IMG/VR virus record: IMGVR_UViG_3300046028_005651
Span: 1 to 36,461 of that record
Reading direction: 5' to 3' (one strand)
Length of the DNA stretch: 36,461 bases
Source: a virus
Taxonomy: Duplodnaviria; Caudoviricetes
The notes below the pieces were generated by a model that saw nothing but the letters and a program-made list of their open reading frames with translations, did not search any database and was not told where the DNA came from. Both the position numbers and the translations under genes were made by a program. Shown here one piece after another: positions 1-36,461 of the stretch; position 1 is the stretch's first letter, and each line of letters starts with the position of its first letter.

Positions 1-549
1 AGAGAACGTGAAATTCAGTTATACGCTCAAATGGCTTATGACGATATGGTTGGTATTATAGGTAACGAAGCCAATAAAACTAAAGACTATAGTTTGTTGG
101 ATAACTTCGGTAAATCCTACAAACGAACAATAGCAACAGATACCGAAAGAGAGGAAAAATACATTGATTTAGACATTCAAGTTGTGCCATTGGGAGATAA
201 TATGGGTATAAGACAAGTTAGCCCCTACAAAGGACAGCAAAATGCTTTTCAATACCGAGATAATAACGCCCAAGCAGTTTTTAGTAAATTATTGGTAGAT
301 GTAGTATGTAGCACACCAACTTATTATGTTGAATTGCCTCGTATTTATTTTGACGATAAAATTGATAAAGACTTAACAACGGTTATGGTTAAACTTATAC
401 CTCCATTTTCTCAATTAAAAGGAGATGACGATGTATTTGTACCGGGAGGTCAAAACGGAAGAGTATTCCAAACAGTGTTAGAACTTATTCAGAACAAGGA
501 AAGACACCCACAGATGTATAATAATTCAGGTAGTAGTAAACAAATTTAA
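1..549 (+). CDS. Putative virion ring/tail-tubular (connector) protein, 5'-truncated
   Basis: Frame is open from position 1, so the gene probably starts upstream. It lies directly before a ring-like gene and the tail stabilisation gene, as in crAss-like podoviruses. Function inferred mainly from context. Confidence 0.5.
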   Translation, partial: REREIQLYAQMAYDDMVGIIGNEANKTKDYSLLDNFGKSYKRTIATDTEREEKYIDLDIQVVPLGDNMGIRQVSPYKGQQNAFQYRDNNAQAVFSKLLVDVVCSTPTYYVELPRIYFDDKIDKDLTTVMVKLIPPFSQLKGDDDVFVPGGQNGRVFQTVLELIQNKERHPQMYNNSGSSKQI

Positions 550-551
550 CC

Positions 552-704
552 ATGAGAAACACTTTAACAGCAATTTATAGCCTATTTTTATTCAAGCCAT
601 ACACTATCTTCCCAAGAGTTTTTGAGGTATTATGTGGTATTCAAGCGTGGTTTAACTTAGGTGTTGTTATATTTTGTATTTATAAAATAATCATTACAAA
701 CTAA
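552..704 (+). CDS. Small hydrophobic (membrane) protein, 50 aa
   Basis: ATG 552 to TAA 704 (MRNTLTAIYSLFLFKPYTIFPRVFEVLCGIQAWFNLGVVIFCIYKIIITN) fills the gap between neighbours almost exactly (2-nt and 3-nt spacers). Below the ORF-track length cutoff. Confidence 0.6.
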   Translation: MRNTLTAIYSLFLFKPYTIFPRVFEVLCGIQAWFNLGVVIFCIYKIIITN

Positions 705-707
705 ATC

Positions 708-1487
708 ATGTCAAATCAAAGTACACCAAGCAATCAAGTAAGCGGTTTAACAGATTTAAATTATGTTGTAGCCGAAGTTCAAAACGAACTGAATGATTAT
801 AGCCAAAACCAAACACAACGCTTATTAGGGCTAGGAATATCAATTCTTAGAGATATTCGCATTTATAACCAAGCAGCAATACAAGTTGCTTATATGACTG
901 TAAACGAAGCAGGAATAGTAGAATTGCCTCGTGACTATATCGACTACATCCAGATAGGAGTAAAAGACCATGGGCAGTTAAGAACCTTAACCTTAGATAA
1001 TAATATGCTATTGGATAGAGGCGAAAGTTGTGCGGAACCAACAAGAAAAATGGAACACTATTCAACGGAGTTTGGCGGTTATAATAACAATTTCCTATTC
1101 GGAAGTTATAGCTACAACGGAGTGTTTACGCCAACGTATTATGGAATAGGCGGAGGTAGAAATTCGGCTTATTACAAAGTAGATAAAGCAGCAAACAGAA
1201 TACAGTTCAATGGCTTCCTTTTAAATAGTGAAGTAATTTTGGTTTATAAAAGTACTGGAATAGGGCCTAATACAGTTTTTGGTTGGGAAGCAGTAAATCC
1301 AATTAAAGCAGGTATTCAGTACAAAAGAGTTGAACACGATTTAACAGTACCTATGAACCAAAAAATGCTATTAAAAGAAGTTTATGACGAAGAGATTAAG
1401 AAATTAAGACACTTCGTTCAGAAATTCACTAAGAAAGAATATCTAGACGTTTACCATAGGTGGAAAAAACAAACACCTAAACAATAA
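708..1487 (+). CDS. Tail tubular / ring protein (crAss-like, P22 gp4-like position)
   Basis: 259 aa with a 'VELPRDYIDYIQIG' segment resembling crAss-like ring proteins; immediately upstream of the muzzle gene. Confidence 0.6.
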   Translation: MSNQSTPSNQVSGLTDLNYVVAEVQNELNDYSQNQTQRLLGLGISILRDIRIYNQAAIQVAYMTVNEAGIVELPRDYIDYIQIGVKDHGQLRTLTLDNNMLLDRGESCAEPTRKMEHYSTEFGGYNNNFLFGSYSYNGVFTPTYYGIGGGRNSAYYKVDKAANRIQFNGFLLNSEVILVYKSTGIGPNTVFGWEAVNPIKAGIQYKRVEHDLTVPMNQKMLLKEVYDEEIKKLRHFVQKFTKKEYLDVYHRWKKQTPKQ

Positions 1488-1488
1488 A

Positions 1489-1519
1489 TTTGTAATTATA
1501 AAAAGTGTTTATATATTTG
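1489..1519 (+). promoter_or_regulatory. Bacteroidota primary-sigma promoter (-33/-7)
   Basis: TTTG (1489-1492), 19-nt spacer, TATATTTG (1512-1519): exact match to TTTG-N19-21-TAnnTTTG. Confidence 0.75.
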
Positions 1520-1524
1520 CCTCG

Positions 1525-1616
1525 AAGTAAAAGTTCGTCATAGCTTATATTTTGTGTTTTCATAGTATTTAATTTAGCAAATAAACCCACGTTGAAAAAT
1601 GTGGGTTTTTTGTTTT
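1525..1616 (+). ncRNA. Putative ~90-nt small RNA
   Basis: Bounded by a consensus promoter and an intrinsic terminator, with no + strand ORF. U-rich body carries two TCATAG motifs (1538-1543, 1560-1565). Confidence 0.5.
1583..1616 (+). terminator. Rho-independent terminator
   Basis: Stem AAACCCACGTT (1583-1593), GAAA tetraloop, AATGTGGGTTT (1598-1608), followed by TTTGTTTT. Confidence 0.75.
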
Positions 1617-1628
1617 AATTTTGAAATC

Positions 1629-4600
1629 ATGAAACAGAAAGGACTTTTCACTCGCAGGTTAAATACAGATAAAGAGGAAAGAACCCTCGAACAAGGCGAA
1701 TACAGAGCAGCACTACACGCTCGTATAGGAACAAGCTCACAAGGAAATGTTAATGCAGTAGAGCCAATACAAAGCAACGTACTTAGGACAGAAGGAATTA
1801 CATTCACGGGAGTTAACAAGTGTATTGGAACCTATCAAGACATAAAAAACAATGCAATTATCTATTGTATTTGGAACAGCAACAAGCAACACAGAATTAT
1901 AAGATATACGCCAAGCACACAAACGGTTGAAGATTTATTGCCTTTAACTTGGAACGTAGAAGTTTTAAATTGGCAATATGTAGAAGGCGTAAGGTTATCA
2001 CAAAAAAGACTTTGGAACTTACGCATAGTAGAAACAGGCGATTATCAGCTAATGTTTTTTACCGATGGCTATAATCAGCCTCGTAGAATAAACCTACAAC
2101 TAAAAGACGTAAGAGGTACGGGCGCATACACTTTAACCGAAGACGATATTGCAGTAGCTAAGAAGCCGCCATTTGAACCTGCATGGACTTATGCTACAGA
2201 TACGGCAGAACCTTCAAATTTTATTAGAAACAAATGGTTTCAGTTTCGCGCTCGTTACATATACGAAAACGGAGAAATAAGCAGTTGGAGTGCATGGAGC
2301 CCATTAACAATACCACCACAAGACGGAGTTGATTATAACCTAATAAACGTAACGCTTTACAGTGGCGATATAACCGTTAAAAAAGTAGAAGTAGCCCGTA
2401 GAGAGGGCAACGGTGTTTCAAGTACATCAGCAACAAATACAGAACTTTACATTTTTGCGACAGTTGATAATATTACACCAAGCGTAATTGACGTACCGTT
2501 TAGAAATAGTGAAGTTTTAAAACCCGTAAGTAGAACAACCTCGGATATTAACTTTTATGCAGTACCTCAATTAGCAGGTTGCCAAGAAGTAGTAGAAAGT
2601 AACCAAGTTGTTTATGGTGACATTACAGAAGGTTACAATAACCTTGTTATTGAAGACGCTGATTTGCCAATATTGGAAGCTACTTACGACCAAACAACTA
2701 TAAAAGCGTTTGAAATAGTTTTTGATGTATCTGCTAGAGCTTATTTTATTTATGTTCCACCAACTTATGTCCCATTGTTAAATCAAAAAGTTACAATAAA
2801 AATTGGGGCTACTTTAATTTTTTCTTATACCATTTCTACAGTGTCAAGAGGTGCGTTTATGACCGAAATAGCAGCAACCATAGATGGTAAAAATGGATTT
2901 ACAGCTACAGTTGTTGGCGATTATATAGAAACAAACATAACAACTTCAATTAGTGTTTATTCTTACGAAGTTGATTTTACTAGCATAAATGAATTTGGAT
3001 CATACACAAAAACAGTTGACCAAACAATAGGTGGCGGATATGTAAAAATAATTTATGAAAATGCAATTCTAAACGGAATGGTTCGCGTTAATCAATCAGA
3101 TTTTAAGATTACAGAAAATGTTTTTGGTACAATAACTTTTGATATAGGATTTAGTATAAGCACGGCAATAGGCGGTGACTATAATATGGTATTACTAGAC
3201 GCAACAACAAATACGCCTATTATTTATATTAGAAGCACTGTTATATCTGGTATTTCCGCTGACACATTTAGCTTTAAAATTGATTCTAATACTATTGTAG
3301 GTAAAACAATAGCAATAGCAGTAGAAAACATAAGCACCTCGGCATTAATAATAAGAACCAATAGTTCTTTACAAATTGATTTACAAGTGCCTCAATATTT
3401 AAAAAAAGGGGCAAAAAGCGGAGCAACTCACAAATATGGAATAGTTTATTATGACGAATATTTTAGGCAAACAGGAGTTCAAGCAGTAAGCAGTATTTAC
3501 ATACCAAGCCCTGCACAAAGAACTTACGGGCTGCCTTATAACTTTACAGACACAACTGATAACCAAGCGGGCTATATCCCACAAATAAATTGGGCTATTC
3601 AGCACAGACCTCCAATAATGGCCAAATACTACAAGTGGGTTTATAACGAAAGCAATATTTCTAATTTTTGCCAATTTATAGCAAACGTAAAAGACCCAAG
3701 TGTAAGCGCAAACGTTGGTTATAACTTTATAATTATAACCACTCAAAGCCTATCCCTATACCCTTTCTTATTTAAAGATATTACAGCAGGCGATGTAATA
3801 AGAATAATACTTACACAAGGGGACGGATTACTGGGGCTTACAGGCACACCATATGTTGAAAGTACAGTTTTATCAGTAACACCAACAGAACTTAAAATAG
3901 ACACTTCCAATGGGCAAATAAACACACAAAATATTGACGGTGCTTTGGTAGAAGTTTATGTGACTAATCAATCTGAATTTTATTACGAAACAAGAAACAT
4001 TTATACCATTGGTAATGCAGGAACAGACCAAGCATATCATAACGGCCAAACTCAAAACCAAACAGCAGATTTAAGTCAAGATGCTGAGGGAACCTTTTTG
4101 GGTACAACCTACTTTTATATCAACAATGAAGTTTTGGGTTCGGGAACTTCCCCAAACTCAACTGCATTTACCGAAAACGCTAATATTGACAACAACTTTG
4201 AAAGTAACTTTTGGGACAAAGGCAGACCACAAATAGAAACACCTAACCAAAAACAACAAAGAATACCTTGGATGTTACGTTGGGGAGGTAAACTATTCCA
4301 AGATACTGAAATCAATAACATGAGTAGTTTTGATGCAGGTAACTACGAAATACTTTCAGCAAAATATGGTGGAGTAATTGGACTAAGAGAAATAGGCTAC
4401 ACCATGAAAATAGTTCAAGAAGTAAATTATTCAACTGCTTATATTGGTAGAAGGGAAATTACAAATGCTGACGGCAGTAGTCAATTGGTTTTAACTGATA
4501 ACCTTATTGGGCAAATAAATGACAGTGAGTTTGGCTTCGGAACTAAATATGCAGGCAGTATAATCGTAAATGACAATAAAATGTACTTCTTCGATACCAC

Positions 4601-5606
4601 AAAAATGCAAGTAATACGCGAAGCAGGAAACGCTCCATTTGCTATTAGCAGCTATGGTATGGCAAGGTATTTTAGAGAAGCCTCGGAAATAATTTTAAAT
4701 GGGGACTACGAAATAATTACAGGATTCAATAAGCAAGAACAGTCTATGTATTTGACTTGGTTTAGTAACACCTTAGCAGAGCAAAATGTGACTTATTCAG
4801 GCGCAAGTGTATCAACCACAAGTCCGTTAGTTATAGTAATCGCAACGCCTAACCCAACTTTATCAATAGGTGATAAGATAAAAGTTTATCAAAACACAAC
4901 CTCGTTCATAGCAGAAATAGGCGACATTACGGGTAATTTTTATAATCTTATTTTAATAAGCGGAACACCTAATCTTAACCCAATTACAGCAATTAGCTTA
5001 TACGAAGTTGTTTCGGCACAAGAAACTATTTCATTCCTAGAACCCGAAAGAGATAGTGTAGAGCCAGGTTGGACAACAAACCATGAAATGGAAAAAACTG
5101 TTGATGGCAAAATTGTTCCAATTGATATGTATGGCTTTATTGGAGGAGTATTTACGACTGTTTTAAACGCTGATATTTACCAACACAATGCAAATGGTAC
5201 TTACTTAAACCTATTCGGAGAAAATAAAGACTTTAAAATTACGAGCGTATTTAATTTAGAACCTGACGCAAGCAAAGTATTTTTAGCGCATGCAGTTCAT
5301 TCTAATATTACCATGGCAAAAACCACGCTCGTTATTCCTGCAAATCAAAATTATCCAGTAGGAATGAAATCAATATTAGTAGAAGGTAATTATAAGCTAC
5401 GAGAAGGTGCTTTTTACGCTGATATAAAGAAGGACGGATATTCTAAGGGTATTGCAGCCGAAAATACAGCACAATTCATTAACGGCCTTATAAACGGCAG
5501 ACCAATGAGAGGACGTGTAATAGAAGTTGAAATTTTATATCAAGGAAATGATATATTTGTATTGTTTAGTCACGAAGTAGAAATCCAATATTCACCATTA
5601 AGCTAA
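1629..5606 (+). CDS. Tail stabilisation / muzzle protein (crAss-like, P22 gp10-like)
   Basis: N-terminus 'LNTDKEERTLEQGEYRAALHARIGTSSQGNVNAVEPIQSN', plus 'FFTDGYNQPRRIN', 'FQFRARYIYENGEISSWSAWS' and 'YGIVYYDEYFRQT', resemble crAss-like muzzle proteins. Start moved from 1599 (inside the terminator stem) to 1629. Confidence 0.8.
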   Translation: MKQKGLFTRRLNTDKEERTLEQGEYRAALHARIGTSSQGNVNAVEPIQSNVLRTEGITFTGVNKCIGTYQDIKNNAIIYCIWNSNKQHRIIRYTPSTQTVEDLLPLTWNVEVLNWQYVEGVRLSQKRLWNLRIVETGDYQLMFFTDGYNQPRRINLQLKDVRGTGAYTLTEDDIAVAKKPPFEPAWTYATDTAEPSNFIRNKWFQFRARYIYENGEISSWSAWSPLTIPPQDGVDYNLINVTLYSGDITVKKVEVARREGNGVSSTSATNTELYIFATVDNITPSVIDVPFRNSEVLKPVSRTTSDINFYAVPQLAGCQEVVESNQVVYGDITEGYNNLVIEDADLPILEATYDQTTIKAFEIVFDVSARAYFIYVPPTYVPLLNQKVTIKIGATLIFSYTISTVSRGAFMTEIAATIDGKNGFTATVVGDYIETNITTSISVYSYEVDFTSINEFGSYTKTVDQTIGGGYVKIIYENAILNGMVRVNQSDFKITENVFGTITFDIGFSISTAIGGDYNMVLLDATTNTPIIYIRSTVISGISADTFSFKIDSNTIVGKTIAIAVENISTSALIIRTNSSLQIDLQVPQYLKKGAKSGATHKYGIVYYDEYFRQTGVQAVSSIYIPSPAQRTYGLPYNFTDTTDNQAGYIPQINWAIQHRPPIMAKYYKWVYNESNISNFCQFIANVKDPSVSANVGYNFIIITTQSLSLYPFLFKDITAGDVIRIILTQGDGLLGLTGTPYVESTVLSVTPTELKIDTSNGQINTQNIDGALVEVYVTNQSEFYYETRNIYTIGNAGTDQAYHNGQTQNQTADLSQDAEGTFLGTTYFYINNEVLGSGTSPNSTAFTENANIDNNFESNFWDKGRPQIETPNQKQQRIPWMLRWGGKLFQDTEINNMSSFDAGNYEILSAKYGGVIGLREIGYTMKIVQEVNYSTAYIGRREITNADGSSQLVLTDNLIGQINDSEFGFGTKYAGSIIVNDNKMYFFDTTKMQVIREAGNAPFAISSYGMARYFREASEIILNGDYEIITGFNKQEQSMYLTWFSNTLAEQNVTYSGASVSTTSPLVIVIATPNPTLSIGDKIKVYQNTTSFIAEIGDITGNFYNLILISGTPNLNPITAISLYEVVSAQETISFLEPERDSVEPGWTTNHEMEKTVDGKIVPIDMYGFIGGVFTTVLNADIYQHNANGTYLNLFGENKDFKITSVFNLEPDASKVFLAHAVHSNITMAKTTLVIPANQNYPVGMKSILVEGNYKLREGAFYADIKKDGYSKGIAAENTAQFINGLINGRPMRGRVIEVEILYQGNDIFVLFSHEVEIQYSPLS

Positions 5607-5932
5607 TGATAACTAGAACATTTAATAACCAAACAACATTTGGAACCGTAGCAGAAGGCGTATTAGAGCAAGATGCTATGGTTTGGAGCCAATATGACCC
5701 AACAACCGATAAAAAAATAGATTTATATTTTAGATTTATTTCAGGTGGTTTTGGTTTGGCAGTTGACGTATTGTGTCAAGTTGTTTTAGAAGGAGTTGTA
5801 ATTGGAGAGTTTAGTACCCAAAACGACAGAACACTTCAAGAAATTTTAGATAGCCAAGACTATACAACAGTAAACAATTGCGAAATAGTTGTAAGCGATT
5901 ATGTTTCGCCATATATTAATAGTTTTGAATAA
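5606..5932 (+). CDS. Hypothetical protein (structural module)
   Basis: 108 aa, TAATG overlap with the muzzle gene stop (translational coupling). Confidence 0.6.
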   Translation: MITRTFNNQTTFGTVAEGVLEQDAMVWSQYDPTTDKKIDLYFRFISGGFGLAVDVLCQVVLEGVVIGEFSTQNDRTLQEILDSQDYTTVNNCEIVVSDYVSPYINSFE

Positions 5933-5937
5933 TTTAG

Positions 5938-5945
5938 TACCTTTG
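5938..5945 (+). promoter_or_regulatory. Bacteroidota -7 promoter element
   Basis: TACCTTTG matches TAnnTTTG, 19 nt upstream of ATG 5965. No clear -33 element. Confidence 0.45.
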
Positions 5946-5964
5946 TTAAAATAAAAATAAGAAT

Positions 5965-6750
5965 ATGCCATTACCATTATTAGCCGTAGGAGCAGGTTTA
6001 TCAGCATTAAGCACACTTCCAAATTGGTATCAGTCATGGAAACAAAGTGAGCGTGCAGACGAGTTAGCGCAAGGTTTAAAAAGACCTGACTTCGAAATAC
6101 CGCAAAGTGAAATTGATAGCCTAAACAGCGCAAAAGCACAAGCAGGAATGACTAGATTGCCGGGTCAAAGTGCTATTGAAGGTCGTTTAGACCAAAATAC
6201 AGCGAATGAAATTTCGGATATTCAACGTATGGGTACGGGTGGGCCAAATGATATTAATGCAGCAGCACGCGCTTATGGTATGCAGCAAGAAGGCGAAAAC
6301 AAACTAGGAATTGAAGCCTCGAATATGTACCTAAGAAACCAAGACATACTTAGAAGCCAATTAGACCAAAACGCTGAATGGCAAAACAAAGAATGGGAAT
6401 GGGATAAAAAAATGCCTTATGAAAATACTGCAGCAGCTATTGGTGCATTACGCGAAAGCAGCGCAAGAAACTTTGATACAGGTTGGAAAGACTTATTAGG
6501 AGGAGGCGCAAACCTAGCACTTGGAGAATATTTAAGAGGTGCAGGTGACTTGGATTTAGGCAAAACAAAAGGAGTTAACCCAAGTACATTTAAACTTACA
6601 GGCGACATGGGCCAAAACGGACCAACACAAGAATTGTTAGGTGCAGGTTCGTTAACGCCAGACCAAGAAATTAAAATAGACAAAAGACCACTTTTTGACG
6701 CTTTTACTTTCGGAGCAAACTTTCAACCTCAATTTACAAGTAGAAATTAA
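5965..6750 (+). CDS. Putative DNA ejection (internal virion) protein
   Basis: Hydrophobic Gly/Ala-rich N-terminus (MPLPLLAVGAGLSALSTLP), Gln/Ala-rich helical body and 'LLGGGANLALG' segment. First gene of the cargo block after the muzzle. Confidence 0.6.
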   Translation: MPLPLLAVGAGLSALSTLPNWYQSWKQSERADELAQGLKRPDFEIPQSEIDSLNSAKAQAGMTRLPGQSAIEGRLDQNTANEISDIQRMGTGGPNDINAAARAYGMQQEGENKLGIEASNMYLRNQDILRSQLDQNAEWQNKEWEWDKKMPYENTAAAIGALRESSARNFDTGWKDLLGGGANLALGEYLRGAGDLDLGKTKGVNPSTFKLTGDMGQNGPTQELLGAGSLTPDQEIKIDKRPLFDAFTFGANFQPQFTSRN

Positions 6751-6752
6751 TT

Positions 6753-7025
6753 ATGAAAGATAGAATAAAAGTAAACGCACACGAACAAGGTTTGGTAGGC
6801 GAAGCAGTAATTTTAACAGTTTGTAAGGATTCGGAATTAAAGCCCGCTGACGTACTAAAAAAATTTATTGAGTTTCCGAAAAAAGAAGGTGGAAAATTTA
6901 TAATGGGATATGTTCCTGATATTACAGAAACAACTATTCGTGTTGTGCCTTTTAGTAAAAATGAAACGATCCCAGAAATCAAACAAGGCGAAGAACTTTT
7001 AATTTTAAAAACAGCAGGATTTTAA
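6753..7025 (+). CDS. Hypothetical protein, 90 aa
   Basis: Fills the gap between two cargo genes with 2-nt spacers on both sides. Confidence 0.6.
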   Translation: MKDRIKVNAHEQGLVGEAVILTVCKDSELKPADVLKKFIEFPKKEGGKFIMGYVPDITETTIRVVPFSKNETIPEIKQGEELLILKTAGF

Positions 7026-7027
7026 CT

Positions 7028-8671
7028 ATGGCAATAGACGCATTATCAAGTGTACCATTAGGTCGTTCAGACACAGGCGAAGCAGTAGTGCTTGGCAAAG
7101 GAAACTTTGAAGACTTTACGGGCAATATATTAAAAATACGAGCCAAAGAAGGCGAGGAAAGAAAACAAACCAATGCTGAAATTGGAAAGTTATTACAAGA
7201 CCAAGTTCAAAGCAAGTGGGCTAAGGATAATATTGATATTTTCCAACCTAGAATGCAAGCAATTAAGGATAAAACTTTAGAGCTTTATAAGGAGAAAAAA
7301 GGCAGACTAAATAGTGTTGACCTTTACGGTATTCAAAGCGAGTGGAACAAACTTAAAGCAGAAGCAGATGCTAGTAATAGTTTATATGCCGAGGAGCAAA
7401 ATAGAATTAAGGCACTAGAAGAAGACCCGACAGGCTTAAAATACGATGCAGTAGAAAGCCAAAAACTAAGGGACTTATACCGTGACCCAATGAGTAATCC
7501 AGAATTAGCTAAAGAAGTTAAAGAGCAATTTGGAGGTAGTATAATTAAGTGGAGAGCAAACAATGAAAGAAGATTTGCTAACGTTGGTGCTTATAATATT
7601 GCAGAAGATATTGATAAGTATGCCAAGGATAAGTTAAGTAAACGATACACAAGGTTGGACGCAAAAGGCGAAAGAATATTTGAAACCGACAAGAGCGGAT
7701 TGTTCCAATCTACGCCATACCTAGAAGGGCTTGATAAAGAAAAAGCAAGAACAAGCTATAATGCTTTTTACGATAGAACTGATTATAAGGGTAAAAAATT
7801 CAAAGAAGAAGTTGGTAAAATGGTTGGTAGAAACTTCGATATAAACGAAAAGGACGGAACCATAACTCCAAACAATAGAGAACCTGCTACATTAGAGGCT
7901 TACAAAAGCGCACTTGAAAAAATTAATCCTTCAATGAGTGTAGGCCAAAAGGCGGAAATACTTAGAAAAGAGTATGGCTTAGAATTGATAAAATCACAGT
8001 ACCCACAAAAGCAAGGATTTGAAGACAGAACCATTCCTCAGCGAAATAACGTTAATGTTAATGTAGGTGGTGGACCTTCAACTAAATACAATTGGGCAGC
8101 AGGTTCGGCAGACGTAAAAAATCTTCCAGAATTAACTTGGGGAAAAACATTGCCAGGCAAAAAAGCAATAGAGGGCGTTAGAAACTATGTTCAAAAACTT
8201 TGGGCTGATAAAGTGCCTTACGTTACAGTTTCGCCAACCAAAGGCACAGAAACACCTACATTTAGACTTACTAATATTAAAACAGGTAAGCCAATGGAAG
8301 TAGCAACACTAGGGTTCAAGAAAAGCAAAAATGGTGATTGGGTTTACGTTTCAGCAGAAAAGCAAAGTTTGTCAGACGGTTCGCAGTCAATGGAAGAAAA
8401 GAAACTAGAAGCAGATAAGAAATTTGAGCCAATAGAAACAAACCTATCAGAAAATACAGCACTAGCGACAGAATTGGCAGCAGCCTATGACTTTGGAACA
8501 ACCGAAGAGTTGATTGACTTTTTAAATAAAAAAGCAAAGCAATCAGGAATAAAAGAAAAAGGAGTTACAAGACCAACAGGTGCAATACCAAGTATAGGAG
8601 GAACACCAAGTAACAAATCAACAGAAAAAGATAAGCCAAAAGGTAAAGTAGCAAATAAACACGGAATATAA
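7028..8671 (+). CDS. Putative internal virion / ejection protein
   Basis: 547 aa, charged and helical, located between the small ejection-like gene and the giant protein. Confidence 0.55.
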   Translation: MAIDALSSVPLGRSDTGEAVVLGKGNFEDFTGNILKIRAKEGEERKQTNAEIGKLLQDQVQSKWAKDNIDIFQPRMQAIKDKTLELYKEKKGRLNSVDLYGIQSEWNKLKAEADASNSLYAEEQNRIKALEEDPTGLKYDAVESQKLRDLYRDPMSNPELAKEVKEQFGGSIIKWRANNERRFANVGAYNIAEDIDKYAKDKLSKRYTRLDAKGERIFETDKSGLFQSTPYLEGLDKEKARTSYNAFYDRTDYKGKKFKEEVGKMVGRNFDINEKDGTITPNNREPATLEAYKSALEKINPSMSVGQKAEILRKEYGLELIKSQYPQKQGFEDRTIPQRNNVNVNVGGGPSTKYNWAAGSADVKNLPELTWGKTLPGKKAIEGVRNYVQKLWADKVPYVTVSPTKGTETPTFRLTNIKTGKPMEVATLGFKKSKNGDWVYVSAEKQSLSDGSQSMEEKKLEADKKFEPIETNLSENTALATELAAAYDFGTTEELIDFLNKKAKQSGIKEKGVTRPTGAIPSIGGTPSNKSTEKDKPKGKVANKHGI

Positions 8672-8673
8672 TT

Positions 8674-11600
8674 ATGCCAGAAGAAAAAGATTATTTAGGT
8701 AAGGTGTTTGATACACTAAAAGAAACTGTAGATGGTTTTGATAAAGACGAAGCAACATTCAGAAAAGCAATGTCAGATACTTCGTATGCTTCAAAAGTTC
8801 ACAAAACTTTGTTTGAAAATATAGAGGGGTTTAATAAAACACCTGAACAGTTTTACGAAGCAAGTGGAATTGTTACCGAAAAAAAAAAGCCTTTACCGAA
8901 TACTTTTCGAGATGCTGGAATTTCTTTGGCAAAGCCTTCAACGCAAGAATCAGGGTCGAGTGGTAAAACAAAAACTGTAGAAGAATTTAATGCTAAGTAT
9001 GGCACCAACTATACTGATTTAAAAACAGGCCAAACCAAAGTTGATAATGCAGAAAAAGGAGTATTAGTTCCTTTTTCTCCTATCAAGGTAAAACAACCTA
9101 GTGGTGAGAAAGACTTTATTGCGCCTAAAGTACAATTACCAGACCTTACTAAAGCACCAATGAAACGCTATGAGAAAGCGTATAATGGCATAACAGGTAG
9201 AATTGATAACAATACTAAGGAGTTTGATAAAGTTACAGCAGAAGCAGAAAAACAAGGCAAAGAACTAGAAGGTACAGTTAACAAGTATAATAACGAATTA
9301 AAACAAGCAAGCACAGTTATCCAAAACGAGCTTAAAGCTAAGTACGAAGGGCTTTTAAAGGCAGGAAGTATAAGTGCCGAAGATGCTAATTTAAAACTTC
9401 AAGAAGAGTACAAAAAAGGTTACAGCATAGCTGAAAAACAAATAACAAGCAAATACAAACCTAGTTTAGATTCTTACACCTCGTTACTTGATAAAAGAAA
9501 AACATTAGGCAATTCAATCAAAGGCGATGTCGAAAGAGCAAAGTTATTATCTAATTCAGTAGGCATTATTGAAAGAAATGTTAATGCTCAAAATGTATCT
9601 GAATACAGTAACCTAGAGAACTTAACAGTTTCGGGCTTATCAATGTTAGGTTCTGCAATGTCGGGTTCGTTACCATTTTTTCTAAGATTTACCAATAACA
9701 ATTTAGCCGAGTATGCTGCTAAAAACAATATGCCTGAATTGGTTAAAGTTGCATTTGACAATCAAAAAAGCATAGACAAGTCAGAGTTGCTTCAAAAAAT
9801 GGAAGCGTACGCCAAGGAACAAGCTCAAAAAGGAAGTTACTACTCTAATAAGATTACAGAAAAAGAAGGCACGCTAGTTGATAATTTTAGCCAAGGCAAT
9901 TACGCCCAAGCAGGTAAAGTAGCAAGTTTAAGGTTTTTAGAAAGCATACCAATGATGGGTGCAGCAATAGGCATGACAGCACTTACAGGAGGTACAGCAA
10001 GCGCAATTATTCCGGGTGGGTTTATGTTTGGTTCACAAAACTATTACGGTGAATACGCTGATAGACCCGACATGAGCGAAACTGACAAACTAAATGCTTC
10101 GTTTGTAAAAGGTTCGTTAGAAATGATAACCGAACTAAGTGTTATGCCTTTATTATCTCCACTAAAAGGTTTAATCAAAACAGGTGGTAAAGAAGCAGTA
10201 AGAGAAGCAGTTGAAAAAACCTTATTCAGTTCAATGAAAGAAGGCTATGGTAAATTAGTTCCTTATTTTGGTTGGGTTCAAGAGGGTTTAAGTGAGTATG
10301 CAAACGAAGTAGGAAGCACTATTACTGATAAAATTTTAGACCCTAAATTCCAAGACAAAGATTGGGGACAAGTTATAAAAGAAGCTAACGTAAGAGGTTT
10401 AGAAGCATTTGGGCCAGGTGCATTTGGTGGAGTAACATTAACACTGCCCGTAGCAATTAATAACACCATTAACAAGTACCAAAACAAGAAAATGGCTAGG
10501 GAGTTTGCTTCGGAACTTGAAAAAATAGAAGCAGATATTCAAAACCCTAACTTAACAGAAGCTCAAAAAGACATTCTTATTGCTCGTAAACAAGAAATAC
10601 ACGGTAAATTAAACGAAGTATTTGATGCTGATAAACAAGAAACAGCAGGAGCAACAACAGAACAAGTTTCAGCCCTAGACGATATTAACGACCAACAAGA
10701 CGAAGTTGCAATTGCTTTACAAGACGAAACTATAAGCGATGAAAGTAAAGTAGCATTTGAAGAAAAAGCCAAGGAACTAGCCGAACAAGAAAAAGCAGTT
10801 TTAGAAGAAATAAAAGCAAACGAAATAGTAAATGAAGAAGAACCTAATACAGCCGATAATGGACTTAGTAATGACGTTGTTGAGCCTATTGTAGAACCAA
10901 GCAGCATTTCTAGTAGTGAAGTATCGGCACCTAATAACGTAGAACCAATAAGACAATTAGGTACAGGCGCAAATGTTTATTTTGAAACAGAAAAATATAG
11001 AGTAAACGATTCTAAGGACGGTGTTATTTTAAATATCCAAAATCAATCAGACGAAGTTCCTATAGCTAATATTAAATTTGATAATGCAAATGACGCAGTA
11101 GTAATAGCCAAGGAAATTGAAAGTAAATTTCCTAAGGGAGTTCCTGATGCAATTTTGGTTGAAAAATACGTTGACCAACTAAAAAAAGAATTACTTTCAC
11201 CTACCACAGAAAAACCTAAAGGTGAAACAGCCGAAACCGTTACTACAAAAGAAACTAAGACCGATGAAAGTCCAGTAAATGAGATAAAAAACGGGACAAA
11301 TGGGCTAGAATTATTTAACGAGGCAAAAACCTTTGGCATAAATAAAAGCCCCGACATTACTGACATAGTAATGAATACTGACGTTTTATTTACTACAAAT
11401 AATAAGGGGGAAAAATTACAAGAAGGAGAAGGCTCTTTGCAAGAATTGAGGGATATAATAAAAGAAAATCCTAAAAATAAAGTAAGGCTTGTGGAGGTAA
11501 GAAAAGATGGCGACATTACCGCTGTAACCATAAGAGTAGGTGGGCAAGAAACCATATATAAAGTTGACACAAAAGCAGTAGAAGAACTATTAGCTAAGGA

Positions 11601-14600
11601 ACAAACACCTAATAATAAGGAACAGGCCAAAACACCTACAAACATTAAAGAAAACCCTAATAAGGAAGAAAAAGTAGAAAATAAGGAAGAGCCAAAAAAG
11701 AAAAAACGTGTTCGTAAAAACAAGGTTATTTCAAAAATACTAGACGAGGTTACTGTTGACCCTATTGATAAAGTATTGCAATATTTTATTGGAGGGGGGA
11801 AAATAAACGGAGATAGAAAAAATACCGAAAATGCTATTCAGAAAATATTTGGCAAAAAAGGTGGTGCAAAAGATTTGGATAAAACTTACAAAAGCTATTT
11901 CAATCTAACTAGAAATAATGCTCCAACTTTAAGCGAATTGGCACATTCTTTATGGGAAGAAAATAGAGACAACAGCGACTATACAAGCCAAGACTACGAA
12001 GAGGCTATAATTGAAGTATTATCGACACACAATGGAACTAATTCCATGAAAGAAGCCTTTAATAATAAATTTCAAATAGATGTTTCTGCGGAAGAGATTG
12101 AAAGAGAAGCAGCAGACCAAGCATATATAGACGAGCAAGAGCAAAGGCTAAATGAGCAACAACAAGAACAGTTTAATGAAGAATTGATAACCCAAGAAGC
12201 TATTGACGAACCTTTGGTATTTGAACTTAACGACCAAGAAATTGAACAAGTAGAAGAACTTGGAATTACAGAAGAAACAGAAGAATTAACAGCAGAACAA
12301 TTTGAAGCCTTAGAAGCCTTATTGTTCGGAGAACCACAACCAATAAATAACAACGAAAATGGAAACGAAAAAGAAATTAAGCAAGGAGAAGATAATGTCA
12401 CTCCTAAACAAAGCGAGAGCAAAGAATCTAGCAGACAAGATGCTGAAAGAAAATCAGCCCTCGAAGCAAAAGTAAAAGAAGCTAAAAATGCTTACCAAGC
12501 AGCACAAAGCAAACTAACCAAGGCTAAACAAGCAGCCGAGAAAGCAGGACAAGAACAACAAGCAAATATATTTGGTGGCAAACCTGCCGATGCTTTATTG
12601 TTTGGGACTGATTTACGATCGTTAAATGTTAAAGTTAAAGAAAGACAAGCCGAAGCAGATAAAGCTAAAGAGAACTTAGATAAAGCGCAACTAGCATTGG
12701 ATAGTTTCGTTCCTAGCAATCAAGTTCAGTTGGAAGTAGAAGCACCTTCGGAATCTACAATAGTAAAAGACCCTATTTTAAAGCGTTTAAATAAAGCATT
12801 TTTAAAAATAGGAGCTGAAATACTTGACAACGCAGAACAGTTAGCAGCTAAAGCAAAAGAACTAGCTAGTGGTGGTGCTAAGATTGATTTTAGTATGGAA
12901 CAAGCTATAATCCAATCTGAAAATGTTAAACTAGAATACAATAGCAATGGTAAGCATTTAGCACCTAACGGTAAGCCAAGTAATTTAACAGAACAACAAG
13001 CCAAGATAGTTAGAACACCTGCATTTAAGAAATGGTTTGGAGATTGGGAGAATGACCCTAAAAATGCAAGTAAAATTGTTGATAAAAATGGTGAGCCTAT
13101 GGTTGTTTACCATGGAACAGGAAGCACTATTACTGAATTTGATAAAAACACTAGAGGTTCAAATACAGGTGCTAGTTCAGCAGAAAAAGGTTTTTTTGTA
13201 TCTGATACGAAAAGTATTGCAGAATCTTACAGAAGAGCAGTTCAGGTAGAAAACCCTAACCTAGAAGGGCTTAAAACTATTTTATCTGAATTATCGGTAG
13301 AGGAGTTAAAGCAATTTGGTAAAGGTGTAATGGGTTACGATATAAGAACATTTGAGAAAGGTGATTACACTAAAGAAGAAATAGAATACGAGTTATTTAG
13401 AGATATTGAAAACGATAGTGAAGGCTATTATGCAGACAGAAGAAAACTTATTGAAAAAGCCTCAAAATACTTAAAAGAAAACAAAATAGAGTTTTCTCCA
13501 TACCAAAATACAGGAATGCTTATAGAAGGGTTTTTAAATATTAGAAATCCTAAAAAAATTGATGCGGAAAGTCAAACTGCTTTTGATATAGACTTACCAG
13601 GTATTATAGACAATTCTGTATCTGAAAACAAAGACGGTGTTTGGGTTGAAAATGTTTACGATTCAGTTTCGTTTACCGAAAAAGGAACTGATACAGAAGA
13701 AGGTTCTATTATGGTTTTCTTCGAGCCTAATCAAATTAAATTAGCTGACGGAACAAATACTACCTTTGATAGTAAAGTAAACGATTTTAGGTACAACATT
13801 ACTTTACCTAACGGTAGCCAAAAACAAGTAAAAGCTATTGACGTAGATGTAGTAAACGGATTTTATTCACCATTAGAAAAAGTAATTAGCGAAGCTAAAC
13901 AAGATAAAATGCCTGCTAAACAATGGGCTGAAAAATTTGCTAAAGGAGAAGAAGCTAAATGGACTGGATTACAAGATTGGTTAGCACAACAACAAGGTTC
14001 TGTTTCTAAAACTGATATTCAAAACTTCCTTAAAGAAAATAGGATTGAAGTTGTTGAAGTGGTGAAGAGTGATAATGCCGATTCTTATAGCATGGATAGG
14101 TACGAAGAGTTTCCGCAAGAAGTTAAAAACATTGCGGAAGAATTTGGCGAAGACGAAGATGAATTTACTCGGCAATTAGAAGCAATAGGATATCAAGTTA
14201 ATAGAGATATGGACGGAAGTATTCTTTCTTTTAATAAAAAAGGAGAAGAGAACAAGTTTGACAAAGCCACGAAATTCTCTCAATACCAATTAGAAGGAGA
14301 AAAAGAAAACTATAAAGAGGTGTTGGTTACGATGCCTATTGCTAAATCAAAACAAGAATATGTAGTTGAACAAGATTACAGAATACCAAATACATTTTAC
14401 GCAGTTAATCAAAAAACAGGTGTAAAATTAAAGTTTGGAAGTTATGAATTAGCAAAATCACAAGCAGAACGATTAAGTAAAGAAGCTCAACCCGACTTTG
14501 ATAAACAATTCAAATCTTCACACTTTGACGAACCAAACATACTTGTTCACCTTAGAATGAATACAAGAGTAGATTCAGAAGGTAATAAAGTATTATTCCT

Positions 14601-17600
14601 TGAAGAAATACAAAGTGATTGGGGCCAACAAGGTAAAAAGTTAGGTTTTGCGACAACCAATGCAGAAAAAAGAAAAAAAGAATTACTTGCAAAAGATGAA
14701 TTAACAAAATCTGAATTAAATGAGCTTGATTCACTAAACAAAGAGTTAGGTTTTGATACTAAAACACCTGCAGCACCATTCGTAACAGACACAAACGCTT
14801 GGACTAAACTTGGCTTAAAAGTAGCTTTAAAAGAAGCAGTAAAGCAAGGAGCAACTAAAATAGCATGGACTACTGGTGAGCAACAAAACGAACGTTACGA
14901 CTTAAGTAAAAGTATTGAAGTTGTTTACGCAACAAAAGGTGATGAAAAAGGAAAATTAGGAGAATATTTTATTGAAGCAACACCAAAAGATGGTGGACCC
15001 CCTGCAATTGCAGAGTGGGTTAAGGAAGAAAAACTTGAAAGTATAATCGGGAAAGACCTTGCAGAAAAAATAATTAGCAATAACGGAGGTGAGTTTAGGG
15101 GTGATAACCTTAAAGTAGGTGGCAAAGGCATGAAAGGCTTTTACGGCTCACCAACAGAAGGTAGTTTAGGTATAGTAGGAAATGTAGCGAAGAGCTTATT
15201 CAAGCAAGAACCTAAAACAATTGGTATTGTAGTGAACTCTAATGCAAAAGTCAAAATGCCTAACGAAGAAGCTACTATTGAAAAAGTAAATAGCAGAAAC
15301 GGTTGGTTAGTGTTTAATCCGTTTGAAGGAGAAGACTATAGCTTTAACACAGAGAAAGAGGCTGACAAATACATTTCGGAACTCAAACTTAAAGAAAACG
15401 AAAAAAGTGTTTCAACCCAATATTCAATTGACATAACACCTGAATTAGCAGCAACAGTAGAACAAGGACAACCTTTATTCCACTTAAACGACAAAGGAGA
15501 AATACTTGGCTTTACTTATAACGGTAAAATATACCTTAATGGTGAAAAAATAACAGCTAAAACCACAATGGAAGAAGCTGGGCATATTTGGATTAATTGG
15601 GCCAAAGAAAACCGTTCAGATTTATACCAACAAGGCTTAGAGAAGGTACAAGGAAGCAAATATCTAATTGAAGTAAACAATAACCCTAGTTATCAAAAAG
15701 AAGCCCTTAAACAAGGAGAAAAAGGCAGTGATGCTTACAATGCTTATATGCAAGAAGAAGCACTAGCAAAAGCAATAGCTGATAATGGTGCCAAGTTTAT
15801 TTCAGAAACTAGAAAAGCAAGTTTTAGAGAGTGGGTAAATGCTATGTGGAAAGAAGTAGCAAAAGCCTTCGGAATACAAAACTTAAACCCTAGCGAAGTA
15901 AAAGCATTAACATTAGAAGAATTTGCTAGAATGGCTGCTGCAGATGTGTTTAGTAGTAAAGAAACACCTGTTCAAGAACAAGCAGTTGAAAAAGTTGAAG
16001 ATGCAAAATTAACAGATTTAGAAAACGAAGTTTGGGAGAACGTACTATCAAAAGGACAAGGCTTAGCTTTGCCTTCTAGTAAAGTGGCAAACTCGGACTA
16101 TCCTAATTTAATAGGTAACGATTTGGTTTATATTGATAGTTGGGGAAGCGGTAAAACAGTATCTTTAAAACTTACTCCTAAAGGTGAATTAGTAGCGTTA
16201 AAAGAACAACTTAAAAAAGCTAAACTAACTGATAGTAAAAGAAAAATTCAAGAGCGCATTGACGAATTAGAAGGTAACGAGCCAAAAGTACCTAAAGGAC
16301 CTAGCGATGGACTTGGAAGTACAACAGCAGCTAATACAAATAACATTACTCCAACTCAAAACGCAGAACGAGTAAGCATGAAGTTTCATTTAGAGCTTAA
16401 AAAACTAATTGAAAGTATTGGAGTGCCAATAGCAGAAAGAAACTTATCTAAACGCTTCCTAGGTATCTTTAAACATAGAGGTATGAATATTCGTGTTCAG
16501 AGTTTATTTGGTGTAGCTACTGCAGCACACGAAACAGCACACTGGGTAAGTAAAAAGTTTGGTATTGGAGAGGCTTTAAGAGAAAAATCAGCAGTAGTAG
16601 CAGCTAATCCAGATGCACAACTAAATAAAGATATTAGAAAAGCCTTGACTGATATTTACACAGAGTTTTATCCTAATGCTAAAAAAGAACATAGCCTTTA
16701 TTTAAGAGTTGAAGAAGGTATTGCAGTTTTAATGGAGCATTATTTAACCGACCCAACTGATATAACAAATCGTTATGGAATTTTAGTAGATAATTTTATT
16801 GCACCAACAGGAAAATACTATCACCCTAAATTCACTGAATTACTAGACAAGTTAAATAAGTTCCTTGCTGAATATTCGGCATTGTCGCCTAACGAAAAAA
16901 TAGGATCAAGAATAGTTAGTGGAGAAGAAGTAACTAAAAAGAACGAAGGTTTTACGCCAAAGCAAGCAGTAATTCGCGGACTTGTTAACGCAGCAGAACC
17001 ATTAAGAAGAGCTGATAACATTGCAGATGCAGGTTTAACAGAAGAATCTACAGAAGTAGCTTATATCAGGTGGTTAAGCAGGGCAGGTATTATTGCTCCT
17101 TGGATTACAGGGGAAACACACCCAATTACGTTAGATAGAAATGGTAATTGGAAAGAAGTTGGGGCTAGTGTAAAAGACTACTTAGAACTTATCAAAGGCA
17201 GAGAAGCGGAATTTAGCCAATACCTAGTAGCCAGAAGGAACCTTGGCGATGTTAACTATCTTACTGAAATGGAAAATGAGTTAGCAGAAATACTAGCTAA
17301 TATTGAAAATGAAGAGGATTTAACCAAAGAGGAAGTTGAAGAAATAAATGAACTTTCGGCTCGTATTGAGAAGCAAAAACAAATTATTAAAAACGATAAT
17401 TTTGATATTCAACAAGTAACGGCAACAGTTAGAATGTTTGAAGATAAGTTTAAAGCACCTGTAGCTATTTACGATAAATTAAATAATGCTGCAGTAGATT
17501 TTGCTCAAAAGTCAGGATTGATTAGTAGCGAAACAGCCGAGGCTTACAAGGCCAATACGACCTATACTTCGTTCAAAAGACAAATAATGGACGATATTGC

Positions 17601-19668
17601 TAGTAATGTATTAGCACCAGGGACTAGCTCGCAATCTAAAGTAAGCGCATTCAAGGAAAGAAAAGGTAGTGACTTAGCAATTATTGATCCTGTTTATTCT
17701 CAAATCCAATTCATAACAGAAACATTGAATAAAGGTATGCAGAATATGATTTGGCAAAAACTAGCAGCACTTGGAAATAACAACGTAGAATTAGCTAGAA
17801 GATTTGAGAAAGTAGAAACAATAAGAGTAGTTGATCCAATAAGCGGTAAAATAACATACCCTCAAATGGGTAAACCTGGGCTTATAATGGTTAAGACTAA
17901 TGGTAAGCCAAGTTTTTACTTAGCAGCACCTGAATATGTAGCACTAGCAGAAACTTTAACTCCAAAAGAGTTAGAAACAATGGCCTATATTTTAACTAAG
18001 TCAGCAGGTATATTTAGTAGGCTTACAACTTCGGCAAATCCTTTATTCCCTCTTGTAAATATCCCAATAGATACAATGTCGGCATGGATGAATACTAAAA
18101 CAGGTTTTATTCCAGGTTGGAGCCAAATGAGAGCAATACCTGAAATGGCTAGTTACGCTAAAGATAAAGCATTGTTATCTGTAAAAAACTTAGCTAACAC
18201 AGCAATTGATTTCCTACATAACATGATTATCATTGGAGATTGGTTTAAAGGCATTAAAAATATACCTATTAAAAACCTATCGTTAGAAGAGCAAAATCTG
18301 TTTGCAAAATACCTAGCACTAGGAGGAAGCACACAAACACTTTCGTCTTACTTAGATATGTCGCCAGAGGAAATGATTAAAGCGATAACAGAAAAAAGTT
18401 TGGCTAAAAAAGTTGCACAGCATATTGACGATTTTACATTAGGAATACTTGAAATGCCAAGTAACGCTTCTGAATACATGACTAGATTCGCAGAATTTAA
18501 AAGAGCAAAAGACCAAGGCTATTCAGATGACGTAGCAATGTATATGGCAGCTCATGTGTCGGTTCCTTTTATACAAAGTGGTACTTATGGTGGACAAGTA
18601 GGTAAAACAACCGTAAAAGCCGTTCCTTACTTCCATGCAGGTATTCAAGTTATATCTAAGTTTGCTCAAACAGCTAAAAATAATCCAACGAGAACAGCAA
18701 CTATTGGAGCAGCATTGATAGCTATTAAGATAAGTCAAACACTTTTAACCATGGCACTATCTGACGATGATGATAAAAGAATGTTAGCAGAGCAAGAACC
18801 AAGTGAATTAGGTAAATACATTTATGTTCCTAACAAGTTGTTTGGAGGTAAAGGTTTTACTAGAATAAGATTTGGTAATGAGTTTGGAACCATTTCGGCA
18901 CCAATTGAAATGATGATATTGCAAAATAAAGGCTTGGCTAAATACAATTACAAAGACTATTTAGACGCTACTACAACTGCTATACCACAACAGTTTAATA
19001 TATTTAAACCTATTGAGGCTTTATGGGCCTATACGCCACAAATAGTAAGGCCATCTTTAGAAGTAGGTTTTAATGTTAGGACTTATCCAAACGTAAGACC
19101 AATCGTTCCTTATGGTGTTAGCTTTAAGTCGCCAATGAATCAGTATAATCAATATACTACAGAAACATCAAAATACCTTGGAAAATTAGCGGGTGTTTCT
19201 CCAATGAAAATTGATTACTTTATTAAAGCACAATTTGGTAAGGTTCCGGATATGCTACTTAGAAAAACAGAAGAAATAGTAGTTGGTAAAGAAAATAAAT
19301 CAAAAAGTCAAATATTTTTACAAGAGGAGCAATATGTATTAGCAGGAAAAAATTACACTGATTTTTATGAAAATAATAAATATTGGGATGAACTTTATAA
19401 CGATACAAAATCAATCAGAAAAAGTGGAGTTGATTTAAATAAAGAACAACTTGAAGTTATTGAAAACCATAAAATATTTAACAATACAGAATCTATTATT
19501 AAAAAAATGAGAGATAAAGTAAATGAAAATATTGAACTTCCAGAATACTTAAAGCAATCAGCGTTCGAGTTACTTATTGATTTAAATAATTCAGACAAAC
19601 CTTATACTTTTGTAGATAAATATACAAAACTAAAAAACAATTATTTAAAAGCATTCCCAAATAACTAA
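8674..19668 (+). CDS. Giant polyvalent virion (ejection) protein with ART-like, GNAT-like, two zincin-like and LPD38-like regions
   Basis: 3664 aa. Gly/Ala-rich hydrophobic segments (~9630-10460). 'APNGKPSNL..FKKWFGDW..PMVVYHGT..GFFVS..FEPNQIK' (~12950-13740, ART-PolyVal-like). 'FYSPLEK..SHFDEPN..LEEIQSDW..GMKGFY' (~13860-15200). EEAGH (15571-15585) and HETAH (16528-16542) zincin-like motifs. C-terminal 'TRFAEFKRA..SPMKIDYFIK' region is LPD38-like. Confidence 0.75.
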   Translation: MPEEKDYLGKVFDTLKETVDGFDKDEATFRKAMSDTSYASKVHKTLFENIEGFNKTPEQFYEASGIVTEKKKPLPNTFRDAGISLAKPSTQESGSSGKTKTVEEFNAKYGTNYTDLKTGQTKVDNAEKGVLVPFSPIKVKQPSGEKDFIAPKVQLPDLTKAPMKRYEKAYNGITGRIDNNTKEFDKVTAEAEKQGKELEGTVNKYNNELKQASTVIQNELKAKYEGLLKAGSISAEDANLKLQEEYKKGYSIAEKQITSKYKPSLDSYTSLLDKRKTLGNSIKGDVERAKLLSNSVGIIERNVNAQNVSEYSNLENLTVSGLSMLGSAMSGSLPFFLRFTNNNLAEYAAKNNMPELVKVAFDNQKSIDKSELLQKMEAYAKEQAQKGSYYSNKITEKEGTLVDNFSQGNYAQAGKVASLRFLESIPMMGAAIGMTALTGGTASAIIPGGFMFGSQNYYGEYADRPDMSETDKLNASFVKGSLEMITELSVMPLLSPLKGLIKTGGKEAVREAVEKTLFSSMKEGYGKLVPYFGWVQEGLSEYANEVGSTITDKILDPKFQDKDWGQVIKEANVRGLEAFGPGAFGGVTLTLPVAINNTINKYQNKKMAREFASELEKIEADIQNPNLTEAQKDILIARKQEIHGKLNEVFDADKQETAGATTEQVSALDDINDQQDEVAIALQDETISDESKVAFEEKAKELAEQEKAVLEEIKANEIVNEEEPNTADNGLSNDVVEPIVEPSSISSSEVSAPNNVEPIRQLGTGANVYFETEKYRVNDSKDGVILNIQNQSDEVPIANIKFDNANDAVVIAKEIESKFPKGVPDAILVEKYVDQLKKELLSPTTEKPKGETAETVTTKETKTDESPVNEIKNGTNGLELFNEAKTFGINKSPDITDIVMNTDVLFTTNNKGEKLQEGEGSLQELRDIIKENPKNKVRLVEVRKDGDITAVTIRVGGQETIYKVDTKAVEELLAKEQTPNNKEQAKTPTNIKENPNKEEKVENKEEPKKKKRVRKNKVISKILDEVTVDPIDKVLQYFIGGGKINGDRKNTENAIQKIFGKKGGAKDLDKTYKSYFNLTRNNAPTLSELAHSLWEENRDNSDYTSQDYEEAIIEVLSTHNGTNSMKEAFNNKFQIDVSAEEIEREAADQAYIDEQEQRLNEQQQEQFNEELITQEAIDEPLVFELNDQEIEQVEELGITEETEELTAEQFEALEALLFGEPQPINNNENGNEKEIKQGEDNVTPKQSESKESSRQDAERKSALEAKVKEAKNAYQAAQSKLTKAKQAAEKAGQEQQANIFGGKPADALLFGTDLRSLNVKVKERQAEADKAKENLDKAQLALDSFVPSNQVQLEVEAPSESTIVKDPILKRLNKAFLKIGAEILDNAEQLAAKAKELASGGAKIDFSMEQAIIQSENVKLEYNSNGKHLAPNGKPSNLTEQQAKIVRTPAFKKWFGDWENDPKNASKIVDKNGEPMVVYHGTGSTITEFDKNTRGSNTGASSAEKGFFVSDTKSIAESYRRAVQVENPNLEGLKTILSELSVEELKQFGKGVMGYDIRTFEKGDYTKEEIEYELFRDIENDSEGYYADRRKLIEKASKYLKENKIEFSPYQNTGMLIEGFLNIRNPKKIDAESQTAFDIDLPGIIDNSVSENKDGVWVENVYDSVSFTEKGTDTEEGSIMVFFEPNQIKLADGTNTTFDSKVNDFRYNITLPNGSQKQVKAIDVDVVNGFYSPLEKVISEAKQDKMPAKQWAEKFAKGEEAKWTGLQDWLAQQQGSVSKTDIQNFLKENRIEVVEVVKSDNADSYSMDRYEEFPQEVKNIAEEFGEDEDEFTRQLEAIGYQVNRDMDGSILSFNKKGEENKFDKATKFSQYQLEGEKENYKEVLVTMPIAKSKQEYVVEQDYRIPNTFYAVNQKTGVKLKFGSYELAKSQAERLSKEAQPDFDKQFKSSHFDEPNILVHLRMNTRVDSEGNKVLFLEEIQSDWGQQGKKLGFATTNAEKRKKELLAKDELTKSELNELDSLNKELGFDTKTPAAPFVTDTNAWTKLGLKVALKEAVKQGATKIAWTTGEQQNERYDLSKSIEVVYATKGDEKGKLGEYFIEATPKDGGPPAIAEWVKEEKLESIIGKDLAEKIISNNGGEFRGDNLKVGGKGMKGFYGSPTEGSLGIVGNVAKSLFKQEPKTIGIVVNSNAKVKMPNEEATIEKVNSRNGWLVFNPFEGEDYSFNTEKEADKYISELKLKENEKSVSTQYSIDITPELAATVEQGQPLFHLNDKGEILGFTYNGKIYLNGEKITAKTTMEEAGHIWINWAKENRSDLYQQGLEKVQGSKYLIEVNNNPSYQKEALKQGEKGSDAYNAYMQEEALAKAIADNGAKFISETRKASFREWVNAMWKEVAKAFGIQNLNPSEVKALTLEEFARMAAADVFSSKETPVQEQAVEKVEDAKLTDLENEVWENVLSKGQGLALPSSKVANSDYPNLIGNDLVYIDSWGSGKTVSLKLTPKGELVALKEQLKKAKLTDSKRKIQERIDELEGNEPKVPKGPSDGLGSTTAANTNNITPTQNAERVSMKFHLELKKLIESIGVPIAERNLSKRFLGIFKHRGMNIRVQSLFGVATAAHETAHWVSKKFGIGEALREKSAVVAANPDAQLNKDIRKALTDIYTEFYPNAKKEHSLYLRVEEGIAVLMEHYLTDPTDITNRYGILVDNFIAPTGKYYHPKFTELLDKLNKFLAEYSALSPNEKIGSRIVSGEEVTKKNEGFTPKQAVIRGLVNAAEPLRRADNIADAGLTEESTEVAYIRWLSRAGIIAPWITGETHPITLDRNGNWKEVGASVKDYLELIKGREAEFSQYLVARRNLGDVNYLTEMENELAEILANIENEEDLTKEEVEEINELSARIEKQKQIIKNDNFDIQQVTATVRMFEDKFKAPVAIYDKLNNAAVDFAQKSGLISSETAEAYKANTTYTSFKRQIMDDIASNVLAPGTSSQSKVSAFKERKGSDLAIIDPVYSQIQFITETLNKGMQNMIWQKLAALGNNNVELARRFEKVETIRVVDPISGKITYPQMGKPGLIMVKTNGKPSFYLAAPEYVALAETLTPKELETMAYILTKSAGIFSRLTTSANPLFPLVNIPIDTMSAWMNTKTGFIPGWSQMRAIPEMASYAKDKALLSVKNLANTAIDFLHNMIIIGDWFKGIKNIPIKNLSLEEQNLFAKYLALGGSTQTLSSYLDMSPEEMIKAITEKSLAKKVAQHIDDFTLGILEMPSNASEYMTRFAEFKRAKDQGYSDDVAMYMAAHVSVPFIQSGTYGGQVGKTTVKAVPYFHAGIQVISKFAQTAKNNPTRTATIGAALIAIKISQTLLTMALSDDDDKRMLAEQEPSELGKYIYVPNKLFGGKGFTRIRFGNEFGTISAPIEMMILQNKGLAKYNYKDYLDATTTAIPQQFNIFKPIEALWAYTPQIVRPSLEVGFNVRTYPNVRPIVPYGVSFKSPMNQYNQYTTETSKYLGKLAGVSPMKIDYFIKAQFGKVPDMLLRKTEEIVVGKENKSKSQIFLQEEQYVLAGKNYTDFYENNKYWDELYNDTKSIRKSGVDLNKEQLEVIENHKIFNNTESIIKKMRDKVNENIELPEYLKQSAFELLIDLNNSDKPYTFVDKYTKLKNNYLKAFPNN
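8879..8966 (+). other. Candidate -1 frameshift / slippage site (A10G containing A_AAA_AAG) with 25-codon trans-frame extension
   Basis: In-frame GAA AAA AAA AAG (8878-8889). The -1 frame reads AFTEYFSRCWNFFGKAFNARIRVEW, stop TAA 8964-8966. Confidence 0.4.
12359..12475 (+). CDS. Possible nested out-of-frame small basic protein, 38 aa
   Basis: METKKKLSKEKIMSLLNKARAKNLADKMLKENQPSKQK in the +1 frame of the giant gene, preceded by an A-rich leader (CAATAAATAACAACGAAA-ATG). Confidence 0.35.
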   Translation: METKKKLSKEKIMSLLNKARAKNLADKMLKENQPSKQK

Positions 19669-19669
19669 C

Positions 19670-20203
19670 ATGAAAAAACTAACATACCCTTTAAAGGAAG
19701 AGGCATTAAGCCTATTAAAAGAGCTTTTAGAGCTTGAATTTGACCAAAGCTATACTTGGACATACATAGCAATGTGTATGCAAAATTACGGCTATTTTAG
19801 AGCAGCTAATTATTTTAGTGACGAAGCTAAAGAAGAACGTAAACACGCAAGCATGCACATTGAGTATTTACTTGGTAGAGGTTACGAAGCTAAACTACCG
19901 AAGATTGCACCACCTGAATTAGAACTAGAAGACCTAAAAGGTGCGATTAAATACGCTTTTGAGCTAGAGAGTGAAGTAACTGACAAGTATGCTAAAATAA
20001 CTCGTAAAATGTTAGATATTGACCTTTTAACCTATAACTTCTTACTGCAGTTCTTAACGTTTCAACAAGATGCATTAGCTAAGTACTCGGACTTATACAG
20101 TCAAATTGATAGCTGTAAAGAAGTTGAAGACCAAAAAGAAATGGAGAAGTGGATATTTGGTCACGAAGCAAGTGAAGAGCCTGTAAAGTCTATTGTTCAA
20201 TAA
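19670..20203 (+). CDS. Ferritin-like protein
   Basis: 177 aa four-helix pattern with ferroxidase-like residues: 'LEFDQSYTWTYIA', 'EAKEERKHASM', 'AFELESEVT', 'NFLLQFLTFQQD'. Confidence 0.85.
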   Translation: MKKLTYPLKEEALSLLKELLELEFDQSYTWTYIAMCMQNYGYFRAANYFSDEAKEERKHASMHIEYLLGRGYEAKLPKIAPPELELEDLKGAIKYAFELESEVTDKYAKITRKMLDIDLLTYNFLLQFLTFQQDALAKYSDLYSQIDSCKEVEDQKEMEKWIFGHEASEEPVKSIVQ

Positions 20204-20208
20204 ATTAA

Positions 20209-20240
20209 CTTGATTTATCTAAAGTAATGATTTAGATTTG
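20209..20240 (+). promoter_or_regulatory. Bacteroidota promoter
   Basis: CTTG (20209-20212), 20-nt spacer, TAGATTTG (20233-20240). Confidence 0.65.
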
Positions 20241-20267
20241 TAACTCACAATTAAACCAATAAATAAA

Positions 20268-20534
20268 ATGGCTTTTTTAACATCAACAAGTGTGTACGCG
20301 ATGAACGGAACCACTTATCAAACACCTATCACAGTAGGAATCGAAAATGCAAATGTTCGTGCTGTAAACCCAGTAAGAAACGGTTCAGGAGCATGGATTG
20401 GAAAGTATGAACCAAGCAACAAAAGTCTGATTTATTCAGAGATTGTAGTTGGTAAAGACAAAATGAGTTCTGACGTTGACTACTACTACGCAAATCGTAC
20501 AGTTGCTCAAATCATAAGCGCAGTTAACGCTTAG
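20268..20534 (+). CDS. Small monocistronic protein, 88 aa (possibly a virion protein)
   Basis: Has its own promoter, an A-rich initiation region and a strong downstream terminator. Confidence 0.75.
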   Translation: MAFLTSTSVYAMNGTTYQTPITVGIENANVRAVNPVRNGSGAWIGKYEPSNKSLIYSEIVVGKDKMSSDVDYYYANRTVAQIISAVNA

Positions 20535-20553
20535 TAATCAGTCTAAAACACTT

Positions 20554-20592
20554 AAAATAAGCCATTCGTTAATTCGGGTGGCTTATTTTTTT
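20554..20592 (+). terminator. Rho-independent terminator, probably bidirectional
   Basis: AAAATAAGCCATTCG-TTAATT-CGGGTGGCTTATTTT hairpin with a T7 run on the 3' side and an A run on the 5' side. Confidence 0.85.
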
Positions 20593-20615
20593 GTGCAAAA
20601 TTTTAATTATCTGAA

Positions 20616-20655
20616 CGACACGCTGTTGTACTCTATGTCGTACATAGTGTCGGAT
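20616..20655. repeat. Three 12-bp-period direct repeats (TGTYG core) plus one inverted copy; operator/iteron-like
   Basis: TGTTGTAC 20624, TGTCGTAC 20636, TGTCGGAT 20648; inverted CGACA at 20616. Confidence 0.5.
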
Positions 20656-20659
20656 TTTA

Positions 20660-20691
20660 CTTGTTTTAGACTTTTAAATGTATTTAGTTTG
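20660..20691 (+). promoter_or_regulatory. Variant Bacteroidota promoter for the early/replication transcript
   Basis: CTTG (20660-20663), 20-nt spacer, TTAGTTTG (20684-20691); one mismatch to TAnnTTTG. Confidence 0.45.
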
Positions 20692-20711
20692 TTCGCAGAA
20701 AGGAGGTGAAA

Positions 20712-20771
20712 ATGTTTTACATGGTTGAGAGAATTAAGTGCCGAAAGGGTGTTAGTCAAAAACCTAAATAA
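20712..20771 (+). CDS. 19-aa leader minigene with extended Shine-Dalgarno
   Basis: AGAAAGGAGGTG (20697-20708), then ATG 20712; MFYMVERIKCRKGVSQKPK, stop. Confidence 0.4.
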   Translation: MFYMVERIKCRKGVSQKPK

Positions 20772-20793
20772 GATAGTTTTATTCCTTTAAGGT

Positions 20794-20906
20794 TGTTTTG
20801 TAGCTTAAGGGTAAAGCCAAAGAAAAGCTGTTAGTATCGCGCGGTATGTAGCTAGGGATAGCGGAAGCAGTAATAAGGAATGGGAGTTCGAATCTCCCCA
20901 AAACAT
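20794..20906 (+). ncRNA. tRNA-like element with an expanded, non-canonical anticodon region
   Basis: 7-bp acceptor TGTTTTG/CAAAACA; T8-A9; D arm GCTT-AAGGGTA-AAGC; T arm GGGAG-TTCGAAT-CTCCC. 64 nt lie between the D and T arms instead of about 23. Confidence 0.7.
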
Positions 20907-20995
20907 CAAATAATTGATAATGCCTTGCTTAGTTTCTCACTAAGGTTTAAAAGCAAGGGGAAGGATAGTCAAGTGTAAACTTGTTCTTTGACATA

Positions 20996-21046
20996 TAGGT
21001 TCTATGGCATTGGTAGCCATAGCTGAATGAGTAACCACGAAACCTA
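20996..21046 (+). ncRNA. Type III hammerhead ribozyme (variant core)
   Basis: Stem III TAGGT/ACCTA; cleavage triplet GUU (cut after 21001); stem I CTATGGC-ATTGGTA-GCCATAG; core CTGAATGA; stem II GT-AACC-AC; GAAA. Confidence 0.8.
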
Positions 21047-21052
21047 CAAGCA

Positions 21053-21256
21053 ATGAGCAAGATTAAACAAGAGATTATCGACAAAATCGCAACAGACTAC
21101 AAACTGCGTTCTGATATTGGACGTGATTGTGATTTACACGAAAGAACAATACAGAGATGGGCTAAAGACGAACCCAAAAAACTAGAAACAAAATCAATAG
21201 TGCTAGTTATATCAACCTACTTTCCTGAACACGAAACAATTTTAGAGGAGCAATAA
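21053..21256 (+). CDS. Small helix-turn-helix (Cro-like) DNA-binding protein
   Basis: 67 aa; 'RSDIGRDCDLHERTIQRWAK' fits an HTH pattern. First gene of the early module. Confidence 0.65.
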   Translation: MSKIKQEIIDKIATDYKLRSDIGRDCDLHERTIQRWAKDEPKKLETKSIVLVISTYFPEHETILEEQ

Positions 21257-21257
21257 C

Positions 21258-21833
21258 ATGGCAGAAACAAGCAAAGCATTACCTCGTTTAAAAGCAAACG
21301 GATTTTACGATAAACATATCGTAGGTAAAAAAGTAATAGATGTAGGAGTTGGAAGACTAGATACATTTGACGGAGCAGACCCAATATGCGAATGGGCTGA
21401 AATGCACGATAAAGATATTTGCGATGCAACTACAATGGAAATGTATGAAAATGAGCAATTTGACACAGTTTTTGCGTCCCATATTGCCGAACATCTAATT
21501 GACCCAATTACAGCAATTAAGAATTGGCTTCGGATATGCAAAAAAGGAGGCGTAGTATTTATTTCTGTACCTCATAGAGATTTGTATGAACGTAAAAAGA
21601 CCTTACCTAGTAAATGGAACGAAGACCATAAGTATTTTTATTTGCCAAGAATAAGTGAGCCGCCTTGTACCTTTAGTTTAAAAGATATTGTTGTTGCGGC
21701 AATAATAAATATGAAAGGAAAATGTTTTTCAAATGATTACGACATGGAAGTTATCGACACCTCAACCAACCACGATAAACCCGAAGAACACGCTAACGGA
21801 GAATTTTCAATTGAATGTATAATTTATAAATAA
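21258..21833 (+). CDS. Class I SAM-dependent methyltransferase (Methyltransf_11-like)
   Basis: 'VIDVGVG' motif I, 'FDTVFASHIAEHL' and 'WLRICKKGGVVFISVP'. Confidence 0.85.
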   Translation: MAETSKALPRLKANGFYDKHIVGKKVIDVGVGRLDTFDGADPICEWAEMHDKDICDATTMEMYENEQFDTVFASHIAEHLIDPITAIKNWLRICKKGGVVFISVPHRDLYERKKTLPSKWNEDHKYFYLPRISEPPCTFSLKDIVVAAIINMKGKCFSNDYDMEVIDTSTNHDKPEEHANGEFSIECIIYK

Positions 21834-21837
21834 CCTT

Positions 21838-22686
21838 ATGACAAACCAAAAAATAACCCATTTAACATTTATGCAACCTCGAAACTTAGGCGATTTAATT
21901 TACAGCCTTTGGGGCATAAAAACAGTATGTGAGAAGCTAAACTGCAAAGCAGTGATATACCAATGGCTTAACAGAGAAGCATTCTATTACGAGGGCGCAA
22001 AACACCCAACAAAGGGAGATAACGGAAACGAAGTAACCATGAATCAAAAAATGTTCGATATGGTAAAGCCGTTAATACTTTCACTTCCTTATGTAGAAGA
22101 CTTTTTACCGTATCAAGGCGAAACAGTTCATTTTAATTTGGATAGAATTAGCCACATGAAAATTAATATTCCTTATGGAGAAATCAGAAATTGGATTGGA
22201 TATTGTTTTCCTGAGTTGCAAGCAGATTTGGGCAGAACTGTAATACCTTTTAATTCAGTGCTTGAAGCAATAGGAAAGAACTTTGAGCCAAAATGTGATG
22301 TAGGAGGTGCTATAATTGTTAATCGTACTTCAAGATACAGAAACCCGCACGTTAACTACGGCATACTAAACAAATACGCTCAAAAAGGCTTTAAGATTTA
22401 CTTCGTAGGTACTTTAGACGAGTTTAGTGAGTTTAGTGGATTTGTTGCTAGTGCTGAATACTTAAAGGTAGATAACTTCTTAGAATTAGCTTATTACATT
22501 GCAATGTGTAAACTGTTTGTTGGTAATCAAAGTTTTTGTTTTAGCCTAGCAGAAGCAATGAAAACACCTAGAGTACTAGAAGTTTGTAGTTATGCGCCTA
22601 ATGTTATCCCAGTAGGTAATAATGCCTATCAGTATTATGATATGGAATGCTTTGAAACAATTTTGGATATGAACTTAAAAAAGTAA
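21838..22686 (+). CDS. Glycosyltransferase, GT-B fold, GT9 (heptosyltransferase)-like
   Basis: 'RNLGDLIYSL' N-terminal motif and 'NFLELAYYIAMCKLFVGNQSFCFSLAEAMKTP' C-terminal motif, paralleling GT9 'LGD' and 'L.ELAALI..A.L.VGNDSG..HLA.A...P'. Confidence 0.7.
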   Translation: MTNQKITHLTFMQPRNLGDLIYSLWGIKTVCEKLNCKAVIYQWLNREAFYYEGAKHPTKGDNGNEVTMNQKMFDMVKPLILSLPYVEDFLPYQGETVHFNLDRISHMKINIPYGEIRNWIGYCFPELQADLGRTVIPFNSVLEAIGKNFEPKCDVGGAIIVNRTSRYRNPHVNYGILNKYAQKGFKIYFVGTLDEFSEFSGFVASAEYLKVDNFLELAYYIAMCKLFVGNQSFCFSLAEAMKTPRVLEVCSYAPNVIPVGNNAYQYYDMECFETILDMNLKK

Positions 22687-22690
22687 AGTT

Positions 22691-22801
22691 ATGATTGATA
22701 TTTTAACGCAAATATTATGGCTAGTCGTTTTGCCTTTTTTAATAGGGTGGCACTACGAAGATGTAAAAACAATTATTAAACACTCTAAAAACAAAAAATA
22801 G
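22691..22801 (+). CDS. Small single-pass membrane protein, 36 aa
   Basis: MIDILTQILWLVVLPFLIGWHYEDVKTIIKHSKNKK; fills the gap between neighbouring genes. Confidence 0.55.
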   Translation: MIDILTQILWLVVLPFLIGWHYEDVKTIIKHSKNKK

Positions 22802-22804
22802 TTT

Positions 22805-23311
22805 ATGAAAACGCAAATTATAATTATGGGAATAATCTTCTTGGTAGGATTTTTATGTGGTATATGGGCTACTTATTATATATCCAAACCAAAACGAATA
22901 ACACAGCAACCTAACGAACCACTTGAAAAGTATATGGAAAGAGTTGGTAGCCCAATATCTGAAACATTTCCTCAATACTTAGAACGAGTTGGTGCAATAA
23001 AGCCCTCGTATAAGGCCCCTAGCGGACTTGACCCTCGATATGAATACGTTTCATTAGTAGACCAATTAAAGTACGAAGAACTTCAAGATAAAGGGCAAAT
23101 TAGGCACATGACCGAAAAAGAAATTTTGGATAAGTTCGATATTGACATTGCTAAGACTTGTGAGCAAAATGAAGCAGAACTTAATCATGCTCTTGATGAA
23201 TACTTTAAACACCTAAGAGAAATTAACAATGCGGCACAAGACAAAAGACGATTTGAACCTTTTTCTGACCATAGATTTCCACTAGATAAAAACGGCAACG
23301 GAGGCTGCTAA
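22805..23311 (+). CDS. Membrane-anchored hypothetical protein
   Basis: N-terminal transmembrane helix; internal repeat EPLEKYMERVG / ETFPQYLERVG. Confidence 0.65.
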   Translation: MKTQIIIMGIIFLVGFLCGIWATYYISKPKRITQQPNEPLEKYMERVGSPISETFPQYLERVGAIKPSYKAPSGLDPRYEYVSLVDQLKYEELQDKGQIRHMTEKEILDKFDIDIAKTCEQNEAELNHALDEYFKHLREINNAAQDKRRFEPFSDHRFPLDKNGNGGC

Positions 23312-23326
23312 TTAAAATACTAACCT

Positions 23327-25351
23327 ATGACATTCGAAGAACAAGGAATAAAAACAAAACACAATGCAGGTGCTAGATACGCTACAATTTGCCCTCAATG
23401 CTCGCACCTAAGAAAAGATACCAATAAAAGAAAAGAATGTCTTACAGTTAATAATGAAGTCGGTAATAGGTGGTATAAATGTAATCATTGCTTCTGGAGT
23501 GGCAACTTGGATTTACTAGAGAAGTTTGACAAAGTTTACCAAGCAGCATACAAGCCCAAAGGAGAACTACCAAAGTTTTACAGTGCTAAAGTAAACGAGT
23601 TCATTCAAAACAAAGGTTTAAGTGCTGAAACATTCCAACAACTAGGTATTTACGAGCCTATAAGCGATGGTAATGCAAAGCAACGACTAATTGCTTACCC
23701 TTATTACTTTAAACACACCTTACGCAATGTAATGTTCCGAATTGTGGATTATAATTCAGACCGTGATAAGCTAAGAGAGTGGCAAATAAGTAAAGACAAC
23801 GGTACTGAAAGTATATTTTGGGGACTAGACGATTTAGACTTCGAACACAAGGAGATAATACTTGTAGAAGGCCAAACTGATAGGATAACTTGGGTTGAAT
23901 GCGGCTACAAGAATGTACTTAGTATTCCAATGGGCGGTATTGCACCACAAGTTAAGAACCTAGAAAACAAACTAGCTTTTTTAAACGAGGAGTTTTATGA
24001 CTATATAAAGCCAATGTTTAATAATCTTGCTTTGGATCAAACATTCCGCTTCGTTATTGTAATGGATAATGACGAAGTTGGAATAAACACAACAGAAATA
24101 TTAGCAGCAAGATTAGGTAAACAGCATTGTTACAAACCATTTTATCCTAAAGGCTACAAAGACAGTAACGAGATTTATGCAGGAGATTTAAAGAAAGACG
24201 TTCAGAAACTAGGCAAAAAAGGTATAGATGAACTTTACGCTACTTGTAAGCCATTTCAAATGTCAGGAGTTATCAAACTTCATCAAATCAGAGAAAGTGT
24301 TGATAGGTTTGCTAAAAACGGCATGAGCAAGGGTTTAATAACAGGAGTTGACCATTACGATAAACTTTGGAGTATTAAACCTAAAATGCTAATGGGAGTT
24401 ACGGGCATACCAAAAATGGGAAAAACAGTTGGAGTTCGTGACTACCTAGTTAACCTTACAAGAAATAATCCGGGCATGAAATGGGGAATGTTTAGTCCGG
24501 AACAAAGAGGAGGAGAAAATGATGTTGAAAGAGAGTATTTAGCATTATCCGAAAACTATGCAGGCGGTAAGTTTTACGAAGGTAAAGCACCACTAACAAG
24601 CACTCAAAGAGAAAAAGCCATGGATTGGGTGGGAGATAACTTTTTTATAGCCAACCCAACTAGACAGAACTTTAATAACTTTGGAAAAGACGATGCAAAC
24701 CCAGCAACACTTCAAAATCTATTTGATTACTTCTTATACCTAAAGAAAACAGAGGGTATATTTGGATTTGTACTAGACGCTTGGAATAGAGTAGAACACG
24801 TTAAGAATAAAGGCGAAAATGACGAAGGATTTGTAGGCAGGGAATTAAACCGAATACTAGACTTTTTAAGAGCTTATGACTTGGCTTGTATAATAGTAGC
24901 CCATCCAACAAAAATGGAACGCTTAGACGGCAAGAATTACGATATGCCTCAAATGTACAATATTAAAGGTAGTAGTGCTTGGATGGAAAGGCTAGACATT
25001 GGAGTTTCGGTTCATAGACCTAAATTGTATGTAAACAGAAATGCAGACCAACGAGGTGCTGCAGCATTTTGGGAAAGAGATAACCAAGCTCATACAGAAA
25101 TTGAGTTACAGATATTAAAGTTTCAAGAACTAGGACAACCAGGCAAATCAGTAGTGAGTTTAGATTGGCATAGAGGAGAAAGATTTATACCATACAAGGA
25201 ACCAAAGCCTGAAAATAACGAACCTAAAGAAACTAAACCTAAATCAGATGCACATAAAACAGTTAAAATAGCTGCAAGTGTTGGAGAGCCAATACAGTTT
25301 GAAGAAGTTGATAGTAGTGAAGATGAATTACCCTTTGACGCGCCCTTTTAA
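23327..25351 (+). CDS. Primase-helicase (T7 gp4/Twinkle-like)
   Basis: Zn finger CPQC...CNHC, TOPRIM 'LVEGQTD' and 'MDND', SF4 Walker A 'GIPKMGKT', 'VLDAWN', 'VAHPTK', 'IKGSSAW'. Confidence 0.9.
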   Translation: MTFEEQGIKTKHNAGARYATICPQCSHLRKDTNKRKECLTVNNEVGNRWYKCNHCFWSGNLDLLEKFDKVYQAAYKPKGELPKFYSAKVNEFIQNKGLSAETFQQLGIYEPISDGNAKQRLIAYPYYFKHTLRNVMFRIVDYNSDRDKLREWQISKDNGTESIFWGLDDLDFEHKEIILVEGQTDRITWVECGYKNVLSIPMGGIAPQVKNLENKLAFLNEEFYDYIKPMFNNLALDQTFRFVIVMDNDEVGINTTEILAARLGKQHCYKPFYPKGYKDSNEIYAGDLKKDVQKLGKKGIDELYATCKPFQMSGVIKLHQIRESVDRFAKNGMSKGLITGVDHYDKLWSIKPKMLMGVTGIPKMGKTVGVRDYLVNLTRNNPGMKWGMFSPEQRGGENDVEREYLALSENYAGGKFYEGKAPLTSTQREKAMDWVGDNFFIANPTRQNFNNFGKDDANPATLQNLFDYFLYLKKTEGIFGFVLDAWNRVEHVKNKGENDEGFVGRELNRILDFLRAYDLACIIVAHPTKMERLDGKNYDMPQMYNIKGSSAWMERLDIGVSVHRPKLYVNRNADQRGAAAFWERDNQAHTEIELQILKFQELGQPGKSVVSLDWHRGERFIPYKEPKPENNEPKETKPKSDAHKTVKIAASVGEPIQFEEVDSSEDELPFDAPF

Positions 25352-25363
25352 TTTTAAAACACC

Positions 25364-25735
25364 ATGACACCAAAAACCACTGAAATAATCAACGCAGTAA
25401 ACTATTTAGACGAGTTTGAAGCCAAGTATTACGAACCTATAAAAAAAGAGTTTGATAAGCTAAATGCTCATGCTGATTTTTTAGAAGCCAAACAGCAACA
25501 AAGATTTGATAAGCTAAAAGAACAAGAACTGTTTTTAAGCGGTATGATAAAGAATTTACGTTGTTTGGTAGAATTATCTATTACAGACGAAATAAGCAAA
25601 GAGGAGTACTTAGAACAAGCTGACAAGTTAATGTTAATCAAAGACGGGAAGTTTAGAACTAACCTCGTACCTGCACAAACAGAATTTTTATTAAAACATT
25701 ACAATAAATTGAAAGGAGAAATAAATGGACAATAG
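25364..25735 (+). CDS. Hypothetical coiled-coil protein
   Basis: 123 aa ORF in operon context. Confidence 0.6.
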   Translation: MTPKTTEIINAVNYLDEFEAKYYEPIKKEFDKLNAHADFLEAKQQQRFDKLKEQELFLSGMIKNLRCLVELSITDEISKEEYLEQADKLMLIKDGKFRTNLVPAQTEFLLKHYNKLKGEINGQ

Positions 25736-26246
25736 AAAAACAAAAGAATGTACGAAATGCCATAAAGAACTTCCTAACAATGAAGAGTATTTCCATTTGG
25801 ATAAGTCAAAAGTAAAATTAGGGCATTTGATTGTTTTAGCGGCAGCGTGCAGAACGTGTAAAAATGCTCAAAACAAAATTGCTAGTAAAAAGCTAAGAGA
25901 AAAACAAACATTAGAATTTGGTTCGCCTTATCAAAAGAGAAAACTTAACGACCCCGATTACTTAGAAAAATGCAAGGCAAGAGAAAAAAGGTACCAAGCA
26001 AAAAGGAACGAGCGTAGCAGAAAAAGATGGCACACAATTCCAAAAGTAAAAGAAGCACATAAAGTTCTAAATGCAAAAAGGAATAAAAAGGAAGTAATCG
26101 AAATGCCTGATTTGTATATTGCTAGATTGGTTACGCGCAATTCTAAGATTTTAAAACCTACTGACATTTTAGGTAATAAGCCATTTATTGAAACATATAG
26201 AACCAATTTAAAACTTAAAAGACTATGCAATCAATTAACAACATAG
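25725..26246 (+). CDS. Basic zinc-finger protein
   Basis: 'KECTKCHKELP...YFH...CRTCK' treble-clef-like motif followed by a Lys/Arg-rich helix. No HNH catalytic motif seen. Confidence 0.6.
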   Translation: MDNRKTKECTKCHKELPNNEEYFHLDKSKVKLGHLIVLAAACRTCKNAQNKIASKKLREKQTLEFGSPYQKRKLNDPDYLEKCKAREKRYQAKRNERSRKRWHTIPKVKEAHKVLNAKRNKKEVIEMPDLYIARLVTRNSKILKPTDILGNKPFIETYRTNLKLKRLCNQLTT

Positions 26247-26443
26247 ATGACCTCAGAAATACTTCATTAAGGCTAATAGATGACATTATTAACGAGAAGT
26301 ACGACCTAAAAGGAGAAGACAGCGAAGCCCCTATTCTTAATCATGTCAACAAGCAAATAAGCAATGTATTGGCAGCAACCTCACTCGAAATAAGATACTC
26401 AAAAGACAAAAAAATTAAATTCATGGAATATGAAAATAAATAA
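26225..26443 (+). CDS. Small helical protein, probable paralog of the next ORF
   Basis: 72 aa; shares 'I..LR....IDxI' and 'LEI.YSK' with 26430-26633. Confidence 0.6.
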   Translation: MQSINNIDDLRNTSLRLIDDIINEKYDLKGEDSEAPILNHVNKQISNVLAATSLEIRYSKDKKIKFMEYENK

Positions 26444-26633
26444 ATTAAGAGATAAACTTATCGAACAAATAGATAAGATTGAAAAAGGAGAAATGCCTTT
26501 AGAAAAAGCAAGAGAAATATCAAGAACAAGTCAAGCAATACTTGAAAGTGTTAGGCTAGAAATTGAATACTCGAAACTTATTAATAGTAAAGTAAAAATA
26601 GATTTTTTGGAGGTAGAAAATGAAACACTTTAA
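26430..26633 (+). CDS. Small helical protein
   Basis: 67 aa; 'AREISRTSQAILESVRLEIEYSK'; overlaps both neighbours. Confidence 0.65.
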   Translation: MKINKLRDKLIEQIDKIEKGEMPLEKAREISRTSQAILESVRLEIEYSKLINSKVKIDFLEVENETL

Positions 26634-27183
26634 ACTAATCGGCTTATTATTAGCCATAAACCTTATTTGCTTTTTTATACCTCGTGAATACTATCAGTAT
26701 TTAACGATACAAAGCAATGTAACTGATGCACTTCAAACTATTGGGCAATGTTTTACTTACATATTTATGTCTGAAAACATATTCCACTTGGTACTAAACG
26801 GACTATTTTTAGTTTCGTTAGCTAGACTTATAGTATTTACTATTCCAGATATTCTATTTGTAGCCTACTACATACTTTGGGGAGTTTTAGTTGGAATAAT
26901 TAACTACATAATAGCTTCGCATGACACCTACCATTATTTAATAGGCAACAGTGGTGTTTTATATGCGTTTATAGGCTACATAACTGTATTCTCACCCAAT
27001 ATAGAAGTAAAACTATTTGGAAGCTATAAAATGAGTTTCTTAGGCTTCGGAGTGGTAATATTTTCGTTATCTATAATCAGCATAGTATTTGGCAATAACG
27101 TTTATGGAGATATAGCCCACATAAGCGGATTTATTTTAGGGCTTATAACAGCTAAAATTTATAGTAGAATACAATTATGGTAA
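26620..27183 (+). CDS. Rhomboid-family intramembrane serine protease
   Basis: Multiple TM helices; 'FHLVLN' (HxxxN), catalytic 'GNSG' (26944-26955) and 'AHISGFILG' (His at 27118-27120). Confidence 0.85.
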   Translation: MKHFKLIGLLLAINLICFFIPREYYQYLTIQSNVTDALQTIGQCFTYIFMSENIFHLVLNGLFLVSLARLIVFTIPDILFVAYYILWGVLVGIINYIIASHDTYHYLIGNSGVLYAFIGYITVFSPNIEVKLFGSYKMSFLGFGVVIFSLSIISIVFGNNVYGDIAHISGFILGLITAKIYSRIQLW

Positions 27184-27386
27184 ATCAATCATTTTTTATG
27201 GTGTACGTTGAAAACGGCTCAACACCAACTTACAAGCATGAAACATTAGCTTCGGCAGAAACAGAGGCCAAAAGGTTATCAAAAAGATTAGGACAAAAAG
27301 CATTTGTACTTTGTACCTTAAAATCATTTCAGATAACAGAGTTTACAATTAACGATTGCAGACCTGAATTAGAATTACCCTTTTAA
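27177..27386 (+). CDS. Hypothetical phage protein, 69 aa
   Basis: 'PTYKHETLASAETEAKRL', a common small phage protein pattern; coupled to the upstream gene. Confidence 0.65.
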   Translation: MVNQSFFMVYVENGSTPTYKHETLASAETEAKRLSKRLGQKAFVLCTLKSFQITEFTINDCRPELELPF

Positions 27387-27403
27387 AATCAATTAAATAA
27401 TAT

Positions 27404-27691
27404 ATGGCAAACCAATTAGACTGTACCTTTATTAAGGTAACAGAAAGTAAAACAGGTATGAAAAAAGACCAATCAGGAACTTGGAACTTCACCAATATCC
27501 TAGTTCAACACGGATTACAGTATCCAAAGCAACTTGAAGTACAAGTTTGGGGCAATGACGGATACGCTGTTAAAGAAATGAAAAACGGCACTAAACTATT
27601 CATTGACTTAGACTTCGAAAGTAAAGAAAGCAATGGAAGGTATTTCACCACAGTTAAAGCACTTAAAGTAACTAAAAACGAGAATTATTAG
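27404..27691 (+). CDS. OB-fold ssDNA-binding protein (DUF3127-like)
   Basis: 'GTWNFTNILV...QYPKQLEVQVWG...FESKESNGRYFTTVKALKV' resembles Bacteroidota DUF3127 proteins. Confidence 0.7.
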   Translation: MANQLDCTFIKVTESKTGMKKDQSGTWNFTNILVQHGLQYPKQLEVQVWGNDGYAVKEMKNGTKLFIDLDFESKESNGRYFTTVKALKVTKNENY

Positions 27692-27693
27692 TT

Positions 27694-28836
27694 ATGAGTA
27701 ATAAATTCGAACAATTTAGCCACTACCTTTTAGATAAGGTAATGAATGACGACCCCAAACTACTTGAATTTAAAATACCTAAATCTGATAACGATTGGCA
27801 TAAGTTCAGAGAAATGAGTATTGGAGCTTCGGAAGTAGCAATTTGCCTTGGTGCTAATCCTTATCAAATCCTTCCTATTATGATAGAGGAGAAAATAGGC
27901 ATACGAGAACCGCGCAAGATCATGAACGAAAGTATGATTGCAGGTTTAATTGCCGAGGAAGGAATACTTGAACGTTGGAGTTACCATGACGGGACTGATA
28001 CGGGTTGGGTTAACAATTGGAAGCAAAAGAAAATCAGAAACGTAGATGGCTGCGACACTTACATTGTCAATATTGATTACCCTTGGTTATTTGCTAGTTT
28101 AGATGGTAAAGCACATAAGAATCAGCCTTGGCTTGGTAATGGTGCAATTCAGCCTCGTATGTTTCCTGTAGAGTGTAAAACGATTAAGGAGTTCGAAGCT
28201 AAGAAGTGGAGTGATGGTATTCCGCCAATGTACCGATACCAAGTAAATGCTCAAATGCTAGTTACTAATACCGATGTAGCCGAATTAGCAACACTAACTG
28301 ATGGCTATAGCTTTAAAATTTACCCTTTTAAGCGTGATGACGATGCTTGTGAGCTTATTCTAAGTGAAACCTATGCTGCTTATGAATTAATGCAGCAGAT
28401 GAAAGAACTAAACGAACAACTTAAAAAAGAACGTTCAGTTGGAAACACTAAAGTAGTAGCAGAACTAGAAGCCGAGATACTTCATAAAATGCCATTGCCA
28501 GGAGAACAAGACGGTTATTCGGAATACTACAGTCAGAATATGACGAGAGAGAAAGAAACGTTTTTAGGCGATACCAATGATAAAACCTTGGCAGCATTAA
28601 GTAGCAAGTTTAGATTAGGCATAAAACAACTTGAAAAAGAACAAGAACAAGTTGATAACCTAATTAAAAGACGTATGACGTTAGAAAAAGCCGAGTACTT
28701 AGATTTGGGTAAGAACGGAAAATTGAGATGGTACAAGCAAGGAAATAGACTTAATCATCAATTATCCTTCAATGGGTACAAAACAGGATTTACAGAAGAA
28801 CAAATTAGAAACCTTTTAAAACCAATATTAGATTAA
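27694..28836 (+). CDS. YqaJ/lambda-exonuclease-family recombination nuclease
   Basis: 'WHKFREMSIGASEVAICLGANPY', 'FASLDG', 'VECKT', 'YRYQVNAQMLVT'. Confidence 0.9.
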   Translation: MSNKFEQFSHYLLDKVMNDDPKLLEFKIPKSDNDWHKFREMSIGASEVAICLGANPYQILPIMIEEKIGIREPRKIMNESMIAGLIAEEGILERWSYHDGTDTGWVNNWKQKKIRNVDGCDTYIVNIDYPWLFASLDGKAHKNQPWLGNGAIQPRMFPVECKTIKEFEAKKWSDGIPPMYRYQVNAQMLVTNTDVAELATLTDGYSFKIYPFKRDDDACELILSETYAAYELMQQMKELNEQLKKERSVGNTKVVAELEAEILHKMPLPGEQDGYSEYYSQNMTREKETFLGDTNDKTLAALSSKFRLGIKQLEKEQEQVDNLIKRRMTLEKAEYLDLGKNGKLRWYKQGNRLNHQLSFNGYKTGFTEEQIRNLLKPILD

Positions 28837-29897
28837 TGGAAACAACAGAAAAACAAGAAACAGCCTTAATTCCAACGCTTCAATTAACACCATTTGAGCA
28901 AACTAAGGAAAATTTAATTGCTTTAGCTTCGGACTACAAAAACATGGTAGTTACCAAGGATAACATGAAAGAAGCTAACGAAGCAAGATTAGTTTTGTAC
29001 CGTAAGCGTATTGAAATTCAGAACGTAGCCAAGGCAAACCGCAAAACAATTAAGGAGTTCCTTAAAAACAATAACGATGCCACAGAGGAAGAGTTAATTG
29101 GTACAATCGAACCCACTGAATTAGCTTTGGAGGCTAAAATTAAGGCCATTAAAGATGCTATTGCCGAGGAAGAGAGAATTGAGGCGGCTAGAGTGTTAAA
29201 GATAAAAACAGTTTTAGATAACTTAAGAAACGAAATGGTAGAGGCTGCAAACTGCAACGATATGTCTATTCTAAAGGCTTACGAAGACACTGTTTTAGAG
29301 AATTTGGAAGAGTTCCAAACCGAAGGCGAACAATTACTATCAACCTTAAAAGAAACAGCTAAGAACCGCTTAGAACTGCTAGAATTTCAAGCAAAGAAAA
29401 AAGCAGACGAGGAAGCAGAAGCTAAAAGAATTAAGGAAGAGGAAGATGCTTTGGTTAAATTAAAAGAACTTGAAGATAAACAGTTTCAAGAGGAAAATCA
29501 AAAAAATACAGAAGAGGTAGAGGCTGAAATGCTTTCTATATTAAGAACTATTGAAGCAGAAGTTGTTTGGCCTACCACACCTAGCGAAGCACCAAAAGAA
29601 AACTATGTAAACAGAATAGCAATTGATAAAGGTGGGGAAGCAACAGGAGAAGAATATAGCCCAAAACTTAGCCCACTTAAAACAGTTCCTATTGATGCAG
29701 TTTCGGAAAATCCTTTAGTTGCTACCAATATTCCATTGCCAACAGATAAAGAATTATTAACTAGAATGGCAACATCATTTAGCAACGTTTTATTGCCTAT
29801 TTGCGAAGAAAAGCAAGGAATACAGCACGTTGAGTACATTAAAAATATGCTATCCAAGTTATCAGAACAAACCATTAAAGTTGCGGAGAAGTTGTAA
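28836..29897 (+). CDS. Coiled-coil protein of the recombination module (DUF1351-like)
   Basis: 'YKNMVVTKDNMKEANEARLVL...IEPTELALEAKIK' heptad pattern; coupled to the exonuclease gene. Confidence 0.55.
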   Translation: METTEKQETALIPTLQLTPFEQTKENLIALASDYKNMVVTKDNMKEANEARLVLYRKRIEIQNVAKANRKTIKEFLKNNNDATEEELIGTIEPTELALEAKIKAIKDAIAEEERIEAARVLKIKTVLDNLRNEMVEAANCNDMSILKAYEDTVLENLEEFQTEGEQLLSTLKETAKNRLELLEFQAKKKADEEAEAKRIKEEEDALVKLKELEDKQFQEENQKNTEEVEAEMLSILRTIEAEVVWPTTPSEAPKENYVNRIAIDKGGEATGEEYSPKLSPLKTVPIDAVSENPLVATNIPLPTDKELLTRMATSFSNVLLPICEEKQGIQHVEYIKNMLSKLSEQTIKVAEKL

Positions 29898-29899
29898 GT

Positions 29900-30382
29900 A
29901 TGAAAAAGTGTTGGATTGGAATTGACCCTGGAAGTAGCGGAGCTTTAGTAGCTATCATTGAAACAGGAGAAATAAAAGTATTGAGATTTAGTAAATCTAC
30001 TGATAAAGACATTTGGGACTTCTTGAATGCCCTTGCTTTTGATTACGACTGTAAATGTATCAAAGAGAAAGTTTGGGCTATGCCAGCAACAAACGAAGAC
30101 GGTACTAAACGAGGCATGGGGGCAATGACTTCATTTGTATTTGGAGAAAACAATGGTTTTATCCGAGGGCTTTTAGTGGCCGCAGGAATACCTTATGAAG
30201 AAAAAATACCTCAAACATGGCAAAAGTCTTTTGGGATGAAAAAGGATAAGGGAGAAGCACAGCCTTCGTATAAAAAAAGATTACGAATGAAAGCCGAGCA
30301 ACTTTACCCTAACATTAAAATGACAGCCGATGTCGCAGATGGACTTTTGATTGCCCACTTTTGTAAACTAAACACATTATAA
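29900..30382 (+). CDS. RuvC-like Holliday junction resolvase
   Basis: 'WIGIDPGSSGAL', 'KEKV', 'FVFGENNG', 'PQTWQK', 'ADGLLIAHF'. Confidence 0.85.
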   Translation: MKKCWIGIDPGSSGALVAIIETGEIKVLRFSKSTDKDIWDFLNALAFDYDCKCIKEKVWAMPATNEDGTKRGMGAMTSFVFGENNGFIRGLLVAAGIPYEEKIPQTWQKSFGMKKDKGEAQPSYKKRLRMKAEQLYPNIKMTADVADGLLIAHFCKLNTL

Positions 30383-30386
30383 CACC

Positions 30387-30710
30387 ATGAGTAGAAACAA
30401 CAAACTTAGAGAAATGGCTGAAAAGCTACCAGAAGCACCAAACTTAGTAAACGGTAAACCTCAATACGATAGTAGTGGCAAACTAATAATGGCCAACCAC
30501 TTTCGTAACTTAAAAGAAATTGAGAGAACGGTAGAGAAACTTGGATTTAGCAATAAAAGCCCTCAAATGCTTAGTGCTTGGAACAAATACACACAAGCAG
30601 TAATTAAGTACAACAACCGTAAAATAATGCGTGAGAGAGCAACTTATTTTAGTGTGTGGGTATTCCTTATGGTTAGTATTGTTGCAGTTATTATTAAATA
30701 TTGGAGGTAA
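30387..30710 (+). CDS. Hypothetical protein with C-terminal TM helix
   Basis: 107 aa ending FSVWVFLMVSIVAVIIKYWR. Confidence 0.65.
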   Translation: MSRNNKLREMAEKLPEAPNLVNGKPQYDSSGKLIMANHFRNLKEIERTVEKLGFSNKSPQMLSAWNKYTQAVIKYNNRKIMRERATYFSVWVFLMVSIVAVIIKYWR

Positions 30711-30711
30711 G

Positions 30712-32670
30712 ATGAATGTTCTCTCATTATTTGACGGTATGAGCTGCCTACAGATTGCAATGAAGGAGTTGGGTTTAAAAGTAGATAATTACTTTGCTAG
30801 TGAAATTGATAAACACGCTATTGCACAAACTCAACTCAACTTTCCTAATACTATACAACTAGGAAGTGTAACAAGAATAAACACAAAAACGATTTTTTTA
30901 TCGGAGGTATATTCTTATATTTGTAATAAATATTTTAAAAATGACATACACAATTTACAAAGCATCATTCCCGAATGGGAAATGCTACATAGGATTAACG
31001 AAGCGCAAACTTTCGCAGCGTATTATGGAACACAAGTCGAGAATGAAAATAAAAAAATACCAACAAATTCCAATTTATCAATTAATGACAGAATTTGGTT
31101 TTGGAAATGTCCAATGGGAGGCGATAACGGAGTTTACGACATTGCCAGAAGCGGAAGCAGAGGAAAAATTGCAAATAAAATTGATGTCGGGGATTTGTGT
31201 AAATATTCTTTCTGGTGGAATGGGGACAGACAACACGAATCCAGAGTTAAGGAGGAGGGTTTCTTTGGGGCAGATAGGGTTGAAGAAAACAGAAGCAACA
31301 AAACAGAAGCTAAGGGAAATCGCAATCAAGCAATTTTCGAGAGTAGAGGCAAGAGAACACCAAAGAATGAAAGCAAATCAGCAGTTCCAGAATCCAATAA
31401 TGAAACAAAACCATATAAATGCAATGGCGAAAAAAGACTGGATATTAATAGCGGAGAAGAAGAAAGAAACGGAAGAGAAAAAAAGAGTGGCGAGGTTTGT
31501 AAAAATGAGGGAGATTTACAAACCAACAATGAAGTTAACAGAGTTGGCGGAATTGACAGGGTTTTCTTATCAATTTATAAGGAAGTACAAGTCACAATTA
31601 TTGAGTGTGAATGGGGAGTAATTATTTCAAAAGGAATCTTCCAATTTACGGGCGGTGGATCGCCATGCACAAATTTCAGTTTTGCTGGTAAGCGCAAAGG
31701 AATGAGTACTAAAAGTGAAACAGAAATACTAACCCTAGAACATTACTTACAGCTAAAAAGTGAAGGATTTGAGTTTGAAGGCCAATCGTATTTGTTTTGG
31801 GAATATATGAGAATACTAACCGACATAAGAAAAGTAAATCCTAGTGTAAAGTTTTTGTTGGAAAACGTAGAAATGGGCGAAAAGTGGGAAAAGATTTTGA
31901 GCCGAGCAATTGGTGTAAATGGTATTCATATTAATTCTGCCTTGGTTTCAGCACAAAACCGAAAGCGTATTTATTGGACTAATATTGGTATGCAGCCACA
32001 AGGTTTATTTGGCGATTTGCAAAGCATAATTACTCAACCACGCAACAAAGGCATTTTACTGAAAGATATTTTGGAAACTGAAGTGGATGAAAAGTATTTT
32101 TTGAGTGAAAAGGCAGTTGAAAATATTATAAAACATAAAGAAAATCAAACTTTAAAAGGATTTGGATTTGGTGCAAAGTTTCATGAAGAAAATGAAAAGA
32201 TGGGTGCTTTAAAAATTGGCGGCAAAGGTGTTGATGATTTAGTTGTTCATAACTTAATGCCTAGATCGAGTAAAAGCGGAAAAGGTGGTACTGGTCCATT
32301 AAGTAGAAACGATGGAAAAACTTATTGTTTAGACACAGGCAATACCAACGCAATTGAAGTAATTAACAAAGACGACTTGGTTATCCAGTTAAATCCTAGC
32401 AAAGAAAGTGGTGGGCAGCAACCATATCAACAAAACAGAGTTTACAGTGAAGACGGTATAATGCCTGCTTTAAACGCTCAATTAGGTGGTAGAAACAATA
32501 TCCAAACCACTTCGCAAATAAGAAGACTTACGCCAACAGAATGTGCTAAACTCCAAACTATACCCGAATGGTACACATGGAACTGTTCGGACACACAACA
32601 ATATCGTATGCTTGGCAATGGCTGGACAATATCAGTAATAACTCACATATTAAACTATTTAAAAAATTAA
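30712..32670 (+). CDS. DNA (cytosine-5) methyltransferase with a ~245-aa in-frame insertion
   Basis: Motif I 'MNVLSLFDGMS', II 'ASEID', IV 'GGSPC', VI 'LLENV', VIII 'AQNRKRIYW', IX 'RRLTPTECAKLQ', X 'MLGNGW'. True start taken as ATG 30712, 1 nt after the upstream stop. Confidence 0.9.
   Translation: MNVLSLFDGMSCLQIAMKELGLKVDNYFASEIDKHAIAQTQLNFPNTIQLGSVTRINTKTIFLSEVYSYICNKYFKNDIHNLQSIIPEWEMLHRINEAQTFAAYYGTQVENENKKIPTNSNLSINDRIWFWKCPMGGDNGVYDIARSGSRGKIANKIDVGDLCKYSFWWNGDRQHESRVKEEGFFGADRVEENRSNKTEAKGNRNQAIFESRGKRTPKNESKSAVPESNNETKPYKCNGEKRLDINSGEEERNGREKKSGEVCKNEGDLQTNNEVNRVGGIDRVFLSIYKEVQVTIIECEWGVIISKGIFQFTGGGSPCTNFSFAGKRKGMSTKSETEILTLEHYLQLKSEGFEFEGQSYLFWEYMRILTDIRKVNPSVKFLLENVEMGEKWEKILSRAIGVNGIHINSALVSAQNRKRIYWTNIGMQPQGLFGDLQSIITQPRNKGILLKDILETEVDEKYFLSEKAVENIIKHKENQTLKGFGFGAKFHEENEKMGALKIGGKGVDDLVVHNLMPRSSKSGKGGTGPLSRNDGKTYCLDTGNTNAIEVINKDDLVIQLNPSKESGGQQPYQQNRVYSEDGIMPALNAQLGGRNNIQTTSQIRRLTPTECAKLQTIPEWYTWNCSDTQQYRMLGNGWTISVITHILNYLKN
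30916..30923 (+). promoter_or_regulatory. Internal Bacteroidota -7 promoter element for the nested endonuclease
   Basis: TATATTTG, 17 nt upstream of ATG 30941, followed by an AT-rich leader (TAATAAATATTTTAAAA). Confidence 0.6.
30941..31621 (+). mobile_element. GIY-YIG homing endonuclease gene (NUMOD3-like motif, C-terminal HTH) nested in the +1 frame of the methyltransferase
   Basis: 'TIY...CYIGLT...RIMEH', 'AEAEE', 'VNILSGG'; NUMOD3-like 'GLKKTEATKQKLRE'; HTH-like 'LTELAELTGFSYQFIRKY'. Confidence 0.85.
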
Positions 32671-32672
32671 AA

Positions 32673-32948
32673 ATGGCACAACTACAAATACAATCTAACT
32701 ACTTTTTAGTAGCAGCAGATGACGAAGACGAAGAAAAAGTACAGGGTGGAATTATCTTACCCGGTAAAAAGAAAAGAGAACGACTTGGAACTATAATAGA
32801 AGTTGGAAACGAACAAGAAGACGAGAGAGTAGTTATAGGCGCACGAGTAATGTATAACATATATGGTGGGACTAAACTAACTTTTAATAATAAAACACAC
32901 TACTTGCTTAAAATTACAGACCTATATGGGTTTGTTGAGGAGAATTAA
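32673..32948 (+). CDS. groES: GroES/Cpn10-like co-chaperonin
   Basis: 'EEKVQGGIILPG...GTIIEVG...VVIGARVMYNIYGGTKL...YLLKITDLYG'. Start at ATG 32673 after the methyltransferase stop. Confidence 0.85.
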   Translation: MAQLQIQSNYFLVAADDEDEEKVQGGIILPGKKKRERLGTIIEVGNEQEDERVVIGARVMYNIYGGTKLTFNNKTHYLLKITDLYGFVEEN

Positions 32949-32953
32949 AAACT

Positions 32954-34354
32954 ATGGGAAACACAAGAAAACAGAAACCAAGCATTGACAAAGCCGAATA
33001 TACCAAAATTCTAAATGACGAGCAAAAACAACTTTTTGATAAACTAGAAGAGTTTTTGAATGATTCAGAAAAAAGATTGTTTTGTATTAAAGGCTATGCA
33101 GGTACGGGCAAGACATTTACTTTGGCTAGGTTTTTCAGCTACTTTACAAGCATTAATAAACGTAAGAAGGTTTGCTTAACAGCTCCAACAAATAAAGCCA
33201 CAGGAGTGCTTAAAAACAGCACACCAAAGGAAATGAAATCCTACTTAGAATTTAGTACTATTCATAAACTACTTGGAATTAAAGCTACCATAACAGAAAA
33301 TGGTGAAGAGATTTTTGAACAAAAAGGAATATGTAAGGTAAACGATTATTTTGTTGTAGTTGTTGATGAAGTATCAATGCTTGACGATGAATTGTTTTTT
33401 ACACTTTTAAAGTTTGAATATGTAAAGTTTATATTCCAAGGTGATCCGTTTCAAATACCTCCAATTAATAAAACAGATTGCGAACCGTTCCTTAATCCTG
33501 ATACTTATAAGATAGAAACTTTTGAGTTAAAAAAGATTATGAGGCAGTCAGACGGTAATCCAATTATTGATGCAGGTTATTATGTTAGGTCTAATCCAGA
33601 TACTAAAACTTATGATTTTTCTACTTTCCACAACAAAGAAAACCTTGACTTCAAAGACACTTCACGAGATGCAATCAGGATAGAGTTAAAAAATGAAATG
33701 AATACTTTGTTTAGTAGTGACGAGTTTAAAGCCGATATGGGGAACTATAAAGTTATTGCATGGAGAAACGCTAAGGTTGCTTCTTATAATACCTTTATTC
33801 GTAACATTTACCATAACAATAAGGCAAATGCTATTTTACCTCAACTATTAGTAGGAGAACAAATTATTAGCAAATCTCCAATTATGGATGACGACCAAAT
33901 ATTGGTTAACACTAATACTGAAATGGAAATTGTGAATTTGGAAGACAAAGCAACGGAAGTAGATTCTATTCATTTTGGCTCGTATAATGTAAGAGTTAAG
34001 TATTTTGATTACGATTTAGAAAAGTATATCGAAAAAGATATAACGGTTTTAAAGGACTACGAAAAAACAGCATTCCAAGCATATTTGAATAAACTAGCTG
34101 ATTTAGCTAAGTTCGGAAACCCTGACAAAAGAAAATGGCATTGGCAAAACTTTTATAAGGCAAAAGAAATATTTGCAGACATAACCTTTGCTTATGCTTT
34201 AACAGCCCACACTTCACAAGGAAGTACCTACAAACAAGTGTTTGTTGATGTAAGCGATATTATGCTTAACAGCAAAGTAGTTGAAAGAAACAGAATAATT
34301 TATACAGCCATAACAAGAGCTGCAGAAAAAGTAACAATTATAAAAAACAGTTAA
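32954..34354 (+). CDS. SF1B helicase (Dda/RecD-like)
   Basis: 'GYAGTGKT', 'APTNKA', 'TIHKLL', 'VDEVSM', 'GDPFQIPPI', 'YALTAHTSQGSTY', 'YTAITRA'. Confidence 0.9.
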   Translation: MGNTRKQKPSIDKAEYTKILNDEQKQLFDKLEEFLNDSEKRLFCIKGYAGTGKTFTLARFFSYFTSINKRKKVCLTAPTNKATGVLKNSTPKEMKSYLEFSTIHKLLGIKATITENGEEIFEQKGICKVNDYFVVVVDEVSMLDDELFFTLLKFEYVKFIFQGDPFQIPPINKTDCEPFLNPDTYKIETFELKKIMRQSDGNPIIDAGYYVRSNPDTKTYDFSTFHNKENLDFKDTSRDAIRIELKNEMNTLFSSDEFKADMGNYKVIAWRNAKVASYNTFIRNIYHNNKANAILPQLLVGEQIISKSPIMDDDQILVNTNTEMEIVNLEDKATEVDSIHFGSYNVRVKYFDYDLEKYIEKDITVLKDYEKTAFQAYLNKLADLAKFGNPDKRKWHWQNFYKAKEIFADITFAYALTAHTSQGSTYKQVFVDVSDIMLNSKVVERNRIIYTAITRAAEKVTIIKNS

Positions 34355-34366
34355 TTTAAAAATAAA

Positions 34367-35662
34367 ATGTCAAACACAGATTTAACAAAACAACAATCAG
34401 AAGTAGCAAAACAGTTAGATTTTGCAGTACTTCAAGTAATCGGCCAAGATAATATTATTGGCTTTCAAAAGGCTTTCCAAGTAGCCGAAGCAACAAGAGT
34501 ACTGAAAGAAGTGCTAAATGACGACTACATGAAACCTATTATGCTATTACAAGGCAGTAGATTAGGTTTTAAGACCGACAAAGACACTTCGGGAGGTTAT
34601 CACATTACTATTGTAAAACAATGCTTAATAGAAGCAGTTTTAACAGGAGTACAGCCAAGTATGAACCATTTTAATATTATAGCAGGAAATTGCTATTTGA
34701 CTAAAGAGGGCTTTGGTTATTTGTTAAGTAAACTACAAGGTTTGACTTACGAAATTGTACCTTTCATTCCTAAAGTAGAAGGCAATCAAGCAGTAATCGT
34801 AATGAAAATCACTTGGAGTATGAACGGTGGCAAAACCGAAGTGAGAGAGATTGAGTTTGCTATTAAGGTAAACAACTTTATGGGTGCTGATGCTATTATT
34901 GGTAAAGCAACTCGTAAAGCTCGTGCATGGCTTTATAACACCATTACAGGGGTTGAAATTGCAGAAGGTGATATTACTGATGCCGACATTCCAAAAGCAA
35001 CCAACACAGTTCCTATTGGTGGTGTAGCTTCGGAAGCAATAAGCCCACAAGCAGAGAAAGTAGCTGACAACACTAAAATTGAAACCGAAAAAGCCAGAGA
35101 GAAAAAAGCCAAAGCAGAACAATTAGCCGGAACAGTAGCACAAAAACCAATTAGTGTACCTGAAAGCGTTGAAGATGCTAAAGTAGTATCTGAAACCAAA
35201 ACAGAAGCGACAACTGAAAGCTACAAGGAAATGGTTTTGAAATTAAAACCTCAGGAGATTGTAGCCGAGTTAAAAAACAAACTACCTTACGTTACTAAAG
35301 AAGCCTTTGAAGGAGTAACAGGTCAAAAGTTAAACGCTAAAACAGCAACAACGCTTTTAATTGATCACAATGAAAATATCCTAGAAGTTACTTTGGATAA
35401 GATTTACGGTACGAGTTTGGAGCAATTAAAAGCATGGAAGCCAGAAGTAGCAGTAGAGCAACCAAAGGCAGAATCACCCGTAGCTGAAAGTAGAGCAGAA
35501 AACGACCTAATGACACAAATGGCAATCACTGACGAGTTTGTTGATGGTAATGTAGATATTACACAAGCAGCTATAGACCTAGGCTTTGCAAGTAGTGATG
35601 ATTTATTAAAGTTTGGTACACTAGCTAAAAGCGCAGAGTATGTCAAATCTAAAAAGGCTTAA
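34367..35662 (+). CDS. Possible single-strand annealing (RecT/Bet-like) protein with a long low-complexity C-terminal half
   Basis: Globular N-terminal ~205 aa ('LGFKTDKD', 'FNIIAGNCYLTKEG', 'GKATRKAR') followed by an Ala/Glu/Lys/Thr-rich linker. Function inferred from the YqaJ partner and a loose pattern resemblance. Confidence 0.4.
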   Translation: MSNTDLTKQQSEVAKQLDFAVLQVIGQDNIIGFQKAFQVAEATRVLKEVLNDDYMKPIMLLQGSRLGFKTDKDTSGGYHITIVKQCLIEAVLTGVQPSMNHFNIIAGNCYLTKEGFGYLLSKLQGLTYEIVPFIPKVEGNQAVIVMKITWSMNGGKTEVREIEFAIKVNNFMGADAIIGKATRKARAWLYNTITGVEIAEGDITDADIPKATNTVPIGGVASEAISPQAEKVADNTKIETEKAREKKAKAEQLAGTVAQKPISVPESVEDAKVVSETKTEATTESYKEMVLKLKPQEIVAELKNKLPYVTKEAFEGVTGQKLNAKTATTLLIDHNENILEVTLDKIYGTSLEQLKAWKPEVAVEQPKAESPVAESRAENDLMTQMAITDEFVDGNVDITQAAIDLGFASSDDLLKFGTLAKSAEYVKSKKA

Positions 35663-35900
35663 GTCCTTATTACTTTTAAACAGTAAAGTTAAAAAAAGTG
35701 GGGCAAATGGTTATAAAGCCGTTTGCTTCACTCAAATTGGTGCGGAGTATATGAACAACATGTTTAAAGATAAAGCCCCTATATCAATTGAAATAACACC
35801 AACAAGCCCATTTTTCATTAATAAACAAGACAAACTAGATTACTTATGCAAGAAAAACAAGTCATTGGAGAAAATGGTAAGCCTATTACAGTTAGAGTAG
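35640..35900 (+). CDS. Hypothetical protein, 86 aa
   Basis: ORF overlapping the upstream stop; start position uncertain. Confidence 0.45.
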   Translation: MSNLKRLKSLLLLNSKVKKSGANGYKAVCFTQIGAEYMNNMFKDKAPISIEITPTSPFFINKQDKLDYLCKKNKSLEKMVSLLQLE

Positions 35901-35902
35901 TA

Positions 35903-36118
35903 ATGAGTGGCGAATACCAATTGCCTAACGAGGGCTTTGTAAGAAAGCAAATTGCAGTTAATAGAATACACCAACTTATTCCTGACTACAAATATTTAAC
36001 TTATTCGCAAAGAAAAAGAAGCCGCATTTTAATGGGTATAATTATTTGCCGTCATTGTTTTTACCCTCAAAAAATTGAAAACACAGAATGTTGTTTTTGT
36101 GAAAACCCTATAAAATAA
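35903..36118 (+). CDS. Small zinc-ribbon protein
   Basis: C-terminal CRHC...CCFC. Start taken at ATG 35903, 2 nt after the upstream stop. Confidence 0.55.
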   Translation: MSGEYQLPNEGFVRKQIAVNRIHQLIPDYKYLTYSQRKRSRILMGIIICRHCFYPQKIENTECCFCENPIK

Positions 36119-36122
36119 AATT

Positions 36123-36461
36123 ATGATTTTAGTATTTGATACAGAAACAAACGGTCTTCCTAAGAATTGGAAAGCACCCGTTACAGACTTGGATAATTGG
36201 CCAAGGATAATTCAACTTGCATTTGCTACATTTAGTGATGAAGGAGAATTTATTGACAGCTATTGTGAATTGATAGTGCCTGATGGTTGGGAAGTTCCAA
36301 CAGATAAGTTTTGGGTTGACAATGGATATTCGCAAGACAGTTCAATAATGTTTGGAGTGCCTATTCAGGAAGCAATGACAACCTTATTGGTAAGTATGCA
36401 AAGTTGCAGCACCATAGTAGCTCACAATATGAGCTTTGACGAGAAAATTGTAGGAGCATCT
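36123..36461 (+). CDS. DEDD 3'-5' exonuclease (DnaQ-like), 3'-truncated
   Basis: ATG 36123 gives 'MILVFDTETNGLPKNWKAPVTDLDNWPRIIQLAF'; ExoII-like 'VAHNMSFDE' near the window end. Absent from the ORF track because no stop is reached. Confidence 0.85.
   Translation, partial: MILVFDTETNGLPKNWKAPVTDLDNWPRIIQLAFATFSDEGEFIDSYCELIVPDGWEVPTDKFWVDNGYSQDSSIMFGVPIQEAMTTLLVSMQSCSTIVAHNMSFDEKIVGAS

What the first reader, a model, noticed from the sequence alone, without database searches (positions are those of the whole stretch)
20996..21046. Variant type III hammerhead ribozyme 6 nt upstream of the first early gene
Seen: complete topology TAGGT-T^-CTATGGC(ATTGGTA)GCCATAG-CTGAATGA-GT(AACC)AC-GAA-ACCTA. 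Unusual points are one extra nucleotide in the CUGANGA core, a 2-bp stem II and a GUU cleavage triplet. Loop I (GGT) is complementary to loop II (ACC), suggesting the loop-loop contact that activates natural hammerheads. Inference: cleavage after 21001 gives the HTH/replication mRNA a defined 5'-OH end with a 7-bp hairpin and separates it from the upstream RNA cassette.
Basis: partly seen in the sequence, partly recalled or inferred. Interest (0 to 1): 0.75.

Follow-up and report, generated by a model that had tools for sequence, protein, structure and literature searches.

The report
Kissing-loop phage hammerhead, extra core base
This 51-base stretch has every part of a hammerhead self-cutting RNA plus one extra core base, and it belongs to a phage subfamily whose two loops keep pairing as their letters change; it likely cuts the phage transcript just ahead of a small regulator gene and gives that message its own clean start, but cutting has not been shown.

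Summary
Rfam misses it. Pattern scans found 83 distinct relatives in phage and metagenome contigs, one in cultured Vibrio phage Phriendly. They share a 7-bp stem I, an RUUNNNA loop and a 3-bp loop I/loop II kiss that covaries (GGU/ACC, UGU/ACA, AGU/ACU, CGU/ACG, CGC/GCG, GGC/GCC). Stem II is effectively one pair: the second pair holds in only 49 of 83. The extra base is the known, weakly active A6a variant (Perreault 2011), but here it occurs in 24 of 79 members against 1 of 117 classic GUCC/GGAC-stem II hammerheads. It is gained or lost repeatedly. Most members sit within 25 nt of a start codon (55 of 83), some in ribozyme-gene-ribozyme arrays. Best reading: cleavage after 21001 gives the HTH message a hairpin-capped 51-nt leader, like a natural RiboJ insulator. 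In this phage the uncut RNA is also predicted to bury the AUG. Cleavage, rate and the 'first early gene' label are untested. A syntenic relative lacks the whole cassette. Verdict: new variant of a known kind.

The parts
20996..21046 (+). Type III hammerhead ribozyme, kissing-loop subfamily, 8-nt (A6a) core
   Evidence: (64.6 bits with model R1, which includes this sequence; the only hit in the window)
20996..21001 (+). Stem III 5' strand (20996-21000) and U17 (21001); predicted cleavage between 21001 and 21002 (GUU triplet)
   Evidence: sequence; site inferred from hammerhead numbering; triplets GTC 58, GTT 12, ATC 10, CTC 2, TTC 1 of 83
21002..21022 (+). Stem I (7 bp) with loop I ATTGGTA (21009-21015); would be the 5'-terminal hairpin of the cleaved mRNA
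   Evidence: 7 of 7 pairs change on both sides, 99.8% of cells paired
21012..21014 (+). Loop I kissing triple GGU, pairs with 21034-21036
   Evidence: 3 of 3 Watson-Crick pairs in 81 of 83; five compensated alternatives
21023..21030 (+). Core CUGAAUGA with one extra base (A6a, at 21026/21027)
   Evidence: 27 of 83 members have an 8-nt core (AU 21, UU 3, AA 2, AC 1); A6a described in PMC3088659
21031..21038 (+). Stem II/loop II: G10.1-C11.1 pair, variable second pair, kissing triple ACC at 21034-21036
21039..21046 (+). GAA core and stem III 3' strand ACCTA
21053..21256 (+). 67-aa Cro/XRE-like helix-turn-helix gene, 6 nt after stem III
20980..20990 (+). Upstream strand predicted to pair with 21051-21061 across the AUG in the uncut RNA (extension of stem III)
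   Evidence: prediction only
20907..20995 (+). Upstream segment nearly unchanged in close relatives (two predicted hairpins; AAGGATAGT also precedes the Phriendly hammerhead)
20794..20909 (+). tRNA-like RNA (acceptor, D and T arms; anticodon arm replaced by an insert); variable slot in relatives
   Evidence: read by eye; not called by ARAGORN or Rfam; variants
20556..20593 (+). Terminator-like hairpin plus U run closing the structural gene block; also present in relative L429
   Evidence: by eye; not listed by the scan

Best explanation
This is a type III hammerhead fold with a conserved loop-loop pairing, which likely cuts the phage transcript between 21001 and 21002 and would give the HTH-gene message its own hairpin-capped 51-nt leader, free of the upstream RNA cassette. 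Shown: the fold, its covariation, the 3-bp kiss that supports a one-pair stem II, and the family's position just ahead of start codons. Inferred: (1) the RNA folds during transcription and cleaves by the standard hammerhead chemistry, leaving a 2',3'-cyclic phosphate upstream and a 5'-OH downstream; (2) the kiss lets the core tolerate the extra base, probably at a reduced rate; (3) the product works like a RiboJ insulator, with a fixed 5' end, a protective hairpin and a start codon no longer tied to whatever module lies upstream; (4) in this phage the cut is also what allows translation, because the uncut RNA is predicted to bury the AUG.
For: Fold and family: 84 of 97 hits of a scan that did not specify stems fit the full scaffold, and 90 of 92 in a scan that also left the kissing triple free; against 2 of 120 in cellular genomes. 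Alignment A1: 95.3% of cells paired, 15 of 18 pairs change on both sides, slid controls 34-47% paired. The 27 members with 8-nt cores all keep stem I and the kiss, with many pair types, so they are under structural selection. Position: ATG of a 40-codon or longer ORF within 25 nt of stem III in 55 of 83, against 14.7% of 1080 random positions. Ribozyme-gene-ribozyme arrays: four hammerhead-like hits in L246, each followed by a gene. In close relatives 20907-21044 stays essentially unchanged while the upstream tRNA slot and the downstream HTH allele are swapped. Precedent: clustered phage hammerheads cleave in vitro and in E. coli; A6a, one-pair stem II and pseudoknot variants are active; the HF1/HF2 transcript 5' end maps within 3 nt of a hammerhead site (PMC3088659). 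Local AUG burial: opening -15..+3 costs 9.6-11.3 kcal/mol uncut against 1.6 cut; 0-1 of 200 flank shuffles reach it.
Against: No cleavage was measured. The one published A6a example has low activity. RNA-library contigs X12 and X14 run across 21001/21002: uncut RNA or DNA carry-over, and no silent control stretch was laid. Family-wide, cleavage eases start-site opening only modestly (median 5.3 to 4.6 kcal/mol; 2 kcal/mol or more in 11 of 73), and natural flanks are no more occluding than shuffled ones, so step 4 is not general. The two cleavage products are predicted to stay paired (about -16 kcal/mol), so release needs the cut to come before the long helix forms, or needs decay of the 5' piece. 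The window is the most extreme of 73 cases and was singled out after the fact. Syntenic relative L429 lacks the ribozyme and the whole cassette, so it is accessory. Members of A1 were filtered for stems I and III, which inflates those pairing counts (the kiss was not filtered).
Confidence: 0.62

Rival explanations
1. Tuned slow switch: the extra base sets a slower cut, and the race between cleavage and formation of the AUG-burying helix doses or delays the HTH regulator. The one-base change would act as an easily reversible dial.
For: 8-nt core in 24 of 79 members against 1 of 117 classic-scaffold hammerheads; both states occur in 5 of 47 flank clusters; A6a reported as slow; strong local AUG helix; a competing upstream hairpin can take up the anti-AUG strand.
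Against: All 27 8-nt cores can arise by duplicating a neighbouring base, so slippage plus tolerance explains recurrence without tuning. Strong AUG burial is not general among 8-nt members. By eye the helix is shorter with the other HTH allele seen in relatives.
Confidence: 0.2
2. The main job is to make the 3' end of the upstream noncoding RNA (tRNA-like element plus 20907-20995), as theta ribozymes do for phage tRNAs; the mRNA end is a by-product.
For: 20907-21044 travels as one conserved block behind a variable tRNA slot; Phriendly has about 1.4 kb without annotated genes upstream and shares AAGGATAGT; theta ribozymes cut next to phage tRNAs (PMC10879173 abstract).
Against: The cut lies about 92 nt behind the tRNA-like 3' end. 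ARAGORN found a tRNA in only 1 of 56 loci, though it also misses this window's tRNA-like element. The family is placed relative to downstream start codons. AGGATAG precedes only 2 of 83 members.
Confidence: 0.1
3. A decayed, inactive copy: the insertion kills activity and the element is a leftover.
For: The consensus core is broken; the insertion is expected to disturb a U4 contact; RNA contigs span the site; L429 does without it.
Against: 27 of 27 8-nt members keep 7 of 7 stem I pairs and the full kiss with compensatory changes; the element is unchanged in relatives whose flanks differ; the same core occurs in a cultured phage.
Confidence: 0.07
4. Chance match or assembly artefact.
For: The 51-mer's folding z-score is only -1.26; Rfam has no hit.
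Against: 0 of 200 shuffles; 83 distinct covarying relatives; same letters in five runs.
Confidence: 0.01

Closest known systems
Type III hammerhead ribozymes of phages and prophages, with loop I/II pseudoknots (Perreault et al. 2011, PMC3088659)
   Same: Topology, core, NUH site, short stem II, base-paired stem I/II contact (about 40% of their set), clustering around single genes, position just ahead of phage genes (HHphage 13 nt before a helicase gene).
   Different: A fixed geometry (7-bp stem I, 7-nt RUUNNNA loop, 3-bp loop-loop kiss, one-pair stem II) that I did not find described; their type III pseudoknots go mostly with a 2-bp difference in stem lengths, here 5-6. Their type III alignment could not be read, so 7-nt-core members may already be listed there.
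Natural core variant A6a (PMC3088659, Fig. 5 and S6)
   Same: One base inserted after A6.
   Different: Reported as a rare, low-activity variant; from the scrambled figure text it appears to be a marine-metagenome RNA in another arrangement. Here it is about 30% of one scaffold and recurs.
Pseudoknot-containing hammerhead (PDB 8YDC, PMC11300833; I recall it as RAGATH-1, Rfam RF03152)
   Same: A pseudoknot does much of the work of helix II.
   Different: There a 6-bp pseudoknot forms with an extra stem-loop (helix IV) and replaces helix II. Here a 3-bp kiss forms with loop I itself and G10.1-C11.1 remains. No Rfam hit.
RiboJ insulator and SD-releasing hammerhead aptazymes (engineered; PMC6206723, PMC7536230, PMC5367253)
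   Same: Hammerhead cleavage upstream of a start codon removes the variable leader, leaves a 5' hairpin and can free the ribosome-binding site.
   Different: Those are synthetic parts with measured effects. This is a natural element with a different scaffold and no measured effect.
Theta (HDV-like) ribozymes of gut phages (PMC10879173)
   Same: Small self-cleaving RNA downstream of a phage tRNA-type element.
   Different: Different ribozyme class; their cut is next to the tRNA, here about 92 nt away.

Membership tests
Hammerhead ribozyme (class) | [quoted passage not shown] | tested here: met
   Stems I and III covary; stem II is one constant pair (fixed by the search patterns) plus a variable second pair; one-pair stem II is known to be active.
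Hammerhead ribozyme (class) | Core C3 U4 G5 A6 ... G8 A9, G12 A13 A14, A15.1-U16.1, H17 | tested here: met
   All present.
Hammerhead ribozyme, strict consensus | Exactly one base (N7) between A6 and G8 | tested here: not met
   Two bases (AU); matches the published A6a variant. 56 of 83 relatives have the strict core.
Hammerhead ribozyme (class) | [quoted passage not shown] | tested here: met
   3-bp kiss, Watson-Crick in 81 of 83, with five compensated alternatives.
Hammerhead ribozyme (class) | Self-cleavage 3' of H17 giving 2',3'-cyclic phosphate and 5'-OH | not testable with these tools
   Only assembled contigs were available; they cannot show ends.
Type III permutation | Stem III open, loops on stems I and II | tested here: met
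Rfam hammerhead families (as held in release 15) | Score at the family's gathering threshold | tested here: not met
   No hammerhead model hit at E<=10 for the window or Phriendly; no Rfam hit at E<=5 in 15 member loci, 12 of them picked for the strict core.
Pseudoknot-containing hammerhead (8YDC type) | Extra stem-loop (helix IV) forming a 6-bp pseudoknot in place of helix II | tested here: not met
   The partner is loop I and the pairing is 3 bp.
Theta ribozymes | HDV-like fold, cut adjacent to a tRNA 3' end | tested here: not met
   Hammerhead fold; site about 92 nt from the tRNA-like end.
RiboJ-like insulator (works like) | Cleavage standardises the 5' end and raises or stabilises downstream expression | not testable with these tools
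   Position and module swapping fit; no expression data.

The most novel reading that the evidence does not exclude
Phages use this kissing-loop hammerhead as a natural translation switch with a one-base speed dial. The kiss makes the 'forbidden' core insertion tolerable (30% of members against 1% in the classic scaffold), slippage flips it on and off, and in this phage the slower cut races an AUG-burying helix to dose a Cro-like regulator.
Probability: 0.2. Interest if true: 0.72.

Novelty: new variant of a known kind. Interest (0 to 1): 0.45.

Why it matters
What bacterial and phage self-cleaving ribozymes do is largely unknown (PMC6765202, passages). This subfamily makes the question testable: natural pairs of loci that differ only or mainly by the extra core base, a covarying kiss that can be broken and rescued, a cultured phage on a standard laboratory host (Phriendly on Vibrio natriegens) and a clear prediction for translation. 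It also shows that Rfam misses a phage hammerhead scaffold entirely, and that a core insertion thought rare is common in one scaffold. Each ingredient taken alone (type III, A6a, one-pair stem II, pseudoknot, position before phage genes) is already in print.

Tried and rejected
Rfam scans of the window, the 20540-21120 region, Phriendly and 15 member loci gave no hammerhead hit. Close relatives were not found by exact pattern in viral or metagenome contigs, nor through the HTH protein; the tools may withhold near-identical records. blastn of three other members against cultured phages gave only short chance-like matches; Phriendly was the only cultured member found. Seven loci fetched through the methyltransferase carry no family hammerhead (best E 0.22); only L429 is syntenic over this region. 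A family-wide 'cleavage frees the ribosome-binding site' rule was tested on 73 of 83 members (10 lacked a nearby ATG ORF or enough flank) and is weak; an SD-like word began inside stem III in 24 of 67 under a loose definition. A general tRNA association was not found (1 of 56 loci). No promoter was identified: TTGACA at 20988 has no matching -10, and no TAnnTTTG (a recalled Bacteroidota motif) lies in 20501-21060. A scan for the tRNA-like insert found nothing. Read-laying gave contigs only, so no ends, strand or level; X1 and X2 are flagged as probably DNA. Literature searches for a description of this scaffold found none: 'hammerhead'+'A6a' (only PMC3088659 relevant), (0 papers); supplement searches of PMC3088659 (only the first 300 of 1018 dataset pages were readable, so its type III alignment was not seen) and PMC13481778 (2 of 11 ATTGGTA places shown, both unrelated). 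The 2015 paper that introduced the pseudoknot variant was not held.

Full report
1. Observation. The window is an IMG/VR virus record, linear, 54% complete. Structural genes lie left of about 20.5 kb and replication genes to the right. A Bacteroidota host is inferred from DUF3127, a sub-threshold crAss muzzle hit, SD-like words before only 6 of 31 starts and the Atlas taxa of the HTH protein; that this phylum rarely uses SD sequences is recalled. The element reads exactly as reported, with the ATG 6 nt after stem III. A loose type III descriptor matches once in the window and in 0 of 200 dinucleotide shuffles. Folding energy alone is unremarkable (z -1.26). Rfam gives no hammerhead hit even at E<=10.

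2. A family. blastn of the region found one relevant match among 50,697 phage records, Vibrio phage Phriendly. It has the same loop I and 8-nt core, compensatory changes in stems I and III, and an ATG 7 nt downstream. A scan with both loops unspecified returned 117 loci, in which the folded short-stem-II hits carried RTTGGTA and ACC, apart from a few weak folds. A scan fixing TTGGTA but leaving stems and core length free gave 97 viral hits, 84 fitting the whole scaffold. The same pattern in cellular genomes gave 2 of 120. A scan that also freed the kissing triple gave 90 of 92. Pooled: 191 records, 83 distinct sequences. On alignment A1, 95.3% of cells pair, 15 of 18 pairs change on both sides, and slid controls pair at 34-47%. 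Members were filtered for stems I and III, so the pass rates above are the fairer evidence for those stems.

3. Anatomy. Stem I is 7 bp (7 of 7 paired in 82 of 83; the search patterns fixed its length and the loop's). The loop I/loop II kiss was not filtered. It is fully Watson-Crick in 81 of 83: GGU/ACC 63, UGU/ACA 6, AGU/ACU 4, CGU/ACG 3, CGC/GCG 3, GGC/GCC 2, each alternative in 2-4 flank clusters. The second stem II pair holds in only 49 of 83, so stem II is effectively one G-C pair supported by the kiss. GUU is the second most common triplet (12 of 83). Fifteen member loci, 12 picked for the strict core, gave no Rfam hit at E<=5.

4. The extra base. Perreault et al. 2011 (PMC3088659; I read parts 1-6 of 7 of the main text, supplements S5 and S6 as text, and the first part of the dataset) already name this insertion A6a and report low activity. 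They also describe one- and two-pair stems II, pseudoknots in about 40% of hammerheads, and clusters flanking phage genes. What I did not find in print is its frequency in one scaffold. In scans that left core length free, 24 of 79 distinct members have 8 nt, against 1 of 117 folded hammerheads with the classic GUCC/GGAC stem II (first 130 of about 550 stretches, 89 type I and 28 type III, 5 unfolded dropped; sequences are not independent, so the p-value of 5e-10 overstates). By flank cluster it is 15 of 47, five holding both states. All 27 8-nt cores (AU, UU, AA, AC) can arise by duplicating a neighbouring base, so slippage explains the recurrence. All 27 keep stem I and the kiss with diverse pairs, which argues against decay. 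The 8-nt core also occurs in other scaffolds.

5. Context. An ATG opening 40 or more codons lies within 25 nt of stem III in 55 of 83, against 14.7% of 1080 random positions. One contig carries four hammerhead-like elements in 5 kb, each followed by a gene, and a fifth 3.5 kb away. The downstream gene here is a Cro/XRE-like HTH by language-model and predicted-structure likeness but has no Pfam or PHROG hit. In public assemblies of close relatives, 20907-21044 is unchanged apart from a homopolymer indel and at most one edge letter or a 61-base insert at 20980. The tRNA-like slot upstream differs or is replaced. The sequence after 21044 is often another one that, read by eye, encodes a diverged allele like P0002/P0003. 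Against essentiality, syntenic relative L429 (78% identity over 20151-20592) goes from the terminator to a different small gene with no cassette and no ribozyme.

6. Mechanism. Most likely the RNA cleaves at 21001/21002 (inferred; about 0.85 that it cleaves at all). The product would start with a 5'-OH and the stem I hairpin and carry a 51-nt leader, as with the engineered RiboJ part (PMC6206723 and PMC7536230, passages). In this window the uncut RNA is predicted to extend stem III: 20980-20990 pairs with 21051-21061 across the AUG. Opening the start region costs 9.6-11.3 kcal/mol uncut and 1.6 cut, and 0-1 of 200 flank shuffles reach that. This resembles SD-releasing aptazymes (PMC5367253, passages). 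Three results weigh against making it a rule. Across 73 members the effect is small and natural flanks are no more occluding than shuffled ones. The cut products are predicted to stay paired by about 16 kcal/mol. The window was the extreme case, noticed after the fact. ViennaRNA also ignores the kiss. RNA-library contigs cross the cut site, which shows uncut RNA or DNA and does not decide the matter. Confidence: insulator/processing 0.62, tuned slow switch 0.20, 3'-end maker for the upstream RNA 0.10, dead copy 0.07, chance 0.01.

7. Comparison and novelty. It works like a type III hammerhead and meets every structural feature except the strict 7-nt core; it is not a member of any Rfam model at threshold. 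It differs from the crystallised pseudoknot hammerhead, which uses an extra stem-loop and a 6-bp pseudoknot (PMC11300833, first part and passages; PMC12192606, passages), and from theta ribozymes (PMC10879173, abstract). PMC10085705 and PMC13481778 (passages) and PMC13725137 (abstract) do not describe it in what I saw. My searches found no description of the scaffold, but the 2011 type III alignment and the 2015 variant paper were out of reach, and either may bear on novelty. Earlier AI notes of this scan report the same core variant in other phages; they are not independent support.

8. Verdict. Real, conserved, probably active; a new variant of a known kind. Interest 0.45. The most novel reading (one-base speed dial coupled to a translation switch) has probability 0.2 and would deserve 0.72.

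Noticed in passing
window 20794-20909 (+): tRNA-like RNA with acceptor, D and T arms but an insert of about 60 nt in place of the anticodon arm; not called by ARAGORN or Rfam. Relatives carry diverged copies, and one run shows part of the insert on a different tRNA-like 5' half. A pattern scan for the insert found nothing.
   Followed up: partly
window 20700-20772 (+): A perfect AAGGAGGTGA Shine-Dalgarno sequence before a 19-codon ORF, odd in a phage whose genes mostly lack SD words; predicted to be paired in a long hairpin.
   Followed up: no
window 20907-20995 (+) and L001 about 1478-1490: Segment nearly unchanged in close relatives, with two predicted hairpins; its AAGGATAGT also precedes the Phriendly hammerhead, but AGGATAG precedes no other of 83 members.
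   Followed up: partly
L246 2496-4696 (-) and L245: Array of at least five type III hammerhead-like elements in one phage contig, of several scaffolds and with both 7-nt and 8-nt cores.
   Followed up: partly
L004, L061, L076, L077, L109: 8-nt CUGAAUGA core on the classic 4-bp GUCC/GGAC stem II scaffold; L004 has a 7-nt-core hammerhead about 360 nt upstream.
   Followed up: partly
L145 713-766 (-); L273 4243-4298 (-), L275, L291; L262 2609-2647 (-): Further variants: one family member with GUA triplet and GGAA in place of GAAA; 8-nt cores with a longer stem II and an extra base before GAAA; a truncated family copy just upstream of an intact one.
   Followed up: no
L001 134-1490 (Vibrio phage Phriendly): About 1.4 kb without annotated genes ahead of the hammerhead, with tRNA-like words near 1105-1200; no convincing Rfam match.
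   Followed up: no
window 8674-19668, 19670-20203, 26620-27183: 3664-aa polyvalent protein with ART-PolyVal and LPD38 domains, a ferritin-like gene and a rhomboid protease gene in this phage.
   Followed up: no
window 30631-32670: Cytosine methyltransferase ORF of 679 aa whose Pfam and PHROG matches begin only at residue 342, with a second ORF in another frame at 30941-31621; possibly an insertion or overlap.
   Followed up: no

Follow-up and report, generated by a model that had tools for sequence, protein, structure and literature searches.

A likely GIY-YIG homing endonuclease gene that overlaps a phage C5 DNA methyltransferase gene in the +1 frame, with the methyltransferase frame open across the insert

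The window, which is the whole analysed stretch of 36,461 bases of a virus record, carries a C5 cytosine DNA methyltransferase gene (30712..32670, plus strand) that encodes 652 aa, an insert included, in one unbroken frame. The insert is probably a mobile GIY-YIG gene that is overprinted in the +1 frame of its host and persists unspliced by read-through of the methyltransferase frame, so that translation would run straight through it. Read-through as a tolerated loop had been proposed in a first-pass annotation of this DNA and is still the best reading. Two points qualify that proposal: the strategy is not a different one (PMC11855218), and the loop is not simply passive, as the host strand before motif IV appears to have been replaced.

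The methyltransferase gene and its second open frame

The methyltransferase starts with the ATG at 30712 and matched PF00145 in the Pfam scan (E 2.7e-28). The top Foldseek matches to the 652-aa protein were DNMT3-type C5 methyltransferases, with both halves aligned, and the C5 methyltransferase motifs I, IV (PC), VI (ENV), VIII and IX-X were all found in the host protein. Upstream of the element, the host part reaches from motif I FxG to QLGSV (30712..30870, plus strand), and 55 of 61 N-terminal host residues were identical to the insertion-free protein P0008. The downstream host part (31660..32670, plus strand) comprises the catalytic SPC, ENV, QxRxR, the target-recognition region and motifs IX-X, and showed 82% identity to P0008 over 351 columns.

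The methyltransferase gene was missing in close relatives. Contigs of runs X11 and X20 (two of the eight runs) joined 30713 cleanly to 32673, and a contig of run X14 (one of the eight) had 1,296 other letters in place of the gene. The stretch 30713-32673 is a variable gene slot, and the methyltransferase is accessory and dispensable.

The sequence GGAGGT, which resembles a Shine-Dalgarno sequence, directly precedes the start of the methyltransferase (30702-30711) and that of a rhomboid protease gene (26608-26619), while most other starts in the window lack it. The Pfam scan assigned the rhomboid protease to 26620-27183, a ferritin-like protein to 19670-20203 and a second, SAM-dependent methyltransferase to 21258-21833. 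A polyvalent protein of 3,664 aa with ART-PolyVal and LPD38 domains is encoded at 8674-19668, and 1599-5606 gave a sub-threshold match to the crAss muzzle protein. The cultured phages with the closest methyltransferase homologues were Bacteroides and Phocaeicola phages. Together with the muzzle-like match and the polyvalent protein, these homologues make a host from the Bacteroidota likely for the window phage.

The first-pass coordinates were reproduced exactly: QLGSVT ends at 30873, GGSPC begins at 31654, and an ORF of 226 aa lies between them in the +1 frame (30941..31621, plus strand), leaving flanks of 67 and 29 nt within the interval that had been annotated as the insert. Its sizes needed slight correction, as the loop of about 245 aa amounts to a net 246 codons and the native interval, given as about 15 aa, has a host equivalent of 13 aa. 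In PHROGs, the 226-aa ORF matched profiles for homing endonuclease (E 8e-15) and for the GIY-YIG motif (E 1.7e-4). The window's protein itself had no Pfam match; PF01541 was above the cut-off in two of the six scanned relatives (L002 and L003). The catalytic residues were compared with reference to the residue numbering of I-TevI. Residues Y6, Y16, G18, R27, H31, E75 and N88 were conserved, so that the Tyr, Arg, Glu and Asn that a GIY-YIG nuclease is expected to use in catalysis (residue types as described in PMC2988022) are present. The assignment to the GIY-YIG family therefore stood, and the NUMOD3 and helix-turn-helix domains named along with it were not confirmed: in the DNA-binding region of the window protein and its relatives, Pfam gave no NUMOD3 match and one weak HTH_7 match (L009, E 0.057). 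The 226-aa protein is likely a homing endonuclease. The left junction was crossed by short contigs of runs X7 and X10, possibly from the same lake campaign, that had 0-1 differences and so speak against an assembly artefact.

The DNA of eight metagenome loci was compared with the window, giving nine loci with nucleotide identities of 63-78%. The nuclease ORF was intact in all nine. As had been claimed, the methyltransferase frame of the window had no stop across the insert, and the proposed avoidance of a third-position T before AA, AG or GA was strongly supported (0 of 50 codons in the insert versus 36 of 97 elsewhere, p 2.6e-8). Each of the nine loci had 40-58 such at-risk codons, and not a single one ended in T. 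Codon shuffling, suggested earlier as a check, showed that the open frame is not expected by chance. Synonymous resampling with the codon usage of the window gave a mean of 18.3 stops and no stop-free sequence in 20,000 runs, and permuting the ORF's own codons left the host frame stop-free in only 13 of 20,000 runs. In twelve other coding stretches, such stops numbered 8-14 per 100 codons and no open run exceeded 51 codons. Frequent stops in the methyltransferase frame of relatives would have spoken against read-through; instead, both frames were open at all nine loci, and the third frame had 28-41 stops across the insert. We concluded that the open host frame is not due to chance and that stops are avoided.

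Distribution of the insert, its conserved ends and the mini alleles

An insert at the same site was present in 28 of 127 proteins (the 120 best homologues and seven locus translations). A search with a profile of the insert matched 103 protein clusters, all annotated as PF00145. The proposed survey of C5 methyltransferases with an insert at this site thereby extended to 105 protein clusters, after five proteins without a motif match had been left out. The spacings measured in these 105 inserts were about 261 (n=22), about 254 (n=82) and 160 (n=1), and the spacing in empty alleles was 15. The PC motif was present in all 105 carriers and ENV in 100 of them. All 81 IMG/VR loci that were measured had empty alleles, in a set that was retrieved with an empty-allele query. 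DNA of the element was not found in searches of viral contigs, genome contigs and GenBank phages.

The host part of the window was sister to the empty P0008, with 95% identity over the core motifs, and for 15 of the 28 carriers the nearest host was an empty allele. The carrier label changed 15 times on a quick tree, with at least four changes forced by starred branches, and was still clustered (0 of 500 shuffles gave as few as 15 changes). The identity of the inserts was uncorrelated with that of their hosts (Spearman 0.015). P0223 and P0221 have near-identical hosts, one with and one without the element, and a contig of run X20 gave piecewise matches to the element (30876-31627), with its flanks unmatched. 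By the quick tree, the identities and the allele pairs, the distribution over host alleles at this one site is disjunct. The element is likely mobile, and the scattered distribution suggests homing, with label counts that do not separate gain from loss.

Two proteins of the family deserve separate mention. The second halves of insert and host are identical in P0017 and P0223 and their first halves differ, which indicates recombination within the element. P0123 (296 aa) consists of methyltransferase and insert in the host frame and then switches into the nuclease frame; decay of the copy or an error of assembly may explain this.

It had been suggested that the hydrophobic ends of the read-through product fold together. 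AlphaFold models of the full protein and of the insert alone agreed with this, giving a pLDDT of about 62-89 for the ends and below 50 for the middle; the alignments were shallow (59 and 14 rows), and the covariation used may derive from the other reading frame. The N-terminal half of the predicted clamp (30880..31026, plus strand; host-frame residues 57-105) is modelled as a strand, three helices and a strand with a pLDDT of 69-89 by block, has 16 of 53 positions common to two subfamilies and is kept in the mini alleles described below. The predicted disordered loop follows (31027..31566, plus strand; residues 106-285), with a pLDDT mostly below 50 and, at residues 176-280, none of 105 positions common to the two subfamilies. 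The C-terminal half (31555..31632, plus strand; residues 282-307) is modelled as a helix and a beta hairpin, the latter with a pLDDT of 87. Structural matches of the clamp spanned both ends but were weak (Z ≤4.0). Foldseek gave the fold no match with E below 0.001 in the viral library, and TM stayed below 0.5 in the Atlas, an absence that is uninformative. In the predictions, the two ends of the insert come together as a small alpha/beta clamp, with the disordered loop closed off between them.

An exhaustive search found 28 representatives of the family, of which 19 had a measurable site. Five of these (P0213, P0233, P0240, P0242 and P0243; protein sequence only) had spacings of 124-208. All five have lost the middle in frame, by deletions in the loop part after about residue 175, and have kept the N-terminal part, the C-terminal hairpin, PC and ENV; they come from different subfamilies. 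Among the 105 inserts, a Met-Ile pair occurs in P0213 only. It forces a stop on the nuclease frame, and P0213 nonetheless keeps 26 of the 31 shared residues. The mini alleles are the strongest evidence that the ends of the insert matter.

The pattern of silent changes also pointed to extra constraint on the ends. Of the columns with four-fold sites of the nuclease, 13 of 20 were invariant within codons 1-100 and none of 12 within codons 101-200; in this second region, identity equalled the saturated expectation. Several of the fixed codons are rare ones. Alternatives silent in the nuclease that change the host frame were seen at 19 of 71 opportunities in the first region, whereas the middle had 36 of 52 (p 3.6e-6), and changes silent in both frames were seen at 3 of 3 in the first region. 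Given the recombination between P0017 and P0223, part of the conservation of the N-terminal half could be recent shared ancestry. The pN/pS of the host parts was 0.09-0.16 in the four of nine carriers with an ungapped core, a value that is uninformative since most divergence may predate the insertion.

These data bear on the strongest rival, an inactive or irrelevant methyltransferase whose frame is kept open only for the passage of ribosomes, avoiding polarity on downstream genes or on the nuclease transcript. The absence of the gene from close relatives weakens the need for an active methyltransferase, the insert directly precedes the catalytic motif, and in the host frame conservative amino-acid changes were not significantly favored over radical ones (class test, p 0.13). 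However, the catalytic motifs are intact in nearly all 105 carriers, and mini alleles of different subfamilies keep both ends and frame, whereas polarity would need an open frame only. We consider this explanation unlikely.

Splicing signals, anatomy of the site and a proposed mechanism

The first-pass annotation had seen no intein ends and no room for a group I intron, and both statements withstood the wider comparison. Alignments of the 105 inserts and their ends had no Cys/Ser1, no His-Asn-Cys and no +1 Cys/Ser/Thr, and 14 members gave no Pfam intein match. The check for a Hint fold used a low-confidence alpha/beta model with a best Z of 4.0 and found no Hint entry among the weak matches listed. 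Comparison of 99 empty with 105 carrier proteins revealed systematic differences in the flanks of the insert: at a position that is mostly Y in empty alleles, for example, 96% of carriers have K, and at one that is mostly P, 98% have G. Such remodelled flanks fit adaptation to a retained insert and not rejoining as for exons or exteins.

These results also make it quite improbable, slightly more so than an inactive enzyme, that the ends are an unrecognised non-Hint autoprocessing domain, an intein analogue that excises or cleaves the insert at the protein level. The layout is indeed intein-like, with an N-part of about 100 aa, a C-part of about 25 aa, a dispensable middle and minis, and inteins with out-of-frame nucleases exist. 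Against this stand the lack of the intein residues and Pfam matches, the lack of a Hint structure among the weak matches to the model, and the divergence of the flanks from the empty allele, by which a ligated product would be non-native.

It is less probable still that the insert is removed or skipped in the RNA, whether through a self-splicing RNA of unknown type or through ribosomal bypass. This reading could draw on the conservation of nucleotides close to the 5' end. A hairpin that may cover the nuclease start, of the kind that sequesters the start in I-TevI, was weak (z below -3 in two of nine sequences), showed no convincing covariation and was rejected as a candidate. Rfam covariance models, an earlier suggestion for refuting read-through, gave one chance hit outside the insert. 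Conserved antiparallel helices of at least seven pairs were not in excess (11 versus 10 in the parallel control), and two-sided changes occurred in one of 23 predicted pairs. Only 11-46 nt of the insert are non-coding in the nuclease frame, and removal would render the avoidance of stops needless. In the sequencing runs compared with the window, no RNA contig reached across the insert; the runs of RNA with small shares left it uncovered. By any sequence feature tested, the element is neither intein nor intron.

That the clamp was domesticated and lends the methyltransferase a new role, for example in oligomerisation or the binding of a partner, and is kept for its benefit and not for irremovability, is the least likely of these alternatives: the ends persist after loss of the nuclease, but empty alleles dominate (81 of 81 IMG/VR loci, by empty query) and adjoin carriers on the tree.

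A matrix of the empty site was built from 64 distinct sequences of 81 loci that cover the host codons P-K-I-D-L-L-I-G-G. Its best match in the whole window, on both strands, was 30882..30908 on the plus strand (10.8 bits, next 1.3; 18 of 27 nt), a frameshifted copy of the empty target site that reads HKNDFFIGG in the third frame and lies 13 nt nearer to QLG than in empty alleles. The copy was the top match in eight of nine loci and the second in L007. It is a candidate operator or half homing site; alternatively, it may be a vestigial duplication of the target kept by selection on the host frame. Foreign DNA would begin near 30909, with the old host codons frameshifted. At the other end, the in-frame stretch 31633..31659 (plus strand), a rebuilt strand and Gly-Gly before the catalytic motif, scored -31 bits on the same matrix (11 of 27 nt), and empty alleles averaged +37. 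This strand is likely derived from the element.

An internal promoter of the Bacteroidota type, with the consensus taken from PMC6847099, was predicted at 30893..30923 (plus strand), with the -7 element TATATTTG at 30916-30923. The element was present in all nine loci, 14-17 nt before the ATG. The -33 position, which the target copy overlaps, is TTTT in the window and the canonical TTTG in two of nine loci. The earlier claim of a nuclease promoter thus rests on conservation in 9/9 loci and not on the single match, because TAnnTTTG occurs 52 times in the window. This conserved -7 element could drive the nuclease. A sigma-70 scan found nine sites versus 8.4 expected.

From these features a mechanism can be proposed. 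Foreign DNA would have entered at the Gly-Gly/Ser-Pro-Cys codons, and a loss of 13 nt would have pushed the upstream host codons out of frame. The 3' end of the element would provide the replacement strand before the catalytic motif, and therefore simple excision could not restore the native gene and decay would end in the mini form. The clamp of the two ends would close off the disordered loop and lead back into the pre-catalytic strand. The nuclease, expressed from its own internal promoter, would cut insertion-free alleles and so spread, and may bind the retained target copy over this promoter and repress itself in the manner of I-TevI. Taken together, the element may be a splicing-free counterpart of an intein, in which a newly evolved clamp, overprinted on the nuclease and its promoter, substitutes for a core strand of the host enzyme, becomes unremovable, recycles host codons as an operator and decays to nuclease-free minis. 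We put this full version forward tentatively, as somewhat short of an even chance.

Other insertions were noted in related methyltransferases. L010 has a different one between motifs IX and X (L010:2394-3095) with an open host frame and an out-of-frame HNH ORF (L010:2447-3094; PF13392, E 9e-10) behind a TATATTTG element; relatives of this HNH element are found in P0003 and P0084, and P0003 has both elements. Further long in-frame insertions lie between motifs IX and X in P0103, P0137, P0183 and P0189 and after motif VIII in P0014, for which no DNA was found. All five start with residues compatible with a -7 element and are probably more hidden nucleases.

Relation to known systems

The strategy of splice-free read-through had been published before (PMC11855218), and the window is not a first in this respect. 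The published cases are the ShiLan domain and the Pacc40 gp60 insertion, where HNH endonucleases lie out of frame within DNA methylases of actinophages (Arsenault et al. 2025, PMC11855218; Gosselin et al. 2023, PMC9957025). As in ShiLan and Pacc40, an ORF for a nuclease lies in a shifted frame of a phage methylase, the host frame is free of stops, intron and intein signals are lacking and the distribution is patchy or disjunct, so that the element has the features of a ShiLan-type hidden endonuclease. Read-through as a loop was also proposed there, and the start of the insert resembles the sequence after the site. ShiLan is, however, an HNH nuclease with zinc fingers, whereas a GIY-YIG nuclease is found here in the +1 frame of a C5 enzyme from a Bacteroidota-type phage. 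Leaderless initiation was proposed for ShiLan, in contrast to the candidate internal promoter of the window, and the target copy is out of frame only here. Codon-level avoidance of stops, predicted folded ends and mini alleles were found here and are not in the main text of PMC11855218. Neither a GIY-YIG version nor mini alleles or a folded clamp turned up in a literature search that covered few subscription journals. The mini alleles, the predicted clamp and the frameshifted target copy add a testable mechanism to the published strategy.

Inteins with out-of-frame homing endonucleases have been described (bioRxiv 10.1101/2025.01.02.630785), among them a cyanobacterial dnaX intein (bioRxiv 10.64898/2026.09.14.751524). 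They share with the present element a host frame that crosses the nuclease and the coexistence of empty, full and mini alleles. They differ by their splicing domains, whereas Hint motifs are lacking here and the flanks are remodelled.

I-TevI of the T4 td intron represses itself via a look-alike of its homing site over its promoter (PMC2988022). The GIY-YIG catalytic residues, a promoter within the element and a homing-site look-alike that overlaps this promoter are common to both. I-TevI lies in a group I intron, its binding and repression have been shown whereas they are only inferred here, and its start-sequestering hairpin has a weakly supported counterpart in our loci. The gene-splitting endonucleases mobE in Aeh1 nrdA and mobA in T4 gene 60/39 (PMC2988022) likewise sit, unspliced, in a critical part of their host genes. 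There the host is broken up into separate polypeptides, whereas the host of the present element remains one ORF.

In PMC11855218, read-through itself, tolerance by the host enzyme and expression of the hidden nuclease were left open. Empty, full and mini alleles at one site, in some cases in near-identical hosts, make these questions testable, and empty homologues exist in cultured Bacteroides phages. Gene callers miss such nucleases in more than 100 methyltransferase clusters that are annotated as plain long proteins. If the clamp reading is true, a folded domain arose by overprinting and outlived its selfish gene. Should the comparison to a splicing-free intein hold as well, it would document a route by which the second frame of a selfish gene becomes a new structural protein domain.
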